Positions 1-64,000 of a DNA stretch of 64,000 bases are shown piece by piece. Made by a program: the position numbers and the translations under genes. This DNA comes from Nitrososphaerota archaeon. Its GTDB lineage: Archaea; Thermoproteota; Nitrososphaeria; Nitrososphaerales; Nitrosopumilaceae. Position 1 is the first letter of the stretch, and each line of letters begins with the position of its first letter. Below the pieces are notes generated by a model. The model was given only the letters and a program-made list of their open reading frames with translations, ran no database searches and had not been told where the DNA came from. The stretch spans positions 996,727 through 1,060,726 of the forward strand of contig JAGWFT010000001.1 of assembly GCA_028867755.1 (NCBI GenBank), given 5' to 3'.

Positions 1-178
1 TGGCGTTTTTGTCCTTAAAGTCAGCAACAATCTGTCTTGCACCTGCCTTTGCAGCCGGGCAATTCTTTGTAGGATCTAAGACTATGACATCTGATATGTG
101 CTCTGGCATATTCTTTGCAGCCTCAGTCAGCATCATTCCAAGCTGCCCGCCTCCTATTATTCCAAGAATTTTTGGCAC
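1..178 (-). CDS. purK: N5-carboxyaminoimidazole ribonucleotide synthase, 5' part only (runs off window edge)
   Basis: Not in ORF track. Manual translation from GTG at 178 gives VPKILGIIGGGQLGMMLTEAAKNM...VIVLDPTKNCPA, the PurK N-terminal GGGQLG motif; in-frame TAA lies upstream of the GTG. Confidence 0.9.
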   Translation of the reverse strand, partial: MPKILGIIGGGQLGMMLTEAAKNMPEHISDVIVLDPTKNCPAAKAGARQIVADFKDKNA

Positions 179-268
179 TATGCAGATTCGCCACTGGTTT
201 TAAAAATAGTTACCTCTTTGCAGCATAAACGTTTGAAAGTTTATTACCTCTCCAAAGTTAGCTAATTC

Positions 269-685
269 ATGGCACTAAAAGCTGCACTCATAATGTCAGT
301 AATCTCAATAATTATGATAGCTATCTATGGTGTAGATGTTATTGCAGCTGGCCCTAATGCAAGTTCTGCTGGAAAAACAGGATTTCTTCCAATGAGTGCC
401 TCTGTTCGAGGCTCTGTGTTTGGGATGATTCCATCTGCAATGCTAATTGCATCGTTTTTCATTACAAGAAAAGAGCCATCTAGTGCTCTTGGGGCCTTGA
501 TGATAATTGGTGGGGCTCTGATTATTGTTGGCACCGGCGTCATACTGGCAATACAGGGAAGTCAGTCTCAAGACTCCTCACGGGTCATGCGAGAGTTTGG
601 GGCGGTACTAGGAATAGGAATCATCATAGTGTTTCTTGGAGGCCTTAAAATCCGAGGGTCGCGAAAAGCTCGTGCATCTGCATAA
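269..685 (+). CDS. Hypothetical membrane protein (about 4 TM)
   Basis: 138-aa ORF with alternating hydrophobic segments and basic C-terminus. Confidence 0.75.
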   Translation: MALKAALIMSVISIIMIAIYGVDVIAAGPNASSAGKTGFLPMSASVRGSVFGMIPSAMLIASFFITRKEPSSALGALMIIGGALIIVGTGVILAIQGSQSQDSSRVMREFGAVLGIGIIIVFLGGLKIRGSRKARASA

Positions 686-738
686 TTCTAGCCAGTATAG
701 TGCAAATCTTCAAACGCAAGTGCAATGTTATCTCATTT

Positions 739-879
739 ATGCATGTTTGTGCAAAATGCGGGCAAGATGCCAAAAAGCTATATGATTGTGAGCATACCCA
801 TGACCAAGAATACTGTGTTGAATGTTATACCGAGCTGCATTATTACCTGACTGAAAGCCCGAAAAAAGATTCAACCTAG
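739..879 (+). CDS. 46-aa Cys/His-rich microprotein (putative zinc finger)
   Basis: Manual translation MHVCAKCGQDAKKLYDCEHTHDQEYCVECYTELHYYLTESPKKDST; CxxC...CxH...CxxC...H; fills intergenic gap. Confidence 0.7.
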   Translation: MHVCAKCGQDAKKLYDCEHTHDQEYCVECYTELHYYLTESPKKDST

Positions 880-931
880 ACACAAATATTTTGCTAATTG
901 ATGGTGTGTGTAAGTAGGCGGGGCTGTTCAA

Positions 932-1150
932 TTAAGAGCGAACAATTTTTTCTGCCAGTGCTAATTTTGCATCCATTATGCCAGACAAGGCATTCTCAAT
1001 TCTGGCCAAGTGTTCGTTTACTCCTTCTGCATCGTTTCTTAGATTTCTTAGCTTCATTGCCTCGACTTCTAATGTTATGTCCGAAATGTATTGTGTGAAT
1101 ACATCTGAAAACGAAGTCTTTTTCGTATCTAATACAAGATCGCGGCTCAT
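932..1150 (-). CDS. Hypothetical helical/coiled-coil protein
   Basis: 72-aa ORF with amphipathic heptad pattern. Confidence 0.6.
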   Translation of the reverse strand: MSRDLVLDTKKTSFSDVFTQYISDITLEVEAMKLRNLRNDAEGVNEHLARIENALSGIMDAKLALAEKIVRS

Positions 1151-1379
1151 GTCATTATCTACATATCAGGATTATAAAAGGCTGGTCTGCCAAAAATGGA
1201 AATGATAACAATTACTCACATCTTTGGTGTTTTTTTATACTAGAATACTGATTCTTAGTTTTATTTCTAGAAGAGGCCAAGTCAGCTATTGACCTGTATG
1301 TCTCACAGAGTTACAGATCATAAAACATTTCTAATTAACCAAGTTTTTATTTTAATAATTTAAAACATGATGTCTTTTT

Positions 1380-2165
1380 TCAATCTAGAAGATCTTTTAA
1401 GTTGTCAAACTCGCTTTTTGTAATATCGCATCCACCTTTGGAATCCATCTTTTTCTTCATCCTGTCAAATCTTTCTGCCAGTAATGAAAGTTCGATTGGT
1501 TGTCCGTTTTCCTCATTTGTCAAGTCAATATAGTATTTTACTCTCTCTTCAAATTTATCAGGTGTAATTTCTTTAATTAAAACCTCGCCAGTGGCTATGA
1601 TTTTGGCCATCTTCTCTCTTTGCTTTTGTTCCAGTTTTTTCTTTTCTGATTCTATCTGCTGTCTGTGGTCTTCGTATCCTACTTTCATTTCTTTTAGTTC
1701 AGTCTCTAATTTAGAAAGAACACCGTTTACAGCCTCAAACACCTCTTTGTCATTTTCCACATTTGCCTGAGGCCCTCTTGATGTCTTTGAATCTCTGGGC
1801 TGGATCTCTATATGAGATCCTTCTAATTGCTCATCTACAGCTAATCTTACAATCATTGGCTTTGGGTTCTTTTTTGCTACCAGCCCAAACGCTACAGAAC
1901 CAAATCCTGCAAATGTCATTCCTATCAACAAATATTGAAAGATGAGAATTACCTGATGCAATGGCGGATATCCCATCTGGCGTAGCATCCCGGCAGCGCT
2001 CATGGTATTGCCATTTGATAATGAACCGATAAAAGTGTGAACTGTATTGGTCAGAAAACTTGGCGAGTAGTAATATGCTGGTATTGAAATTATTGCAAGT
2101 AGTGCGCCTGCAGCTACTGGTACAAATCTCATTCTATACCAGATAAAACCGAATCTAATATCCAC
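1380..2165 (-). CDS. Hypothetical membrane protein, 2 N-terminal TM + cytoplasmic coiled coil
   Basis: Two hydrophobic segments then K/E-rich heptads (LSKLETELKEMK...LEQKQREKM); start may be the downstream Met. Confidence 0.75.
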   Translation of the reverse strand: MDIRFGFIWYRMRFVPVAAGALLAIISIPAYYYSPSFLTNTVHTFIGSLSNGNTMSAAGMLRQMGYPPLHQVILIFQYLLIGMTFAGFGSVAFGLVAKKNPKPMIVRLAVDEQLEGSHIEIQPRDSKTSRGPQANVENDKEVFEAVNGVLSKLETELKEMKVGYEDHRQQIESEKKKLEQKQREKMAKIIATGEVLIKEITPDKFEERVKYYIDLTNEENGQPIELSLLAERFDRMKKKMDSKGGCDITKSEFDNLKDLLD

Positions 2166-2471
2166 TTGTTTGTAATAATGACTGACATCACGTTCTAGAC
2201 TATGATATGAAAATCATACCCTAGACTTTGGTTTTTCTGTAAAATCTATCTGAACCTGTATTTCAAAACTTTTTGCAGTCTATGCCGCTATGATTACAAA
2301 CAGGCTTTTATCTGCCTGTGGAGACTTCTTGATGCCATTTTGTAATTCCAGAAAATTACATTTCACTATTGTAGTACTTTGTCACTTGAATAACGCGATA
2401 TGTTTTCAAGTGATTTCCAAAATTGGAATTTGTTATCTAGAAAATATCCTACTCTTTAAATATAATTTCAA

Positions 2472-3224
2472 ATGAATTTTTATGTAATGAGTGCACCACA
2501 AGTCAAAGTAAGAACAGGAGTGCCTGGTTTTGATTCTGTAATTTCTGGTGGATTTCGAAGGGGAAAGACCATTGTTCTATCAGGTCCTCCAGGTAGTGGG
2601 AAAACAACATTTGGAATGCAGTTTCTCTATTTTGGTGCAAAAGATTTTGACGAGCCGGGAATCTTTGTAACTCTTTCTCAGAGTCCAGATGAAATAAAAA
2701 ATGACTTCAAGTCGTTTGGATGGGATGTTCAAAAATTATTTGATGATGGAAAGATGATAATAATAGACGCGCGACCGTTTAAGATGGAAGACGGGTTTAT
2801 CGCACTAGATGAATCACTCTACAGGGGAGAGTCATTACCATTTATGCATCTCACTCAGTTGATACTAAGTAGCATAAAGCGAATAGGTGCAAAGAGATTG
2901 GTGATTGATTCTCTTACGGTGCTTGGCATGCAGTATACTAACAGCTTTTACACAAGGCGAGGACTGCAGGGAATGGTTCATACACTCGAAGACCAACAAT
3001 GTACCTCTCTATTGGTATCTGAAGAGAACAAGACAGACAAGACACCTTTTGAGTGGCACGTTGTGTCAGGTATTGTACTATTGCATCACGTAAGAAAAGA
3101 GGATACGATGGAAAGGGCAATTCAAGTGATTAAAATGCGTGGTACAAAGCACAGCGAGCAAATATTTCCAATTAAACTCACAGAATCAGGGTTGCAGATA
3201 ATTCATCCTAGGATAGTTCCCTAG
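2472..3224 (+). CDS. KaiC/RAD55-family RecA-fold ATPase (single domain)
   Basis: Walker A GPPGSGKT, Walker B RLVIDSL, C-terminal KMRG motif. Confidence 0.9.
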   Translation: MNFYVMSAPQVKVRTGVPGFDSVISGGFRRGKTIVLSGPPGSGKTTFGMQFLYFGAKDFDEPGIFVTLSQSPDEIKNDFKSFGWDVQKLFDDGKMIIIDARPFKMEDGFIALDESLYRGESLPFMHLTQLILSSIKRIGAKRLVIDSLTVLGMQYTNSFYTRRGLQGMVHTLEDQQCTSLLVSEENKTDKTPFEWHVVSGIVLLHHVRKEDTMERAIQVIKMRGTKHSEQIFPIKLTESGLQIIHPRIVP

Positions 3225-3226
3225 TT

Positions 3227-4081
3227 TTACAGATGTATGTTCTTAGATCCAGCCCAGATGGACTGGAATAGCATACGCATAGAGTAAATCATGGCTTCTG
3301 AGTCTGTCCATACTGCTGATATCTCTTGGTTTGATTGGCTCAAGTTCTTGATAAAGAAGACAAGCTCGCTATCATCCCTGACTATAAAACATAGGTTATC
3401 TCTCATGCTGTCAGGCATTTTTCTCACTTTGGATCTATCAATATCATCAAATATGTACATTGATTTATCCGATGTCAAGGCCAACAGCTTAAGATCAATC
3501 TGGGCTTTATCAAGTGGCTCAAAAAAGTCAGAATGATAGAACTTGAGAAAGTCTTTTTCTGAGCCCCACACAAAAAATTCTTTTTTGGCATTTGAGATCA
3601 TCTCTTTTATCTTGCTGTGAATCTGGTTTGTCCCTTGCAGCATCTGGAATTTGTTTTCTTTACTTTCAGAAGCGACATTAAATTCAGGAATGCTGTTCCA
3701 TAGGTCTACTATGTTTTTTTCTTGTTTTTCAAGTGTATTTACTCGCTCTTTTTCTGCATTTACCAAAACCCAAATTGCTTTGTTTAACGGCTCGGCAGAA
3801 AACTTGATTGGATGCTGGAATGTTGCAGAGACCAATCCTTTGTTTTGCAATGTTGTAAGCAGGTGGTATGTCTCTGTTCTGGGAAGTTTTAATGCTTTAC
3901 AAATATCTGGGGCTTTTTTTGAGCCATACTTGCCAAGAAATATGTAGACTTTGCATTGATTTGGCGTGAGCCCATACTTGGCAAGCTCATCTTTTAGCTT
4001 GTCAACTGATAACTTGTGTTCATATAATTTTGAATCTGAGACAGAGTCAAATATTGTGATTTGCGTCTCCTCATCTCTCAT
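3227..4081 (-). CDS. TrmB-family transcriptional regulator
   Basis: N-terminal wHTH (GLTPNQCKVY...LPRTETYHLL..LQNKGLV), coiled coil, C-terminal effector-binding domain. Confidence 0.88.
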   Translation of the reverse strand: MRDEETQITIFDSVSDSKLYEHKLSVDKLKDELAKYGLTPNQCKVYIFLGKYGSKKAPDICKALKLPRTETYHLLTTLQNKGLVSATFQHPIKFSAEPLNKAIWVLVNAEKERVNTLEKQEKNIVDLWNSIPEFNVASESKENKFQMLQGTNQIHSKIKEMISNAKKEFFVWGSEKDFLKFYHSDFFEPLDKAQIDLKLLALTSDKSMYIFDDIDRSKVRKMPDSMRDNLCFIVRDDSELVFFIKNLSQSNQEISAVWTDSEAMIYSMRMLFQSIWAGSKNIHL

Positions 4082-4234
4082 TGTTCTTCACCTTGTATCT
4101 TGGTCTGATGTATTGGGGGCACGTCAAACACTGATCGACTTTGGTCATTTGTTGCCCTTTTATGTGTATACATTTTATTAAATATGATGGTTTTACATCT
4201 CATATAGTAATTTATTTTAATTTTGTTCATGAAT

Positions 4235-4777
4235 TTATATAATATTTATTTCATCTATTGGAACATCAAAGATCGATTTGAACGAGAATTTGGCTCTAGA
4301 CTGGGCTGTCTGCGTAAATGCAATCTCTGCAGGTAACTCGTGGGTTGTAAGAAAAACACATCCTAAGTCTTTTTTAAGGCCTCTGGCAACTAGGTCATCA
4401 ACTGCCTGTTTTATCTTGGTGGCTCGGTCTAACTCTGATTTTACCTGCTCTGCTGCTTTAAAGTATAATTCCAGTTCCCCTTTTAACCCGATTCCGTCAA
4501 ATATTGATATTGAATCAAGATTGTACCAGTTATTTTTTTGATCTTTTTTCTTGACGCTTTTTTTCTTTTTTGGGTCGTTTGTGACACCTTCTATTTTTTG
4601 TCGCATATCTTGCAATTCAGCTGAATTTGTAGAATCAGTTGCGCGAAGTTTTTCCCCGATTAATCCTGATAGCTCGCCTGATCGGTTCTTTAATTGCCCT
4701 ATGTTGCTATCTAGCATCTGCTGTAATTCGGTTATAGTTCTAAACGACTTGATTTTTTCTTGTGTCATCTGGCTCAA
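4235..4777 (-). CDS. Hypothetical coiled-coil protein
   Basis: 180-aa ORF overlapping upstream gene by 4 nt. Confidence 0.75.
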   Translation of the reverse strand: MSQMTQEKIKSFRTITELQQMLDSNIGQLKNRSGELSGLIGEKLRATDSTNSAELQDMRQKIEGVTNDPKKKKSVKKKDQKNNWYNLDSISIFDGIGLKGELELYFKAAEQVKSELDRATKIKQAVDDLVARGLKKDLGCVFLTTHELPAEIAFTQTAQSRAKFSFKSIFDVPIDEINII

Positions 4778-5265
4778 ACTTTTCCTATCTGGGCTGCTGA
4801 CGTATCCATTGTTATTGCATCATCTGAGCTTGAGCTTGGTATTCGTTTTAGCTTCTTGGCGCCTTCCTTTAAGAAAGATATCTTTTTGTTCTTTATTTCT
4901 CTGTCAGTTCTTGCCATGGAGATGATGGCAGGTATTGAATATTTCAGGACATTAGCAGTTTCGTCCAGTGTGAGATGATCAAACCTCTTTGTTTCAGACT
5001 TGTAGTTTGGTTTGATGATTAGTAAATCCAAGTTTGGAGTCAAGACAATGCGAAAGTCTTCTGGTAAGCTTAAAAGTTGTGGATGCAAGTCAACAGAAAA
5101 TGAAAGATATGAAGTAATTATTTTCAAAGAGTTGTACAAGTCGTCTATGATGTTTACTTTTTCCTTGTCTATTTCATATACCTGAACAGCTTCGTCTACT
5201 AGGTCCTCCATGGCCTTTACTGCTGCTGCTAAATTTTCATCACTTGCGTTTGCTTCTGAGGGCAT
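4774..5265 (-). CDS. Hypothetical protein
   Basis: 163-aa ORF; TATA-like TTTATATAAA about 20-30 nt upstream. Confidence 0.75.
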   Translation of the reverse strand: MPSEANASDENLAAAVKAMEDLVDEAVQVYEIDKEKVNIIDDLYNSLKIITSYLSFSVDLHPQLLSLPEDFRIVLTPNLDLLIIKPNYKSETKRFDHLTLDETANVLKYSIPAIISMARTDREIKNKKISFLKEGAKKLKRIPSSSSDDAITMDTSAAQIGKV

Positions 5266-5354
5266 TACCCAAAAAATGGCTTTTTTATATAAAGAATATG
5301 TGTATGTAAGTTAAAGTTACAACAGAGAACTGAATTTTTGTGTTGCCCAAAATA

Positions 5355-7850
5355 TTACGTTACCCTTACCACGCCAATATACTGGGTCACAAAGAATGGC
5401 TCGCCCTTTTGGTCATATCCACTTAGAAACGCGTACATTCTATAGCGTCCAGGAGTAATGTCTCCGTTTGCGTTCTGTGAAGGAGTTAATGCTGGAGGGC
5501 TAAAACAAACAGATAGCGTAGAGCCAACAGTAAAAATCGAACTATCTGTTAGTTGTTCATGAGGGTTTCCGCCAAATCCACAGTTCACCGACCCATATGC
5601 CTGGCTCGCATCAATGGTTTCAAATGTCACTCTAGTATTGTCTGTAAGCCATGCAGCATTAGGCCCAGGGTTGTAAACGTAGACATTTCCGTCTTGGCCG
5701 TGCTGATAAGTATAGTATGCAGGAAATGGTGTATCTGGATGTGGAACTTGAAGCATTGAGTTTGACTGTCCTGTGATTGCCGAGTTGTCAATTTCTAGCT
5801 TCATTGGGAGCTGTCCATTATTGAGTTGACTGACAAAGGTCATCTGAAGCTGCAACCTCTGGTTTGCTGTGAGTGTAACCTGTGGTAATGCGATAGAGTA
5901 ATTGTATTGCCCCCATGTATTGCTTGGATTAGAATAGGCACCAAATGAATCTGCAAAATTCATTGCAAAGCTTGAGCTTGTTGCAAGGTTCCCATTAGAT
6001 ACCAGATTACCATTTTGATCTACTATGTTTATTACAAAATTGATCTTGTGTGCTGCTGTACCGTAGTTTGTTTTATACAAATCAGCTATCTGGTTTGTAG
6101 GTGATGTTGTCAAAGCAACACTGTTCCAGTGAATCAAGTCATCTAGATAACCTGTAAAATAATTTATGCCGCTTGAGCTGTCATCTCGACCTACAGACCA
6201 TTTACTAGAAGGGTGGGAGTTACAATTAGAACATGAAACCCCTCCATTGGTTGCCTTTTGAACTCCGTCTACATATAGTGTGCACGTATCTGTACTGCCA
6301 GCATATGATCTTACAGCAATGAAATGATGCCAATTGCCATCATTGTAGGCATTTGCAGTAGGAGTTTCACAACTTATGACAGGGCTTAGATTTGACTTGC
6401 CAGCATATCTGAATAATAATTTGCCTGCATTTGCGCCGTTATCCAGTCCTATCTCATAAAATGGCTGCGAATCACCATTAGAACCAATTCGAAATATTAC
6501 CTGTCTTGCAGACGAGCTGGTCTTAAACCACCCAGATGTGGAATCTGTAGAACCCATATCGTTAACGCCTCCTTTTATGCTGGCGTCCATGTATTGTGAG
6601 TTGGCACCGTTAAAAAAACACCCCCCAGAGCCATACTGTCCATTTGCAGAAGTACACGTTGGTTTAGCACTATTGCTACCCAAAGTAAGCGCGTGGCCTG
6701 CATCAACATTTCCTGTAGACTCGGCAGCAGTAGTTGCTAGCGGCCCATCCTCAAAATGATAAATCATCATGTTGTTGTTTGTGGGCAGTGTTGTTGCAAC
6801 TGGGCTGCTCAAGTATCGAAGCGTAGCATTCCATTTTCCTGCATTCATGTCAATTGTTATGGTGTCATTGTTGGTGTAGAAATTCTGCGTTCCAGCAGTA
6901 TCCATCTGGATTATTTTTCCTCTAGTGTCAGCTGCTACAGAATGCATTTCATATCCATTTAGGGCATCTGTAGTTTCCTGATGTAAAATTAATTGGCTGT
7001 CATCAACACTAACTGCAGAAAGTCCGCTTGTGGTAAGAGACGTTTGGCTCTGAGTAGCGCTTGGAACCTGGGAGATGTTGACAACCGAGAGAGCATAATT
7101 TCCTTGATGTGCGTTCTGAATAGTTGCGTTGAATTCCTCTGAAGATCCAATCTCACCTGACAAGGTGCATGTCCATTGGAAAAGTGCCGTTTCACCGTTT
7201 TGTATTGTTGTATAAGATGGCGGTGCGGCAGTTGGCGGACAACTGGGCGTTGCTCCACCTGAAATAAAATTCAACACAGGAGTAACATTTGTCATTATTG
7301 CATTATTTGACATGTTGTTTGTTACCGCTAAAATTACTGTTGTGCTAAATCCATCTGGGACAATATTTGGAGTTGTAAAAAGTTGTATGGATATGGGTGC
7401 AGAAGCTGCCGAGTTTATGGTAAACTGTTGTTCATTGCCTCTTGATGTTACCAGTTTGATATTGTATTGATTTGAAGGATTGACGTAAACAGGTATGTTT
7501 TGTCCTATGTTAGTTAGTGTACTGCTAGGCACTACAAGCGTGCTGCTTGGTGTATAGCTGTAAACCCAATCAGTCTTTGACATGTTTTGAACCCATATTT
7601 TTGTAAAGTTGATTGGAAGAGTGCCAGTGTTTGCAACAGTTATGTTAAGCTTAGAGCCTGAAACCTCGACGTTAGAAATCTGAAATTTCTCTTTATTGGT
7701 ATCTAATAACTGCTGATTTTTTCCCAACACTGATTGGTTGTATCCATTTAGAATATTCATGCTATAGGTAATGTAAGTTACTGTACTTGTGAGTGCAATT
7801 ATGGCAAACACGGCTCCTACCACAGTAGATAGCGCTCTTCGGGATTTCAT
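5355..7850 (-). CDS. Large type IV pilin-like adhesin with LamG/concanavalin A-like domain
   Basis: Class III signal MKSRRA|LSTVVGAVFAIIALT; LamG motifs WHHFIAV..LYVDG..VGR..FTGYLDDL..W..AL; many N-x-S/T sequons. Confidence 0.85.
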   Translation of the reverse strand: MKSRRALSTVVGAVFAIIALTSTVTYITYSMNILNGYNQSVLGKNQQLLDTNKEKFQISNVEVSGSKLNITVANTGTLPINFTKIWVQNMSKTDWVYSYTPSSTLVVPSSTLTNIGQNIPVYVNPSNQYNIKLVTSRGNEQQFTINSAASAPISIQLFTTPNIVPDGFSTTVILAVTNNMSNNAIMTNVTPVLNFISGGATPSCPPTAAPPSYTTIQNGETALFQWTCTLSGEIGSSEEFNATIQNAHQGNYALSVVNISQVPSATQSQTSLTTSGLSAVSVDDSQLILHQETTDALNGYEMHSVAADTRGKIIQMDTAGTQNFYTNNDTITIDMNAGKWNATLRYLSSPVATTLPTNNNMMIYHFEDGPLATTAAESTGNVDAGHALTLGSNSAKPTCTSANGQYGSGGCFFNGANSQYMDASIKGGVNDMGSTDSTSGWFKTSSSARQVIFRIGSNGDSQPFYEIGLDNGANAGKLLFRYAGKSNLSPVISCETPTANAYNDGNWHHFIAVRSYAGSTDTCTLYVDGVQKATNGGVSCSNCNSHPSSKWSVGRDDSSSGINYFTGYLDDLIHWNSVALTTSPTNQIADLYKTNYGTAAHKINFVINIVDQNGNLVSNGNLATSSSFAMNFADSFGAYSNPSNTWGQYNYSIALPQVTLTANQRLQLQMTFVSQLNNGQLPMKLEIDNSAITGQSNSMLQVPHPDTPFPAYYTYQHGQDGNVYVYNPGPNAAWLTDNTRVTFETIDASQAYGSVNCGFGGNPHEQLTDSSIFTVGSTLSVCFSPPALTPSQNANGDITPGRYRMYAFLSGYDQKGEPFFVTQYIGVVRVT

Positions 7851-8332
7851 GGTGGGGCTGCCTGCGTTGTAAGTGTGGTTCCTCTTTGAGTTGTAATGGT
7901 AATAGTGTCTGCACTCTTGCTCTTCCAGACTGCATTGGCAGAAAGTTTTGCTGATATGGTATACGATGCTTGCTGATTTATTGTGGCAGGCAAGGCTGTA
8001 GACATGGATAGGTAGCTGCTTATGGCCGTACTATTGACCTGCATACTAGTTATCTTTGCAGCTACTGTGCCAGTGTTTGTTAGCGTCACATTTATGATGT
8101 TTTTTGAGTTTGCTGAACCACAATTAGTACAAAATGCTACGTTTTCTATATTCAAATTTTCATTTATCTTGTTGGTCATATTTGATGAAGTGTTTATCAA
8201 TGAAGTTTCAAATGTCTTGAGATTTCCATTTGACCATGCAACTATTGAGCTGCCCAACACGGCAACACTTGTTAACAATATTGCTGTAGTGATAACACTA
8301 CTAAGACCCCTGTGAGCTCTAACAAACTTCAT
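7847..8332 (-). CDS. Type IV pilin-like protein (minor pilin)
   Basis: Class III signal MKFVRAHRG|LSSVITTAILLTSVAVLG; 4-nt overlap with the LamG pilin gene. Confidence 0.85.
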   Translation of the reverse strand: MKFVRAHRGLSSVITTAILLTSVAVLGSSIVAWSNGNLKTFETSLINTSSNMTNKINENLNIENVAFCTNCGSANSKNIINVTLTNTGTVAAKITSMQVNSTAISSYLSMSTALPATINQQASYTISAKLSANAVWKSKSADTITITTQRGTTLTTQAAPP

Positions 8333-8379
8333 ACATGTTTTCTTTGATTTATTCTGTCTTGGCGTGGTACTGTATGTGG

Positions 8380-8904
8380 CTAGATTGAATTTACACTCGC
8401 CTCACTTATGATCTCTTTTGGCAAAGGCTGGATTCCAGCCATTTGTTCTGCAATAATGTCATTTTCAATATCTGTTGTAACTGTCTCTTCTACAGGCTCT
8501 GGTATCTTGGAAGCTTCTTCTTGTTTTGTTTCTACTTGAGGTGCAGACGATATCTGTGATAGCTTGTAGGCAGGGCATGGAATTTGCACGCTCTTTGAGA
8601 CTACATAAATTAAAGGAAAGATTTCTTGATATATCGTATTTACAATTAATGGTATGTTTTTTTGATCAGGTTCAAGATGTTTTGATATCTCGATATCATC
8701 CCCGCAAAGAGAGGCAATACCTTCTACGGATAATTTTGTATTTGTAGGGTTTGAAAGCAAGGTAAATTTGTATTTTAATTTGATTCCAAACTCGTTGTTT
8801 TCTATCTCATCTACTGATACATCAATGTCATATTTGATGAAATCATCATGGAAATTTTTTAATTTGTTTACTGTAAACGCTGTTATCTCTATACTTGGAT
8901 GCAT
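8380..8904 (-). CDS. Hypothetical protein, possible SecB-like fold with acidic tail
   Basis: Beta-strand pattern followed by helix IYQEIFPLIYVVSKSVQIPCP; fold call is inference. Confidence 0.6.
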   Translation of the reverse strand: MHPSIEITAFTVNKLKNFHDDFIKYDIDVSVDEIENNEFGIKLKYKFTLLSNPTNTKLSVEGIASLCGDDIEISKHLEPDQKNIPLIVNTIYQEIFPLIYVVSKSVQIPCPAYKLSQISSAPQVETKQEEASKIPEPVEETVTTDIENDIIAEQMAGIQPLPKEIISEASVNSI

Positions 8905-8999
8905 TTGATCCGTATATTGAATAGATCCAGACTTAAGCCCCTGTCTGTAGCGCCATAATACATATCATACAATTAACGACTCTTCATAATACCAATTTT

Positions 9000-10010
9000 G
9001 TGAGTAATTTAGAAGAGGTCAGTCATAGGGTAAAAGAGACAAACGCTTCAAAAGTTGTAAATGAAAATTTCAATCTCAATATCACAATATCAAAACTAAA
9101 ACGAAATACGCACGCTCTTTCAAAAAACTATGATGTCAAAAAGTATCTAGACTCAAACAAATTTACTTTCTCGCCTGAAATATCAGAGCTTATTCCAAAA
9201 GACACTCCACCGTATATAGACAACGGTGAGATGTATGTAGAAAGAATTGCAAGAGCAATGGCATTTTTCAAACAATGTGCCCTAATTGGTCCTAGCGGTA
9301 CTGGAAAGACACACATTGTATATTTTGTGGCAGAGCTTGCTGGGCTACCCTTGTGGGAGATAAATTGTGGTCTGCAAACCTCAGTTTTTGATCTTTTTGG
9401 TAGATATGTAGGCCTTGGAAAAGAGAACTGGATAGATGGCCTTATCACACTGTGGTGCAGGCATGGCGGAATTTTGTACCTTGATGAGGCCAATATGATG
9501 AAACAAGATATTGCAACCAGGCTTAACCCTATCTTAGATCAGCGTGGGCACATGGTACTGACTGAAAAAGACAATGAAATCATACAACGTCACAATGATG
9601 CTTTTCTTATAATCAGCATGAATCCAGTGTCATCAGAATTTGCAGGAACAAAACCAATTAATGCTGCAATGAGGAGGCGCATGAGTGTCTGGCTGAACTT
9701 TGATTACATGAGTGTAGGAAATAAAATTGATGAGAAAGAAATTGATTTGCTAGAGAAAAAAACTGGCATTGATAGAAAAAATGCAGAAAGAATAATACGA
9801 ATTGGTGCAGAACTACGAGAACGATACAAAAGAGGCGAACTTCCGTATGGACCGTCTATTGGGGACCTGATAAACTGGGCAAAACTGGTATCAGATGGCA
9901 CAGCTTTGAAGAGTGCAGGAGAAGAAACTATAATTGCACTTACAAGCGATGATCCTGAAATTCAAGAGATTGTAAGAAAGATAGTTCACAAAAATGCCGA
10001 TAGCCTATGA
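9000..10010 (+). CDS. MoxR-type AAA+ ATPase (CbbQ/NirQ/NorQ/GpvN-like)
   Basis: Walker A GPSGTGKT, Walker B ILYLDEANM, AMRRR arginine finger region, C-terminal lid PSIGDLINW. Confidence 0.9.
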   Translation: MSNLEEVSHRVKETNASKVVNENFNLNITISKLKRNTHALSKNYDVKKYLDSNKFTFSPEISELIPKDTPPYIDNGEMYVERIARAMAFFKQCALIGPSGTGKTHIVYFVAELAGLPLWEINCGLQTSVFDLFGRYVGLGKENWIDGLITLWCRHGGILYLDEANMMKQDIATRLNPILDQRGHMVLTEKDNEIIQRHNDAFLIISMNPVSSEFAGTKPINAAMRRRMSVWLNFDYMSVGNKIDEKEIDLLEKKTGIDRKNAERIIRIGAELRERYKRGELPYGPSIGDLINWAKLVSDGTALKSAGEETIIALTSDDPEIQEIVRKIVHKNADSL

Positions 10011-11560
10011 GAAGCGAAGAGAATTTTTATGAGTATGTCTGCAGACTGTTTTATGACTTTTCTCACACAATGCCAGACGATGTTGGCCTAGTTCTTTCCA
10101 AAAAAACAGTTTATCCGCTTTTGGAGGTTGGCTCTAACCTTCATGTTGTTTTACCATTGCCAAGAATTATTGGGGATAAATACGCGTTTGAAGGAATGCT
10201 TTTTGAAAACACCATAGATGGAAAGAAAAGTCTTTGGATTCTTTTTTTGTTCACATTGTATCATCTAGCAGCACATGTAGCTATATCTGATTATCAAAAA
10301 TACAAGGAATGGCAAAAAGACAAGACTGAAGATGCAAGTTGGCTTGTAATTGACTTTATTGAGGATATTCGAGTGGCCCGATACATAGAACGTGCAGATG
10401 CAGAAATCTGGAAAAACATGTGTTTGGTTGAAAAACAGTTTGACGATTATCTTGAAAGAAGACGATCAAATAATGCTTGCAAGCAAACCCCATACGAAAT
10501 AGTAGAGGAAGAAAAGATTCGTAGCTATTTAAAGGCTAGAGCGGTAGATGGCAAGGCATCTAATGATCATGACACCATGGCAGATCTTCTATATCATAAT
10601 CGTAATTTACTCGATTTTTTCCCACGGCCTTATCATGAGCGTCATAAATCTACATGGTTGATAAAATTTGAAGATAAGGCCCCTGGGCTCTTATCATCTG
10701 AAATTTTTAATGTGCGGATAACAAAACTAGATGAATTGTGGCAAGAGCATGAATATTCAAAAAACAGGTTATACCAAAGATACAAAAAATATCTCAAGAA
10801 TCTCAAGTTTGATTCAATTGTGGTGCCAACAGGTGATTTACAAGAATACCACAAAATAAAATCAAGAATTTTGCCGCTCTTAAAAAAAATCCGTCAACAG
10901 TTACGGTTACTACCTAATTTGGTTGATTCTCCCAAAACTGATCAAATGGGCTATATTGATATGCAAATGGCAATTCAAGCAATATCATCACAAGGACAGA
11001 CAACTGAGATCTTTGAGCAAGATGAACAAAGAAGAACTGAGGAGGCATGGGTGATTTTAGTGGATAAAAGTGGCAGCATGAGATTGTTATTTGATAAAAT
11101 TCAAGAATTTGTTGTGTGCATGGCAGAATCTGCAAACGAGTTAACAGGGAAATATGATGAATGGGCTCTTTTTAGCTTTGACAATAGTTTTCAAATTCTA
11201 AAGGATTTCAAAGAAAAATACAATCAAGAAGTTCAAGCAAGGATAGGTTCTATAAAACATGGAGGTATGTCATTGTTGCCTGATGCGCTTGAATTATCAA
11301 GTATGATATTAGCAGATAATCCTAGAGAAAAAAAATATATTTTTGTCATAACAGATGGTAATCCTTCTGGATATGAGAAAATTCATGCTGCTTTCTCAAA
11401 GACTGTTAAAAAGATGGAAATTTCCGGAATAACCCTGATAGCAATAGGCGTGTCAAAAGGAACCACTCGTGCTTTTAGGAACAGTGCAAGAGGAAAAAAT
11501 CTTAATCAACTTGTGGCCAAATTCATTACTGCTTACAGAACTGCCTCTGCAGGTATGTAA
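10007..11560 (+). CDS. von Willebrand factor A domain protein (CbbO/NorD-like partner)
   Basis: C-terminal MIDAS VDKSGSM and VITDG; 4-nt overlap with AAA+ gene. Confidence 0.88.
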   Translation: MRSEENFYEYVCRLFYDFSHTMPDDVGLVLSKKTVYPLLEVGSNLHVVLPLPRIIGDKYAFEGMLFENTIDGKKSLWILFLFTLYHLAAHVAISDYQKYKEWQKDKTEDASWLVIDFIEDIRVARYIERADAEIWKNMCLVEKQFDDYLERRRSNNACKQTPYEIVEEEKIRSYLKARAVDGKASNDHDTMADLLYHNRNLLDFFPRPYHERHKSTWLIKFEDKAPGLLSSEIFNVRITKLDELWQEHEYSKNRLYQRYKKYLKNLKFDSIVVPTGDLQEYHKIKSRILPLLKKIRQQLRLLPNLVDSPKTDQMGYIDMQMAIQAISSQGQTTEIFEQDEQRRTEEAWVILVDKSGSMRLLFDKIQEFVVCMAESANELTGKYDEWALFSFDNSFQILKDFKEKYNQEVQARIGSIKHGGMSLLPDALELSSMILADNPREKKYIFVITDGNPSGYEKIHAAFSKTVKKMEISGITLIAIGVSKGTTRAFRNSARGKNLNQLVAKFITAYRTASAGM

Positions 11561-11593
11561 CCGTAAAAGACACACTAGATCAGATAAACTGTC

Positions 11594-11611
11594 ATTACCA
11601 TTTCTGGTAAT
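11594..11611 (+). promoter_or_regulatory. Perfect inverted repeat ATTACCA-TTTC-TGGTAAT
   Basis: 7-bp perfect palindrome ending 5 nt before pilin ATG (11617); function inferred. Confidence 0.45.
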
Positions 11612-11616
11612 AAGGT

Positions 11617-12303
11617 ATGTTCATAAAAACAAAGAACAGAAAGGCAATCAGTGCCGTGCTTACTACGCTGATTATCTTGGTGGCATCAGTAGTTCTTGGA
11701 ACAGGTGTTGTATTATTTGGTACAAGCCTTTTCCAGACAAACGCCCAATCATCGGGTCTGGCCGCCCAAGGTACTCACGTGTGGGTAAATGCAACTACCG
11801 GAATGACTAAAACCTACGTGTGGGGTGCTGCAGAAATACGAAACAGTGGAGACAAGATATTGTCTGTAGACCAGATTAGTGTTCGTGGTACTCAAATACC
11901 ATTTGCAAACTGGTACTATGACAGTAATCCAAATGACGTCACTGCCGCAAACTTCCAGTCTCAGCTTAACTATACTGGAACTGCAACAACTGCAAATCAG
12001 GTCGGTGGTGTTGTAGCAGGTGAGATGCAATCTTATGGTGCTAAGCAAAACTGTCCTACCGCAAGTGCAACCTCATTCTACATCAATGAATTTGGTTCTG
12101 CGGCAAATCCAACAAATCCAACACTGTGCTTCACACAAGCAAGTGGCCCAATCTCACTGAAGCCAGGAGGCTCAGCAATTGTGTACTTCCAAGTTCCTAC
12201 CGGAGTCTTGAGTACAGTTGATGGAGGCTCTAGCAGCAGTGTTGCAATATATGCTGGTAGCGTAGGTGCACCACAATCGGTTACTGTACAAAGCCAATCC
12301 TAG
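11617..12303 (+). CDS. Type IV pilin, probable major pilin
   Basis: Class III signal MFIKTKNRKA|ISAVLTTLIILVASVVLGTGVVLFG; directly upstream of assembly ATPase. Confidence 0.88.
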   Translation: MFIKTKNRKAISAVLTTLIILVASVVLGTGVVLFGTSLFQTNAQSSGLAAQGTHVWVNATTGMTKTYVWGAAEIRNSGDKILSVDQISVRGTQIPFANWYYDSNPNDVTAANFQSQLNYTGTATTANQVGGVVAGEMQSYGAKQNCPTASATSFYINEFGSAANPTNPTLCFTQASGPISLKPGGSAIVYFQVPTGVLSTVDGGSSSSVAIYAGSVGAPQSVTVQSQS

Positions 12304-12304
12304 A

Positions 12305-12342
12305 GGGCCAAAAAATGCCCAAACTCTTTTCTTTTTTATTTT
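12305..12342 (+). terminator. Putative intra-operon terminator/attenuator
   Basis: GGGC-8 nt-GCCC hairpin (12305-12320) then T-rich tract (12325-12342); GGAGG SD-like site at 12344-12348 follows. Confidence 0.45.
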
Positions 12343-12355
12343 CGGAGGATAGCAA

Positions 12356-13900
12356 ATGAAAGAGAGATCAAACCAAACCAAAGAAATTGAAAGTTTTCTG
12401 ACAAGTCAAATTATTGATGGAAATCAAAGTCATATTCCTCCAGGATATGAGGTGGTTAAAAACTATCAATTGCAACCACCGTTTAGTTATGCCAATATTT
12501 TGTATAACCAAGAAAAATCTTCATATCTCTATTTTGTAGACGAGTCTAAACTAAATCAAGACGAAACGTTGATCTTTCAAAAATTGTATAGACTCATAGA
12601 AGAAAGCCTAGAGTCGCCAACAGAACTAAAAAGTAACCAAAATTTTGATGACCACTTGAGTATGATTCTAAAAGAAAATGAAAAAATGTTTTTGGGCCAA
12701 TCAAGTGCTAGCATGGAGAAGGTAAAGTACTATCTAAAGCGAGACATCAATGGCTTTGGTGTCATAGATCCTTTGATGCATGATATTGGCATAGAAGATA
12801 TTAGCTGTAGTGGAACTGAAAAACCTATTTTTATCTGGCATAGAAATTATGATAGCATTCCAACTAACATACGATACACATCTAATGATCTTCTAAACGC
12901 GTTTGTTTCAAGAATAGTTTTCAGGGCTGGAAAACACATAAGCTCGGCATTTCCAATCTCTGATCTTGCACTGCAAGGAAACCACAGAATCTCTGTTCTT
13001 TATCAAAAAGAGGTAACTCCAAAGGGAACAAGCTTTACAATAAGAAAATTCAAGGAAGACCCTTACACTGTTATTGATTTAATCAAGTTTGGTACAATGA
13101 GCCTCCCAGTTGCCGCCTATCTGTGGATGCTGGTGGAGTCAAAAATGTCATTTATAATAATAGGCGCCACAGGCAGCGGTAAGACAACCATACTTAATGC
13201 AATTACTGGTCTGGTTCATCCCGATTACAAAATTTTTTCAGTTGAAGATGTGGCTGAAATTAACATAAATCACGAAAACTGGTTTACTCTTGTTTCAAGA
13301 AGTGGTTTTGGCCTTGGAGGCGAAGGTGAAATTGGTTTGTATGACTTGATAAAAGCTGGTGTAAGACACAGGCCTGACTATATTGTAGTGGGTGAAATTA
13401 GAGGCTCTGAGGCTTATGTCATGTTTCAGGCCATGGCGACAGGTCACGGTGGTTTGTGCACTATGCATGCAGATAGTCTAGAATCTGCAATAAAGAGATT
13501 GCAACAAAAACCAATGGATATTCCTCCGTCATACATCTCATTGATGAACTGTGCTGTAGTGATTAAAAGAGTAAAAGAAAATTCAACAGGTCAGAGTAGC
13601 AGACGAGCTATAGTTGTATCAGAAATTATTTCTTCTGATTCATCACATGCTGCTTTTTCATGGAACCCAAAGACTGATTATTTTGATGATGACCTCAAGG
13701 AGAGTATCCTGTTTAAAAGAATGGTAGCGTCAACAGGGCGTGACATGAGGGAATTATTAAAAGAACACCAACAAAGAATCTCGATTCTAAAGTGGATGCT
13801 TGAAAATGACATTCGCAATTATAAAAAAGTAGCCGAAATAGTTGGGAAATACTATAGAGACCCAGAATCTTTGATGCAGAAAATGGAAGTAGGAGTTTAA
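12356..13900 (+). CDS. Type II/IV secretion system ATPase (FlaI/PilB/TadA family)
   Basis: Walker A GATGSGKT, RHRPDYIVVGEIRG, His box GHGGLCTMHA. Confidence 0.95.
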   Translation: MKERSNQTKEIESFLTSQIIDGNQSHIPPGYEVVKNYQLQPPFSYANILYNQEKSSYLYFVDESKLNQDETLIFQKLYRLIEESLESPTELKSNQNFDDHLSMILKENEKMFLGQSSASMEKVKYYLKRDINGFGVIDPLMHDIGIEDISCSGTEKPIFIWHRNYDSIPTNIRYTSNDLLNAFVSRIVFRAGKHISSAFPISDLALQGNHRISVLYQKEVTPKGTSFTIRKFKEDPYTVIDLIKFGTMSLPVAAYLWMLVESKMSFIIIGATGSGKTTILNAITGLVHPDYKIFSVEDVAEININHENWFTLVSRSGFGLGGEGEIGLYDLIKAGVRHRPDYIVVGEIRGSEAYVMFQAMATGHGGLCTMHADSLESAIKRLQQKPMDIPPSYISLMNCAVVIKRVKENSTGQSSRRAIVVSEIISSDSSHAAFSWNPKTDYFDDDLKESILFKRMVASTGRDMRELLKEHQQRISILKWMLENDIRNYKKVAEIVGKYYRDPESLMQKMEVGV

Positions 13901-15367
13901 TTGATTTTGCTTTCTTTAAAAAAACTTGACCAGGGGGATTATGAAAAGAAACAAAACAAAAAGATAGAAAGAGAACTACCATATTTCATAACACTTGTAT
14001 CCTTGCTTGCATCAAGCGGGCTGGGGCCGTATACTATTTTACAAAAGATAAAAGAAATCAATCTTTTGCCAATAATTCATGGAGAAACCATAAAGATCCT
14101 CAAACGTATTGATATGCTTGGAATAGATCCTCTCACTGCACTAAATCAGACAAAAGACAAGCCGTCCTCTAGAGCTCTCGGAGAATTTCTTGGAGGTTAT
14201 GTGTCTGCTATTCAAAGTGGTGGAAATGTAATCAATTACCTAAAAAGCAAAATGTCAAGCTCATATGATAGACTTGAGAATACAGAAAAACAGTCAGTAG
14301 AGAAACTAAGCGGTACTGTGCATGGCTGGCTAACGATGCAGATTGTTGTCTTGTCCGTGTTTATTCTAGTTGCGGCCATTGGTTCAAATCCACTAAGTTC
14401 TAACGGCGCAAGTCACCCAGAACCACCATATGCACTTTTGATTTTTTCACCTATAATTTCAATCGCATTTATGAAAATGGTTCAAAAAATGAATTATTCA
14501 AACATTCCAGAAATCGCGATAAAAAAGATATTAAAATCTACTTTGCCTCCCTTTCTTGTAGGACTAGTACTGATTGCAAGCAACCTGCTTTCAGACTTGA
14601 ATGCTAATGCTTACATTTTGGGTGGTTCCTTGGTGATTGGTTCTTTATGGCTAGCAATTAAATTCAAAAAAATTTATGTTGCAAATCTACATGCAGAAGC
14701 TGCAACGCCACAAATTCTCCGAGATATCACAGAGGCAAGAAAATCTGGTATGGGACCTGAAAAATGTATCATACATGCTTGCAAGAGAAAAGATTTCAGA
14801 TCATTTAACATTGTTGCAAATACCATAGCAAACAAGCTTGAATGGGGTATTCCATTATCTAACATTTTTGAAACACTTCATAAAGAAGTCAAGAATTTCC
14901 AAGTATTAATTACTTTTAGAATATTGTTTGAAATCATCTCTTCTGGTGGGGGTAATGTCAATACACTTGATTCATTAGCTGATGCTAGTGAAAAGATCCA
15001 CGACATTTCAAAAACCAAGCGTGATATGCTTCAGCCATACGTGATAGTTGGTTTTATGGTAATTGTAATTACTGGATTTACCACTCTGTTAACAATAGAC
15101 TCTTTTGCAGACATTGATAAAGAAAAAAATCTAGTCCACAACGATAATGCACAAACATCTAGCATGCCAAATTCCTTACTTGATGTTGTTTCTATTGCTG
15201 TAATTGTACAAGCATGGTTAGCTGGACTTTTCATCGGAAAAATAACAAAGGGTGCCTATTCTGGAGGGTTCATGTATTCGATGCTACTTACTATAATTAG
15301 CATGGTTGCTATAGGAATGATCCAACTCCATGTGATAAACATAGGCTCTATTCTCCAACCATCCTAA
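13901..15367 (+). CDS. Type II secretion system F family platform protein (FlaJ/PilC/TadC-like)
   Basis: Two T2SS-F repeats (IERELPYFITLV..., ATPQILRDITEARKSG) with multiple TM; adjacent to ATPase. Confidence 0.9.
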   Translation: MILLSLKKLDQGDYEKKQNKKIERELPYFITLVSLLASSGLGPYTILQKIKEINLLPIIHGETIKILKRIDMLGIDPLTALNQTKDKPSSRALGEFLGGYVSAIQSGGNVINYLKSKMSSSYDRLENTEKQSVEKLSGTVHGWLTMQIVVLSVFILVAAIGSNPLSSNGASHPEPPYALLIFSPIISIAFMKMVQKMNYSNIPEIAIKKILKSTLPPFLVGLVLIASNLLSDLNANAYILGGSLVIGSLWLAIKFKKIYVANLHAEAATPQILRDITEARKSGMGPEKCIIHACKRKDFRSFNIVANTIANKLEWGIPLSNIFETLHKEVKNFQVLITFRILFEIISSGGGNVNTLDSLADASEKIHDISKTKRDMLQPYVIVGFMVIVITGFTTLLTIDSFADIDKEKNLVHNDNAQTSSMPNSLLDVVSIAVIVQAWLAGLFIGKITKGAYSGGFMYSMLLTIISMVAIGMIQLHVINIGSILQPS

Positions 15368-15410
15368 TGAGTATGTCACGAAAAAAGTCATACCGCCTCT
15401 TATATCATCT

Positions 15411-18107
15411 TTGAAGATACATATGAATAATTTGAGATACATAGCAGTAGCCTCGCTAATTGTTTTGGCAATTCTTCCACATTATGTATTTGCTGACAAT
15501 GGTAACCAGCTTGATACTACACTAATACCAAATAAAATAATTGCAAACACTGATGGTATAATTCAGGTCTACCCAAAAAGTTTTGGTAGCACAATTAGCA
15601 GTATGGTAGCTACATCATCTGATTCTTCAATAGTGCGGATTCTAGATGTAGGAAAAGATGTCTCTCATGATATTTTTAATGTAAAGATTAAGGCATTGAA
15701 CTCAGGTCAGGCAACAATTAACATGGCAGCATCAGGTTTTGCCTCTCTAGAGTTGCCAGTTACCATCTATCCAGATTCTAAAGGAGCCACGAATCTTTTA
15801 ATCAAAGCAACTCCGAAAACTTTTTCAACGTCAGGACCAAATACTGGTTATATTTCTGTAGAAACCGTCAACGCTGATGGGGTTCCGACTCCTGCATCTG
15901 TTGATACTCCAATAAAACTAAGTGTATCAGATAGTAGCATTGCAGGACTGGCCGATGATCAAATGATGATAAAACAAGGTTCATACTTTGCCATGGAAAA
16001 ATTTGCCATAGCAAAGCCTGGCAGTGTTCAAATATATGCATCTGCACCTTCAATGCAGCCTGTATCAGCATCAGTCACGATTAATAATGAGGCTGTACCG
16101 TACACACTCCAAGTTTACGCATATCCGCCAATAGTTAATGTCAATAAAGATGCAGTGTCGTATGTAATAGTCCAATTACATGACTCTGCAGGAAATCCAG
16201 TTATAGCAAAAAATGATATTCATGTATCAGTTAGTGTCGTAAATCCTGTAGACACAACATCAGTTAACACAAGCGGTCAAAGTCCATCTGTGCAGGTAAA
16301 CGATGGTTTTGTTATACAAAAGGGCTCTTACTGGGGATATGTTCCTGTTGAATTTACTGCTGGTGTGAATGCAACGTATAATGTAAATATTTCAGCTAAA
16401 GGTTACGTAATTAGTACAATTCCTGCTAGTACAACAGTTACAACTAGTACTACAGCTACTACTGGCACAACAGTGCCTGGTGGTGGAACATCTACTAGTG
16501 GTACAACAACTACCACTAGTACGACATCTACTAGTGGTACAACAACTACCACTAGTACGACATCTACTAGTGGTACAACAACCAGCGGTACGACAACTGC
16601 AACTGGTACAACAACTGCAAGTAGCACATTGGCCTCAATTTGTACATCAAATCCAATTTCAACCTCAGAGTCACAAGTACAAATTGCTGCTGTCGCACAA
16701 AATTTTGTTATGGATGACAAGACACCATGCTTTTACCCTCTTCCAATTCTTACAACAGGCAACACAGAGTTAATTGGAGTTTTAGCTTTGAAAGACTCAT
16801 CAGGTTATCCAGTGCTTGCAAAATCAGATCTATCATTTAGAATGGATTCGTCTGATGTGTCTACAGTTTCTGTACCAGGCGTGGAAATGGGGTATGGGTC
16901 TCAATCTGCCCTTGTCTTTGCTCAAATTGGCAATGCTGCCAATCCAGTAACACTAAATGTTGTTTCAGACAGTCCTCAGCAGGTAATGCCAGTCATGGCA
17001 TCTCCCTCTCAGGTGACATCAGGTTTGGTGGCTGATTCATTACTTCCAACTGTTTTGCCAAATACGCAATTCCCACTGGCGATTTACGCTACAAATAATG
17101 GCGCTCTCGGCACATTTAAGAACGATTTTACTGCCTTGATCTCTCCACAAGAAACAATCTCGCCTATACAATTGACCGTTACAAAAGGTGATCCGATATT
17201 TCTTACCGACGAAACATTGCTTGAAGGCGGCCCCCAAAATATTGCAATCACAACACCAGATTACTCATCCAATTTCATTGTGACAGGGGCATCATCAAAA
17301 CCAAATGGTATTGTACTTGGTTATCCAGATCAAATTTTTTCAAATAGTAATTTATTGTTTTCAATCGAGTTGTTGGATGATAAACAACTCCCAATACTGG
17401 CTGACAAAGATACTGATATCAAACTAGTTTCAAGTGATCCGTCTGTACTTGATGTGCCAGATAATGTGCAGATAAAGAAAGGTACCTATTATGCAACACT
17501 TGATGCTCACTCCAATTCGTCTGGCACTGCAGAGATTGCAGTACTTGCAGATGAAATACCTCTATCAAAATTTGATGTGCCAGTTACAAGCTATGCACCA
17601 GTAATAAGCATCGACTCGGCTGATCACGCGGACAATAATTCTCCACTTACAGCCACTGTGACAGCTACCTACAATCAATTACCTCTTGCAGGTCTTAATG
17701 TGGATTGGTCGGTAACAGGTGCAACAACAAAGAACGCCGATACCATTACAGACAAAGAAGGTAAAGCAACCATCTCGTTAATCACAAACGATCCTAGTAC
17801 AGTTAGTATAGAGGCAGGCGTTGGAGGAGGACCATATCAAACTGTTACAGTCGATAAGCAAGTCAGTATCAATCCGCCATTGCAGCCTCTCATCTCAACA
17901 GGCCAATCTGGGCAATCTAATTCACAGTCATCTGGTTTTACAGTAATGGGTGTTAGTCCTCTTTTGTTTATTATTCCAGGTGCAGCAGCTGCTGCATTTG
18001 TAGTTTTAAAAAAGAAACAAATGCTAGATGGAATTACCGAAAAAATCAACATTACAGATAGATTTTCAGAAATAAAAGAAAGAATGATGGACTCTGGCCA
18101 ACGATAA
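15411..18107 (+). CDS. Large secreted, C-terminally anchored surface protein with repeated Ig-like domains and T/S-rich linker
   Basis: Sec-type signal peptide, four internal repeats, Thr-rich block, C-terminal TM followed by KKK. Confidence 0.8.
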   Translation: MKIHMNNLRYIAVASLIVLAILPHYVFADNGNQLDTTLIPNKIIANTDGIIQVYPKSFGSTISSMVATSSDSSIVRILDVGKDVSHDIFNVKIKALNSGQATINMAASGFASLELPVTIYPDSKGATNLLIKATPKTFSTSGPNTGYISVETVNADGVPTPASVDTPIKLSVSDSSIAGLADDQMMIKQGSYFAMEKFAIAKPGSVQIYASAPSMQPVSASVTINNEAVPYTLQVYAYPPIVNVNKDAVSYVIVQLHDSAGNPVIAKNDIHVSVSVVNPVDTTSVNTSGQSPSVQVNDGFVIQKGSYWGYVPVEFTAGVNATYNVNISAKGYVISTIPASTTVTTSTTATTGTTVPGGGTSTSGTTTTTSTTSTSGTTTTTSTTSTSGTTTSGTTTATGTTTASSTLASICTSNPISTSESQVQIAAVAQNFVMDDKTPCFYPLPILTTGNTELIGVLALKDSSGYPVLAKSDLSFRMDSSDVSTVSVPGVEMGYGSQSALVFAQIGNAANPVTLNVVSDSPQQVMPVMASPSQVTSGLVADSLLPTVLPNTQFPLAIYATNNGALGTFKNDFTALISPQETISPIQLTVTKGDPIFLTDETLLEGGPQNIAITTPDYSSNFIVTGASSKPNGIVLGYPDQIFSNSNLLFSIELLDDKQLPILADKDTDIKLVSSDPSVLDVPDNVQIKKGTYYATLDAHSNSSGTAEIAVLADEIPLSKFDVPVTSYAPVISIDSADHADNNSPLTATVTATYNQLPLAGLNVDWSVTGATTKNADTITDKEGKATISLITNDPSTVSIEAGVGGGPYQTVTVDKQVSINPPLQPLISTGQSGQSNSQSSGFTVMGVSPLLFIIPGAAAAAFVVLKKKQMLDGITEKINITDRFSEIKERMMDSGQR
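16488..16582 (+). repeat. 36-bp perfect tandem repeat x2.6 (ACATCTACTAGTGGTACAACAACTACCACTAGTACG)
   Basis: Copies at 16488-16523, 16524-16559, partial 16560-16582; in frame, encodes TSTSGTTTTTST. Confidence 0.95.
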
Positions 18108-18108
18108 T

Positions 18109-18357
18109 TTATGATTTTATGAAGGTTATGACATTGGATAAATGCGATACAAATGACTTGCCTACTTGTTCATTTCTGCTTAGCATAAACAGCGAGAAGA
18201 ATCCTTCAAAGAAAGTCAAAATACTTTGCAAAAGATTTTGGTGAAAGAGTTGAAGTGTAGTAGAAATCACAACGACAGTAGCAGCTACAAGTACTATCAA
18301 ATAGTAAAGTGTATACCACTTAGTTTTAGGGTCATGAAAAGACGAGAAAAATCTCAT
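18109..18357 (-). CDS. Small hypothetical membrane protein
   Basis: 82-aa ORF with two hydrophobic segments filling the gap. Confidence 0.55.
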   Translation of the reverse strand: MRFFSSFHDPKTKWYTLYYLIVLVAATVVVISTTLQLFHQNLLQSILTFFEGFFSLFMLSRNEQVGKSFVSHLSNVITFIKS

Positions 18358-18431
18358 GAGAGAATTTCATGGTTTCCAAAATATAAGATTTGTCTACCAA
18401 TTTTGGAAATGGAACAAGGATCTAGTGTAGT

Positions 18432-19130
18432 ATGTTAATTGAAAATTTGGATCTTAACACTGTGAGAATTATCACAGCTTTGGGTATGCTTGGAATTGCA
18501 TCTTTTTTAGACATACGAAAAAGGGAGATAAATGATATTGTATGGATTGGATTTGGAGCCATTGCGTGTGTATTTGTCTTTTTCAGTGATAATTTCTGGT
18601 TGACAATCAAGACATTAGGTTTGTCGATGATAATAGTTCCTATCGCGCTTTTCATATGGCGTCTTGGTATTTTTGGGGGGGCTGATGCTTTTTGTCTTAT
18701 AGTTCTTGGCGCCTTGGTCCCCATGGCATCAATACAAAGCTCTGAGATAACTCCATTTACAACACTCACTAATGCTGCAATAATCTCTATTGTTCCGCTA
18801 TTTGTAAATCTCAGTCGAAATCTAGTTGCCATGGCAAAAAGAGAAGATATCTTTAATGGCATAGATGAGACAAGATTAACTAAACTTGTGGCACTTTTTG
18901 TTGGTCATAGGGCAAAGAACACAAAATATGGATTTTCAATGGAAAGGATTGAAGGAAACCAAAAAAGGCTTGATTTTGGATTTAGGCATGCAGAAAAGAC
19001 ACAGTTTTGTAATGCATCCACGACATGGATTACCCCTGCAATACCGTATATCCTTTACATATCTGGCGGATTTGCGATTCAGATAATTTATGGTGATGTT
19101 ATCGTCAATTTGATTAAAAGTATCCACTGA
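18432..19130 (+). CDS. Prepilin peptidase (A24 family, FlaK/PibD-like)
   Basis: Catalytic Asp motifs FLDIRKREI and FGGADAF; C-terminal PAIPYI. Confidence 0.9.
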   Translation: MLIENLDLNTVRIITALGMLGIASFLDIRKREINDIVWIGFGAIACVFVFFSDNFWLTIKTLGLSMIIVPIALFIWRLGIFGGADAFCLIVLGALVPMASIQSSEITPFTTLTNAAIISIVPLFVNLSRNLVAMAKREDIFNGIDETRLTKLVALFVGHRAKNTKYGFSMERIEGNQKRLDFGFRHAEKTQFCNASTTWITPAIPYILYISGGFAIQIIYGDVIVNLIKSIH

Positions 19131-19194
19131 TGTTATCCTAGAATCATGCTTTGTGTGATGGACTCTTTTTAATGCCTATTACCAAATCTTTTAA

Positions 19195-19908
19195 TTGAAA
19201 ATATTATGTGGGATGTGTGTGAAAGCACTTATTCTTTCTGGAGGTCTTGGAAAAAGACTCAGACCAATAACAGATTATCTGCCTAAGCCATTAGTGCCGA
19301 TTGATAGTATACCTATAATTGAATGGCAAGCCAGATATTTTAAAAAATTTGGAATCAAAGAAATAGTTGTCTGTGCAGGCTATCGTAATGAACAAATAAT
19401 TGATTATTTGTCAAAAAAAAATCTAGGTGTGAGGGTTAGCTATTCAATTGAAAAAACCCCTTTAGGTACTGGCGGTGCAATAAAAAATGCACGTAAATAC
19501 ATCGCTGATGAAGAGAGTTTTTTTGTCATAAATGGGGACGTTATTACAGATATTGATCTCAACAAATTAAGAGCAAGAAAAAACTCAATTGCCGTGATTC
19601 CTCTACGTAGTGCATTTGGCCTAGTACACCTTACCAAAGACAAGGTTGAAAGGTTTGAAGAAAAACCAAAAGCACTCAGCTATTGGATGAATGCTGGTGT
19701 TTATCATTTGAACTCTGAGATCATAAAATCATTGCCAACTTGTGGCAATATTGAGAATACCACTTTTCCAAAATTTGCAAGTATTGGAAATCTTTATGCT
19801 ATAAAGTTCAATAATGTTTTGTGGCGTTCTATTGATTCCCATAAAGATATTGAAGATTGTGTGATGGAAATGAAATCCATGCGATATGAAAGATTTTTGT
19901 CAAAGTGA
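19195..19908 (+). CDS. Sugar-phosphate nucleotidyltransferase
   Basis: LILSGGLGKRLRP..PKPL, EKTPLGTGGAI, NGDVITD, FEEKP. Confidence 0.92.
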   Translation: MKILCGMCVKALILSGGLGKRLRPITDYLPKPLVPIDSIPIIEWQARYFKKFGIKEIVVCAGYRNEQIIDYLSKKNLGVRVSYSIEKTPLGTGGAIKNARKYIADEESFFVINGDVITDIDLNKLRARKNSIAVIPLRSAFGLVHLTKDKVERFEEKPKALSYWMNAGVYHLNSEIIKSLPTCGNIENTTFPKFASIGNLYAIKFNNVLWRSIDSHKDIEDCVMEMKSMRYERFLSK

Positions 19909-20885
19909 TATGTGTGAGAATTGGGTTTAGCCTAGGCTCATTACTCTCTATTAATGAAATATTGGAATGCTCCAAAACTCTTTCTGCTTATTCTCCTGAC
20001 TCCATTTGGATTCCAGAAACATGGGGCATGGAATGCAGTTCGATGATTTCTACAGTGTCACAGCTTGCAAAAAAACCAAAAATTGGCTCATCCATAATGA
20101 ATATCTATTCGAGGACTCCAGCACTTGTCGCCATGTCTGCGGTCACACTTGATACTATTACAGCAGGTAGATTCATTTTAGGACTTGGTACTAGTAGTCA
20201 GCCAATTGTAAACGAATGGCACGGACTATATTTTACAAATCCCATTGAACGAATGAAAGAATATGTCAAAATTATACGTCTTATAATTTCAGGAAGTAAA
20301 GTTAATTATGATGGTAAAATATTTCAGTTGAGAAATTTTACACTCTTAATGCATCCTGTACGAAATCATATTCCAATATATCTTGCAGCAATAAATCAAA
20401 AAATGGTTGAGCTGACATGGGATATGGCAGATGGCGCTATATTTTATTTGAGGCCATTAAATGAGCTTCAGGCAACCATAAAAAAAATGCAACAAAAAAA
20501 GAAAATTGATGTTGCCTGTCAGCTAATAACATGTGTTTCTGAAGATGCAGAAGAGGCAATGCTACGAGCAAAAAAGACAATAGCGTTTTATGTCTCAGTG
20601 GGTAAAATTTATCGAGAATTTTTGGCAAAAAATGGCTTTAAAAATGAAACTGACAATATTTTTGAAGAATATGAAAAAACTGGGCTTCAGAACAATCACG
20701 CTTTGGTATCAGATTCAATGGTTGATGCTCTTGCAATAAGTGGAACTCCAAAAGATATTGTAATAAAATTAAAAAAATTTACAAATACAGGTATAAATTT
20801 ACCAATAATTCAATTTAATCCAATTGGGGATGTGTCCAAATCGTTTGAGTTACTTGTGTCTGCATTGGCAAGTGAGATGAGTTGA
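19905..20885 (+). CDS. LLM-class flavin/F420-dependent oxidoreductase
   Basis: WIPETWG, RTPALVAMSAVTLD...GRFILGLG, PIYLAA; 4-nt overlap. Confidence 0.88.
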   Translation: MICVRIGFSLGSLLSINEILECSKTLSAYSPDSIWIPETWGMECSSMISTVSQLAKKPKIGSSIMNIYSRTPALVAMSAVTLDTITAGRFILGLGTSSQPIVNEWHGLYFTNPIERMKEYVKIIRLIISGSKVNYDGKIFQLRNFTLLMHPVRNHIPIYLAAINQKMVELTWDMADGAIFYLRPLNELQATIKKMQQKKKIDVACQLITCVSEDAEEAMLRAKKTIAFYVSVGKIYREFLAKNGFKNETDNIFEEYEKTGLQNNHALVSDSMVDALAISGTPKDIVIKLKKFTNTGINLPIIQFNPIGDVSKSFELLVSALASEMS

Positions 20886-21991
20886 GACAAGTAGCTGTTG
20901 CTTCTGGTGGTCTCACCAGATTTACCAAAAATGATCTATCCCTTGAAACACTTATGGTTTCTTCTGTAAAACAAATTTTTGAAAAAACTGAGAACCTAGA
21001 ACAAAAAGACATTGATGTAGTATTAATATCGACAAATGCAAATGACAAATACTTGGCAAACATTGTATCAGAATTATGTGGAATATCACCTAAAATTGCA
21101 CATTCGATAGAAAGCCTGTGCAATTCTGGAACTAACTGCATTGTATCTGCATATTCATATATTTTATCAGGTCTTGCAAAGACTGCCCTAGTAATAGGTG
21201 CAGAAAAAACTAACAGTCCTGGGCTTGTATTGGAATGGGATAAATCTAGAGGACAGTACAAACATCCGATTTATTGGTCATCAATGTTTACAAGTGCACA
21301 TATGAGAAAATTTGGTACAACATCAGAAGATCTTGCTTATGTCTCAGCCAAGAACCACAGAAATGCACTGGATAACCCATATGCTTATTTTGATAGAGAA
21401 TACTCCTTACAAGAAATTACAGAATCAAAAAATCTGACTGAGAATGTGAGATTATTAGATTGTTCAATGTCGTGTGATGGTTCTGCTGCAGTTTTGCTTA
21501 CCTCAAGTGATATCGCCACAAAATTTACAGACAGGCCAGTCTGGATAACTGGAATAGGACAAAAGTCTACTTCTGCTGGCTTTACAAAGAATGATGATCT
21601 TACATCTATGAAATCAACTGCTTATTCTGCTTCTGATGCATACCAGATGTCTGGTAGAAAACCAACTGATGTAGATGTTGCAGAATTACATGATGCTTTT
21701 AGCATATGTGAAATTATTGAGCTTGAAGACCTTGGATTTGTAAGTAAGGGGCAGGGGTCTTCTTACGTGCACCAACTATATGACTCACATGATAGACGAA
21801 TAAATCCTCGTGGTGGTTTGATTGGTGCAGGACATCCACTTGGCGCTACAGGTATTGCTCAGACTGTAGAAATTTGTCAACAGCTACAAGGAAATGCTAA
21901 AAAAAGACAAGTGGATGGAGCAAAGGTAGGTCTAGTTCACAATATGTCTGCTGCAGCAACGTCTTCAACTGTCATGATATTGGAATCATGA
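20882..21991 (+). CDS. Thiolase family protein (acetyl-CoA acetyltransferase)
   Basis: SLCNSG, ELHDAF, GHPLGATG, HN motifs. Confidence 0.9.
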   Translation: MRQVAVASGGLTRFTKNDLSLETLMVSSVKQIFEKTENLEQKDIDVVLISTNANDKYLANIVSELCGISPKIAHSIESLCNSGTNCIVSAYSYILSGLAKTALVIGAEKTNSPGLVLEWDKSRGQYKHPIYWSSMFTSAHMRKFGTTSEDLAYVSAKNHRNALDNPYAYFDREYSLQEITESKNLTENVRLLDCSMSCDGSAAVLLTSSDIATKFTDRPVWITGIGQKSTSAGFTKNDDLTSMKSTAYSASDAYQMSGRKPTDVDVAELHDAFSICEIIELEDLGFVSKGQGSSYVHQLYDSHDRRINPRGGLIGAGHPLGATGIAQTVEICQQLQGNAKKRQVDGAKVGLVHNMSAAATSSTVMILES

Positions 21992-22317
21992 CCAAATTTG
22001 AACAAGAACTAAAGAACAATAATTTTCTGTGTAGTCATTGTACTACATGTGATAAGCTAGTATGGCCACCAAGTGATTTTTGTAATAACTGTTTTAGTGA
22101 TGTTGTTTGGAAACCAGTTTCACGGTTTGCAAGACTTATCGAGTTTTCACGCAAAGACAATGAGTATTTTTGCATAGCAGAATTTGAAGAAAATATTAGA
22201 GTAATGGGAAGTATTCAGAATTCATCTAATTTGAAGATCAATCAACCTCTGTTTTTAGTAAAATGTGATTATGATGGTATCGAAAGGTTTGTGTTCGAAC
22301 CAGTTTTAACGTCTTAA
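21988..22317 (+). CDS. DUF35-type Zn-ribbon/OB-fold protein (thiolase partner)
   Basis: CTTC..WPP..FCNNC then OB-like strands; 4-nt overlap with thiolase. Confidence 0.85.
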   Translation: MTKFEQELKNNNFLCSHCTTCDKLVWPPSDFCNNCFSDVVWKPVSRFARLIEFSRKDNEYFCIAEFEENIRVMGSIQNSSNLKINQPLFLVKCDYDGIERFVFEPVLTS

Positions 22318-23109
22318 TTCTTTAAACTCGCTATCTATCTTTTCTTTCTTGAAGATCTTGATATGATCGTATACTCCAAATGAGAACAAAAGATAACTCC
22401 ACAAAAATACTATGTCTACTGGATGTCCTGTATAATACGTATTAGTAAAAGTTGTAAGCTGAAAACCGGCATCTGCAATTGTTTGTAGAATAATAGCAAG
22501 ACAAATCAGTGACCATGTGAAATTTACCTCTCCTCTAAAAAATAAAGCAACTCCAATTAGAGCTGGAACTAATAATATTGCATCAGCTATAGGATAACTT
22601 GTCGCCAGCGTATTCTCGAGCATACTAACTTTAGGATCAAAGTCATATGCCATGTAGACACTTGGAATAGATATGGCAACAGAAATCAAAATTGCAGATA
22701 TTATCATTCTCCTTGATATGGCGCGTGTAACAGGTCTTAGGTAATAAATCAAAAAACAAAAAAGTAGTGGATACCCAGATATGAAAAATACATCAGCCAA
22801 TGAAGGAAAAGGACTAATTTTGAAAACTAGTTCGTATGTTGACCATATTGTTTCTGCAATAAACCATGAAATTGAAAACCCAAGAAAAAATAACCATGCT
22901 TTACCATGATTACCAGCCTGCCTGAATCTTAAACATAACCCAGCAGATAATGCAACCTGCGCAGCAGTTACAGGAATATACACGATATCTGTTACTATCT
23001 TAACAGTCTCCTTTCCTAGAAATGTTGCAAATACTATGAGTACTCCTACAAATATTATACTATAAAGTAATGATATCTGTACACTATTTCTTGGATAATG
23101 AATATGCAA
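22306..23109 (-). CDS. Stand-alone 7-8 TM sensor-like membrane protein
   Basis: GKAW, PSLADVFFISGYPL, HPVD motifs; no cytoplasmic kinase/cyclase domain; paralog of 24810-25613. Confidence 0.75.
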   Translation of the reverse strand: MHIHYPRNSVQISLLYSIIFVGVLIVFATFLGKETVKIVTDIVYIPVTAAQVALSAGLCLRFRQAGNHGKAWLFFLGFSISWFIAETIWSTYELVFKISPFPSLADVFFISGYPLLFCFLIYYLRPVTRAISRRMIISAILISVAISIPSVYMAYDFDPKVSMLENTLATSYPIADAILLVPALIGVALFFRGEVNFTWSLICLAIILQTIADAGFQLTTFTNTYYTGHPVDIVFLWSYLLFSFGVYDHIKIFKKEKIDSEFKELRR

Positions 23110-23112
23110 ATT

Positions 23113-23400
23113 TTAATTCCCTATCACATTGACCATTCTTTGGACTGTACTGTCTTCAAGATGCTCCATTAATTCTATCTTGATTGATTGTGATATAGCA
23201 ACATGGGAGTTGCCAAAGACAGATTTTAGCACATTATTGAGATAATCTGGATGCTCATAACAGTCTGGAATATAACAATGATATTCCTTGTATAATTTAA
23301 TGGACACTTTGTCAAGTATGGGCTTGCCTATGTCTAAAAGTACCTTTTCAATATAAAATGACGTCAACGCTTTCATCACTTGTTTTTTATCAATATTCAT
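23113..23400 (-). CDS. Small helical domain protein (DUF3227/NitrOD-like, from memory)
   Basis: Aligns by eye with N-terminus of 25597-26232 (G...DK....L...Y...E...L..VL...FG). Confidence 0.7.
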   Translation of the reverse strand: MNIDKKQVMKALTSFYIEKVLLDIGKPILDKVSIKLYKEYHCYIPDCYEHPDYLNNVLKSVFGNSHVAISQSIKIELMEHLEDSTVQRMVNVIGN

Positions 23401-23486
23401 CTAGTCAACACCTAGTTTGTCACAGCCAGAAAAGATTTTATCAAGAAACAAAAATTCTTTACAGATCTGTCTTGTGTCCATTTCTA

Positions 23487-24335
23487 CTAAGGATGTCTAG
23501 AGTTTGACCAAATGTAAGCGAATAATAATTTTAATGTATATACCATTGATAATGAATCAGTCCACATGGCAAGAATATTTTGGGGAGACTCACTTGGGTT
23601 TTTCATAAACAAAAGTAGTTCATCATCATCTTTTATGATAAAACATAGATCTTCTTTGATTTTCAATGGCATTCTTTTTACTTTGTCTTTTAACTTGCCT
23701 TCAAAAATATAGGTTGTTTTCTTTGAATTTGATGAAATGAATTGTGGTTCTACAATCGATGTTTTTATGCGTTCAAGAAACCCTGCATGATAAAATTTCA
23801 TAAAGTCTTTTTCTGATGCCAAAATCTGAATTGATTTTTTTGCATTATCAATCAAGTAGTTTATTTTTCCAGTCATTTGATTCGTGCCTTGTAATATTTG
23901 AAATCTTCCATCCTTGGTATCTTCTTTGTTGATTTTGAAGCTGGGAATAGTATTCCAGATCTCTACTAAATTCTTTTCTTGTGACTCTAGATTTTTTACT
24001 CGCTCTTTTTCTGCATTGATGAGAGTTCCTATGGCCTTATCAAGTGATAATGCTGAGAATCTAATAGGATGCTCAAAAGTGGCAGACACAATTCCCTTAT
24101 TTTGTAAATTGGTGAGAAGATAGTAAGTTTCAGTTCTTGGAATTTTCAGAGTTTTACTTATTTGTGTAGCAGTATTAGAGCCGTATTTTTCAAGATATAG
24201 ATAAACCTTGGATTGATTGGATGTAAGGCCAAATTTAGATAGCTCATTTTTGAGCTTTTCAAGTAGCATCTCATAGTCATTTGGTTTTGAGTCAAGCGAT
24301 GAGTCTAACACAGAAAAATTAGTAACAGTCGTCAT
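23487..24335 (-). CDS. TrmB-family transcriptional regulator (paralog of 3227-4081)
   Basis: GLTSNQSKVY...IPRTETYYLL..LQNKGIVSATF.HP. Confidence 0.88.
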   Translation of the reverse strand: MTTVTNFSVLDSSLDSKPNDYEMLLEKLKNELSKFGLTSNQSKVYLYLEKYGSNTATQISKTLKIPRTETYYLLTNLQNKGIVSATFEHPIRFSALSLDKAIGTLINAEKERVKNLESQEKNLVEIWNTIPSFKINKEDTKDGRFQILQGTNQMTGKINYLIDNAKKSIQILASEKDFMKFYHAGFLERIKTSIVEPQFISSNSKKTTYIFEGKLKDKVKRMPLKIKEDLCFIIKDDDELLLFMKNPSESPQNILAMWTDSLSMVYTLKLLFAYIWSNSRHP

Positions 24336-24438
24336 ATTGCGTAATTAATACAACGGTATCTTTAGAGATCTGTATGTATCATATAATTACACACTTTTGT
24401 TGTGCATAATTTAGGCGTGTGAAACTGCTTATCTTTAA

Positions 24439-24666
24439 CTACTGGATCTGCTCAGAGAGCAAAATGACTTCTTTTGCAATTCTTTGGAATTGTCTTCTGG
24501 TTGCTTCATTCATGTCATGAACTTTTTTCACTTGAATGATTTCAAACATTATTTTTATCATGGATGAAACTGTTAACTGGCTTACAGGTTTTTTGCTGAT
24601 CTGAATTTTGTCTATGTTCATTTGTTTTGTTTGTGAATTAAGCTTGTTTGCTGTCAATACTGACAT
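24439..24666 (-). CDS. Small hypothetical protein
   Basis: 75-aa ORF co-oriented within cluster. Confidence 0.55.
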   Translation of the reverse strand: MSVLTANKLNSQTKQMNIDKIQISKKPVSQLTVSSMIKIMFEIIQVKKVHDMNEATRRQFQRIAKEVILLSEQIQ

Positions 24667-24809
24667 ATTTTTCTTAAGTTATATTAGCATAAAAATATGT
24701 CCTGCCAAAATTGGAAATATATTTTATTATTAACTATAGCTAAGTAACAAAATAATGTGACACAGCCTAGATCAAAGAATCATATTAATTGATTTTATCA
24801 AAACTGTTT

Positions 24810-25613
24810 CTAAATAATTTTCTGATGTTTGTAGAGTGCATATGCTATTACTAGATAGCCGGCATAATAACACATGTTCATTGGATGAGTCAGAGTGTAT
24901 TGATCAAATGTATCCAAGTAACCATACCAAATATCGCCTGTGGTAGTAAGTATGATTCCAATTAGTAGAACTAACCATGCAACCCCCAGCACTCCCTGTC
25001 TGAATATTCTTGCACCCAACATTGTTCCTGAGAGTACAATAGAAGACAAAACTACGTAAGTTAAACCACTAAAGAATGTTAAATCAGGATGCCCAATTTT
25101 ACTATAGGACAAGTAACTATACACTGATGTAATCACTATTGGAATAGCTACTACCCATGCTTTTGTCAAATACCCAATTTTTGGCTTGAAGAATCGTATG
25201 TTTGAGATGAGGTGAACTAGAACTAGTGGATAAAATGAATAAAAAACAATGTCAGCTGCGGTAAAAGTCGTATCCATTCCCAAAGTATCGTAAACTCCAT
25301 AGATGATTTCTCCGCCTGCGTTCATGGCAAGAGCTAATGCCAAAGCAAGATATGCTTTGCCAAAAACTTTTGATCCTTTGTATTGTTTTGCCACATAAAA
25401 TCCAAACACTGTTGCAATTGATGGATTGATAATGGATACAATATCTAGTAGTCCTGATGCGTCATCAGGTTTTGGAAATGCGTAGTAAAGATATGCTTGA
25501 AAGGATACGATTAGTATAGCTATTGAAATTAAAATTTTATAATTTATTTTACTTGTAAGTCGTTCTGGTACAACCTCTGGCGTCTCTGAGTCTTTTTTAT
25601 TCCACCGTAACAA
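24810..25613 (-). CDS. Stand-alone 7TM sensor-like membrane protein
   Basis: GKAY, AADIVFYSFYPL, HPMN; paralog of 22306-23109. Confidence 0.75.
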   Translation of the reverse strand: MLRWNKKDSETPEVVPERLTSKINYKILISIAILIVSFQAYLYYAFPKPDDASGLLDIVSIINPSIATVFGFYVAKQYKGSKVFGKAYLALALALAMNAGGEIIYGVYDTLGMDTTFTAADIVFYSFYPLVLVHLISNIRFFKPKIGYLTKAWVVAIPIVITSVYSYLSYSKIGHPDLTFFSGLTYVVLSSIVLSGTMLGARIFRQGVLGVAWLVLLIGIILTTTGDIWYGYLDTFDQYTLTHPMNMCYYAGYLVIAYALYKHQKII

Positions 25614-26232
25614 GATGCTTTTCGCCCCTTAGCATCTGGATCATCATGCTGTTGCTGATAGATTCTTTTGTGAGTTGAACTTGCACTATTACTTTGTTTT
25701 TTTCTATCTGGATTCTAATATTTTCAAAGATTGATGCATATTTGCTTACTTTCTTACCATCCTGCGTAAATTCGTGTCCATTCACTACGAGAAATCCATC
25801 TTGGATCAACTTGTTGATTTTTCTATAGCCTGATGTCTGAGGAATATTGCAGGTCTCCAAAATATCTGAAATTATCTTGGGCTGGTCAAGTACGGCATCT
25901 ATTATGTTTTTTTTATCGTCATCACCAAATGACATTAAAATTAATTTGGCTAGATACCGATCTTCAATAGTAATCCATTCTTTAGCCTCCTTCTTAGCAC
26001 GTTCTATTGTCATCATGTGCTGTAAGAACTGTCTTTCTATGCCTTCTGCCCCATCGCCAAAAAATTCTCTTAAGACAGAATCTAGTTTGGGAAAATCTTC
26101 TGTTGCGTTAGTAAGATTTATTCCATATTTTTCAAAGAGTCTCTGTTCTATTTTATCAACTGTTTTCTGACCTAGATTATTTTTTACAATATCTCCTAGG
26201 GATTTCCCAATAAGGCTGTCGAATCCAGGCAT
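25597..26232 (-). CDS. Transcriptional regulator: small helical domain + winged HTH
   Basis: C-terminal wHTH (ISDILETCNIPQTSGYRKINKLIQDGFL); N-terminal domain similar to 23113-23400. Confidence 0.8.
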   Translation of the reverse strand: MPGFDSLIGKSLGDIVKNNLGQKTVDKIEQRLFEKYGINLTNATEDFPKLDSVLREFFGDGAEGIERQFLQHMMTIERAKKEAKEWITIEDRYLAKLILMSFGDDDKKNIIDAVLDQPKIISDILETCNIPQTSGYRKINKLIQDGFLVVNGHEFTQDGKKVSKYASIFENIRIQIEKNKVIVQVQLTKESISNSMMIQMLRGEKHLVTVE

Positions 26233-26327
26233 GCATTTCTTGTGAGTATATGCTTAAAATGCAGTTGTATGTCATTCAAAAATGTGACAAGGCTTATTTA
26301 TCGATCTGTATTTCCCAAATATGGGAA

Positions 26328-26837
26328 ATGAGCAGGCTAATTATCGATGAAAGTAATCTTAGGAGTCTTCCAGTCAGTGAACGATTAGATAAATGCCTAG
26401 GAATACTAATGAAAGAAACAGATGAATCTCTTAGATGGGATGCTGTATGGTTAGCAGGTGAAATAGCTGAGATCAGTGGACCTGATGATCCTATCTTTGG
26501 TAAAGTATCTGATCTAATGGCATGGGTTTTAAAAAATGAAGCAAACGGGGTTGTCAAGCATGAAGCTTGTTATCAAATTGCTGCTAGGAACATGAGGGAA
26601 AAGATCCCAGACCTGATCGATGTTGCGTTAAAAGATCCTAGCATTATAGCACGACATGAGTCTATCGAGTCGCTAGGCTTGATGCGTGCTTTTGATACTA
26701 AGGAGATGCTTGCAAGAGCTACAAACGATCCAAATCCAGATGTAAAGGAAACCGCCCTTTTTGTACTAAAGAGATTGGAAAGATTGGAAAAACTAGAGGA
26801 AAATAAAAAAACCTATCAACCATCCAACATTCTCTGA
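26328..26837 (+). CDS. HEAT/PBS-lyase repeat protein
   Basis: Repeats LRWDAVWLAG, VKHEACYQI, ARHESIESLG, VKETALFVL; start moved to ATG 26328 (MSRLII). Confidence 0.8.
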   Translation: MSRLIIDESNLRSLPVSERLDKCLGILMKETDESLRWDAVWLAGEIAEISGPDDPIFGKVSDLMAWVLKNEANGVVKHEACYQIAARNMREKIPDLIDVALKDPSIIARHESIESLGLMRAFDTKEMLARATNDPNPDVKETALFVLKRLERLEKLEENKKTYQPSNIL

Positions 26838-26879
26838 AGAATTCAAATTTTATCCGATTAATTATTGGTATTCTATGAA

Positions 26880-27401
26880 TTAACGCTGCTCAATTTTTGG
26901 CAATTTTGGAAACCTCACTTCTCGCAAAACAGTATAGGGTGTTTTCTTTGATTCGTCTGGTAGGATCAAATCTGTGTTGTCTGCAAAAGATGCGATCTCG
27001 TCGAAGATTTTGTTTATCTCCATATCTTTTTCTAATCTTTCCAGATATTTTTCACTCCATTCCCAATTGCTATCAGGATTGCAAGAATACACTATCCAAT
27101 GAAATTTACCTTCTACAAATAATATGTCAAAAGGATACGCTCTACAATCAAATGGTCTTTGTTCATATATACTACATAATTTTTTTTCTTCATTCCAAAA
27201 AACACAATTAGAAGAGTTTTGTTTTTTTTTCAAAGCTTTGACTTTTCTGCCTTTGATATCAAGTTCTTGTATGTATAGGTCTTGAGCCTTGCCAATAGAT
27301 TTGAGTGCCTCAAAGTCAGTAGAAAAAACTAGAGGAACGGTTGAATCTGTACAGCATCCATGAGAGGCACAGTTATCACACAATCTCTTAAAACTAATCA
27401 T
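26880..27401 (-). CDS. YkgJ-family cysteine-cluster protein
   Basis: CDNCASHGCC, NCVF...CSIYEQRPFDCRAYPF; start moved to ATG 27401. Confidence 0.88.
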   Translation of the reverse strand: MISFKRLCDNCASHGCCTDSTVPLVFSTDFEALKSIGKAQDLYIQELDIKGRKVKALKKKQNSSNCVFWNEEKKLCSIYEQRPFDCRAYPFDILFVEGKFHWIVYSCNPDSNWEWSEKYLERLEKDMEINKIFDEIASFADNTDLILPDESKKTPYTVLREVRFPKLPKIEQR

Positions 27402-28440
27402 GTTCCTTAATCTCATGTGTAGCACTTTGTTTTATTCCAACTAGCCTATTTCTAAGTAGATACAAGCCCACAAATGCGGTGGATACTGAAATTACATTTG
27501 TTATGGAAATTGTTTCGTGTAGAAATATGACAGAAAAGACTACTCCAAATGCAGAATTTATTGAATAAATCAAAATTGTTCTAACTGCGCCTATTAGTTT
27601 AAGACCTGTAACAAATAATGCTGTAGAAAGACCAATGCTGACAACACCAATTATTGCAATAGGAGGTATCTGAAGAGGGTTTATGTCTAATTTGATCTGT
27701 AATGCCAAGATGAGGCCTAGGGCAAAGCCTGCTGCCATAAATGAGGCAAGTTGGGTGATTCTTTGAGAACCTATTCTCTCGCTAACATACTTTGACATGT
27801 TAATATCAAGTGCCCAAAACAATCCTGCTGTAAGTAGAAGGATATCTCCTAGTACAAGTTTAGTCATCATCAAGCCATTGCTATAAATGTCATATCCAAC
27901 TGGTAATGCAATCATGCCAACTGTTATCATGGAAAATGGCAGTCGTTCCATTTTTTGTAATCGTTCACGAAAAACAATAATTGCAATTAATAGTGAAAAC
28001 AAAATCTCGCCATTATTTAGAACTGAGGCGTTTATTGCTGTAGAGTCATGCAAACCATAGAAATATGTAATGAGTGCAGAGCCTTCTGCAATACCTATAA
28101 AAATTAGCAAAATCAGATCTTTCTTTTTAATTTGTAAGATGGAATGGTTTTTTCTTGCAAGAGTGGTAAAAAAAATACCATTAACAATGAAGATAACAAA
28201 AGATATTGTAATAGGATTAAGATTGGATATGTCTAAAGTATCTGGAACTAGGAATGCCTTTGAAAGAATTTGACGAAAAGCTTCTAGTGTTGCAGCAATG
28301 ATAACTGCAATATATCCTAGTTTTGTGCTAGAGAATAATCCGGTATGATCGCTTCGAATTTTATCTATTCCTCCGGGTATCCCCATATTCGGAAATAACC
28401 TGGCAACCTTAATAACCTTAAATAGTACCTGTATTGACAA
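27394..28440 (-). CDS. DMT/EamA-family transporter
   Basis: About 10 TM in two EamA repeats (GLHDSTAINASVL, GLKLIGAVRT); true start may be downstream. Confidence 0.88.
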   Translation of the reverse strand: MSIQVLFKVIKVARLFPNMGIPGGIDKIRSDHTGLFSSTKLGYIAVIIAATLEAFRQILSKAFLVPDTLDISNLNPITISFVIFIVNGIFFTTLARKNHSILQIKKKDLILLIFIGIAEGSALITYFYGLHDSTAINASVLNNGEILFSLLIAIIVFRERLQKMERLPFSMITVGMIALPVGYDIYSNGLMMTKLVLGDILLLTAGLFWALDINMSKYVSERIGSQRITQLASFMAAGFALGLILALQIKLDINPLQIPPIAIIGVVSIGLSTALFVTGLKLIGAVRTILIYSINSAFGVVFSVIFLHETISITNVISVSTAFVGLYLLRNRLVGIKQSATHEIKEHD

Positions 28441-28477
28441 ATCGAGAAAGTAGTCTCAACTAAGTGTCCTAAAACAC

Positions 28478-28828
28478 GTGATAGGTGTCTGTTTTTTGTC
28501 GATACTTACATCTCATTATATGATTTTATGTTGCGATTATCATAATTTGAGTAAAAAAGTCAGGGAATTCAGTAAGCTCGGCTTAGGATGTGCATTTATT
28601 GGTATTTTAGTACTTTTTGCATTTCTGAATCACAACAGCTCTGGTTTTTGGCCGACAAATCAAATTAGTTGGAATACAATCGAAAAAACCCTCAGAAATG
28701 ATACTAGTGTAGATGGTTCTGCCCAAGAATATGCTGTGTTAATGGCTGCATGGATTCTTCTCATGGTTATTGGAAGTTATCTGTTTGTACACATTCATTT
28801 CCGAGTTCTCAGGGAGGAAAAAAGATAG
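28478..28828 (+). CDS. Hypothetical membrane protein
   Basis: 116-aa ORF with two TM segments. Confidence 0.55.
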   Translation: MIGVCFLSILTSHYMILCCDYHNLSKKVREFSKLGLGCAFIGILVLFAFLNHNSSGFWPTNQISWNTIEKTLRNDTSVDGSAQEYAVLMAAWILLMVIGSYLFVHIHFRVLREEKR

Positions 28829-28939
28829 TTGTTTATTGCTTATGAGTGTAAAGCACATGAACACACTAAGTGTATGACAATACCTTGTGATTGTCAATGC
28901 CATAAGATTGATTTGAAGTCTTGTGCTTGGAAAAATTAA
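28829..28939 (+). CDS. 36-aa Cys/His-rich micropeptide (metallothionein-like)
   Basis: TTG start; MFIAYECKAHEHTKCMTIPCDCQCHKIDLKSCAWKN. Confidence 0.45.
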   Translation: MFIAYECKAHEHTKCMTIPCDCQCHKIDLKSCAWKN

Positions 28940-28963
28940 ACAGATATAACAAAAATAATGTAT

Positions 28964-29299
28964 TTATGGAAATTTGAGGGTTGATTTTTCTAATTCAATT
29001 ATTGGGATATATAGTGACATTCCATCATTGCCTATCTTATCTACAAAATTAAATTCTCCGCTTAGTCTCTTCAGTTCTATGAATTTCTTTGGAGGCTTAT
29101 CCTTATTGATGAGGTAGTGTATCACTAATCCACCAACTGTACCAGTTTGAAGAAAAACTATGTCTTGATTGTTATAATTAATGTGATAAATCAGAGGCAC
29201 TACTCCAAGTACAGATTGCGATGAGTATAAAATTACTTTTAAAAGATCATCATAATTTTTGTATTTCATGTATGTAGTTATTGATTCTGTAGAGTCCAT
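28964..29299 (-). CDS. Hypothetical protein
   Basis: 111-aa ORF with protein-like composition. Confidence 0.7.
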   Translation of the reverse strand: MDSTESITTYMKYKNYDDLLKVILYSSQSVLGVVPLIYHINYNNQDIVFLQTGTVGGLVIHYLINKDKPPKKFIELKRLSGEFNFVDKIGNDGMSLYIPIIELEKSTLKFP

Positions 29300-29446
29300 A
29301 GTGTCCTATTTCCATAATAACGCATTTAAACCTAAGGCGAGGTTTTTTCTGCCTTGGAAATGTAGAGAATTAGCTATTGGTATTACTATAATTACCAACT
29401 AATATTATAACAAAGGGTTCAACTAGTATTTCAAATTAGATTAAAC

Positions 29447-30025
29447 ATGTCAGTTGTAAGAACCGAAAAATTGGTAAAATCAGATAATAAAGAGCCCAAA
29501 AGATCGTATAAATCTAAGAATCAGAGGATTGCACGAACAAGAAGGCAACGCGGGTATAATTGGGAGGATACTCTGGTTAAAAGATTCAATTCGATAGATG
29601 GTTGGAAAGCCTTTCGATTGGGGTCTCCAAGCGTAGGATTGCCTGACATATTGGCAGTGAGCACAAAGGAAAACGTCATCTACACCATTGAGGCCAAGTC
29701 TGGTACAAGCACAACATTGTATGTTCCATATGACCAGATCCTACGGTGTTTGAAATGGATTCATACTTTTGAATTATACAAAACAAGAAAAATGATAATT
29801 GCATTCAAATTTTCATCAAAGAAGCGTATTGGTACAGGAAAATACGAACACAGAGAACTACGTGAATATTACAAAATATGGGATGAATCTTATCCTGTTA
29901 CTAATTTCGTATGTACTTATGATGGTATAACATATGCACTTTTAGATGGAAAAAGAAAACAGTTAGAGCTTAAAGACTACCACATGCCATTTCCTGTAAA
30001 AAATAATTCATTAACAAGAACCTAG
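29447..30025 (+). CDS. hjc: Archaeal Holliday junction resolvase-like PD-(D/E)xK nuclease
   Basis: RGYNWE..L...GWKAFR.GS..LPDILA...IEAKS. Confidence 0.75.
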   Translation: MSVVRTEKLVKSDNKEPKRSYKSKNQRIARTRRQRGYNWEDTLVKRFNSIDGWKAFRLGSPSVGLPDILAVSTKENVIYTIEAKSGTSTTLYVPYDQILRCLKWIHTFELYKTRKMIIAFKFSSKKRIGTGKYEHRELREYYKIWDESYPVTNFVCTYDGITYALLDGKRKQLELKDYHMPFPVKNNSLTRT

Positions 30026-30074
30026 GAACATAGTGTGGGCAATACGGTGAGGTCAAGGGACAATAACTTCTTTA

Positions 30075-30458
30075 ATGACAATGTATAAAATCAGACTTAT
30101 GAGTTTTGAAGATTTTGTAGATGAGCGAAGTCTAGTAAGCCATGATGCTCTTGGAACAAAAGAAATCAAGCTTAAACTTCTAGAGGTGCAAGATGATACA
30201 TCAGATCATGTGTGGAGATTTGGGGTGCGTGTAAAAGTCAAGAAGATTCTAGTTACAATAAAACACATTAAAACACAACAAGTTGAAGAAGGAGAGTTTG
30301 ATCTGCAAGAAATTGAAAGAGAGATGAAAGAAAAACGGCATTATAGTTCTACAAACAGGTGGGTGCAGACAGCTGATATCAAAAATGGATATATCCTTAG
30401 TACTAGACATGCATCATTATTAGGCGATGCGGTGGCATTGGATTATATCGTCATCTAG
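30075..30458 (+). CDS. Hypothetical protein
   Basis: 127-aa ORF. Confidence 0.7.
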   Translation: MTMYKIRLMSFEDFVDERSLVSHDALGTKEIKLKLLEVQDDTSDHVWRFGVRVKVKKILVTIKHIKTQQVEEGEFDLQEIEREMKEKRHYSSTNRWVQTADIKNGYILSTRHASLLGDAVALDYIVI

Positions 30459-31350
30459 TTAGAGATTTTAAAAATGAATCTGTTTTAATTGTTTGCCAGG
30501 AAAAAAACCCAGATTTATTTTCTAGTTTTCCCTCAAATAATACAAAGTTAATTCTTTGAATTCCATCTTTGTTTTTTACAATAAGTCGTTTTAGCGTGGG
30601 TTTATTTTTTAATGTTATATCTAATTTGATGCTTTGAAGATATTTTTCCAGAGCTGTTTTGTTATTCTGGCCTTTTTTTGGTTGAATGTATGGTATGTTG
30701 AGAACAGATTTTTGTGTTGTATTTTCAAGAATTAGTATCTTATTTTTTGTTCGTATCAATACACCAACGCATTTTAATATGAATTTATTTTTATTTGGCA
30801 CAAGAAAAGAATCAAAAATGTTCTTGTTGATTATGATCTTGTCTCTTGCAGGCTCTATGCTTGGACCTATGCTGAAATATCTGTTACGGTGATACACTAG
30901 GGGTTTTTCTGTGTCATTATATCTTATTGAAACAACTTTGCCTACTACCATGATGTGATCTCCTATTTTTTTGATCATGGTGAGGTCGCATTCTGCATTG
31001 ATAAGACAATTTGCAATTAACGGTATTTTCGTTTTCTTTGATTTTAGTAATTGAAATGAATTGTTGATACTTAGTTTGTCTATCTCTTTTCTTGAATATC
31101 CTCCGGCAATGCTGATAAGAGTGGCTTGCTTTTCTGATGCAACATTTATTCCAAATTGTTTCGTTTTTCTAATGTTCTCTAATGTGCTAGATCCTTCGTG
31201 AATAAACACTGCAATCAACATTGGCTCATATGAAATCTGCATGGTCCATTCAGCTGCCATGACATTTTGTCCATTTGGACCGTAAGAGGTGATAAAACTC
31301 ACTCCTGTCATGAAAAGCCGTTGCGCACTCTGAATGACTTTTTTATTCAT
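30451..31350 (-). CDS. Flavin reductase-like protein with C-terminal Nudix-like extension
   Basis: TGVSFITS, ISYEPMLIAV, FGINV, ECDL..GDHIMVVGKV; about 110 extra C-terminal residues. Confidence 0.82.
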   Translation of the reverse strand: MNKKVIQSAQRLFMTGVSFITSYGPNGQNVMAAEWTMQISYEPMLIAVFIHEGSSTLENIRKTKQFGINVASEKQATLISIAGGYSRKEIDKLSINNSFQLLKSKKTKIPLIANCLINAECDLTMIKKIGDHIMVVGKVVSIRYNDTEKPLVYHRNRYFSIGPSIEPARDKIIINKNIFDSFLVPNKNKFILKCVGVLIRTKNKILILENTTQKSVLNIPYIQPKKGQNNKTALEKYLQSIKLDITLKNKPTLKRLIVKNKDGIQRINFVLFEGKLENKSGFFSWQTIKTDSFLKSLTR

Positions 31351-31601
31351 ATTAGTTTGTCTTTATTGTGCTAAAATATTAGTCCTCCAGTTGAATTGCT
31401 AATTGGCAGGTTTAGTCTTGGGTTATCTTGTTTGTGGGAAGGTGGGTCTAAGAAATTCTGTTCTGTAAATACATAATGAGCACATAGTTTGGCTGCTTGA
31501 ATCATTCGTGCTTACCTGGTTATTGTATAGTGTTTTCAACCTCAAGATTAAGGCTAAATAGATAAGGTGAGGTTCAAAAACAAAACCTGAGGAGATGCTA
31601 T

Positions 31602-32171
31602 GTGGTCAAGAAAATAAAGAAAAAAAATGAAAAGATTAATTCTGAAAAAGAGCATCGTAAGGACAAAAATACAATAATCTCAATAGTGATAATAGTTACA
31701 GTAGTATCTACATTAGTAGTTATTTTTCATGGACTCAATAACACTCCAGCAAATTCTGGTCAAGCTGCAATAGTGGATGGAATCCAATGTGATAATGTAA
31801 CATCCTCCAATTTTCACATAAACGCACATTTGGATGTGTTTGTTGATGGAAAATCATATTTTGTTCCAGAAAAAATTGGGATTGTAAATGGTACTTGTTC
31901 ATATTGGATTCATACTACAGATAATACTGGAACCATAAACATCGAGGCTCCAATGAATGACAACTTTACATTAGGACAATTATTTGATATTTGGGAGGCT
32001 ACCGGTAGTAATCTTCCTCCTCATGGGATGCCAATAATTTACATAAATGGTCAGCAAGTAGCTTCTAGTCTAAATACTATTGAAATAAAATCGCATGATG
32101 AAATCACGGTTGTTTATGGAGTAAAACCCCAAACCCTGCCTACGTCTTACCAATTTTCGCCTGGCTTTTGA
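31602..32171 (+). CDS. Membrane-anchored exported hypothetical protein
   Basis: Basic N-terminus, one TM, HINAHL..YWIHTTD..FTLGQLFDIW. Confidence 0.75.
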   Translation: MVKKIKKKNEKINSEKEHRKDKNTIISIVIIVTVVSTLVVIFHGLNNTPANSGQAAIVDGIQCDNVTSSNFHINAHLDVFVDGKSYFVPEKIGIVNGTCSYWIHTTDNTGTINIEAPMNDNFTLGQLFDIWEATGSNLPPHGMPIIYINGQQVASSLNTIEIKSHDEITVVYGVKPQTLPTSYQFSPGF

Positions 32172-32234
32172 GATCTACCGTTTTAAGTTGCTTTTTACAG
32201 AAAACTTTATGAAAGTAGGACGAAGAGTCCATTC

Positions 32235-32582
32235 ATGATAATTCAAGAAATAACACTGAGTGGTAAAAAATATCGTTTAACACTAACTGATCAACTACTT
32301 TCGGATGTACGAAGGCTCAAGGCACTCTATAATGCAGCTTATGAGGATCCAGAAAGCTTTGAAGAAGTAAGCTCTGCCATATCTGACACTATAAACCAAA
32401 TAGCTAGTGCTGTGGAGCCAGCAGTTTCTGATAGTGATCTAGACGCTCTAATTCAAGCTGTAATGAAAGCAGTAGACGAAAAAAGCAAGGAGACTGAAGA
32501 AGCAAAAGCAAAACATGCTGCCGAGGAAAAGGCAAAAAGTGAAAAAACTAAGATACTAAAACCTAAAAAATCAAAAAAATAA
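32235..32582 (+). CDS. Hypothetical protein with K/E-rich tail
   Basis: 115-aa ORF. Confidence 0.7.
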   Translation: MIIQEITLSGKKYRLTLTDQLLSDVRRLKALYNAAYEDPESFEEVSSAISDTINQIASAVEPAVSDSDLDALIQAVMKAVDEKSKETEEAKAKHAAEEKAKSEKTKILKPKKSKK

Positions 32583-32657
32583 ACAATACAAGTTGAGTGT
32601 CTAATCAGAAAACAACCCTCATATTGGTTAAATGTCATAAATACTCAGAAAATATAT

Positions 32658-32771
32658 ATGGCAACTCACTGTGAATGTGGTATCTGTGGTCACGTATCTG
32701 AAGAAGACTGTATTTTAAAAGAATGCAAGTGTTGTGTAAACTTTCACATGCGCTCTGGCCCAAAAGTATAA
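32658..32771 (+). CDS. 37-aa Cys-rich micropeptide (metallothionein/zinc-binding-like)
   Basis: MATHCECGICGHVSEEDCILKECKCCVNFHMRSGPKV; 7 Cys, 3 His. Confidence 0.65.
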   Translation: MATHCECGICGHVSEEDCILKECKCCVNFHMRSGPKV

Positions 32772-33089
32772 TCATTTAATTTTTGATCTTCGTAATATTC
32801 CAAATACAGCAATCCCAATCCCTGCAATTCCAATAATGATGGTACAAGTTTGTATGCTTGTTAGAATCTGACAACCTACTGCATAATCCTGTGAAGTATA
32901 CGTAGAAACAATTCCTGTCATTGAATCGCAATTCTCAATTCCAGGTCTTGTGAGATAATACATTATAGATGAGATCACAATTATGGCTATGCCATAAGAT
33001 ATAGTGGTTATTTTCATTGCTGGGTGTTTGTTGATATGACATTTATGTTGTAGATATGCCTGTGTTTGCTGTTTATCGTCTTGAACCAA
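32772..33089 (-). CDS. Small membrane protein (2 TM, Cys pair in loop)
   Basis: Hydrophobic segments; true start probably ATG 33017. Confidence 0.6.
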   Translation of the reverse strand: MVQDDKQQTQAYLQHKCHINKHPAMKITTISYGIAIIVISSIMYYLTRPGIENCDSMTGIVSTYTSQDYAVGCQILTSIQTCTIIIGIAGIGIAVFGILRRSKIK

Positions 33090-33166
33090 GTTCTACAAAT
33101 ACATGGTCGATTGGTTGATAGTTCAAGTTCTGTAACTTTAAATAAGTACCATCTAAATTTTTTATA

Positions 33167-34498
33167 ATGCGTACTGAAGCGTTTCAAAAATGTATTGATC
33201 CAGCCTGCGGTTTGGAATACTTGATTACTGATATTCGTATAGAATGTGAACGTGGTCATCTACTTGATGTTAAATACAAATCAAAACCGCCTTCTTCGCT
33301 AAAAGAAGTTTTCTATAAACGAAGAAATCATGCAAATAACATATTTAATGAAAGCGGAGTTTGGAGATTTCGAGAACTGCTGAATTTCTGTCAGATTGAT
33401 ACTGAAAGTGCAGATGAATGTTCAAAATATTTGGTATCTTTGGATGGTGCAGAAGGAAGATTGTCAAAACCCTATCACATGTCAAAAGTTTCTGATTATG
33501 TAGGTGTGAAAGACATGTGGCTTCAACCAGAAGGATACAACCCTAGCGGATCTTTCAAAGATAATGGTATGACAACAGCTGTAACTCATGCAAAACTTGT
33601 CAACATAAAGAAAATAATTTGTGCTTCCACTGGCAATACCTCCGCATCAGCTGCAATGTATGCTGCAAATGAGAACATGGAGTGCGATGTATACATTCCT
33701 GCAGGTGAAGTTGCTCCAGGAAAACTAGGTCAAGCTTTTCAGTTTGGTGCCCAAGTGATTGAAATTCAAGGAAACTTTGACGATGCACTTTCAACTTCGC
33801 TTAAACGAGCAGGTGAGGTGGGAGGGTACACCGTTAATTCAGTAAATCCTTTTAGAATCGAGGGACAAAAGACAATAGTTTTTAGAGCATTAGAATCGCT
33901 TGACTGGAATGCTCCAGATTGGATTGTGTATCCAGGTGGTGCACTTGGCAACACATCTAGTTGTGGAAAAAGCTTGATGGAGTTGTATGAATGGGGATGG
34001 ATAAAAAAAATACCACGTATCGCAGTAGTTAATTCTGAGGGTGCAAATACGCTCTACACACTTTACAACGGCAAGTTTGAAGAATCTGAATTAAGATGGA
34101 ATAAGGGAAAACCAGATACAAATTTAATAAAAAAATATTATGAGTTCATGGATGAAAAAGGAATAAGGCCAAAAACAAAAGCAACTGCAATTCAAATTGC
34201 AAAACCAGCTAACATCCTAAAGGGAATCAGAGCGCTAGAATTTACTGATGGTATAGTCACTCAAGTCTCTGATAGCGAAATGCTAGATGGAATGGCTTTG
34301 GTTGGCCTAAATGGATTTGATTGTGAGATGGCCTCAGGTGCAGTTCCTGCAGGGATAAAAAAATTGATGCATGAAGAAGTTATTAAAAAAGATGATACTG
34401 TGATAGGAATTTTGACTGGTAGACAAAAGGACTCAAGCATACCTGTAGACTATCACAAGAACTCGCAGAATAGATTTGCAATTCCGCCCAGATCCTAG
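33167..34498 (+). CDS. thrC: Threonine synthase
   Basis: NPSGSFKD PLP-Lys, ASTGNTSAS, PGGALGN, N-terminal Zn ribbon. Confidence 0.93.
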   Translation: MRTEAFQKCIDPACGLEYLITDIRIECERGHLLDVKYKSKPPSSLKEVFYKRRNHANNIFNESGVWRFRELLNFCQIDTESADECSKYLVSLDGAEGRLSKPYHMSKVSDYVGVKDMWLQPEGYNPSGSFKDNGMTTAVTHAKLVNIKKIICASTGNTSASAAMYAANENMECDVYIPAGEVAPGKLGQAFQFGAQVIEIQGNFDDALSTSLKRAGEVGGYTVNSVNPFRIEGQKTIVFRALESLDWNAPDWIVYPGGALGNTSSCGKSLMELYEWGWIKKIPRIAVVNSEGANTLYTLYNGKFEESELRWNKGKPDTNLIKKYYEFMDEKGIRPKTKATAIQIAKPANILKGIRALEFTDGIVTQVSDSEMLDGMALVGLNGFDCEMASGAVPAGIKKLMHEEVIKKDDTVIGILTGRQKDSSIPVDYHKNSQNRFAIPPRS

Positions 34499-35394
34499 TC
34501 GTGTTCTGGTTCTGGAATTATGATGACTCTAATTAGACCCATCTCGTTTTTTACAACTGATATCATAGTCTTGACAATCCTACTTGTTTCATCAAGCCTT
34601 GTTTCGTCTGGTAGCAGGATATGTATTTCTGCATTAAACTCGCTGCCTGTAGGTCTTAGAAATACATCTTTTGTTTTGATTTTAAATCTCGTGAGTATGA
34701 GATTTTTTATATCTTCTATCATCTGTGGGTTGTCTACTGCATCCACTAAGACAAGTGTAGATTCACGAATTGCTGTATAGGCCATTAAAAATATGTAGCC
34801 TGCAATTATTATGCCACCGATTGCATCCATGAACTTAAAACTAGTGTAAGTGCCAACAAACACACTAGCAAATCCAACAAAAGATGCAGTGCCGTCTTTG
34901 ATTGAATTTTTAGCATCAAGTTTGAGAGATATTAGATTTGACTCCATGGCAACTTTTCTTATCAAAAATGCACGATGCAATGAAAGGCCTCCCGCTATGA
35001 CAAGTGTGACCATTGTTATCTCTGGAAAGTGAGTTTCAACATGATTGAATAATGTTCCAACTGCCCTATACGTGATGAGTGCTCCCAAGACTACAATTAT
35101 TATGGCTGCAGTAAAGGCAGCAAGTACCTCCACCTTACGATACCCAAAAGGAAACAGGGTGCTCTTCGGTTTTCTAGTCATGCTAATCCCAAACCAAACT
35201 ATGAAAGATATCATAGAGTCAGCAAGTGAGTCTAACCCGTCTGCTGTGAGGGTGATACTTCCTGTAAATATAGTTACAACTAACTCGGCCACTCCTATTG
35301 CAGCAAGTGTAATAACAGACTGTTTTGCAGCAAGTTGAGCTTTGTTTAAAACATCATGATGTCTGAGTTCTTTGTTTTTTTCTGTAGACCCCAA
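34495..35394 (-). CDS. Cation diffusion facilitator transporter
   Basis: LDSLAD, FPFGYRKVE, NSIKD, DAIGGIIIA, C-terminal dimerisation domain. Confidence 0.9.
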   Translation of the reverse strand: MGSTEKNKELRHHDVLNKAQLAAKQSVITLAAIGVAELVVTIFTGSITLTADGLDSLADSMISFIVWFGISMTRKPKSTLFPFGYRKVEVLAAFTAAIIIVVLGALITYRAVGTLFNHVETHFPEITMVTLVIAGGLSLHRAFLIRKVAMESNLISLKLDAKNSIKDGTASFVGFASVFVGTYTSFKFMDAIGGIIIAGYIFLMAYTAIRESTLVLVDAVDNPQMIEDIKNLILTRFKIKTKDVFLRPTGSEFNAEIHILLPDETRLDETSRIVKTMISVVKNEMGLIRVIIIPEPEHD

Positions 35395-35447
35395 TTTAGA
35401 ATCTAATCGATAATAACGTACATTTCGCTCTTTTTAAACGATATTGT

Positions 35448-36497
35448 CTATTGGCGTCTGAAATGCTCTTCAAGCATCCTTTTTTTCTCTGCCATGTGAA
35501 ATAATTCTTCGGTATGTCTGAACGCATCTTCTTTCTTTCTTTTAAACAACATAGCTTGCATGAGTAGGTGATTTTCTGGTACTACTATTCCGGTCTGATC
35601 GTCAGAATATGTCAATTTTACAACATCGTCTTGTACCTCGATAAGATCAGCATGTAAGTGGATCATGTTAGTGTCTTTGAAACTAAACTTGATTGATTCA
35701 GCATAATCTCTAATGTCTTTTGTTCCTTTTGCACTATACAATGTAGCTACACCGTATTCGTTTTTGTAAATACTGATTATCTCTGCCGCATTAGGTGCAG
35801 AACCATCAAATCGTATGTCCATTGAATGTACATGCATCTGCCTAGTGGGAACTTTGAAAGCACGTATGAACAAAGGCGTGTCTGCCCCCATGTAGCTTTT
35901 TACATCTTCGTCATGATGTGGCTTGTGGCTCCATTCGATAGAGTCTTTTACTTCTGTCTTCGAATCTTCCAAATCGGCCCATCTTCGAATTAATATTGCA
36001 TCAAGTCTCTTTATTTTTTTACCATATTTTTCTTTGAGGGGTTGAATGATTCTTCCCATACCTGTGACATTACAGCTTCCTTGCATCACAAATTGTCTGT
36101 CAAATGTTTTCTCATAATTCACTCTAGAGTTGAAGATGAGTTGTGCTACTGATTCTTCTCCTGTGATTTTCTCCCCTCCTTGAAAGATAGCTCGTGTATT
36201 TTTTGGCTCATAGAGTGTTTTCTTGTTTGCATATCCTGCCCCTCCCGGAGATGCATCTATTACAAGATCACAATCTGAGATTATATCTTCTATAGTTCCT
36301 GAAATATTAAAATTCTTAAAACTAGCAACCTTGTTTTTTGGGACGTAGACCTTGAAACCTCTTGATATTGCATCTGTAACCTTTTCATCAGGAGAGTGTT
36401 TTCCTATGCCTGCTACTTCTATGTCCTGATCATCTGCTATGAATTGTGCTATTCTACTTCCTATTGATCCATATCCATTTACAAAAACACGCTTCAT
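35448..36497 (-). CDS. gap: Glyceraldehyde-3-phosphate dehydrogenase, archaeal type II
   Basis: VNGYGSIGSR, catalytic GSCNVTG, RRWAD, HHDEDV. Confidence 0.92.
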   Translation of the reverse strand: MKRVFVNGYGSIGSRIAQFIADDQDIEVAGIGKHSPDEKVTDAISRGFKVYVPKNKVASFKNFNISGTIEDIISDCDLVIDASPGGAGYANKKTLYEPKNTRAIFQGGEKITGEESVAQLIFNSRVNYEKTFDRQFVMQGSCNVTGMGRIIQPLKEKYGKKIKRLDAILIRRWADLEDSKTEVKDSIEWSHKPHHDEDVKSYMGADTPLFIRAFKVPTRQMHVHSMDIRFDGSAPNAAEIISIYKNEYGVATLYSAKGTKDIRDYAESIKFSFKDTNMIHLHADLIEVQDDVVKLTYSDDQTGIVVPENHLLMQAMLFKRKKEDAFRHTEELFHMAEKKRMLEEHFRRQ

Positions 36498-36575
36498 ATT
36501 TTTTTGTTAGATGATTCCCTCTTATTTAGATACCCTTGATAAGAACTAAATAGACTCAAAATTCTGATAGAATTA

Positions 36576-37277
36576 TTGAAGATACATCTACCATCCATTG
36601 GAATTGGTGTTGGTATCGCAGCTGTTGTGATTGTAGTTTTTCTAATTTATGGACAAGGTATAATGAAAACATCTCCAGATATTGCTACTCCTCAAAATCT
36701 ACAGAACTCAAGCCAAAAGATAGGTCTTGATACTATCACAGGTAATGCATCTCCTGTGCTGGGCTCCGAAAACGCTCCAATAACAATGATAGAGTTTGGA
36801 GATTACCAATGTTTTTACTGTAATAATTTTTTTCATAACACTGAATCAGACATAGTAAAGAATTATGTCGATACAGGCAAGGTCAAGATGTACTTCAAAG
36901 ATTTTACTATAATAGGCCAGGACTCTGTCACTGCTGCAAATGCAGCACATTGTGCCCAAGAGCAAGGCAAGTTTTGGGAGTATCACGATATGTTGTATAA
37001 TAACTGGTCAGGCGAGAACACTGGTTGGGCTTCTCCTACAAACGTGTCCCAGTTTGCAAAACAATTGGATCTAAACCAAGACCAGTTTAATCAATGCATG
37101 ACTCAGACAAAGTATGCCGCAGTTGTTCGTAGCAGTGTCTCTGACGCTAATAACCTTGGTCTTACAGGCACGCCTGATTTTTTCATAATTGGGCCTGATA
37201 ATTCTGTTACGAAGGTGGTTGGAGCTCAACCATATGACGTATTTGATGAGATTTTCAAGTCTAAACTGCAATCTTGA
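36576..37277 (+). CDS. DsbA/thioredoxin-fold membrane-anchored oxidoreductase
   Basis: EFGDYQCFYC, AHCAQEQGKFWEYHD, GTPDF, GAQPY. Confidence 0.92.
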   Translation: MKIHLPSIGIGVGIAAVVIVVFLIYGQGIMKTSPDIATPQNLQNSSQKIGLDTITGNASPVLGSENAPITMIEFGDYQCFYCNNFFHNTESDIVKNYVDTGKVKMYFKDFTIIGQDSVTAANAAHCAQEQGKFWEYHDMLYNNWSGENTGWASPTNVSQFAKQLDLNQDQFNQCMTQTKYAAVVRSSVSDANNLGLTGTPDFFIIGPDNSVTKVVGAQPYDVFDEIFKSKLQS

Positions 37278-37383
37278 GGTATTTCTCGCGTGTTTTATCA
37301 AAAAACTAAATAAAAAATACTGTTTTATGAGATCAAATTTGACTCTCAAAATGCTTATATTTGTTACACCGAAGGTTTAGCTG

Positions 37384-38778
37384 TTGGCTGCAGGTATAGA
37401 TGACATAGCCATCTACGTTCCGAGGTTATTTGTAGATGCACGAGATTTTGCAAAAGCTCGAGGCATGGATCCAGATAAGCTTCAACGTGGACTAGGAGTT
37501 TCTCAAATGGCTATTGTAGATACTAATCAAGATCCTGCATGCATGGCAGCAAACGCATGTTTGAGATTGTTGGAGCGAAACAAAATTGCCCCTAAGGATG
37601 TTGGAAGGCTTTACGTAGCTACTGAATCCTCACTTGACGAATCAAAAGCAATGAACTCTTATGTTATAGGTATGTTGGAGCAGGTTTACGGCAATGATTC
37701 CTTGGAACATTGTGGAGGAATTGAGTGCAAATTTGCATGTGTTAGTGGTTCATATGCATTATATGATAATTCAAACTGGATTAGAGCTGGCGAAGCTGAA
37801 GGAAAACATGCAATTGTAGTTGTTTCTGACATTGCCAAATATGATCTTGGTTCTAGTGGGGAATACACTCAAGGTGCAGGTGCTGTTGCAATGCTACTAA
37901 ATGACGAGCCAAGAATTATGACTTTTGATCCAAAGGTAACATCTACTTCGATAAAAAATGAATATGATTTCTATAGACCATTTGGGAAGGAAACGCCAAT
38001 TGTCAACGGCCAATATTCTAACCTCCTTTACATGATTCAAGTAAAGAAGGCATTAATGGCGTATAAAGAAAAAGCACTCTCCACAGGGTTGATTAAACTA
38101 AAGGAAGGCGAAACACTCTTGGATTATATCGATTTCATAAACATGCATCTTCCATATAGCAACATGGGCAAGAAAGCGCTTGCCTATCTGTTAAGACATG
38201 AATGGAGAAGTATGCCGTACTGGAAAGGAATAATCGAAAAGATGGGAATGGAAGAACCAGCCCCCAAAGACCCAAGAGGCACCATAGAATCTGTTCTTGC
38301 AGATGAGGAATTCATGGCAAAAGACCATGAGTTTACAAAACGATTTACACAAACTGATGAATTCCAAGAGGCCTATGATTCAAAACTTGCAAGCTCATTG
38401 ATTGCATCTAGAGTAGTTGGAAATTTGTATACTGCATCGCTCTACATGGGATTTAGAAGCTGTCTTGAGTTTGAGTTTCAAAAAGGAACTGATCTTGAAG
38501 GAAAAAGGTTCGGATTTGGTTCGTATGGAAGTGGTAGCAGTGCGATGGTTTTTAGTGGTGTGGTCATGCCAAGGTATAAAGAAATCGTAAAAGACATGAA
38601 TTTAGAGCTAGAAATAGGCAATAGAATAAAAGTCTCACTTGAAGAATATGAAGAGATTCACGAAAATAAAAGAAGCCCAAGTGAAAATCTTCTTGATAGT
38701 AAAAAAGAGTTTGTCCTAGTCGGGGTGGAAAATACCCCTGAAATGCGTGGTCAACGCAAATATGTTTTCAAAGAGTAA
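37384..38778 (+). CDS. Hydroxymethylglutaryl-CoA synthase family protein
   Basis: ATES, ECKFACVSG, EYTQGAGAVA, HLPY, GNLYTASLY, SYGSG. Confidence 0.92.
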   Translation: MAAGIDDIAIYVPRLFVDARDFAKARGMDPDKLQRGLGVSQMAIVDTNQDPACMAANACLRLLERNKIAPKDVGRLYVATESSLDESKAMNSYVIGMLEQVYGNDSLEHCGGIECKFACVSGSYALYDNSNWIRAGEAEGKHAIVVVSDIAKYDLGSSGEYTQGAGAVAMLLNDEPRIMTFDPKVTSTSIKNEYDFYRPFGKETPIVNGQYSNLLYMIQVKKALMAYKEKALSTGLIKLKEGETLLDYIDFINMHLPYSNMGKKALAYLLRHEWRSMPYWKGIIEKMGMEEPAPKDPRGTIESVLADEEFMAKDHEFTKRFTQTDEFQEAYDSKLASSLIASRVVGNLYTASLYMGFRSCLEFEFQKGTDLEGKRFGFGSYGSGSSAMVFSGVVMPRYKEIVKDMNLELEIGNRIKVSLEEYEEIHENKRSPSENLLDSKKEFVLVGVENTPEMRGQRKYVFKE

Positions 38779-38854
38779 AACAAGATTTTTTGATCTAAAC
38801 GATCACTGAAAATCAACAAAAAAGATATAAAATCATAAATTTCTAAGAAAAACA

Positions 38855-38979
38855 TGAAAGATCGTTCAATGCCTGTCTGTTTTACTGCAGAACAATATGG
38901 TAAGATTGAGCAAATTGCAAAGCAAAAAGGAATGCTCGGTGTAGACCAGCTTATCGAAGAAACCCTAAATGAACTATAA
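38855..38979 (+). pseudogene. Apparently frameshifted small ribbon-helix-helix-like gene
   Basis: MKDRSMPVC in one frame continues as FTAEQYGKIEQIAKQKGMLGVDQLIEETLNEL* in another; one extra T in the T3 run at 38881-38883 would join them. Confidence 0.5.
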
Positions 38980-39038
38980 AAAACATCGATAAGTTCTTCT
39001 TTTTCATTCTTGCCTAACTATCAATCTTTTTTAATAGA

Positions 39039-39467
39039 TTGGATTTATTTTATGGTGTGGGCCTATTCGGACAAAAATATGCAATCTGTACAATTTGTAA
39101 AAAACAGATCACTCATAAACACAAACCAAAAAATGAATGGCAGATAGAAGGCCCTCTCTGTGGTGACTGTTATGTTACTCAAATGCAAAAATTCTACGAT
39201 CTTAGCTTAAAACAAAAATGCATTATTTGCGGCGCAGAAAAAGATGTACCTGACATGTGGGAGCCAAGATATCAGTGGGATATGAAAGGCCTACTCTGTA
39301 AGACCTGTTTTGATGAAAAAGAACAAGAATATGGAAACTTGAAGGCATTCTGTAAGATTTGTGGAAAAAAGCTTGGCACTATACGGTATAACCCTAAAAC
39401 CAAATGGAACGTCGGTGGGCAATTATGCAGGGAGTGCTGGGACTCTCAAAAGGCAAAGATGGGTTAA
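39039..39467 (+). CDS. Triple zinc-finger repeat protein
   Basis: Three CxxC..P...W...GxLCxxC units. Confidence 0.8.
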   Translation: MDLFYGVGLFGQKYAICTICKKQITHKHKPKNEWQIEGPLCGDCYVTQMQKFYDLSLKQKCIICGAEKDVPDMWEPRYQWDMKGLLCKTCFDEKEQEYGNLKAFCKICGKKLGTIRYNPKTKWNVGGQLCRECWDSQKAKMG

Positions 39468-39469
39468 GT

Positions 39470-39670
39470 ATGCATCTCTTCAAGAAACATAAATGTTCAA
39501 AATGTGATAGAAAATTTGGTCAACGTGAAGAGCTAATGCACCATGAACAAATATCTCATAGCAGCTCAGTATATGATTGCAAAGAATGTAATCTTAATTT
39601 TTCAAGCATGGAAGAGATGAGAACACATTTGCAAAGAACTCATAGTTATAGAGGAAATAGAGAGTCCTAG
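39470..39670 (+). CDS. C2H2 zinc-finger protein (2 fingers)
   Basis: CSKC..F....ELMHHEQISH and CKEC..F....MRTHLQRTH; start moved to ATG 39470. Confidence 0.85.
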   Translation: MHLFKKHKCSKCDRKFGQREELMHHEQISHSSSVYDCKECNLNFSSMEEMRTHLQRTHSYRGNRES

Positions 39671-39876
39671 AATGCTTTTACTGTCTTTACTATTGGCGGC
39701 CTTACCTTTGTAAAAACTCTGAAACCGCAAATGCATTTTATTTCTGGAAGTCTTGTCAGTTCTGATTGGCTTACTCTAGTACCACATCTCATACATGCAT
39801 AAAATACACTAAAACTAGCTGGTTTTTCTTCTTGTATGATATTTTCTTGGACAGGTTCATCAGACATGACTGACAA
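39667..39876 (-). CDS. rpo12: DNA-directed RNA polymerase subunit Rpo12 (P)
   Basis: YACMRCG..IKCICGFRVFTKVRPPIVKTVKA; downstream of rpsJ. Confidence 0.9.
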   Translation of the reverse strand: MSVMSDEPVQENIIQEEKPASFSVFYACMRCGTRVSQSELTRLPEIKCICGFRVFTKVRPPIVKTVKAF

Positions 39877-39908
39877 TAAAATTATCTGTAATTTAAGGCT
39901 AACAAAAA

Positions 39909-40217
39909 CTACTTGAGTGTAAGTTCGATATACACATCGTTTGGGATCTTGATTCTCATCAGTTGTCTGATTGCTCTGTCGTCAGCACTCAAATCTATAA
40001 CTCGACGATGTATTCTCATTTCCCATTTTTCATATGTGTGTGTACCTTGTCCGCATGGTGACTTGCGTGTTACTACATTGAGTCTTTTTACTGGTAGTGG
40101 TGTAGGACCTTTTACTTTGACGCCTGTCTTCTCGCCTATTCCTTTTATTTCACTGCAGACTCCATCCAGCCTTTGTAAACTCGTGCTTGTTAGTTTTATC
40201 CTTGCTGTCTGGGTCAT
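39909..40217 (-). CDS. rpsJ: 30S ribosomal protein uS10
   Basis: ARIKLTS, GPTPLP, RKSPCGQG..WEMRIHRRVID. Confidence 0.97.
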   Translation of the reverse strand: MTQTARIKLTSTSLQRLDGVCSEIKGIGEKTGVKVKGPTPLPVKRLNVVTRKSPCGQGTHTYEKWEMRIHRRVIDLSADDRAIRQLMRIKIPNDVYIELTLK

Positions 40218-40225
40218 TCAGATCA

Positions 40226-41533
40226 CTATTTAGTGAACTTTTCAGTGATCTCTTTTACTATACCTGCAGCAATTGTTGCACCCATGTCTCTGAGGGCAAA
40301 TCTTCCAAGCTCTGGAAAGTCTTGGAATGTCTCGATTGGTAATGGTCGCACTGGTTTGATTCTAACTATAGCTGAATCGCCTGCCTTCAAGAATTTTGGA
40401 TCTTTTTCCTCGATTGCACCTGATTGTGGGTTGATCTTGGCCTCAAATGCAACTATTGTAGCTGCAACTTGGGCTGTATGTGCATGCATTACTGGTGTAT
40501 ATCCAGGTGCAATAGCTGTCGGATGATGAATTACTATAATCTGTGCTCTGAATTCTTTTGCAACGTTTGGTGGGCTATCTGGTGATCCAATCACATCACC
40601 TCTCTTGATATCTTTCTTTTCGATACCTCTGAGGTTAAACCCGATGTTGTCTCCAGGCTCTGCAGATTCTAGCTGGGTGTGGTGTGTTTCAATACTCTTG
40701 ATTTCTCCTAAGGCCCCTGATGGCATGACAACTATCTTCATGTTAGGCTTGGCAACTCCGGTCTCTACACGACCAACTGGTACTGTTCCAACACCTGTAA
40801 TTGTATACACATCTTGTACTGGAATTCTTAATGGTTTGTTAGTTGGCTTGTCTGGAAGTTTGAATTCGTCAAATGCTTCATACAGTGTTTTTCCTGTCCA
40901 CCATGCCATACTTGGTGATTTTTTTACCAAGTTATCTCCCTTCCATCCTGAAACTGGGATTATAGGAACTTGTTCAAGTTTGTAACCTACTGATTTTAGC
41001 AATTTTTCAGCTTTTTCTTTTGCTACTTTGTAAGCCTGTTCAGAATAATTACTGTCATCCATTTTATTGATGGCTACCACCAATTGAGCCACTCCCAGTG
41101 TTCTTAGCAAGAATGCGTGTTCTCTTGCTTGTCCTCCTGGGGCAGTAGCAGTGTCTGTTTCTCCTTCCTTTGCGGAAAGCACGAGAACAGCACAATCTGC
41201 TTCTGAGGCTCCAGTAATCATGTTTTTGATAAAGTCTCTATGTCCTGGGGCATCAATTAATGTGAAGAAGTATTTTGGAGATTCAAACTTTTGAAATGCT
41301 AAATCTATTGTAATTCCTCTCTCTCTTTCATCTTTTATATTGTCCATGACCCATGCATACTTGAAAGTATCACCCTTGCCAGTCTTTTCTGACTCGGCAG
41401 CATGAGAAGCAATCGTTCTCTCATCTACAAGACCTAGTTCCATGAGGAAGTGACCCATAGTTGTAGACTTGCCGTTATCGATGTGACCGACAACGATCAT
41501 GTTTAAGTGTGGTTTTTTGCTTGCAGCGCTCAT
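40226..41533 (-). CDS. tuf: Translation elongation factor EF-1alpha
   Basis: GHIDNGKST, RERGITID, DAPGHRDF, NKMD, GRFALRDMG; start set at MSAASKKPH. Confidence 0.98.
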   Translation of the reverse strand: MSAASKKPHLNMIVVGHIDNGKSTTMGHFLMELGLVDERTIASHAAESEKTGKGDTFKYAWVMDNIKDERERGITIDLAFQKFESPKYFFTLIDAPGHRDFIKNMITGASEADCAVLVLSAKEGETDTATAPGGQAREHAFLLRTLGVAQLVVAINKMDDSNYSEQAYKVAKEKAEKLLKSVGYKLEQVPIIPVSGWKGDNLVKKSPSMAWWTGKTLYEAFDEFKLPDKPTNKPLRIPVQDVYTITGVGTVPVGRVETGVAKPNMKIVVMPSGALGEIKSIETHHTQLESAEPGDNIGFNLRGIEKKDIKRGDVIGSPDSPPNVAKEFRAQIIVIHHPTAIAPGYTPVMHAHTAQVAATIVAFEAKINPQSGAIEEKDPKFLKAGDSAIVRIKPVRPLPIETFQDFPELGRFALRDMGATIAAGIVKEITEKFTK

Positions 41534-41676
41534 ACCGACCATTGAAGACTTGGGCTTTATTACCATTTCGATTTTTTAAAATTGTTTTTGGTAATTTTTC
41601 AATAAATTGCGGTCTGATCTTTTGCTTACCTTATTTTTCACATACTATAAATCGAGGAATTTTATGACTAAACACA

Positions 41677-43179
41677 ATGAAAATCACTGTAACTGCAATC
41701 AAAGCTGATGTCGGCGGAATTGGCGGACATACAAGACCAAGCGATGGACTGTTAAATGCTGTTAGAAATATTGTCAGACCACAAATGATAAAAAATGGAA
41801 AAGGACTCTTAATTGATTCTTACATCGGATATTGTGGTGATGATATACATATTATCATGACACATACTAGAGGAGTTGATAGCAGAGAAATCCACCAACT
41901 TGCTTGGAGGGCTTTTGAGGCTGCAACTGCAGTAGCCAAAAACGAAGGACTCTATGGTGCAGGCCAAGATCTTCTAAAGGACTCTTTTTCAGGAAATGTG
42001 AAAGGAATGGGACCAGGAGTGGCTGAGATGACATTTGAAGAGCGTCCCAATGAAGCATTTACAATTTATGCTGCAGACAAAACTGAGCCAGGTGCTTTTA
42101 ACTATCCGTTTTACAGAATGTTTGTTGATACACTAAGCAATACTGGACTTATCATTAATCAAAACTTGGCAGGCGGAGTAAAGATAAACGTCATGGATGT
42201 AGAAAAAGGTAAGGTGGCTCAACTCCAATTGTGGCAAGACAAACCAACTCTTGAAGCCGCGCTAATGTATCCTGGGAGATATGTTATTTCAAGTGTATAT
42301 ACAAGAGATAATCAACCAATTCTTGCTGCTTCGACAGATAGATTGCATAACATTGCAGGAAAATATGTTGGCAAAGATGATCCAATTTGTATCATTAGAA
42401 CACAAAAGGATTTTCCGGCAACAGAAGAAGCTGGAGCAGCTTTTAACAATCCACATCTAGTTGCAGGGAATACTAGAGGAAGTCATCATGTTCCTTTAAT
42501 GCCTGTTAAATTGAATTCTCCTGCAAGTATCAACTACGCCATACCAATAGTGTCAGCGCTAGTGTTCAGCATGCATAATGGAAAACTTGTTGGACCAGTA
42601 GACGGATTTGCATCAGCCGATTGGGATTACATACGTCAAATTGCTGTAGAAAGAACTATTGCAATTAGAAGCCAAGGGTTTGTACATCCTGCAACTCTTG
42701 TACCTTCAGAACTTGAATATGCTGAAGGATACAGAGCAAGGATGAATGTGTTATGGAGCAAGATGAGACCTATTCCAAATTCAAAGGGCCCTCAATTTCA
42801 TCCACAAAAACAACAACAAAGGCCACCTCAGAACAGACCACCACATCAAGTACAACAGAATAGGCCACAGCAGAACAAACTGCAGCATCCAGGACAACAA
42901 AATAGACCACAACATCAACAGAATAATCAAAAACCCATGCCTCAAAGACCTCAACAGCAAAAACTACCACAAAAGCAGCAAAATCAAAGACCGCAACCGC
43001 TTCAACATCCTAACAATACTCAAAAACCTTTGATACAACACAAACCATCTGAGCCTCAAAAATCTGCTGAGAATACAACTGCAAAAGCAGCAAAAAAAAT
43101 AAGAAAGCCTCGCCAAACAAAATCTTCTGCTATTCCAAAGACAGAAACAAAGAAACCTGAGTCTTCAGAATCCAAGTAA
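41677..43179 (+). CDS. fbp: Bifunctional fructose-1,6-bisphosphate aldolase/phosphatase with long low-complexity C-terminal tail
   Basis: KADVGGIGGH, GDD, LYGAGQDLL, ADKTEPGAFN, YVGKDDP, RGSH; about 134-aa Q/P/N- then K-rich extension. Confidence 0.95.
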   Translation: MKITVTAIKADVGGIGGHTRPSDGLLNAVRNIVRPQMIKNGKGLLIDSYIGYCGDDIHIIMTHTRGVDSREIHQLAWRAFEAATAVAKNEGLYGAGQDLLKDSFSGNVKGMGPGVAEMTFEERPNEAFTIYAADKTEPGAFNYPFYRMFVDTLSNTGLIINQNLAGGVKINVMDVEKGKVAQLQLWQDKPTLEAALMYPGRYVISSVYTRDNQPILAASTDRLHNIAGKYVGKDDPICIIRTQKDFPATEEAGAAFNNPHLVAGNTRGSHHVPLMPVKLNSPASINYAIPIVSALVFSMHNGKLVGPVDGFASADWDYIRQIAVERTIAIRSQGFVHPATLVPSELEYAEGYRARMNVLWSKMRPIPNSKGPQFHPQKQQQRPPQNRPPHQVQQNRPQQNKLQHPGQQNRPQHQQNNQKPMPQRPQQQKLPQKQQNQRPQPLQHPNNTQKPLIQHKPSEPQKSAENTTAKAAKKIRKPRQTKSSAIPKTETKKPESSESK

Positions 43180-43231
43180 ATCATCCAGTTCAAATTACAA
43201 TTTTTATTATCGAGTCTTTGTTCATTGTTTA

Positions 43232-43744
43232 TTGGCAAAAAAGCCTCAAATTCTCATCATAGGAAATAACGAAAATGGGTGCACTCCTGAACTTGAGAAA
43301 ATAGCATACGAAACAGGAATGGAAGTTGCAAAATCCGGTGCAATTCTAATTACTGGTGGTCTTGACGGGGTAATGAAAGCAGCATCACATGGTGCAAAGG
43401 ACGCAGGAGGGATCACAATTGGAATAATACCGCAAAATGATGCGTCTTTTGCAAACGAATATTGCGATATAGTCATTCCAAGTGGCATGGGACTTGCAAG
43501 GGATTTTCTTACAGCTCTTTCAGGGGACGGTGTGATAATTATTGGTGGAGGATCTGGAACTCTCTCGGAAACATGTGCAGCTTATATGCATAAAAGACCA
43601 ATAGTATCTATCAAAAATACAGGAGGTATTGCAGATAGATATGCTGATCAATACCTAGATCACAGACAACAAGTGAAAATTACCGGGGTAGCAGATCCAA
43701 AACAAGCTGTAAAAATTATTTTAGACAAAATTAATTCTGGGTAG
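43232..43744 (+). CDS. TIGR00725/SLOG-family protein
   Basis: TGGLDGVMKAA, GITIGIIP, ARDFL, GGGSGTLSE. Confidence 0.85.
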   Translation: MAKKPQILIIGNNENGCTPELEKIAYETGMEVAKSGAILITGGLDGVMKAASHGAKDAGGITIGIIPQNDASFANEYCDIVIPSGMGLARDFLTALSGDGVIIIGGGSGTLSETCAAYMHKRPIVSIKNTGGIADRYADQYLDHRQQVKITGVADPKQAVKIILDKINSG

Positions 43745-44873
43745 ACAGAAGATATGGATCTGGCTCATAGAACTTGCCGTAGATATTAGCAAGTGACTGT
43801 AACTCTTTTACTATTTTTGCCATGCCAAGTTCTTTTGCAGTTTCAAATATTGGTTTTCGCAAACCCATTCCCAAGTTCAATGCTTTTTCTATTTCTGTGA
43901 CGTCGCTTGCCTGGTTTGTCACAAGCCACGCAGCATTATTTAGCATAGTTCCAAGCATCTGAGTAGGATCGAATTTTTTTGCTAATTCTTCTGTCAGGTT
44001 AACGCGCTCATACTTTTCTCCAGTGTATTCATAAAAACCACTACCAGTCTTTTGACCAAGTTTTTTCTGATCAAACAATTTCTGAATTAATGGGTGTGGA
44101 TTGATTACTTTTTTATCTCTAGAATACATCTCAATTGTTGCTTTATGGATTACGTCAAGACCTGTAAAATCTGCAAGTTCAAAGATTCCCATTGGAAAAT
44201 TTAAAGTAAATTTCATCGCCGAATCTATCTCGGTCATGGAAGCTTTTGTTCTGTCCATTGCCCATGCAGCTTCATGAACAAGAGGAATGAATATTCTATT
44301 TACAATAAAGCCCACTACATCTTTTTTACATAAAACAGGTTCTTTTGAGACAGATTTGACAAAGCTCATGGTCAATTCTACTATATCTCTTGGCGTTTTT
44401 TGGCCTGGGATAACCTCAACTAATTTCATCAGTTGTGGAGGATTGAAAAAATGAATTCCAATGAATTTATCCGGCCTGTTTGTAATGTTGGCGATTTCTG
44501 TAATTGGAAGTGTACTTGTATTTGATGCGTAAATTGTATTGTTATTTGCAACCGCATCTGCCTCTGCATATACCTTCTTCTTCAAATCCATTACTTCTGG
44601 AACCGCCTCAATCATCAAATCGCAATTCCTTAACGCTTCACCAAGATCGATTTTTGGAGTTATCCTGGAAAATATTTTTTGTGATTCTTCTTCTGAAATT
44701 TTTTGTTTTGACACAAGTTTATCCAAACTCCATTTGATCTTTTCCATAGCTTTGTCCAAGAATTGCTGTTCTATATCTCGCAATATCACGTTATATCCAT
44801 GCATTGCAGCAACCTGAGCTATACCATGACCCATTATGCCAGACCCTAAAACCGTGATATTTTTTATTGCCAT
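43731..44873 (-). CDS. 3-hydroxyacyl-CoA (3-hydroxybutyryl-CoA) dehydrogenase
   Basis: GSGIMGHGIA, EAVPE, SNTST, GIHFFNP, GFIVNR; likely HP/HB cycle enzyme (inference). Confidence 0.93.
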   Translation of the reverse strand: MAIKNITVLGSGIMGHGIAQVAAMHGYNVILRDIEQQFLDKAMEKIKWSLDKLVSKQKISEEESQKIFSRITPKIDLGEALRNCDLMIEAVPEVMDLKKKVYAEADAVANNNTIYASNTSTLPITEIANITNRPDKFIGIHFFNPPQLMKLVEVIPGQKTPRDIVELTMSFVKSVSKEPVLCKKDVVGFIVNRIFIPLVHEAAWAMDRTKASMTEIDSAMKFTLNFPMGIFELADFTGLDVIHKATIEMYSRDKKVINPHPLIQKLFDQKKLGQKTGSGFYEYTGEKYERVNLTEELAKKFDPTQMLGTMLNNAAWLVTNQASDVTEIEKALNLGMGLRKPIFETAKELGMAKIVKELQSLANIYGKFYEPDPYLLSTQN

Positions 44874-44916
44874 GTTAAAATTTTGTTATCTCCCTTTGTA
44901 AGTTATTCGATTTGTA

Positions 44917-45171
44917 TCAAAGACTGTCTATGATTGGTTTTAGATGAGAAGGTAGTTCTGGTAATTCGCCTATGTGGCTTATGTTATTTTGAAGAACATC
45001 TGGGCCTATCCGTCTTACCTGCTGAGTAGCAATAAGTGTCGCAATACTTCTGTCTATGTCTTTTTGTTGTAGTACTATTTTGAGTTTCTCCATTAGGATG
45101 TTTTCGTTCTCATATTTGCTTATTGCATGTTGTAATAGTATCAATTTGTCTGTACTAGAAAGATCTTCCAT
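44917..45171 (-). CDS. Small hypothetical protein (possible winged helix)
   Basis: 84-aa ORF. Confidence 0.65.
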   Translation of the reverse strand: MEDLSSTDKLILLQHAISKYENENILMEKLKIVLQQKDIDRSIATLIATQQVRRIGPDVLQNNISHIGELPELPSHLKPIIDSL

Positions 45172-45284
45172 AAAGAAAATCCTTTACTACTTTATAAAAA
45201 ATGTTTTTAAAAACTAGGGTAATTACTGGCATTTCTAGTCACCCATATTCTTAAAACCTAGCAACAATTGAAGACTACTAGATT

Positions 45285-45944
45285 TTGGATATTGAAAAAT
45301 TTACGGATGACGTATACACTGTAGCAGAAAAACTAACGCACGACAAACCTCCAGAAATGAAGGCAAGAATAAATTTTGTACGTGAACGTCTCATTGAGTT
45401 ATATCAGAAAAATCTTGTTAAAATTAACCATTCCGTGCTTGAGATAATTTGTGCATCAAATCTTATTGCACAAGGTTATTCTGTTGATATAGAAAAACAT
45501 CTTTCTGAAATTCTTGTCTGCGATGTATTTGCCACCAAGGGCGATGGAACATTCATTATGGAAATCGAGACTGGGTTTACGCCTCCTGATCATGCGCTTG
45601 ACACAATTGATTACTATGTTGCAAGAATAGCAAGCAAAATTGCAAGATATAGTCAATTTTGTTCAAAGTTTGCTCTTGCTACACCGGTAGTAGGCATACT
45701 GCCAATCCCAAAACTATTCCTCAAGCCTCCAAGCAAAAGAACTGAAGAAGAAATTCAAAAGATAAAAGATCTCTGTGATAGGTTTTACAAAAATCCTCCA
45801 ATAGAAATAAACGATATACTGAATGCTAGACTGCATTCAGTATATCTAATTAATATTGACAAATGCTTTGCAAAACAGATTGATCCGTATACTTACCTTG
45901 AACTTAGCGAAAAATTACAGGAAGCAAGCGAGATAGATCTCTGA
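45285..45944 (+). CDS. Conserved hypothetical protein (possible PD-(D/E)xK-like fold)
   Basis: 219 aa; CDVFA...MEIETG pattern. Confidence 0.7.
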   Translation: MDIEKFTDDVYTVAEKLTHDKPPEMKARINFVRERLIELYQKNLVKINHSVLEIICASNLIAQGYSVDIEKHLSEILVCDVFATKGDGTFIMEIETGFTPPDHALDTIDYYVARIASKIARYSQFCSKFALATPVVGILPIPKLFLKPPSKRTEEEIQKIKDLCDRFYKNPPIEINDILNARLHSVYLINIDKCFAKQIDPYTYLELSEKLQEASEIDL

Positions 45945-46385
45945 TTAGTTTTCTAACTCTACTTTTGTAGCCCTTTTCCTATACTCAAAAATTTCAGTAA
46001 GTTGGTTCATCACATAATTTTCAAAAAACTTTCCCACAAAACCGTAATGCAATTGAAAATCAATTTGGTCTATTATCTCTGTACGATTATCATTTATTTT
46101 ATTGAATTTGTGGATGTGTTTCCATGTTTTGAATCTGCCACTAATCATCTCATCTATGTATTCGTATGGTCTCAAGTATGTTATTTTTGAATGCCACTTT
46201 GAATTTGTAACCAACTTTGCCTGCAACCATGCTTCTGCTCCTTCTTCAAGAATATCGTTTTGTGTATTTATCGTTATTTTCATTTTTTTAGGAGTAATTA
46301 TCTTCAAGTGATTGATGTTTGTATAAAATTTCCAAACTTTGTCAATATTAGAATCTACAACAAATGTGTGTATGAATTGTTTCAT
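45945..46385 (-). CDS. SRPBCC/START-fold protein
   Basis: VWKFY..INHLKIITP, YIDEMISGRFKTWKHIHKF. Confidence 0.85.
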   Translation of the reverse strand: MKQFIHTFVVDSNIDKVWKFYTNINHLKIITPKKMKITINTQNDILEEGAEAWLQAKLVTNSKWHSKITYLRPYEYIDEMISGRFKTWKHIHKFNKINDNRTEIIDQIDFQLHYGFVGKFFENYVMNQLTEIFEYRKRATKVELEN

Positions 46386-46396
46386 AGTCTATAGTT

Positions 46397-46537
46397 CTAA
46401 TTTGTACGTACATTCATGTTGGAATCTCTACGTTTGTTTGTACATGTTTTCATTTCTTCTCTAGTATGATCTTTTATTGATTTGCCGCACATGGCACATG
46501 TGGGGGTTGGCTCGATAGGTTTACGCTCAAAGTTCAA
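46397..46537 (-). CDS. 46-aa CxxC..H..C microprotein
   Basis: TTG start; MNFERKPIEPTPTCAMCGKSIKDHTREEMKTCTNKRRDSNMNVRTN. Confidence 0.55.
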   Translation of the reverse strand: MNFERKPIEPTPTCAMCGKSIKDHTREEMKTCTNKRRDSNMNVRTN

Positions 46538-46577
46538 TAAAATATGGAACCTTTATGAAAATATATTCCTGGCGTCT

Positions 46578-46925
46578 TCAGATATGTGATTTTAAAGAGT
46601 GTTCAAGTTGAATTATTGAGCGTAAAATAAGACCAGATATTCCCAGATGAGAAGTTAGAAAGGAAGCTGCCTCTTCAAGAGCATTCTCACCCCTATATCC
46701 CTCATCGTATGTCATCTCAATTGAGCCTTTGTCAGTTTCAATAAATGCGGTTAGCAAAGAATAAGATCCAAGCTTTGCGTCTCTTCTTTGTACATAGAGA
46801 TTAAGATTTACACGTTTTACCATGTACCCCTGTTCCATAAAACTTCCTGATGAAACTAGGACTATTGTTTTGTCAGGATCTCTGTTTATTCTTGTTGGGT
46901 CTATTACATCAATTATTTTCAACAA
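46578..46925 (-). CDS. Conserved hypothetical protein
   Basis: 115-aa ORF. Confidence 0.7.
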   Translation of the reverse strand: MLKIIDVIDPTRINRDPDKTIVLVSSGSFMEQGYMVKRVNLNLYVQRRDAKLGSYSLLTAFIETDKGSIEMTYDEGYRGENALEEAASFLTSHLGISGLILRSIIQLEHSLKSHI

Positions 46926-47066
46926 ATAAAATATGCATATCTTTCTAAATAATCTTGTTACGTGAAAAGCCTTAAAATGAATTTTAGGTATTAAAATTCT
47001 TATTTATTATCCTTTTATGTGGTGAGCTCGTACTAGTAAAGAAAAGTAAGCAAAAATTATAAAATG

Positions 47067-47318
47067 CTATTCGTTGTCTACTGTTCCGCCTTGCCCGTAA
47101 ATTACTGGCATGGTTGTAGTACCTGTCACATGTGCAACATTTCTTACTTTTGATATTGTTGTATCCACTTTTCCAGGATCTTTTGCTTCGATCTTTACAA
47201 AGACATCATATTTTCCCATTACCCCATTGACTTCGGTTACATCTGAAAGGCCTTTGACACTGGCAATCACTTCTTTCTCATTTCCAGGCACACATGTTAC
47301 TAGAATATATGCAATCAT
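47067..47318 (-). CDS. Stand-alone Lrp/AsnC ligand-binding domain protein
   Basis: AYILV...PG.E..V...GKYDVFVKIEA...TTTM. Confidence 0.88.
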   Translation of the reverse strand: MIAYILVTCVPGNEKEVIASVKGLSDVTEVNGVMGKYDVFVKIEAKDPGKVDTTISKVRNVAHVTGTTTMPVIYGQGGTVDNE

Positions 47319-47348
47319 ACTGTTCCGAATTATCTGTCATTAAATAAC

Positions 47349-48149
47349 CTATCTGAATTTATATCGTAATCTATGCTGTGAGAAAATTATTATGGCCATT
47401 GTAGTCCCCAGAGTTAAGATCAACATTGAGATTCCAAATTCAGGAATAACAACAGTTCCTGTCAAAGTAAGTTCTTTTATTCCGTATGACATGGGACAAT
47501 CAAGAATTCTTTCCATATCTGTCTCAGTTTGAACACAGTCTACCACGTTACCATTTTCCTTTATGTCTAGCTGCCCACCTGGAGCATCTATTACTTGCTT
47601 GGGAATCTGATATTCTTCGGTAATGGAACCATTTTGTATCTTGCTAGTATCCACCTGAATAGCAATGGAGTTATCTGCTGTTGCAACTTCAACATTTCCA
47701 TATTTTACAAGATTGGTATCTTTTCCTCGAACTTTTATGTCACTACCAAATATTGGAATTATTTGTGTCTGTCCAACAGTTACCTGAAACTGGATTTGGG
47801 TGGTTTGGCTTCCTTGTCTTATGTTTACGGTATAAAGTCCTCCCTGAACGTCGTCACTCAATACAAAATCATGAGAAAATATGTTGTTAAGCAATGTTAC
47901 TTGGCCCACTTCGTATACATTTCCAATTGGATTTCTTACTATTATTGTGACAGGATTTACATTTGTTAATTGTTGTACTGTTCCTGTGATTATGACTTTA
48001 TCTCCAGGTTCATAAGATTGCTTGTTAGCAGTTGCAGATATTCCCTGAGGGCTCTGAGCTAATGCCGAATTCATTGATACTGTAACTAATAGCAAAACAA
48101 GAAAAATCACTGCCTGTAACCAACGCATTGGCAATTTTGATAATTTCAT
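47349..48149 (-). CDS. PEFG-CTERM surface protein
   Basis: Signal peptide; C-terminal IPEFG + TM + basic tail. Confidence 0.88.
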   Translation of the reverse strand: MKLSKLPMRWLQAVIFLVLLLVTVSMNSALAQSPQGISATANKQSYEPGDKVIITGTVQQLTNVNPVTIIVRNPIGNVYEVGQVTLLNNIFSHDFVLSDDVQGGLYTVNIRQGSQTTQIQFQVTVGQTQIIPIFGSDIKVRGKDTNLVKYGNVEVATADNSIAIQVDTSKIQNGSITEEYQIPKQVIDAPGGQLDIKENGNVVDCVQTETDMERILDCPMSYGIKELTLTGTVVIPEFGISMLILTLGTTMAIIIFSQHRLRYKFR

Positions 48150-48183
48150 GGTATTTAACTGTAGATTTGGAGTGTATGGTTTT

Positions 48184-48492
48184 CTATGTAAATTTCTTAA
48201 TTGATTTTAGTTTGTCCTCAAGAGAACGATCCTTGTCTCTTCTCTCATCAATCTTGAGAATTGTCTCTACGCGAGTTACTCCCATTGCAAATATTGAATT
48301 TGCAACGGCTTTTGAGGCTTCAAAGATCTTGTTTATGTCGTCAGATTCAATCATGGTGCCCATGGGAGTTACTTGGTATCTTATGCCATCAATTTTCTCT
48401 AAACTTTTCACACCGTTTGCAATGTATTTGCCTAAGCTTGGTGATGAAGTGCCTATTGGAAGGACTCCAAGTTCTGCATGAATTTTTGTCAT
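48184..48492 (-). CDS. MTH1187/thiamine-binding (DUF77) family protein
   Basis: GVLPIGT..SLGKYIA, YQVTPMGT, RVETILKIDERRDK. Confidence 0.88.
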   Translation of the reverse strand: MTKIHAELGVLPIGTSSPSLGKYIANGVKSLEKIDGIRYQVTPMGTMIESDDINKIFEASKAVANSIFAMGVTRVETILKIDERRDKDRSLEDKLKSIKKFT

Positions 48493-48539
48493 GATATAAT
48501 TATATTTTTGTTCTTTAAAATAATTGCTTGATTTTTTCT

Positions 48540-50045
48540 CTATATGAAAGCATCAAGCCCGGTTTTTTGAGTCAGGTCTTGTTTTTCAAGAATCCTGGAC
48601 ATTTTTTCACCCATCTTCTTTGCTGCAGTCACTTTTCGCTTTCCTATCCAGTAATAGGCTTCATCTGTGGTATCTTTTGCAATTAAGACTATTAGTTTTC
48701 CATAATCTTTTCTGCCTGTTCTGCCCTTTCTCTGGACGTATCGTATTGAGCTTGGGACATTATCAAAAAATATGACTGTATTCACTTCAGAAATATCTAG
48801 TCCTTCTTCTCCTACTCTTGTGGCAATCAACACCTTGTACTGACCATCTCTGAACTTTTGAACTGTCTCGATTTGTTTTTTCTGTTTGAGTCCAGTTTCT
48901 CCTGCCTTTCCTATGAGAAATCCTGCAGGTATATTCATCTCAATTAGTTTTTGGTGTATTACTTCAACTGAATCTCTGTAGCTTGTAAATACCAGAGCTT
49001 TTCCAGGGAGATCATTCAGTATTTCTTTTAATTTTATGATTTTTGAATGCTCAATGCCTTTTTGTTGAGCATCTTTTGACAGGCGTATAGCTTTACCAAA
49101 GTTTAGATCATTTTCAAATAAATCTCGTATTCCTACCCCTTTTTTCTGCATTGTTCTCTCGCAGAATCTAAGGAATGATGTTATCCCATGTGATTCTAAT
49201 ACGTTTAATGCATGAATCAACCTTATCGCAGTAAAGAGTGGTTTTGCAGCTCTTCGGTTTTGCCTTAAAACAAAATCTCTCACGCGAAGAAGCTCGGATA
49301 ATGACCTCGTATTGGATAAATTCAATCCTAGTTTTTTTAATTCATCATATCGCGAATCTATTGCCATCTTTATGCAAGCCTGAATCTGCTTCATTTCATA
49401 TGGAAGTTCCACGCTTATCCATTGAGTGTCGGTTTGTTGTACGTAGGGACTCACGTCAGGACTTTCTTCAGTTCTTTGTGCGATACTAGATATTTTTAAT
49501 ATTTGTAGTATTTCTGAAGCTTTTTCTCGCTCACTTGGTAATGTAGCAGTCATGCCCATGATTCTTACATTTGTGTTGTTGAATCGCTCTGCTATGCCAG
49601 CATATGCATAATCTCCCACAGTTCTATGGGCTTCATCAAATATTACCAAGACAAATTGTGATGGAGACACAAATTGTCTGTCAAGATCATTTTTGACAAT
49701 TTCAGGCGTTGCACAGATAATGCTATTTATCCAGAGTTTTTTTCGTTTGGTTATTGGGTCTTCTCCAGTTATGAGAGCTATGTCATCTACAAGCACATTT
49801 GATCTCAAAAATTCATAATGTTGATGTGCTAATACTCTTGTTGGCGCTAAAAATAATATTCCACCTGTTTTTCTAGAAAGAAACTCTACTATCACTTGAA
49901 GAGCAACAGTTGTTTTACCAAGCCCAGTTGGAAGCACCACTAGACAATTATCTGAAATAGCTTGCCTTGCCAAATTGACTTGATATTCTCTGTATTCAAT
50001 AGAGGACTTTTTGACAAGTGGGTGCTCGATGTATTGTTGATTCAA
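48540..50045 (-). CDS. hef: Hef/FANCM-like SF2 helicase (no nuclease domain)
   Basis: REYQ, LPTGLGKT, DEAH, TAT, QRKGRTGR; ends at 501 aa without ERCC4 domain. Confidence 0.88.
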   Translation of the reverse strand: MNQQYIEHPLVKKSSIEYREYQVNLARQAISDNCLVVLPTGLGKTTVALQVIVEFLSRKTGGILFLAPTRVLAHQHYEFLRSNVLVDDIALITGEDPITKRKKLWINSIICATPEIVKNDLDRQFVSPSQFVLVIFDEAHRTVGDYAYAGIAERFNNTNVRIMGMTATLPSEREKASEILQILKISSIAQRTEESPDVSPYVQQTDTQWISVELPYEMKQIQACIKMAIDSRYDELKKLGLNLSNTRSLSELLRVRDFVLRQNRRAAKPLFTAIRLIHALNVLESHGITSFLRFCERTMQKKGVGIRDLFENDLNFGKAIRLSKDAQQKGIEHSKIIKLKEILNDLPGKALVFTSYRDSVEVIHQKLIEMNIPAGFLIGKAGETGLKQKKQIETVQKFRDGQYKVLIATRVGEEGLDISEVNTVIFFDNVPSSIRYVQRKGRTGRKDYGKLIVLIAKDTTDEAYYWIGKRKVTAAKKMGEKMSRILEKQDLTQKTGLDAFI

Positions 50046-50148
50046 ACACCTTCAACTTGCCTTCGATGGGTAAAAATGTTCTTTCAAGCTGGTTGTTATC
50101 CATAGCTCACATCTTTACATTCTTGCTGATCTTTGTAGATCTTATATT

Positions 50149-50706
50149 ATGGCGAGTTACAGTCATCTTGTGAAAAAGGAATTCGAACGCCCAACTTGGG
50201 ATGAATATTTTATGCTTCAAGCAGAACTTGCAAAATTACGCTCTAATTGTATTACAAGACAGGTTGGAGCCGTTATAGTTAGAGAGCACAGGCAGATTGC
50301 CACTGGATATAATGGTACACCTCCGGGAGTCAAAAATTGCTATGAAGGAGGGTGTAAACGATGCCAACTACGTGCTGAAGGAAAGATTGCTTCTGGCGAA
50401 GCGCTTGATAGGTGCATATGCAATCACGCAGAAGCAAATGCAATAATGCACTGTGCAATTTTGGGAGTAGGTGCCGGCACAAAAGATACTACATTGTATA
50501 CCACATTTGTAACATGTTTAGAATGCAGCAAGATGGCAATAACTATAGGAATTAGGAGAATCGTGTGTCTTGGTTCATACCCTGAGACAGACTATCAGCT
50601 TTTGAATGACGCAAATGTAGAGGTCGTGGTTCTAGACAAGAACAAAATAAAGTATTGGATCAAAGTATTGCTCGAGGAACCAACTACTAGTTTGATACCA
50701 AAGTGA
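50149..50706 (+). CDS. dCMP deaminase family protein
   Basis: RPTWDEYF, RSNC..RQVGAVI, GYNG, HAEANA, CLEC. Confidence 0.92.
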   Translation: MASYSHLVKKEFERPTWDEYFMLQAELAKLRSNCITRQVGAVIVREHRQIATGYNGTPPGVKNCYEGGCKRCQLRAEGKIASGEALDRCICNHAEANAIMHCAILGVGAGTKDTTLYTTFVTCLECSKMAITIGIRRIVCLGSYPETDYQLLNDANVEVVVLDKNKIKYWIKVLLEEPTTSLIPK

Positions 50707-50712
50707 GATAGC

Positions 50713-53271
50713 ATGCAATCTTCTGTAGCAGTTGACGAAATAACAACAACAATGCCTCCGGCGCTGCTTGTTTCTGCCACTTATGATGGTCAGAAAAAAG
50801 CCGCCATTTTGAAGTTTTATGAGCCAGTTTCTCAAAAGGTTCTGTTATGGACAGATAATACAGGGCATAAACCATATTGTTATTCTAAACTAGCACCTGA
50901 AGAATTAAAATTCTTGTCAGATCGAAAAGATGTGATAAAGCTAGAAAAAACCAAGAAGCAAGATTTGATCAAGGACCAGTCCATCGATGTAACAAAAATA
51001 ATAGTTACAGATCCTTTAGCAATTGGTGGGACTCAAACTGACAAGAGCATAAGAAATGTCATAGAGACATGGGAGTCAGACATCAAATATTATGAAAACT
51101 ATTTGTATGATAACTTGCTTATTGTGGGAAGATACTACATCATAGAAAATGGCAAACTAAAAGAATTTGCGTATCCAATTCCAGATGAGGTACAACTTGC
51201 GTTAAAGGGGTTATTGTATGATAAAGTAACCAGTATGGGGATGATAGATCAAAAAGGATTTCAAGATAACATAAGTGAGTGGGCAAACTTACTCAATCAA
51301 CCAATACCTAAGATTAGAAGGATAAGTTTTGACATCGAGGTTGAATCAGAGACAGGGAGGATACCTGATGCTAAAATTGCTGAGAAAAAAATAACTGCAA
51401 TTGGATTTTGTGGTAGTGATGATTCTAAACAGGTATTTGTCCTAAAGCGAGCAGAAAGAAAACTTGGAACCAGTGAGATGGCACCTGATATCAAAGTAAC
51501 TTTCTATGATGAGGATAAGGAAGCAGACATGATACGAGATGCCTTTAAACTTTTGACAAGTTATCCTTTCGTAATCACATTCAATGGTGATGACTTTGAC
51601 ATGCCATACATGTACAATAGGGCAGAGAAACTTGGAATTGGATTAAAAGACATTCCACTCATAATGATGAGAGACTCTGCCACTCTAAAACAAGGAGTTC
51701 ACATTGATTTGTATCGGGCTTTTTCTAATCGTTCGTTCCAGATCTATGCATTTAGTCACAAATACAATGACTTTTCGCTCAATAGTATATCAGAGGGATT
51801 AATTGATGAATCAAAAATAGAATATGAAGGCGATCTAGACGATCTTTCTTTGTACGAGCTTGCAAATTATTGTTTTAATGATGCAAGGTTAACAGAAAAA
51901 CTCACAAGTTTCAATAATGATTTGTTAATGGATCTGCTTGTTGTCATAACAAGAATAGGTAGAATGCCAATCGACGATATATCTAGACTTGGAGTGTCAC
52001 AATGGATTCGTAGTTTGTTTTATTATGAACATCGGCACCACGGTTTTTTGATTCCAAGAAGGGAAGAATTGGAACAAAAATCTGTTGCAGCATCTACCGA
52101 AGCAATAATCAAAGATAAAAAATATCGTGGCGGTCTAGTCGTAGAACCAAAGGAAGGAATTCATTTCAATGTATTTGTGATGGACTTTGCTAGCCTGTAT
52201 CCAAGTATAATAAAAGTGCGAAACCTCTCATATGAAACGGTAAGATGCACACATAATGAATGCAAGAAAAACATGATTCCTGAAACTGCCCACTGGGTGT
52301 GTGAGAAGAAAAATGGCCTTACTGCACTATTGATTGGATCTTTACGTGATCTGCGTGTTAATTATTACAAGAGTTTATCAAAAAACCCAGCATTAAGTGA
52401 AGATCAAAAACAACTCTACACAGTGGTAAGTCAAGCGCTCAAAGTTATACTAAATGCAAGCTACGGCGTAATGGGATCTGAAATATTTCCATTGTATTGT
52501 CTTCCTGTTGCAGAAGCTACTACGGCAGTTGGAAGGTTTACAATTTTAGAAACAATTGAAAAATGTAAATCCATAGGAATTGAAGTTTTGTATGGCGATA
52601 CTGATTCTTTATTTCTTAAAGGTCCTACACGAGAACAGATTCAAAATGTAGTGGATTGGGCAAAAGAAAAGTTTGGTGTTGATCTTGATTTGGATAAAGA
52701 GTATCGTTATGTTGTTTTTAGTACGAGAAAGAAAAATTATCTTGGAGTTCAAAAGGATGGTAAAGTGGATGTAAAAGGCCTAACAGGTAAAAAATCACAC
52801 ACACCACCATTCATTCGAAGTCTTTTTTATGAAATATTGGGGATCTTGTCAAAAGTACAATCAGAAAGTGAGTTCTCGCAGTCAAAACAAATGATTGGCG
52901 ACATGATATCTCAATATGCTAAAAAACTAAAAACAAGACAAATTCCGCTAAACGAACTTGCGTTTAATGTAATGATAAGTAAAGCCCCGTCTGAATATGT
53001 GAAAACAATTCCTCAACATATACGCGCAGCTAAATTATTGGAACAGACACGGGAGATTAAGAAAGGAGACATCATATCATATGTAAAAATAATAAACAAA
53101 CCTGGTGTAAAACCGGTTGAAATGGCACGTTCTGATGAAATTGATTCTGCAAAATATATGGAATTCATGGAAAGTACTTTTGATCAAATACTATCTTCCA
53201 TGGATTTGGACTTTGATACCTTAATTGGGGCACCAAAACAAACTGGACTAGATCAATTCTTTTGGAATTAA
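50713..53271 (+). CDS. polB: Family B DNA polymerase
   Basis: Exo I FDIEV, Exo II FNGDDFD, DFASLYPS, KVILNASYG, YGDTDS. Confidence 0.97.
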   Translation: MQSSVAVDEITTTMPPALLVSATYDGQKKAAILKFYEPVSQKVLLWTDNTGHKPYCYSKLAPEELKFLSDRKDVIKLEKTKKQDLIKDQSIDVTKIIVTDPLAIGGTQTDKSIRNVIETWESDIKYYENYLYDNLLIVGRYYIIENGKLKEFAYPIPDEVQLALKGLLYDKVTSMGMIDQKGFQDNISEWANLLNQPIPKIRRISFDIEVESETGRIPDAKIAEKKITAIGFCGSDDSKQVFVLKRAERKLGTSEMAPDIKVTFYDEDKEADMIRDAFKLLTSYPFVITFNGDDFDMPYMYNRAEKLGIGLKDIPLIMMRDSATLKQGVHIDLYRAFSNRSFQIYAFSHKYNDFSLNSISEGLIDESKIEYEGDLDDLSLYELANYCFNDARLTEKLTSFNNDLLMDLLVVITRIGRMPIDDISRLGVSQWIRSLFYYEHRHHGFLIPRREELEQKSVAASTEAIIKDKKYRGGLVVEPKEGIHFNVFVMDFASLYPSIIKVRNLSYETVRCTHNECKKNMIPETAHWVCEKKNGLTALLIGSLRDLRVNYYKSLSKNPALSEDQKQLYTVVSQALKVILNASYGVMGSEIFPLYCLPVAEATTAVGRFTILETIEKCKSIGIEVLYGDTDSLFLKGPTREQIQNVVDWAKEKFGVDLDLDKEYRYVVFSTRKKNYLGVQKDGKVDVKGLTGKKSHTPPFIRSLFYEILGILSKVQSESEFSQSKQMIGDMISQYAKKLKTRQIPLNELAFNVMISKAPSEYVKTIPQHIRAAKLLEQTREIKKGDIISYVKIINKPGVKPVEMARSDEIDSAKYMEFMESTFDQILSSMDLDFDTLIGAPKQTGLDQFFWN

Positions 53272-53273
53272 CT

Positions 53274-53396
53274 ATGGATTGTCCTAACTGTGACTCCCCC
53301 ATGGAAATAATGCTTCAAAATGAAACAGGCAAAACAGAATCAGAAAAGAAAACTAGCAATTATAGATGTCTTTGTTGTAATTTGATTCTGAAATAG
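53274..53396 (+). CDS. 40-aa zinc-ribbon microprotein
   Basis: MDCPNCDSPMEIMLQNETGKTESEKKTSNYRCLCCNLILK; starts 2 nt after polB stop, overlaps 3' end of opposite gene. Confidence 0.5.
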   Translation: MDCPNCDSPMEIMLQNETGKTESEKKTSNYRCLCCNLILK

Positions 53397-54163
53397 AAAA
53401 TGGTTGACATCATTGCAATTGCAAGTATTAAAATAGCAATAGTGCCAAATTCTGGCATTATTTGAGTACCAATTATTATTACTTGTGCATTGTTTGATCC
53501 AAACGGGATGGTAAGAGTTCTATTGGCATCAGTCTTTGTTTCATTGAACGTTGTTGTTATTCCATCATTTTGGACGACAAACTGGCCGTCTTGACCATTG
53601 TTCTTTGCATCTATCAGCAATCTTGGCAGTGTGACTGAGATCGTACCATTGCCGGTAGGTTGAATTCGTATTGTTATGGATTTTGTGTCAATGTCTGGAT
53701 TGATGGTCAATACTTTGCCATTTGTTATGTGATATGTTGCATTGTATATCTGGCCTTGAATAGTAATCGGGATGACTGTGTTAAATCCAGTAAACGTAAA
53801 TGTTGTTTTTGCAGTATTATCTTTGTTACCATACGTAACATCTACTTCATAGGTGCCAGATGTGGTCCATAAATTACCTCCTGCAGTAACTGTTGTGGAA
53901 TACAAGTTATCTGAGTTTGGAGATACCTGACCAAGTAATACGATATTTTGTGACTGGTCTCTTACAACTATTGATATTGGAACATTAAGTTGAGTACTCA
54001 CAGCTCCTGATATAACGATCTGATCTCCGTCAGAATAGGTAGACTTGTCAGTAGTTACTGTGATTGGCGCAGATGTTGTGCTAGTTTGAGCAAAAGTTGG
54101 CACCATACTCAATGATATGGTAGATACAATCAACATGATGAAAATAAGAGTAATTTTCAACAA
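53360..54163 (-). CDS. PEFG-CTERM surface protein
   Basis: Signal peptide; C-terminal MPEFG + TM + basic tail; paralog of 47349-48149. Confidence 0.88.
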   Translation of the reverse strand: MLKITLIFIMLIVSTISLSMVPTFAQTSTTSAPITVTTDKSTYSDGDQIVISGAVSTQLNVPISIVVRDQSQNIVLLGQVSPNSDNLYSTTVTAGGNLWTTSGTYEVDVTYGNKDNTAKTTFTFTGFNTVIPITIQGQIYNATYHITNGKVLTINPDIDTKSITIRIQPTGNGTISVTLPRLLIDAKNNGQDGQFVVQNDGITTTFNETKTDANRTLTIPFGSNNAQVIIIGTQIMPEFGTIAILILAIAMMSTIFYFRIKLQQRHL

Positions 54164-54287
54164 ATAAACGAAGAATTGTTGTTATTTAAGATTCTCGATT
54201 AATTTTACTAGTTAACATGTTATGTTCCAGTCGCTCAAATTTTGTCTAGTGCCATAGATCAACTCATGTACAAGCATGTTTTGAGCC

Positions 54288-55052
54288 CTATCCTTCAGAG
54301 GCTGATTTTCCGCCATCTACGTTCATGATTATTCCTGAAATCCAATTAGATTCATCAGACGCCAAATAAACTGCAGCGTTAGCTACGTCAATAGGTTCAC
54401 CAATTCTATTCAATGGCTGTCTATCTTCTAGGACTTTTCTTGCTTCAGGATATTCAAGATATGGCTTTATCATTCCAGCATTCATTATTCCTGGATTTAT
54501 GCAATTACAACGAATGTTTCTTCTGGCGTATTCGATTGCTATTCCTTTGGTAAACATGTTGATTGCAGCTTTGGTAGTGCAATATACTGTCAAATGCACT
54601 TTTGGAATTGCCCTTTCACTTGATATTGATCCTATATTGATAATTGACCCTTTTTTATTTTCAAGCATTTTGACTAGTACTGATTTTGTCATCATGAAAG
54701 TACCAAAGAGATTAGTGTTAACTAGTGACCCCCACTCAGATTCTTTCATCTCATGGAAATGGACAGGATCGTTGATTGTTCCTGCATTGTTAACGAGGAT
54801 GTCTATCTTTCCATAATGTGCGTTTATCTGCTCAACTGTTTGAATAACTTGGGATTCATCTGTAATATCGCATATTATGGTCACAGTGTTTGCATCATGG
54901 TTTTTTATAGATGATCTAGCCTTTTCTAATTTTTCTCTATTTCTGCCTACCAAAACAACCTTTGCTCCTTCTTCTACAAATCTCTTTGATATCTCTAGGC
55001 CTATCTCACTTGATGCCCCAGTTACTATTGCAACCTTATCTTTTAATCGCGT
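54288..55052 (-). CDS. Short-chain dehydrogenase/reductase; start extended to non-canonical ACG
   Basis: In-frame upstream of track ORF: (T)[17 protein letters not shown]; NNAG, YCTTK catalytic YxxxK. Confidence 0.85.
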
Positions 55053-55149
55053 ATATGATATATCCGAAACAGTCGCTTAAAAAAGTCGCTCTTGCTTTTC
55101 AGACATGAAGGAAGATGTGTACCTGTATCAAAGTATCAAATCGCAAAAT

Positions 55150-56379
55150 CTATGATTTTCTGATCTTTTGAATCTCTTGAGTAACAAGAGGTAAGAACGC
55201 CCCTACATCTGTTACTATACCTAATGCCTGCCATGTTCCCCTGTCCATGAGTTTAGTTACTGTGGGTTGGTTGATATCTACTACAATCACTTTGACGTCA
55301 GCTGGAAGCATATTTCCGGTTGCTATAGAATGAAGCATTGTTGAGACCATTATGACCATTTTTGCATCTTTGAGAATCTCTTTGTATTTTTTCTGTGCTA
55401 CAGTCATGTCTGTTATCACATCTGGCAATGGTCCGTCATCGCGTAATGAGCCTGCAAGAACAAATGGAATCTGATTTTTCACACATTCGTACATTATTCC
55501 TCGTTTCAGTGTCTTTTTCTCAACCATCTTTGAAATTGAACCTGCCTTAAAAACAGAATTTATTGCTCGCATGTGATTTCTGTGACCCCTAATGGCAAGT
55601 GTGCCATCACGTACATTCATTCCAAGAGATGTCCCTAAAGTTGAATATTCTATATCGTGAACGGCTAGAGCATTTCCCGCAAGTACAGCGTCAATGAATC
55701 CTAATTTGACAAGTGTTGCAATCGAATCGGATGCTCCAGTATGAACTATAGCTGGACCTCCAACAAGAACTATTTTTCCATTGGCTTTCTTTGTTTTGTA
55801 GATGTCTTCTGCTACTCTTCGTGCAATGTGTTGAGTAGGTCTTTCACTTGAACTTCCGCTTCCCATGAATTGGAATAGATTTACTCCTTCACGTGGTCGT
55901 TCTGGCGGTGTGATCTTAATTCCTTGTTCACCTATTACGATCAGGTCTCCTTTCTTTATTTCACGAATGGGAGTACAAAAAACGCGATTTCCCTTCACTA
56001 CGATACATTTATCCATCATCATATTTTCCACTCTGATCCACTTGCCTTTATGAAAAATGTCAGTATGATTATTCGTTGTACTGTAGAAGTCATCAGGCAT
56101 TACCATATCTTTCTGAGTTGCTTTTAACACCACTTCTTGTTGGATCTTTGAAGTAGCACCTTCTCGATAGACAGCTTGTAGAATTTGATTTAGATGTTCT
56201 TTTGATTTACCTTGGATGAGAAGTTTTGCATAGCTTTCATCTTTTTTCTTCTTTCCAACTGAAAATCGTTCTACTTGAAATTCTCCTTGCAAGTCCATGA
56301 TTATGTCAAAAATTTTGGTAAGAATCATCGAGTCAATAAGATGTCCTTTTACCTCGATTGTGTGATGAAATTTAGCCAT
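55150..56379 (-). CDS. TIGR00300 family protein (ornithine cyclodeaminase / LOR-SDH-like)
   Basis: GHLIDS, DFYSTTN, FMGSGSSSERP, GNALAVHDIE, GSLRDDGPLPD. Confidence 0.85.
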   Translation of the reverse strand: MAKFHHTIEVKGHLIDSMILTKIFDIIMDLQGEFQVERFSVGKKKKDESYAKLLIQGKSKEHLNQILQAVYREGATSKIQQEVVLKATQKDMVMPDDFYSTTNNHTDIFHKGKWIRVENMMMDKCIVVKGNRVFCTPIREIKKGDLIVIGEQGIKITPPERPREGVNLFQFMGSGSSSERPTQHIARRVAEDIYKTKKANGKIVLVGGPAIVHTGASDSIATLVKLGFIDAVLAGNALAVHDIEYSTLGTSLGMNVRDGTLAIRGHRNHMRAINSVFKAGSISKMVEKKTLKRGIMYECVKNQIPFVLAGSLRDDGPLPDVITDMTVAQKKYKEILKDAKMVIMVSTMLHSIATGNMLPADVKVIVVDINQPTVTKLMDRGTWQALGIVTDVGAFLPLVTQEIQKIRKS

Positions 56380-56440
56380 TTGATGAAATGAGGCTGTTGT
56401 GCTAATTTAACGTTTAAGGAAAGCCATTAAAGTGCCTGAT

Positions 56441-58015
56441 TTAGTTAGACCTAAAATCTATAGTACGATGCGTTCTTTTTTGTACCCTGAGTATTAACAT
56501 AAAAAGTAAAAATCCAAAAAATAACATGTTTGCAACAAAGGTAAGCGTACTATCAAGAGATTCCTGCAAGGTTCCATAATGGAGTGGATTTACCCATGTT
56601 GTTCCTGGTGAAAAATAGATTTTTTCCCAATATGAGAAAGATGTCATGGAATGGACAAATATGAAATAAATGCTAAAAATTATTTTTATTTTTTTATTTG
56701 AAATCTCTTTTATAAAACTCCAGAAACCATAAGATGCTATAAAAAGGACTGAGATCTCAAGAGGGAGAAGATATCGTTCAAGTGAGAAATCTTTGACAAT
56801 TGTAAGTGTAAGGATAAATGTACTACAAAACCAAATTAAAAGTAGTGCTTCAGAGATACATTTTTTGTTCTTTCTTACATTGTATATCAAATACGCAAAT
56901 CCAATAAAGAAGAAAGTAGTCAGAGGAATTGTTGAATAAGTGGGTGGATATGTCCAACCAAAATTTCCATTCAAATTTAGAATAGGATTAGAAATTTGTT
57001 TCTCTATAAAACTTGGGAAAAGAAGATAATGAAAAAATGACGCAGTTGATTGAAAGTTAACATTATGAATAGTAGGATAACCAATGTACCAGACATCACG
57101 ATTGTAATTATTCATGTCTGTTTTCATGACTGAAATCTCGTTTAGTGGGTTTTTGTAAAATCCAGGTTCTGTTAAAAATATGCCAAAAAATGATATTATA
57201 AAAAATGAAAAAACGATGAGGCCTGTTTTCGTGGCATATTTTTTTTCAAAAAACATGCCATCTTGAGTGTCAATCCACCTCTTGAGTAAAATTATGCCAA
57301 GAAATAAAGCAAAGAAGGTTATCGCAAGCATCTTGAAATCTATTGCGACTCCGAATGCTATTGCGCTTGAAACAAAATATATTATTTTTGGATTTTTTTT
57401 ATTTTTGAAAGCATAAAGTAAAAGCAATAGGGATAGCATTACAAAGAAAATGTAATGAACTTCAACCATCACAGTACGACTGTACCATATCCAGAGATCA
57501 TACGTCAGAAAAAGAAGAGAGGCTGCAATTCCAAGATACTTGTTGAAAAGCAATTTTCCCATCATAAATGAAAACATGACAGTCAGAGAACCAAATAGTG
57601 GTGAAAGCAATCTGCCTGCCGTCATTTCTTTAATCGATGGACCATTGTCATGTTTGTAACAATCCCAATAGCATGACCAATTGTAAAAATCCCCAGTATC
57701 CTCGTTTGTAAGATACATTGGAAAACCAATCAGAAGGTTTCTAACAGGACTATAAGTCAGCCCAAATGCTGGAATGTGGAACAACGAATTACAATTATCT
57801 AGAGACTCTAAACATGAATTTCCAATATTTCCTTTTTTTATTAGATCAAAGTAATTACCGCCCCATCCAAGATATGTGATTTCATCGCCATGCCATGGCT
57901 GCCCTTCTAAATTGTATGAATAAATAAAAAATGAACCAAGTAACAATGCAAGAGGAATGACATAATCTGATTTTTTTATTATGAATTGCACTATTTTCAT
58001 TATTTCATTTCCCAC
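56441..58015 (-). CDS. Membrane glycosyltransferase, GT-C (ArnT/PMT-like)
   Basis: WHGDE..Y, GRLLS..FG, SRTVMVE, RYLLPL; many TM. Confidence 0.82.
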   Translation of the reverse strand: MGNEIMKIVQFIIKKSDYVIPLALLLGSFFIYSYNLEGQPWHGDEITYLGWGGNYFDLIKKGNIGNSCLESLDNCNSLFHIPAFGLTYSPVRNLLIGFPMYLTNEDTGDFYNWSCYWDCYKHDNGPSIKEMTAGRLLSPLFGSLTVMFSFMMGKLLFNKYLGIAASLLFLTYDLWIWYSRTVMVEVHYIFFVMLSLLLLLYAFKNKKNPKIIYFVSSAIAFGVAIDFKMLAITFFALFLGIILLKRWIDTQDGMFFEKKYATKTGLIVFSFFIISFFGIFLTEPGFYKNPLNEISVMKTDMNNYNRDVWYIGYPTIHNVNFQSTASFFHYLLFPSFIEKQISNPILNLNGNFGWTYPPTYSTIPLTTFFFIGFAYLIYNVRKNKKCISEALLLIWFCSTFILTLTIVKDFSLERYLLPLEISVLFIASYGFWSFIKEISNKKIKIIFSIYFIFVHSMTSFSYWEKIYFSPGTTWVNPLHYGTLQESLDSTLTFVANMLFFGFLLFMLILRVQKRTHRTIDFRSN

Positions 58016-58093
58016 ACACTGATTTCAAGTCTTAGTGTAACTTTAAAATACGTTTTTAGTGTTTTTTGCAAAATGCTAAAGTTGAAGAGTTAT

Positions 58094-58441
58094 TCAAACA
58101 GGCAAGACAACTTGACCTTTGTATTCAGATATGTTCTCAGATTGCAGTACTTTCACAATGGCATCTTTATGTTCGGTATTTAGTCCTCGCACAATCGCTT
58201 TTGAAATACCGTTTTTATCACACAATACTACCATGTATCCACTCACATCTGTCAAAACGAACCCTCCAGCATCATTTAGTATGGAATAAAGATTTTCCTC
58301 CCCTACTGGTTCCCATACGTTTGATTTATTGTCACGAAGAGCTAACGCTGGCATGGCTTGCCCATTTGAGATCTTATTGAGATATTCTCGAGCCGCTTTA
58401 ACTCGCTTCTCCCCAATTTTAAGAGCAGCAAAATACTGCAT
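58094..58441 (-). CDS. Conserved hypothetical protein
   Basis: 115-aa ORF. Confidence 0.7.
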   Translation of the reverse strand: MQYFAALKIGEKRVKAAREYLNKISNGQAMPALALRDNKSNVWEPVGEENLYSILNDAGGFVLTDVSGYMVVLCDKNGISKAIVRGLNTEHKDAIVKVLQSENISEYKGQVVLPV

Positions 58442-58461
58442 AATGTCAATCCATGAACTTG

Positions 58462-58992
58462 TTATTTATAGGATATCGAATCTAGAACTTCGATGAGTTC
58501 TTTTGATCTGATCTCACTTCTAGCTGATTCTACAAATTCTTGAAGTTTTTCTTTTGTGCAGCCTTCCCCAAAATATTTTGCGGCTTGTATTGCCATCTCG
58601 AGACGATCTATTTCATGTATTAGTATAGATTCCCGCGATATACCATCAAGATATTCTTTCCACAATGAGGAATATGCATTTGCAAGATGCGATGGGAGCT
58701 TTGATAATATTTCTTCCATTGCCTGATTTTCTACAATTATTTTATTTTCTTTTGTAATTTCACCTGGTATGAAATCACCTGTTATGGATTCAGCTAGGTC
58801 ATGAAGTAGAGCCATTTTTACCATTCTTTCGGTATTTAGATTCATCTTATCTGAAAATATCATTGCCATGATAGCAACCCCATAAGAGTGGTCTGCAACA
58901 GATTCAGGATTTAGCATTCCAACTTTTTCTTTCCACCCCTTTCTGGCTACTTTTTTTAATTCTAATATAGCATAAAAAAAGTCAAACAACAT
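58462..58992 (-). CDS. HD-domain phosphohydrolase (YfbR/HDDC2-like)
   Basis: LK...RKGW, ESVADHSY, LLHDLAES..GD, D.LE. Confidence 0.9.
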   Translation of the reverse strand: MLFDFFYAILELKKVARKGWKEKVGMLNPESVADHSYGVAIMAMIFSDKMNLNTERMVKMALLHDLAESITGDFIPGEITKENKIIVENQAMEEILSKLPSHLANAYSSLWKEYLDGISRESILIHEIDRLEMAIQAAKYFGEGCTKEKLQEFVESARSEIRSKELIEVLDSISYK

Positions 58993-59089
58993 ACTGTATA
59001 TCGATAAATACCAATAGTTTTAGGCTTTTGTTTAAAAAAAGACTTCAGTATACGAACAAGATAAAAATGACAAAAATGACTGGTATCCA

Positions 59090-59629
59090 TTGGTAAAAAT
59101 ATATACAAAGACAGGAGATGATGGCACCACTGGTCTTGTAGGCGGAGGTCGAATCAAAAAATCAAGTCGTCGTATTATTGCATATGGTGCAATAGATGAA
59201 CTAAATTCTGCCATAGGGATAGTTTTATCGTCTAAATTAGACTCCGATATCAGTAATCTACTCATAAGAATACAAAATGATCTTTTTGTGGTAGGTTCAG
59301 ATCTTGCAAATCCAAACTTGGAGGATCACTCAAGTCGAATTACTGATGCGATGGTTACTCATCTTGAGAATCAAATAGACCAACTAGAGTCTGAGATTTT
59401 GCCTATCACATACTTTATTCTGCCAGGAGGCGATTTGGTTGCCTCTCAAATCCATCTAGCCAGAGCTATTTGTAGAAGAGCTGAAGTAAATATTGTAGAA
59501 CTTGAAGAAAAAGAACCAATTAACAAATCTTGTCAAATCTATGTGAATCGATTATCAGATCTTCTCTTTGTAATATCTAGAACAATAAATAAACGAAAAA
59601 AGATCAAAGATGTTGCTTGGAAAAAATAA
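59090..59629 (+). CDS. pduO: ATP:cob(I)alamin adenosyltransferase, PduO type
   Basis: IYTKTGDDGTT, YGAIDELNS, FILPGG, RAICRRAE, NRLSDLLF. Confidence 0.95.
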   Translation: MVKIYTKTGDDGTTGLVGGGRIKKSSRRIIAYGAIDELNSAIGIVLSSKLDSDISNLLIRIQNDLFVVGSDLANPNLEDHSSRITDAMVTHLENQIDQLESEILPITYFILPGGDLVASQIHLARAICRRAEVNIVELEEKEPINKSCQIYVNRLSDLLFVISRTINKRKKIKDVAWKK

Positions 59630-59672
59630 GACAGACACACTTTAATTCCCCAAGAATTGGATGATTGAATGT

Positions 59673-59749
59673 GCCACCGTAGCTCAGCCCGGGAGAGCAC
59701 TCGGCTGAAGACCGAGCTGTCGCGCGTTCAAGTCCCGCCGGTGGCACCA
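59673..59749 (+). tRNA. tRNA-Phe (GAA), intronless, CCA encoded
   Basis: Acceptor GCCACCG/CGGTGGC, D-stem GCTC/GAGC, anticodon stem CTCGG/CCGAG with GAA at 59707-59709, TTCAAGT loop. Confidence 0.95.
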
Positions 59750-59779
59750 TTATAATTTAAAATAATATTCTAACTCAGA

Positions 59780-60157
59780 TTAGTTCTTCCCAATCATGGT
59801 CTGGTTTTTGTGCTGCCTGTAGGAAAGATAGGTTGTAGTTATGAGCAAAACTTGCAAAACATATCCACCAATGATTAACACTAATGCATTGTAAAGAGGA
59901 TGAAATGTAGTCATTATCTCAATATGCTTGTGAAAAGCACTGTTTCCTACTATGACTGCTACAGATATTATGAAGTTTGGAATGTAAATGCGTTTATAAT
60001 TTTTTACCGCCAAGATTGTAAGAGCTATAAAACAGCCCTCTAGTACAAGTGCTTGTAGAATAAACTTAGGATCACCCAGAGGAATTCCAAGTACTCCAAC
60101 TACCGATATAGAAGACAGGATAACAACTGGAGCTTTTTGAATTCTATCCATATGCAC
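59780..60157 (-). CDS. Hypothetical 4-TM membrane protein
   Basis: Hydrophobic 125-aa ORF. Confidence 0.7.
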   Translation of the reverse strand: MHMDRIQKAPVVILSSISVVGVLGIPLGDPKFILQALVLEGCFIALTILAVKNYKRIYIPNFIISVAVIVGNSAFHKHIEIMTTFHPLYNALVLIIGGYVLQVLLITTTYLSYRQHKNQTMIGKN

Positions 60158-60263
60158 TCGAAGGGATTTGTATTCTTAATAAAAATACTCGTTGTTATCA
60201 TTTTTCGTATCTGAAATTATCTTAAATATGAGACAGATACAGCCGTTCATAGGAAGGTAGGAC

Positions 60264-60623
60264 ATGAGTACTGCATCTACAAATGTGGGTAATTACTGTA
60301 AAAAAATACTAGACCTTGATTCAAAGATCAGGTTTGCAGGAAAGATTGTCAATGATCAATTGGTGTCATCTGCAAGAAAAGATGGCGTAATACCGCTTCT
60401 TGATAAACAACTCGCAGATCTTGCCCATCATCAAGTTGCTGTAAAAGCAGTAAGGGACAAAATGTTTACTGATAAGATGGGTAAGACAGACTGGATCGTA
60501 GAGTCAAAGGGCAAAGTGAAGCTTTTGACAGTATTTCAAGAGGATGGAATACTGATCTTATCAACAGAGCCTGTCTCTGATCACTATGCAATAATTGAGA
60601 AGATAAAAAAGCTGAAAATGTGA
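60264..60623 (+). CDS. Roadblock/profilin-like small protein (DUF6659-type, from memory)
   Basis: CKKILDLDSKIRFAG...G.TDW..E..KVKLLT; related to 61939-62331. Confidence 0.7.
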   Translation: MSTASTNVGNYCKKILDLDSKIRFAGKIVNDQLVSSARKDGVIPLLDKQLADLAHHQVAVKAVRDKMFTDKMGKTDWIVESKGKVKLLTVFQEDGILILSTEPVSDHYAIIEKIKKLKM

Positions 60624-60743
60624 ATTTTTATACGTTTAATGTTTGCGCTGGTATTTCTTGAGACGTTGAAGGTCAATTTCTCCTTTTAATACCAAATGAG
60701 ACAAGTTTAAAAGCACGATATACATTGTTGGTTAATCGTCGCA

Positions 60744-60977
60744 ATGGCCAAGGAAAAGAAAAAAGAGACAAAAAAGCCTGCAAAAAAGGAGATCAAAAAG
60801 AAGGATTCCCCTAAAGCAAAACCAAAAGAAAAAACCAAACTCAAAGAGGATATCATAGAGGAGGATTCAGGCATAATTGTCGTGGAGGATGACACAGATG
60901 TGGACAAGGAAGCTGAATTAGAAGCCAGAAAGGCGTATCTTGAAGAAGCCAGATCACAAGAAGCAGGCGATGATTAA
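60744..60977 (+). CDS. Small K-rich/E-rich disordered protein
   Basis: Basic N-half, acidic C-half. Confidence 0.65.
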   Translation: MAKEKKKETKKPAKKEIKKKDSPKAKPKEKTKLKEDIIEEDSGIIVVEDDTDVDKEAELEARKAYLEEARSQEAGDD

Positions 60978-61043
60978 GATTTAGTTTTATTTGGTTTTAT
61001 CTTGTGCATAAACACTTATCCGTAATAATGCGATTAAAAGATC

Positions 61044-61292
61044 GTGAGAGCACTGTGCTTAATTACAGTTAAACCTGGAAAGGTGGATAATGTTCTAAGA
61101 ATTTTGCAGAAGATACGAAAAATCATTAAAGAAACCATGGTAGTTACTGGTAGAGCAGACATAATAGTAGTTTTACAGGGTACAATAGATGAGATTAACA
61201 ACATGGTGATAGATTTCAAGAAAATAAAGGAAATCGTATCAACAGAAACCCTAATTGAAGTGGAGGTTGATTTAGGTTGGTCAAAGCCGTAG
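61044..61292 (+). CDS. Stand-alone Lrp/AsnC ligand-binding domain protein
   Basis: ALCLITVKPG, VTGRADII, STETLI. Confidence 0.85.
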   Translation: MRALCLITVKPGKVDNVLRILQKIRKIIKETMVVTGRADIIVVLQGTIDEINNMVIDFKKIKEIVSTETLIEVEVDLGWSKP

Positions 61293-61495
61293 TTCTAGTC
61301 AAATCCCCTAAAAAGTTGATTGCTGCAAGGCTACGCATGGTTAAATCAGTTTATGACTCATTTGCCGTAAGTGGGCAGTTTGATGCTGTGGCATTAATTG
61401 AGGTAAAAGAGCTATCTGGGATTAAAGAAGTTACTACTGAGATTCAGAACATACGAGGCGTGGAAAGAACCGAAACTATGGTTCAAGTTGTATAA
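61277..61495 (+). CDS. Stand-alone Lrp/AsnC ligand-binding domain protein
   Basis: AVVLV, VSGQFDAVALIE, GVERTETMV; 16-nt overlap with previous gene. Confidence 0.82.
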   Translation: MVKAVVLVKSPKKLIAARLRMVKSVYDSFAVSGQFDAVALIEVKELSGIKEVTTEIQNIRGVERTETMVQVV

Positions 61496-61531
61496 CATAA
61501 TAGTTTTAACTTTGGAGTTTTTAGGTCTTAT

Positions 61532-61942
61532 ATGAACATAAAGCACCTTGGGAGCGTCGTGATAGCCGTTTCCAACATGGACAAATCTATCCAATTTTAT
61601 AGTGAAATAATAGGACTGCCAATCAAGAACAAAAGAGGCGATTGGGCAGAGTTGGGAAGAGATGGTGCTACAGTAATACTACACCCTGCCTCAAAACCAA
61701 TCAATACTGGAACTTCAATTGAAAATGGCATTGTTATCGGTTTGATTGTTGGAGATGTAGAATCTGCAGTGCAAGAACTAAAATCAAAAAAAGTTACCAT
61801 ATATCGAGAAATTACCATACACAAAGCAGGAAAGAATTGTATTGTTCTTGACCCAGACAAGTACATGATCTCATTGTTTGAACCATCAGCAGAAGGTGGC
61901 CCACGACAAGCAAGAGGCTTTCATGGCTTTGCTCCAGTCTAG
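61532..61942 (+). CDS. VOC/glyoxalase family protein
   Basis: VIAVSNMDKSIQFY..IGL, WAEL, DPDKYMISLFE. Confidence 0.9.
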   Translation: MNIKHLGSVVIAVSNMDKSIQFYSEIIGLPIKNKRGDWAELGRDGATVILHPASKPINTGTSIENGIVIGLIVGDVESAVQELKSKKVTIYREITIHKAGKNCIVLDPDKYMISLFEPSAEGGPRQARGFHGFAPV

Positions 61943-62331
61943 ATTACTTTTTTAATTTTAGAAATAATTTTAGCAATTCCATCTGAGGTTATGCCTTTGC
62001 CTAATGAAATATAATAAATTCCTTCATTGCTTTGAAAAACTACCAATGTCACCTTCGCATGTTTGAATATGGCGTAATCCATCTTTCCTATCGTGATATC
62101 TATTTTATTGCGTATGTTAAACAGCACAGATACCAAAAAGAATTCGTTTCTTGCAGATTCTGGTTTTAAAAGAATGCTAGTTCCAGGCTTAACTATTCCA
62201 GTTAATGTCCTTCCATATTCATTTACAAGCCCAACATATCGTATTGAGGAAGATAGATTGAGAATCCGCTGGCATTTTTTTCGATATTTTAAAATTTCTT
62301 CATTCCATTTTTGATTTGGTGTCTTATTCAT
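61939..62331 (-). CDS. Roadblock/profilin-like small protein (DUF6659-type, from memory)
   Basis: CQRILNLSSSIRYVGLVNEYG...IGKMDYAIFKHAKV. Confidence 0.72.
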   Translation of the reverse strand: MNKTPNQKWNEEILKYRKKCQRILNLSSSIRYVGLVNEYGRTLTGIVKPGTSILLKPESARNEFFLVSVLFNIRNKIDITIGKMDYAIFKHAKVTLVVFQSNEGIYYISLGKGITSDGIAKIISKIKKVI

Positions 62332-62368
62332 AACGAACGTAATGCCATCTGTCTTTATAAAGTTCGAC

Positions 62369-62740
62369 CTAGTTTTTCTTTTCTTTGTTTTTTGCAGTCT
62401 TTAGAGCAACATTTTCCTGTCGTAGTCGTTCATTTTCTTCTTGTAACATATCCACTGCTTGTGTTTTAGAATGAATTGGATGTCCTGGCGCGAATTGATT
62501 TGGAGCCATATTGAATAAACCTGATGCATAGCGCTGGAAAGTTGCATGATATCCATCTAGCCTTCCCATCATTGCATCTTTGTCACGCACAATAGTGTCT
62601 TTAATTTTGCCAGCATTTGAAATTCCAAGTGGTGGATTTACACGTGGTGGGAGTCTTGGGAATGCAAAAGGCGAACTAAGCATATCAAACGGTTGATTGT
62701 ACAAATCTAATACCCTTTTAGCATGAATATAATCCCACAT
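62369..62740 (-). CDS. Hypothetical protein with C-terminal coiled coil
   Basis: 123-aa ORF, LQEENERLRQEN. Confidence 0.7.
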   Translation of the reverse strand: MWDYIHAKRVLDLYNQPFDMLSSPFAFPRLPPRVNPPLGISNAGKIKDTIVRDKDAMMGRLDGYHATFQRYASGLFNMAPNQFAPGHPIHSKTQAVDMLQEENERLRQENVALKTAKNKEKKN

Positions 62741-62883
62741 AACAGCAAGTCTAGTTGGCCCTTATTTCATGTTTACGCACAAACTCATTCATTAGATAAC
62801 CTATCATGTCAAGTGCTGGTCATTTTTTATCAAATTCCGTTGATCGCAGATCCTTATAGAATGGCCAGATCGAGATCAAACAA

Positions 62884-63033
62884 ATGTCAAAAACAATATC
62901 CATGAACTGTATAAAATGTAAAAAAAATATTATTTCAACAGATTTATACAAAATTGTAATGTATATTGTTGATCAAAAGTTTACCGATCATCATTATGAA
63001 CATGTTGAATGCCCAGACAAATTCATCATCTAA
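62884..63033 (+). CDS. 49-aa CxxC..HxxC zinc-binding microprotein
   Basis: MSKTISMNCIKCKKNIISTDLYKIVMYIVDQKFTDHHYEHVECPDKFII. Confidence 0.65.
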   Translation: MSKTISMNCIKCKKNIISTDLYKIVMYIVDQKFTDHHYEHVECPDKFII

Positions 63034-63821
63034 ACATGTAATGCATAAACATCATAGATTTTTCCAGTTTCTTTATCGTGATACGTCCATTGGTTTCCGT
63101 GCCATTCTACTTTTTTGAACAGATCTCTTAGAGATGGATGAAGTTTTTCATAAACATCTTCACCAATTAAGATCTGATTTGGCCTTGCTAACGCAGTAAT
63201 CTTTGCAGCTATGCTTACTGCTGGGCCCAAAATATCTACATGCGATCTAAGTTTATCAGATCCATATCTTACTATTGCATTTTCGCCAAAATCCATTCCT
63301 ATTTTTACACGTAGGTCTGGATAGTCGTATTCGCTTAGAATTGGATTGATCCCTCGCTCTATAACATCGATCATGGCTTTTGCACAGTTTACTGCACTAT
63401 CTGAAACAACAAGTGGGTTTTCTTCTGCAACAAAATAACCTATGACTGCATCACCTACATACTTGAGTACATAGCCTCCATAATTTCTAATCACGTATCT
63501 CATTTCCTGAGAAAATGAACTGATAATTATGCCCAATTTCTCTGCCGGTAGGATTAAAGACATTTCTGTCGAACCGACAAGATCTACAAACACTACAATC
63601 ATGTGCTGTCTTTGTGAAACATGTTCACGTAGGAACTGGTCAGACTCATCTTCCGAATACCCGTATTCGTACCCTTTTTTGAGAGACCCCCAAACCCTCT
63701 TTTGAGTTTCTTTAATGAGCGATTCAGTATCAAGACAGCCTGTCTTTCCACCGCTTAGCATCATATCCACTATATTACTAGTGTTCTTCTCTTCTGGCTT
63801 GGACTCTGATTCGTTACTCAT
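63030..63821 (-). CDS. Class III adenylate/guanylate cyclase, soluble
   Basis: FVDLVGST, LKYVGDAV, VKIGMDFG, VDILGPAVSIAAK. Confidence 0.9.
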   Translation of the reverse strand: MSNESESKPEEKNTSNIVDMMLSGGKTGCLDTESLIKETQKRVWGSLKKGYEYGYSEDESDQFLREHVSQRQHMIVVFVDLVGSTEMSLILPAEKLGIIISSFSQEMRYVIRNYGGYVLKYVGDAVIGYFVAEENPLVVSDSAVNCAKAMIDVIERGINPILSEYDYPDLRVKIGMDFGENAIVRYGSDKLRSHVDILGPAVSIAAKITALARPNQILIGEDVYEKLHPSLRDLFKKVEWHGNQWTYHDKETGKIYDVYALHV

Positions 63822-63826
63822 TTATC

Positions 63827-63958
63827 TCACTCTAATGGAAAATTTACTCCGCACACTGGACATTGACCTCTTTCTCCTTTGTATTTTATATCAAAGTATT
63901 GCACAATTTCTGCGTTGCAATTCCAGCATATTATCTTCCTAAATGAGGATTTTGCCAT
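63827..63958 (-). CDS. 43-aa zinc-ribbon microprotein
   Basis: MAKSSFRKIICWNCNAEIVQYFDIKYKGEKGQCPVCGVNFPLE; 5 nt upstream of cyclase start. Confidence 0.72.
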   Translation of the reverse strand: MAKSSFRKIICWNCNAEIVQYFDIKYKGERGQCPVCGVNFPLE

Positions 63959-64000
63959 CTCGTATAATGAAAATTGCTCATATTGATATTTAAACTACCT

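Follow-up and report, generated by a model that had tools for sequence, protein, structure and literature searches.

A NorQ/NorD-like AAA+ ATPase and vWA adaptor linked to a pilus locus in Nitrosotalea

MoxR–vWA pairs are, to our knowledge, widespread, and few of their clients are known: Rubisco, NO reductase, cobalt/magnesium chelatases and fumarate reductase. Which client would such a pair serve when its genes lie directly in front of those for a pilin, a pilus assembly ATPase and a platform protein, as they do in the ammonia-oxidising archaeon Nitrosotalea analysed here?

That the pair is linked to pilus genes has been known since 2016, when Makarova, Koonin and Albers (2016, Front Microbiol 7:667, PMC4858521) described a strong association between the arCOG00441/arCOG02900 pair and the pilus loci of thaumarchaeal subclade 4A. 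The supplement of that paper gives, for Nitrosopumilus koreensis AR1 and Nitrosopumilus AR2, the order arCOG05517 and then, divergently, ATPase, vWA protein, pilin, FlaI-like ATPase and TadC (PMC4858521). Its authors placed the vWA protein with ArnB in the same arCOG, proposed an 'alternative regulatory pathway' by analogy with ArnA/ArnB, and found that ArnAB genes themselves are never in pilus loci (PMC4858521). Apart from this work, no functional study of the pair came up in our literature search. The window (the whole 64,000-nucleotide stretch of DNA that was analysed, in whose positions all coordinates are given) reproduces the published subclade 4A gene order (PMC4858521), and its pair differs in nothing essential from the subclade 4A pair, of which it is the Nitrosotalea instance. 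An earlier note on this DNA had offered the module as a candidate undescribed one; the same pair and gene order stand in Makarova et al. 2016 (PMC4858521), and that part of its claim is not supported.

Genes of the pilus locus

The pair consists of two open reading frames on the forward strand:

9000..10010, + strand: AAA+ ATPase, 336 aa, GTG start, arCOG00441-type, assigned by sequence to the MoxR class, CbbQ/NorQ/GvpN group
10007..11560, + strand: NorD-like adaptor, 517 aa, ATG start, arCOG02900-type (Pfam VWA, fold matches)

As the earlier note had read from the sequence, the two genes overlap by 4 nt within an ATGA (vWA start at 10007–10009, AAA+ stop at 10008–10010) and precede the genes for the pilin, the ATPase and the platform, which occupy 11617–15367 on the same strand. 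The pilus-related genes of the locus are:

11617..12303, + strand: putative major pilin, 228 aa, class III signal peptide (N-terminus; weak UpsA match in NCBIfam)
12356..13900, + strand: type IV pilus assembly ATPase, T2SSE/FlaI-like (Pfam T2SSE, E 8e-37)
13901..15367, + strand: TadC/T2SSF-type platform protein (Pfam T2SSF; NCBIfam UpsF and BasF below cut-off)
15411..18107, + strand: Big_1 surface protein, 898 aa, Thr-rich, C-terminal anchor (Pfam Big_1; position kept in related loci)
18432..19130, + strand: FlaK/PibD-like prepilin peptidase (NCBIfam FlaK_Arch, E 2e-19, below cut-off; syntenic in relatives)
7847..8332, − strand: pilin-like protein, 161 aa, probable minor pilin (class III signal-like N-terminus; weak UpsA match; syntenic in relatives)
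5355..7850, − strand: pilin-like protein, 831 aa, with a weak LamG-like match (the conserved part is its pilin-like N-terminal third)

A T-rich run follows the stop codon of the major pilin gene, and a whole-genome search found the pilus assembly ATPase in a single copy.

A CbbQ/NorQ-type ATPase with a NorD-like adaptor

The first protein carries the Pfam domains AAA_5 (E 4e-19, 69.4 bits against a curated cut-off of 22) and CbbQ_C, the lid domain (E 3.5e-15, 56.4 bits against a curated cut-off of 20.6), and its best single-module matches in the PDB, found by phmmer, are NorQ (4e-23) and CbbQ (5e-23; PDB 5c3c, 6l1q). By sequence, it is a MoxR-class ATPase of the CbbQ/NorQ/GvpN group, and together with the complete MIDAS of its VWA-domain partner this bears out the earlier reading of a CbbQ/NorQ-like ATPase paired with a MIDAS vWA protein. 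The GvpN equivalog model TIGR02640 (NCBIfam) was not reached, at 46 bits against a cut-off of 266.8. An apparently closer relationship to midasin than to CbbQ/NorQ (E 3e-51) proved to be the sum of nine partial matches over six tandem AAA modules; taken singly, no midasin module exceeds 49.5 bits, where NorQ reaches 85 bits. Across 11 orthologues from several families, 57–84% identical, Walker A (GPSGTGKT), Walker B (LYLDEANM), sensor-1 N208 and R225–R227 do not vary, and two stretches at about 131–147 and 179–198, which by sequence would be equivalent to the helix-2 insert and the pre-sensor-1 hairpin, are likewise invariant.

The adaptor comprises an N-domain (residues 1–300), a low-confidence linker (304–342) and a C-terminal vWA/MIDAS domain (346–515), with the Pfam VWA match at residues 349–498 above the curated cut-off (E 4e-11). 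Throughout 26 orthologous adaptors that are just 23–58% identical, the MIDAS residues D353-x-S355-x-S357, D426 and D450 are unchanged and the S/T of the GG(M/L)S/T position is retained. The catalytic residues of the ATPase and the MIDAS residues of the adaptor are intact and under purifying selection. The linker has low pLDDT, and it contains the invariant residues G315, Q324 and F336; it is a candidate for the finger that other adaptors of this type insert into their ATPase.

In an AlphaFold model (pLDDT 81.8), the adaptor matched the NorD VWA domain of the NorQD complexes (Foldseek E 9e-11, VIA Z 20.2) and the MIDAS domain of MDN1/Rea1, or midasin (VIA Z 20.2 and 19.7), against Z 16.8 or less for generic vWA domains; sequence and fold matches were confined to the vWA part, and vWA domains filled the lists of fold matches. 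The alignment with the NorD VWA construct spans residues 283–515 of the model, including the segment before the vWA domain, and the profile of the 26 adaptors matched NorD at 1.2e-9. By modelled fold, the adaptor falls alongside NorD and the MIDAS domain of midasin. ArnB, with which it had been grouped before, stood at Z 15.3 and rank 22, no nearer than generic vWA domains, and an ArnB-like adaptor was set aside.

NorQ and NorD mediate the insertion of non-haem iron into cNOR, and their complexes are available as PDB 9qhd and 9qh6 (Kahle et al. 2026, PMC13036017). Like them, the Nitrosotalea pair combines a CbbQ_C-type ATPase with an adaptor built of an N-domain, a linker and a C-terminal MIDAS vWA domain. 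Unlike them, its ATPase bears an N-terminal extension of about 70–90 residues, its adaptor is shorter (517 against about 640 aa) and has an N-domain with no detected similarity to NorD, and its genomic context is a pilus locus. With the Rubisco activase CbbQ/CbbO it shares the ATPase family and the two-gene arrangement; unlike CbbQ/CbbO, it occurs in a genome, 99.95% complete, in which no RuBisCO large subunit was found.

The pair follows one pilus clade in two archaeal classes

The order of the pair and the pilus genes is kept across Nitrosopumilaceae and Nitrosomirales, in about 100 loci. Nitrosopumilus and Nitrosarchaeum loci share the same order, with AAA+ proteins about 70% identical, and a marine group in which an inversion has swapped h174 (described below) and the AAA+ gene has kept all genes of the locus. 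Of 34 Nitrosotalea genomes, 17 have the vWA gene, and the orthologous pilus ATPase is encoded by these same 17 and by one further genome that is 75% complete; synteny and joint presence or absence are what the earlier note had asked to see of a pair that serves the pilus. Other Nitrososphaeria families encode related pilus ATPases (40–43% identity) without the pair, which is therefore not generally required for archaeal pili.

On the Bathyarchaeia side, the pair and the genes that accompany it there co-occur with one pilus-ATPase clade: 33 genomes have both, 3 the cassette only, 1 the ATPase only and 24 neither; because the genomes are related, these counts are not independent in phylogenetic terms. 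About 8 of about 34 cassettes lie within 12 kb of a T2SSE gene and most are unlinked; in one unlinked case (genome G068), the ATPase orthologue is about 486 kb from the cassette. Physical linkage is thus usually absent in Bathyarchaeia, yet co-occurrence with the one clade persists. Synteny over divergence at the level of families and orders, combined with joint presence and absence of the pilus ATPase, supports a functional tie between the pair and the pilus locus.

These results bear on the reading that the linkage is incidental and that the pair serves some other client, inserting metal into a respiratory or copper enzyme, or belongs to a vWA–MoxR conflict system. Four residues of the adaptor N-domain, H86, H90, E119 and D120, are nearly invariant among the 26 adaptors and, judged from the alignment, could handle metal, which would favour a metalloprotein client over the small proteins h163 and h180 introduced below; the known relatives of the pair are, moreover, metal-insertion or activase systems. 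Linkage and co-occurrence with a single pilus clade across two archaeal classes point the other way, and a second, separate MoxR–vWA pair in the same genome, on contig C35, is available for other clients. PADLOC defence models gave no meaningful match: the pair reached BrxF at E 6e-4, a similarity at the level of the P-loop only, and the other weak matches were the TrmB regulator of the locus to Csa3 (E 1e-4) and its KaiC-like protein to mad8 (E 4.6e-4). An anti-phage vWA–MoxR system was rejected on this result, and we regard an unrelated client as a whole as very improbable.

We prefer to read the pair as a MoxR AAA+/vWA remodelling machine of the NorQ/NorD type that is a dedicated accessory of one archaeal pilus clade, that of subclade 4A, and we give this reading about an even chance of being right.

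Candidate partners that stay with the pair

Four further genes lie at the left of the locus:

4774..5265, − strand: h163, uncharacterised cytoplasmic protein, 163 aa, accompanying the pair
4235..4777, − strand: h180, uncharacterised cytoplasmic protein, 180 aa (coiled coil; Lys-rich stretch; invariant GELELYF motif), accompanying the pair
3227..4081, − strand: TrmB-family transcription regulator (Pfam TrmB and Regulator_TrmB), in the cassette in all lineages examined
2472..3224, + strand: KaiC-like ATPase, single-domain, at the edge of the locus (Pfam KaiC, E 1.5e-59)

In loci of Bathyarchaeia and Thermoprotei, the pair has a homologue of h163 beside it (hhalign 92% and 91%), and h180 matches a neighbour of the pair in Bathyarchaeia (hhalign 98.8%, E 6e-17). 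In an HMM scan, the cassette AAA–vWA–h180–h163–TrmB was recovered in 22 of 24 Bathyarchaeia-side loci. From lineage to lineage, the pair keeps its closest association with h163, h180 and TrmB, and not with the pilus motor. Neither Pfam nor NCBIfam, even at permissive thresholds, yielded a domain for h163, h180 or h174, searches of the ESM Atlas for the small proteins of the locus, h180 among them, gave archaeal hypothetical proteins and nothing else, and the search for fused, longer forms of h180 that might have served as a Rosetta-stone clue found none, which is weak evidence. The KaiC-like gene stands beside TrmB across Nitrosopumilaceae (56–84% identity); its product was considered as ArlH and rejected, at 21 bits against a cut-off of 215.

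The constancy of TrmB in the cassette of every lineage examined invites a different account, a switch at the level of transcription, in which the pair would remodel or sequester TrmB, directly or through h163/h180, and so turn pilin and pilus operons on or off. In pilus-linked Bathyarchaeia loci, TrmB is directly upstream of the pilin genes and co-oriented with them, and the 56-nt spacer between the vWA gene and the pilin contains a conserved pilin-specific element:

11569..11587, + strand: conserved element, consensus about TACATACTAGATCAGATAA, a likely pilin promoter or operator

From its sequence and placement, this element is likely to be the pilin promoter or operator: all pilin copies, from those of Nitrosotalea to those of Nitrosopumilus and Nitrosarchaeum, carry it 25–45 nt ahead of their ATG, and at no more than one mismatch it has a single site in the window. 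With such an element between them, the pair and the pilin gene may or may not share a transcript. A regulator acting in trans would also fit the co-occurrence of the unlinked cassette with the pilus ATPase clade, and a regulatory role is what Makarova et al. 2016 (PMC4858521) proposed. The fold of the adaptor speaks against it, with a MIDAS domain of the NorD/midasin kind, whose bearers remodel protein complexes, and with ArnB far down the list. ArnA/ArnB of Sulfolobus, which repress the archaellum, resemble the present system in that a vWA protein is implicated in the control of a type IV filament; a difference is that the scanned proteins of the locus include no FHA domain, and hence no FHA partner. 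We know of no MoxR–vWA pair that acts on a transcription factor, and we consider such a switch rather unlikely.

A SecB-like neighbour

The gene that faces the pair, and the region between them, are:

8380..8904, − strand: h174, 174 aa, arCOG05517-type, divergent, with a SecB-like core (1–112) and a variable acidic disordered tail
8905..8999, no strand: divergent intergenic region between h174 and the AAA+ gene, 95 bp, presumed from the sequence to be a bidirectional promoter region

The core of h174 was modelled at a pLDDT of about 90. All of its top Foldseek matches are SecB (1fx3, 1qyn, 1ozb), and VIA aligned it to the SecB-like Rv1957 at Z 9.3 and to SecB at Z 8.8 (110 residues, 3.0–3.3 Å), the next unrelated match being at Z 5.7. 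At the level of sequence families, h174 had no Pfam match even at E 10, and the h174 profile found no match among PDB sequences at E 10. As modelled, h174 has a SecB-like fold, with a four-stranded antiparallel sheet and a long helix. Arcadin-1, whose structure is deposited, is absent from both fold lists, which SecB tops, and the idea of an arcadin-1-like protein was dropped.

The h174 gene adjoins the pair in nearly all pilus-linked loci and, among the loci scanned, was present in 7 of 8 pilus-linked loci, against 1 of 16 unlinked ones. This distribution would suit a chaperone for assembly or quality control that acts, with SecB-like h174, on the assembly ATPase, the platform or the prepilins, and so would the adjacency of the pair to the pilin, ATPase and platform genes throughout Nitrososphaeria and the fact that NorQD and CbbQO work on assembled membrane complexes or large complexes. 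In Bathyarchaeia, however, the pair is usually far from pilus genes and never far from h163, h180 and TrmB, and we judge this alternative to be improbable.

Archaea are not known to have PilT, and a motor for retraction or disassembly, a role that the earlier note had suggested, would stand in for that protein; the place of the pair in the locus agrees with it, and beyond these two points no evidence supports it. As far as the sequences and the globular adaptor model reveal, neither protein has an evident membrane segment, and the cassette persists hundreds of kilobases from pilus genes. The turnover of NorQ-type machines is slow, about 13 ATP per minute per hexamer for NorQ alone and about 18 for the NorQD complex (Kahle et al. 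2026, PMC13036017). We consider such a motor exceedingly improbable.

A model for the pair

For the preferred reading, of a NorQ/NorD-type machine dedicated to one pilus clade, we infer complex formation, client identity and functional outcome on the template of the solved NorQD complex, by analogy with it (Kahle et al. 2026, PMC13036017); a finger-in-pore logic shared by NorQD and midasin has been proposed by the same authors (PMC13036017). The AAA+ ATPase would form a hexamer, the adaptor segment before the vWA domain (about 304–342, with G315, Q324 and F336) would enter the pore of the ring, and the hydrophobic C-terminus of the adaptor (F506, Y510) would dock on the ring. The MIDAS (D353, S355, S357, D450) may then grip an acidic residue of the client, for which the invariant E101/E103 of h180 and E25/E31/E91 of h163 would be candidates, and ATP hydrolysis would twist and stretch the adaptor so that the client is remodelled. 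The likeliest immediate partners would be h163 and h180, together with TrmB, because these are the sole genes that stay beside the pair in every lineage examined. The h174 protein tracks pilus genes; it may hold one of the pilus components or present the pair with its acidic tail. Overall, the production or assembly of pili would come under ATP-dependent control, with the pair not acting as a motor for the fibre.

We also suggest, tentatively and leaning against it ourselves, that the five-gene cassette could be a new kind of MoxR–vWA system whose client is a complex of small proteins and a regulator and not a metalloenzyme, an ATP-driven switch that gates pilus production and that, with h174, would make up a dedicated module of pilus proteostasis and regulation in Nitrososphaeria and Bathyarchaeia.

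Compared with the reading of Makarova et al. 2016 (PMC4858521), in which the vWA protein is grouped with ArnB, the adaptor is here NorD-like, with the NorD/midasin MIDAS fold, the cassette is wider and the neighbour is defined as SecB-like. The list of candidate partners shrinks to h163, h180, TrmB and h174, and co-occurrence with one pilus clade is found even where the genes are unlinked. With the genomic link on record from 2016, what this analysis contributes is a sharper hypothesis. Given a MoxR–vWA pair that is tied to a type IV filament, the clients of this family would come to include one of a different kind, and such a pair could explain how surface attachment is controlled in abundant ammonia-oxidising archaea and in Bathyarchaeia.

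Gene content of the pilus locus

In the source genome of the window (1.64 Mb, 99.95% complete), the AAA+ ATPase and vWA adaptor genes share an ATGA overlap and are followed on the same strand by genes for a class III signal pilin, a T2SSE ATPase (the sole copy in the genome by whole-genome search), a T2SSF platform, a Big_1 surface protein and a FlaK-like peptidase. These open reading frames, their Pfam domains and the downstream pilus gene set confirmed the AAA+/vWA pair upstream of co-oriented pilus genes described in the earlier note. The opposite strand, from 95 bp upstream of the AAA+ gene, encodes h174, two pilin-like proteins, the uncharacterised h163 and h180 (all three h names give the length in amino acids) and a TrmB regulator, and a KaiC-like ATPase gene converges on this arm.

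Features of the pilus locus
2472-3224, +, single-domain KaiC-like ATPase at the edge of the locus; 56-84% identity across Nitrosopumilaceae
9000-10010, +, AAA+ ATPase, 336 aa; Pfam AAA_5 and CbbQ_C
10007-11560, +, vWA adaptor, 517 aa; Pfam VWA at residues 349-498
11569-11587, +, conserved 19-nt element within the 56-nt adaptor-pilin spacer; about TACATACTAGATCAGATAA
15411-18107, +, Big_1 surface protein, 898 aa

Identification of the KaiC-like ATPase as ArlH was ruled out by NCBIfam. The surface protein contains a long Thr/Ser-rich repeat (about 16400-16720, TTSTSGTTT units), which also generates a spurious antisense ORF of 105 aa. A second MoxR-type AAA+ (265 aa, 32% identical to that of the pilus locus) is encoded elsewhere in the same genome (contig C35:70518-72763), with its own vWA gene downstream, an adjoining geranylgeranyl-reductase-like gene and no pilus linkage.

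The 11569-11587 element, the sole match in the window at up to one mismatch, recurs ahead of each copy of this pilin gene in genera from Nitrosotalea to Nitrosopumilus, at a distance of 25-45 nt. This element and a T-run 3′ of the pilin gene make a separate promoter or operator for the pilin probable, the element itself being a candidate for a pilin promoter or a TrmB operator; the shared orientation of the pair and the pilin is insufficient to establish co-transcription. Tandem duplication of the major pilin gene was seen in two related loci, L066 and L097, with the same element before each copy.

The adaptor resembles NorD

PDB sequence searches matched the AAA+ ATPase to NorQ and CbbQ at about 4e-23 and the adaptor profile to NorD (E 1.2e-9). 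The AAA+ scored 46 bits against the NCBIfam GvpN equivalog cut-off of 266.8, and its midasin match (E 3e-51) was rejected as an artefact of scores summed over six tandem modules. The best fold match of the predicted adaptor model (pLDDT 81.8) was the NorD VWA domain of the 2026 NorQD cryo-EM structures (Foldseek E 9e-11), with the MIDAS domains of human MDN1 and of Rea1 next; VIA Z scores for these top matches were 20.2, 20.2 and 19.7, compared with at most 16.8 for ordinary vWA domains and 15.3 for ArnB. The NorD alignment reaches beyond the vWA core on its upstream side, beginning at residue 283 of the model. NorD has been described as inserting a finger into the AAA+ pore (Kahle et al. 2026, PMC13036017), and adaptor segment 304-342, which lies in this upstream stretch, is modelled at low confidence and carries invariant residues, would by analogy fit such a finger.

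The AAA+ alignment covered 11 orthologues, 57-84% identical and drawn from several families; Walker A, Walker B, sensor 1 and the RRR arginine cluster were invariant in all 11, as were extended regions around the presumed pore inserts. The alignment of 26 adaptor orthologues, only 23-58% identical, retained the MIDAS residues D353, S355, S357, D426 and D450 in 26/26. The same invariance was seen for G315, Q324 and F336, which immediately precede the vWA domain, and for F506, close to the C-terminus. The helical N-domain has four invariant or nearly invariant residues, H86, H90, E119 and D120, that could form a metal site.

The pair is linked to pilus genes in Nitrososphaeria

A tblastn search of about 100 related loci, with 15 proteins of the window as queries, revealed a conserved block of two arms: one with KaiC, TrmB, h180, h163, minor pilins and h174, in that order, and a second, divergent from h174, with AAA+, vWA, pilin, ATPase, platform, surface protein and peptidase. 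The block is present in Nitrosotalea, Nitrosopumilus, Nitrosarchaeum, Nitrosotenuis and Nitrosomirales. In one group of marine Nitrosopumilus and Nitrosomaritimum loci (L113-L126), the h174-AAA+ segment has flipped around the divergent promoter, so that AAA+ joins the minor-pilin arm and h174 the vWA-pilin-ATPase arm; ATPase and adaptor are then on opposite strands, yet both remain within the locus. The adaptor gene occurs in 17/34 Nitrosotalea genomes, and the orthologous pilus ATPase (at least 72% identity within the genus, or high-identity fragments) in those 17 plus G011, a genome 75% complete; both are missing from five genomes of 93-99% completeness. Among the genomes counted here are the unpublished G010, G011, G017, G026 and G032; leaving these out, 15 genomes have both, 14 neither and none is discordant. 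Synteny and joint presence or absence thus bear out the proposed pilus association of the pair, and the link is real.

The module had also been put forward as a candidate undescribed one, which does not hold: a supplementary table of Makarova, Koonin and Albers (2016, PMC4858521) gives the same gene order, divergent arCOG05517 gene included, for two Nitrosopumilus genomes, and the window pair is therefore a Nitrosotalea instance of a published association. Literature searches found no functional study of the pair.

A five-gene cassette extends beyond Nitrososphaeria

MAGs of Bathyarchaeia and Thermoprotei also carry relatives of the AAA+, at about 63% identity. When 24 such loci were scanned with HMMs, AAA+, vWA, h180, h163 and TrmB emerged as the unit that stays together, in 22 of the 24; h180 and h163 adjoin the pair and TrmB from Nitrosotalea to Bathyarchaeia, with hhalign confirming homology to the Bathyarchaeia-side neighbour for h180 (98.8%) and to the Bathyarchaeia/Thermoprotei-side neighbours for h163 (91-92%). 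h180, encoded with h163 at 4235-5265 (-), contains a stretch rich in Lys and the motif GELELYF, which is invariant. In one Bathyarchaeia locus (L131) the h163 and TrmB genes flank a gene (14034-14504, -) for a small multi-pass membrane protein of 156 aa; the related loci L142-L161 have gaps of about 700 bp at the equivalent place, which suggest the same protein, and Nitrosotalea has no counterpart.

Pilus genes directly follow TrmB in seven of the 24 loci, and the others have none within the 8-10 kb examined on each side. Across 61 genomes of the Bathyarchaeia-side group, only about 8 of about 34 adaptor genes have a T2SSE gene within 12 kb. Unlinked genomes retain an orthologous ATPase 72-73% identical to the one that is cassette-linked in relatives, about 486 kb from the cassette in one of them (G068). 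Cassette and this ATPase clade occur together in 33 genomes, cassette only in 3, ATPase only in 1 and neither in 24; these counts, made without kinship correction, are supportive of the pilus link and not statistical proof. The earlier note would have abandoned its reading for a pair commonly lacking pilus genes, which is the case for adjacency but not for genomic co-occurrence, or for one beside another conserved client; the other conserved neighbour found is h163/h180/TrmB.

h174 (8380-8904, -) was found in 7/8 pilus-linked and 1/16 unlinked loci of the 24, and its presence follows pilus linkage across Nitrososphaeria, Thermoprotei and Bathyarchaeia. The confident core of its predicted model (about 112 residues) had only SecB and SecB-like chaperones as top Foldseek matches (E 6e-5 to 1e-3), and an independent all-against-representatives aligner gave Z 9.3 (Rv1957) and 8.8 (SecB) over 110 residues, with the next match at 5.7; SecB membership was not found at the sequence level. 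The model thus predicts a SecB-like chaperone fold, followed by an acidic, disordered and variable tail.

Proposed mechanism

We propose that the pair may work as a NorQD-like finger-in-pore machine, in which the adaptor MIDAS site would hold an acidic residue of a client that is remodelled through ATP hydrolysis. Because h163, h180 and TrmB are invariant companions of the pair, we favour them as the proteins it acts with directly, the output being control over whether the pilus is produced or assembled. Of the other readings, the leading two are a direct effect of the pair on the pilus ATPase, platform or prepilins, exerted with SecB-like h174, and a purely transcriptional switch. The mechanism suggested earlier agrees with the published prediction except for retraction, for which we found no evidence. 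A PilT-like role is unlikely, because NorQ turns over slowly (about 13 ATP per minute per hexamer alone, about 18 as NorQD; Kahle et al. 2026, PMC13036017), both proteins look soluble (sequences and adaptor model read by eye) and the cassette can be distant from pilus genes.

As leads for experiment, this analysis adds the NorD-like character of the adaptor, the cassette of five genes, the SecB-like fold of the neighbour and a co-occurrence that persists without linkage; a SecB-like protein devoted to a pilus locus in archaea may merit separate attention.

Follow-up and report, generated by a model that had tools for sequence, protein, structure and literature searches.

How a membrane protein that resembles the sensory part of a histidine kinase, and has no output domain of its own, might hand on a signal is the question raised by a small gene cluster of a Nitrosotalea-like genome of the Nitrosopumilaceae (an ammonia-oxidising archaeon). 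The window, i.e. the whole stretch of DNA analysed, spans 64,000 nt and the cluster comprises six ORFs (22306-26232), all of them on the minus strand and with the coordinates as first given (table 1). As had been proposed from the DNA sequence, two membrane proteins without any cytoplasmic output domain, 7TM_A and 7TM_E, are paralogues (26% identity over 170 aa, BLASTP E 3e-13), each is preceded by a homologous helical domain of about 80 aa, once free (H_B) and once fused to a wHTH (H_F), and the two copies are separated by a TrmB gene. This TrmB gene occupies the same position in genus g6 (74% identity), while the 75-aa ORF is unconserved, the ORF found at the equivalent position in G005 being without any similarity to it. 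A third pair is located outside the window and consists of a third membrane paralogue (C35:202011-202814) with a further H_B paralogue upstream of it.

Table 1. Genes of the cluster and other features of the window considered in the text.
Feature	Position	Strand	Description
CbbQ/MoxR-type AAA+ ATPase	9000..10010	+	AAA_5 + CbbQ_C; first gene of pilus operon
7TM_A	22306..23109	-	267 aa; stand-alone membrane sensor-type protein, A-type clade
H_B	23113..23400	-	95 aa; free-standing helical domain of the NitrOD5 family; 3-nt gap to downstream 7TM_A
TrmB-family wHTH regulator	23487..24335	-	PF01978 E 1.8e-14, above cut-off; between both modules
75-aa ORF	24439..24666	-	doubtful status; no family match (Pfam, NCBIfam)
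7TM_E	24810..25613	-	267 aa; the other stand-alone sensor-type membrane protein; E-type clade
H_F	25597..26232	-	211 aa; NitrOD5-like N-terminal domain + C-terminal wHTH; 17-nt overlap with 7TM_E
HEAT-repeat protein	26250-26837	+	Pfam match; conserved neighbour of E-type module
CxxCxxCC protein	26880-27425	-	Pfam match; conserved neighbour of E-type module
EamA transporter	27394-28440	-	Pfam match; conserved neighbour of E-type module

No Pfam model exists for the membrane domain, and 7TM_A belongs to no Pfam or NCBIfam family. Sequence comparison indicates homology with the N-terminal sensor of thaumarchaeal membrane histidine kinases, which are proteins of ~600 aa with 8 transmembrane helices followed by HisKA and HATPase_c, encoded beside a divergent REC gene: 7TM_A is 30-34% identical over about 250 aa to the N-terminal membrane domain of such kinases of related genera (E 1e-35 to 1e-45), and the motifs E..W, PFPSxAD, YPxxD, AD..F and YYxGHP are common to both. 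Six kinase-fused loci were retrieved, and the four of their kinases that were scanned all carry HisKA and HATPase_c; the divergent REC gene was confirmed beside one of the loci. Unlike these kinases, the window proteins stop about 15 residues past the last helix, with neither a DHp nor a catalytic domain. None of the genes on either side is a fragment of a kinase, and the 267-aa proteins are not pieces of split kinases in this genome. In the tree, 7TM_A groups with the kinase-fused forms and 7TM_E, orthologues of which are present in 17 of the 27 genera sampled, forms a separate deep clade.

A profile search with the membrane domain returned 7,082 clusters. The expectation that this domain is usually fused to histidine kinases or to diguanylate cyclases was right as to the former, with HisKA in 28 of 41 long homologues (24 of these also with HATPase_c), HAMP in 2 and PAS in 1, and not supported as to the latter, no cyclase fusion being found among the best long matches. 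Peptidase_M10, which is not a signalling domain, takes the place of one in 9 of the 41 and, along with the 8 transmembrane helices, four conserved acidic residues within the membrane or on its outer face and an EamA transporter gene as persistent neighbour, would suit a protein that is mainly a transporter or a membrane enzyme, with the helical partner (the NitrOD5 domain described below) as its regulatory subunit and the kinase fusions as sensors of the ‘trigger-transporter’ type. That such is the case appears very unlikely, however, given that kinase fusions dominate the long forms, that no similarity to transporter or enzyme families is found in Pfam or NCBIfam, and that the structure search yields receptor-like bundles only, with no outstanding transporter fold.

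The AlphaFold2 model of 7TM_A (pLDDT 88.8) shows 8 transmembrane helices, and not the seven first counted. Fold searches do not go beyond a generic similarity to 7TM bundles (Z 10-12, too low to be informative for helical bundles), sensory rhodopsin II (SRII) and rhodopsin bundles being among the weak matches. SRII is an archaeal stand-alone 7TM receptor that signals to a separate transducer, HtrII, by contact, and it offers an analogy in so far as a receptor without an output domain is encoded beside a dedicated transducer gene. Unlike SRII, the window membrane proteins have no retinal lysine, nor do they share sequence homology with it, and their partner is a small soluble helical domain, whereas HtrII is a membrane-spanning, MCP-like transducer.

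According to the topology and pocket predicted from the model and the positive-inside rule, at least 14 of 19 family-conserved positions fall in the outer half of the membrane protein. The prediction places the residues conserved family-wide (E86, PFPSxAD106, Y113, Y172-P-x-x-D176, D213 and Y225) around an acidic/aromatic pocket that faces outwards and may be a ligand or ion site; 7TM_E retains E, D106, Y172 and D213 of this pocket and lacks the PFPS prolines and D176. A further set of residues (Y62, G69-K-A-W72, F127, F190, G193 and H249) is enriched on the cytoplasmic face of the stand-alone forms only, including the window proteins, and is not conserved in the kinase-fused ones; this set may mark a docking surface, or could simply reflect shared ancestry.

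As for the partner, NitrOD5 is described in Galperin et al. 2018 (PMC5847659) as a response-regulator output domain (PF11537/DUF3227), is proposed there to be a promiscuous signalling adaptor, and is reported in 7 stand-alone copies in Ca. Nitrosotalea devanaterra. Unlike known NitrOD5 proteins, those of the window are missed by the Pfam model PF11537. The resemblance to DUF3227/NitrOD suggested at the outset is nonetheless borne out, in that REC-fused proteins, themselves weak matches of PF11537, are hit in their C-terminal domain by the H_B family HMM (E~1e-27); to judge from its sequence, the helical domain of H_B is the NitrOD5 output domain, homologous to the one at the C-terminus of REC–NitrOD5 regulators. 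Like the stand-alone NitrOD5 proteins, H_B is all-helical and in the range of 90-100 aa (AlphaFold2 model with 5 helices, pLDDT 87.7), and it is part of a multi-copy family, with 8 genes in this genome, H_B included, compared with the 7 reported for Ca. Nitrosotalea devanaterra. Among the structural matches of the model, PH0832 from Pyrococcus horikoshii ranks first and alone stands out (PDB 2p9x; Z 10.0, rmsd 3.1 Å over 84 residues; next match 5.9); this protein of unknown function is just 15-16% identical to the model protein and is matched by the NitrOD5 sequence profile at E 0.011.

H_F is a distant homologue, its small domain being 23% identical to that of H_B (pairwise E 3e-7), and comparison of ortholog alignments with hhalign relates it to the NitrOD5 family with a probability of 91.9% (E 7e-7, 78 columns). 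The NitrOD5-like domain covers about residues 1-80, and one H_F ortholog (L017) matches PF11537 at E 0.016; the C-terminal half finds small wHTH regulators of the same genome. Only 2 of the 8 NitrOD5 genes of the genome have a membrane-protein neighbour, the remaining one of the three pairs having the divergent H_F domain in place of a NitrOD5-family member; since the other 6 genes are without such a neighbour, the NitrOD5 domain has no need of this partner. Its fusions with REC, a CbbQ AAA+ ATPase, a class III cyclase and a Zn-ribbon are those of a promiscuous signalling adaptor. Targeted searches within PMC5847659 brought up neither the conserved pairing with a stand-alone membrane sensor domain nor fusions to CbbQ, a cyclase or a wHTH, and a search of the accessible literature for NitrOD5 gave no further paper.

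The gene pairing proved to be kept across 9-10 genera. NitrOD5 is adjacent in 22 of the 25 assessable A-type loci (9 genera), directly upstream and on the same strand in 19, and the E-type gene has an H_F-like gene, i.e. NitrOD5-like–wHTH, no more than 1.5 kb away in 17 of 27 loci (10 genera), a number that rises to 20 at up to 2.1 kb, the two genes being co-directional, divergent or convergent. Thus, the linkage outlasts rearrangement, which argues for a functional tie. In the tree, each membrane clade retains its own partner type, NitrOD5 for the A-type and H_F-like for the E-type, and the distance matrices of the partners give a Mantel r of 0.79, a value confounded by shared phylogeny. Stand-alone membrane homologues without a NitrOD5 neighbour also occur (L064, L070 and the distant P0226). 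All genomes compared come from one archaeal family, and kin are not independent, as would suit inherited synteny, with modules held together by descent and no functional tie; this is highly improbable, though, because the adjacency outlasts inversions and rearrangements while flanking genes differ, the pairing is present in three paralogous copies within one genome and, at another locus, a gene fusion puts NitrOD5 directly before the membrane gene.

The ‘kinase-free’ nature of the module in the original prediction holds for the window and for genera g6, g9, g26 and g3, in which the cluster has no kinase gene, and does not hold for g20, in which a REC gene and a divergently transcribed, sensor-less HisKA+HATPase_c core of 287-291 aa flank the NitrOD5–membrane pair. 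Given this core, the module may feed phosphorelays instead of replacing them. The stand-alone membrane protein and NitrOD5 might be co-sensors of conventional two-component systems, not kinase-free at all and feeding a soluble sensor-less kinase encoded elsewhere, in the way of the transporter or accessory co-sensors of DctA-DcuS and UhpC-UhpB. Several HATPase_c kinases and 5 REC proteins are encoded in this genome, and NitrOD5 is itself present on REC proteins, in keeping with such a role. It is, however, quite unlikely in view of the kinase-less clusters just listed, of the DNA-binding output that module 2 has of its own, and of the finding that no kinase of this genome carries the membrane domain.

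With regard to the outputs, the fusion of the NitrOD5-like domain to a wHTH in module 2 suggests that 7TM_E would control the transcription factor H_F directly, e.g. by sequestering or releasing it, and the HEAT, CxxCxxCC and EamA genes, which remain neighbours of H_F and 7TM_E in genera g6, g26, g9, g20 and g3, would be likely targets. Mlc is a transcription factor that is sequestered by a membrane protein, PtsG, and in module 2, similarly, the gene next to that of the membrane protein encodes a soluble wHTH regulator bearing an extra docking-type domain; unlike in Mlc–PtsG, sequestration is putative here, and the families are unrelated.

In module 1, the adaptor is free. The type IV pilus (T4P) locus next to it encodes a CbbQ/MoxR AAA+–VWA pair, which would be the likeliest downstream partner of this adaptor, with the intervening TrmB as a possible further one. 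Archaeal T4P regulators include a MoxR/GvpN ATPase–vWA pair and KaiC with a small Death-like helical protein, which was thereby already linked to T4P regulation (Makarova, Koonin, Albers 2016, PMC4858521). The pilus locus of the window likewise has an arCOG-type AAA+–vWA pair and a KaiC-like gene; unlike in that survey, the ties of the helical domain are here with the AAA+ ATPase, by fusion in g22, and with a sensor-type membrane protein rather than with KaiC. Indeed, the proposed KaiC connection finds no backing, the single KaiC-like gene of the genome being 19 kb away and adjoined by none of the 8 NitrOD5 genes. The suggested link to the pilus is strengthened by genus g22 (G022 and G047), where the syntenic pilus locus encodes, amid its structural genes, 428-aa AAA_5+CbbQ_C+NitrOD5 proteins that are 68% identical to the window CbbQ ATPase and are followed by an A-type membrane gene. 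A REC–NitrOD5 gene adjoined by a TrmB-like gene ends the pilus locus in both genomes, and signalling via TrmB is no more than hinted at by such neighbourhoods. The cluster is 13-17 kb from the CbbQ gene in g1 and g6; genera g20 and g26 have modules and no pilus CbbQ ortholog, and therefore pilus control is not the general output.

The g22 arrangement might also indicate a membrane anchor instead of a sensor, the 8-TM protein recruiting NitrOD5-tagged CbbQ AAA+, REC–NitrOD5 and wHTH proteins, e.g. near the pilus, with no perception of a signal; NitrOD5 is joined to many different effector domains, and no ligand of the membrane protein is known. This role is unlikely, however, as many histidine kinases, two of them with HAMP, have this domain as their N-terminal input, and the family-conserved positions cluster on the predicted outer, not the cytoplasmic, face, which would be needless for a passive anchor.

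From the homologies, domain fusions, conserved adjacency and co-segregation of clades with partners that were observed, we infer physical binding, a ligand pocket, a direction of signal flow and outputs under which the region would comprise a two-gene transmembrane signalling module in duplicate, its copies having diverged; this model, taken as a whole, has about an even chance of being correct. A plausible order is sensor, adaptor, output: the stand-alone 8-helix membrane protein would be the sensor domain known from thaumarchaeal histidine kinases, and the NitrOD5-family domain would dock from the cytoplasm onto the membrane protein of its own pair, on a face where residues are conserved only in stand-alone forms. 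The NitrOD5–membrane pair is, in this respect, a candidate system for kinase-less signalling that can be tested.

The region at 22306-26232 of the window, in a source genome of 1.64 Mb and 99.95% completeness, contains six ORFs, all on the minus strand and arranged head to tail (table); the database proteins most similar to those of the window carry the labels Nitrosotalea, Nitrosopumilaceae or Thaumarchaeota. Two modules can be recognized, each formed by a small helical domain and a membrane protein: module 1 comprises the adaptor H_B and the A-type membrane protein 7TM_A, module 2 comprises H_F, in which a related helical domain is fused to a wHTH, and the E-type membrane protein 7TM_E. The two membrane proteins are paralogues (26% identity, E 3e-13) and the two small domains are homologous, both in pairwise comparison of H_B with the N-terminus of H_F (23% identity, E 3e-7) and when their ortholog alignments (A3, n = 26, and A4, n = 18, respectively) are compared with hhalign (probability 91.9%, E 7e-7, 78 columns, i.e. 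nearly the whole domain). Thus, the duplication of a helical domain with a membrane protein, which the original prediction had read from the sequence, is real and well beyond chance. A third pair, followed by an HxlR-type wHTH gene, is found on contig C35.

Coordinates of the features discussed (window positions, unless a contig or fetched locus is named)
Feature	Position	Strand	Remarks
H_F	25597-26232	-	211 aa; 17-nt overlap with 7TM_E
7TM_E	24810-25613	-	267 aa
75-aa ORF	24439-24666	-	between TrmB and 7TM_E
TrmB	23487-24335	-	282 aa; PF01978 E 1.8e-14
H_B	23113-23400	-	95 aa
7TM_A	22306-23109	-	267 aa; start 3 nt past H_B end
zf-ChsH2/DUF35-type gene	21988-22317		convergent with 7TM_A; 3' ends overlap by 12 nt (22306-22317)
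HEAT-repeat gene	26250-26837
HEAT-repeat, CxxCxxCC and EamA genes	26250-28440
CbbQ-type AAA+ ATPase gene	9000-10010		heads the type IV pilus (T4P) locus
Region syntenic with the g22 pilus locus	2472-18107
KaiC-like gene	2472-3224
ArgZ-like / LOR-SDH family enzyme gene	55150-56379
Third pair, H_B paralogue	C35, 202820-203128
Third pair, membrane paralogue	C35, 202011-202814
NitrOD5 paralogue, N-terminal zinc-ribbon extension	G000:C24:704745-705209 (L004:5246-5710)		154 aa
NitrOD5 paralogue, C-terminal coiled-coil-like tail	C24:983191-983637		tail of 50 aa
Second NitrOD5 gene in G035	L067:811-1095		directly downstream of A-type gene
Kinase core in g20	L089:3393-4256, L090:3254-4129		287-291 aa

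The TrmB gene lying between the modules encodes an N-terminal PF01978 wHTH (53.7 bits versus a cut-off of 25.6), and its NCBIfam TrmBL1 match (E 1.3e-10) is far under the equivalog cut-off, so that it speaks for family membership only. The 75-aa ORF was set aside as a module component, since an ORF of like size at the same position in another genome (G005) has no sequence similarity to it; judged on this comparison, it may be no conserved gene. At the other end of the cluster, the zf-ChsH2/DUF35-type gene that converges on 7TM_A is the last of a block of thiolase, luciferase-like monooxygenase and nucleotidyltransferase genes, and this block lies between the module and the prepilin peptidase.

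Neither 7TM_A nor 7TM_E matches a family in Pfam or NCBIfam scans, the named sensor domains of Pfam (HisKA_7TM, MASE3/MASE4 and others) included, and a genome-wide search with PF16927 (HisKA_7TM) was empty at E<=10. Among 78 diverse stand-alone family members scanned with Pfam, PF16927 appears in only 2 (E 0.14) and no family recurs, while the Atlas scores of MASE3, MASE4 and HisKA_7TM against the membrane domain (0.78-0.80) are at chance level; a remote relationship to these domains may still exist. The AlphaFold2 model of 7TM_A has eight helices (pLDDT 88.8, pTM 0.85). Its likeness to GPCR/rhodopsin bundles is that of a generic bundle, both in Foldseek (best E 0.027, TM 0.42) and in VIA-align (Z 10-12, rmsd 4.4-5.6 Å over about 195 residues of helices 2-8, below the helical-bundle level of ~13); in the PDB, Foldseek found nothing significantly similar to this model or to that of H_B.

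The identity of the domain is instead indicated by its relatives. Proteins of ~600 aa in related genera are 30-34% identical to 7TM_A over the whole membrane domain, and all four of those scanned continue into HisKA and HATPase_c, with a divergent REC gene confirmed beside one. When 1.84 billion representative proteins were searched with a profile, 7,082 clusters matched at E<=0.001, many of them stand-alone proteins of 250-275 aa; the domains carried by the 41 long matches include HisKA (28), HATPase_c (24), HAMP (2), PAS (1) and Peptidase_M10 (9). As the same domain occurs N-terminal to HisKA and HATPase_c elsewhere, in the position of a kinase input domain, it is, on the strength of these architectures, a histidine-kinase sensor domain for which Pfam has no model. 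The fusion to histidine kinases named in the original prediction is borne out, but not that to diguanylate cyclases, GGDEF being found in none of the 41 long homologues. The nine Peptidase_M10 (matrixin) members of this set (alignment A2) have the peptidase in place of the kinase.

The alternative that 7TM_A and 7TM_E are pieces of a split kinase, which the original prediction had named as refuting it, is rejected for this genome, since HisKA/DHp and HATPase_c are absent from both proteins and from the neighbouring ORFs (all HATPase_c matches of the genome are located elsewhere), and the 267-aa form is kept as such in hundreds of clusters.

Both termini of 7TM_A are predicted to be cytoplasmic, as indicated by the distribution of Lys and Arg in the loops (16 versus 4, read from the sequence); a cytoplasmic C-terminus is likewise suggested by the fused relatives, in which the cytoplasmic kinase domain comes after the last helix. 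Nineteen positions are conserved in at least 70% of 123 diverse members: E86, W89, P100, P102, S103, A105, D106, F108, Y113, Y172, P173, D176, G186, W199, position 205 (Gly in the family, Ala in 7TM_A), D213, Y225, G228 and Y239. The inferred topology places at least 14 of these 19 in the outer half, and this clustering suggests, in the model, an outward-facing acidic/aromatic pocket. A second set (Y/F62, G69, A71, W/Y72, F127, F190, G193 and H249), which contains the GKA[WY] motif of the original prediction, is enriched in stand-alone forms only and lies entirely on the cytoplasmic face. These residues are a candidate docking surface; the same pattern could also come from shared ancestry of the stand-alone forms.

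With respect to the helical domain, the H_B family counts eight copies of 95-154 aa in this genome. In other genera, an HMM of these eight paralogues matches proteins of 215-231 aa at residues ~120-215 (E 1.6e-27 to 1.9e-23); these proteins carry an N-terminal PF00072 REC domain and, on the same C-terminal stretch, a weak PF11537 match (8e-5 to 3e-3). The combination is the architecture that Galperin et al. 2018 (PMC5847659) described as REC–NitrOD5, and the H_B family is homologous to the domain that serves as output in response regulators of this type. It also resembles NitrOD5 of Nitrosotalea/Nitrosopumilaceae in being stand-alone, multi-copy, all-helical and about 100 aa long; the same work gives seven stand-alone copies for Ca. 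Nitrosotalea devanaterra (PMC5847659). The likeness to DUF3227/NitrOD given in the original prediction is thus upheld, although PF11537 itself misses the window proteins: H_B, H_F and six other paralogues have no match to it (gathering score 27 bits) at E<=1, the whole genome has none even at E<=10, and H_B and H_F are also without a match in the NCBIfam scan. The PF11537 model is too narrow for this clade, as it is never above cut-off in 60 related genomes. Residues ~1-80 of H_F are homologous to the NitrOD5 family as well, by the comparison with H_B already described and by the PF11537 match of an H_F ortholog (L017, E 0.016); the relationship is distant, and iterative searches within a single genome left the two families separate.

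The AlphaFold2 model of H_B is a five-helix bundle (pLDDT 87.7), for which a single structural match stands out, that to PH0832, an uncharacterised protein (2p9x; Z 10.0, rmsd 3.1 Å, 84 residues; runner-up 5.9), a likeness backed by a sequence-profile match (E 0.011). The 'Death-like' label of the NitrOD5-type domain is taken from the literature; the similarity of the model to AIM2 PYD (Z 5.1), RIPK1/TRADD DD (Z 4.5) and Pyrin (Z 4.4) is within the background of unrelated helical proteins, with Foldseek TM-scores of about 0.4, values that speak neither for nor against the label.

NitrOD5 is found fused to several kinds of effectors. Besides the REC proteins and the wHTH of H_F, which carries a divergent form of the domain, it is joined to a CbbQ-type AAA+ ATPase and, in a metagenomic protein of 317 aa (P0271), it comes after a cyclase domain (residues 52-225) of the class III adenylate/guanylate type. 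Word-based searches for longer forms yielded none with one sequence as the query and this one cyclase fusion with a profile, and are weak as evidence on other architectures. Two paralogues in the genome carry extensions, namely an N-terminal zinc ribbon and a C-terminal coiled-coil-like tail, respectively. In four loci (L008-L011, g15 and g27), REC–NitrOD5 genes adjoin a 75%-identity ortholog of the ArgZ-like / LOR-SDH gene of the window, an ortholog of which also borders, in G047, on the pilus locus at its KaiC/TrmB end.

The pairing of adaptor and membrane protein was followed across genera, with the loci L023, L026, L028, L055, L062 and L063, from the unpublished genomes G077, G092 and G093, excluded throughout from the counts, alignments and claims. 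Among 27 A-type loci, two are cut by a contig end; in the 25 assessable ones, the membrane gene has a stand-alone NitrOD5 gene directly upstream on the same strand (17), a CbbQ–NitrOD5 fusion gene directly upstream (2), an adjacent divergent NitrOD5 gene (3) or none (3), i.e. NitrOD5 adjoins the A-type gene in 22 of 25 loci and nine genera. In G035, a genome of the same genus as that of the window, a second NitrOD5 gene downstream leaves the membrane gene with two flanking adaptors. An H_F-like gene is found within 1.5 kb of the E-type gene in 17 of 27 loci and 10 genera (divergent in nine, co-directional in four, convergent in four), and within 2.1 kb in three further loci. The gene pairs, whose conservation the original prediction had proposed to check, are therefore conserved, and a linkage that outlasts inversions is a classic indication that genes are functionally tied. 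In a quick maximum-likelihood tree, an E-type clade is set apart from one of A-type plus kinase-fused forms (SH-aLRT 100 for both), and each stand-alone clade retains its own partner type.

In g1, g6, g26, g9, g20 and g3, both modules are part of one supercluster, which often includes the genes for the HEAT-repeat, CxxCxxCC and EamA proteins. These three genes adjoin H_F and 7TM_E in five or more other genera, the EamA and CxxCxxCC parts being fused into one 500-aa protein in some genomes. H_F and the HEAT-repeat gene are divergent and 17-95 nt apart, so that the latter is a likely regulatory target.

As to the outputs, the strongest evidence comes from genus g22 (G022, G047), where the pilus locus is syntenic with that of the window. 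There, the CbbQ-type ATPase, 68% identical to that of the window, carries a C-terminal NitrOD5; the very next gene encodes an A-type membrane protein, and those for the minor pilin and LamG-pilin come after it. At the other end of the locus are genes for a REC–NitrOD5 protein and for a TrmB-like protein that is 40% identical to the window TrmB. This locus would indicate that module 1 acts on the pili by way of MoxR/CbbQ–VWA, a pair which Makarova et al. 2016 (PMC4858521) had already flagged as regulating T4P in thaumarchaea. In g1 and g6, 13-17 kb separate the cluster from CbbQ, and in g20 and g26 the modules are present without this CbbQ ortholog, so that the pilus cannot be the sole output. 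In g20, the pair of NitrOD5 and membrane genes diverges from a sensor-less HisKA and HATPase_c core, with a REC gene nearby, so that the module can also adjoin a phosphorelay; the core also has a coiled coil, and the nearby REC is stand-alone. A link to KaiC, the other route of the original prediction, is rejected on context: the one clear KaiC-like gene of the genome is 19 kb away and no NitrOD5 gene adjoins it.

The cluster is, in conclusion, real and conserved, and no artefact. That a receptor signals through a docked adaptor to a transcription factor or an AAA+ ATPase, a scheme drawn entirely from fusions and context, has about an even chance of being correct. A more specific version is distinctly more doubtful: a kinase-independent system of ammonia-oxidising archaea, in which an eight-helix receptor with an outward acidic/aromatic pocket (candidate signals being a cation, ammonium/amine or pH) would act directly via NitrOD5 on a transcription factor in module 2 and on the T4P-controlling MoxR/CbbQ ATPase in module 1. 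If true, NitrOD5 would be a general docking tag, plugging REC, AAA+, cyclase and wHTH effectors into membrane receptors.

Of the parts, NitrOD5 is catalogued and the kinase sensor domain is recognisable; targeted look-ups, which covered a portion of the literature, did not meet the conserved pair of stand-alone sensor and NitrOD5, its duplication into free-adaptor and wHTH-fused versions, or the CbbQ–NitrOD5 fusion in a pilus locus. According to Galperin et al. 2018 (PMC5847659), archaeal two-component signalling proceeds mostly via unknown protein-protein interactions, and NitrOD5 was left there without a partner. The locus offers a concrete and conserved candidate for this partner, a sensor domain without a Pfam model that comprises about 7,000 sequence clusters, and two fusions that nature provides as 'Rosetta stones', one to a wHTH and the other to the CbbQ AAA+ ATPase of the pilus locus, hint at the destination of the signal. 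Ammonia-oxidising archaea have small genomes with few recognisable regulators, and a receptor–adaptor pair steering transcription or surface pili, directly testable with purified proteins, would partly fill this gap.
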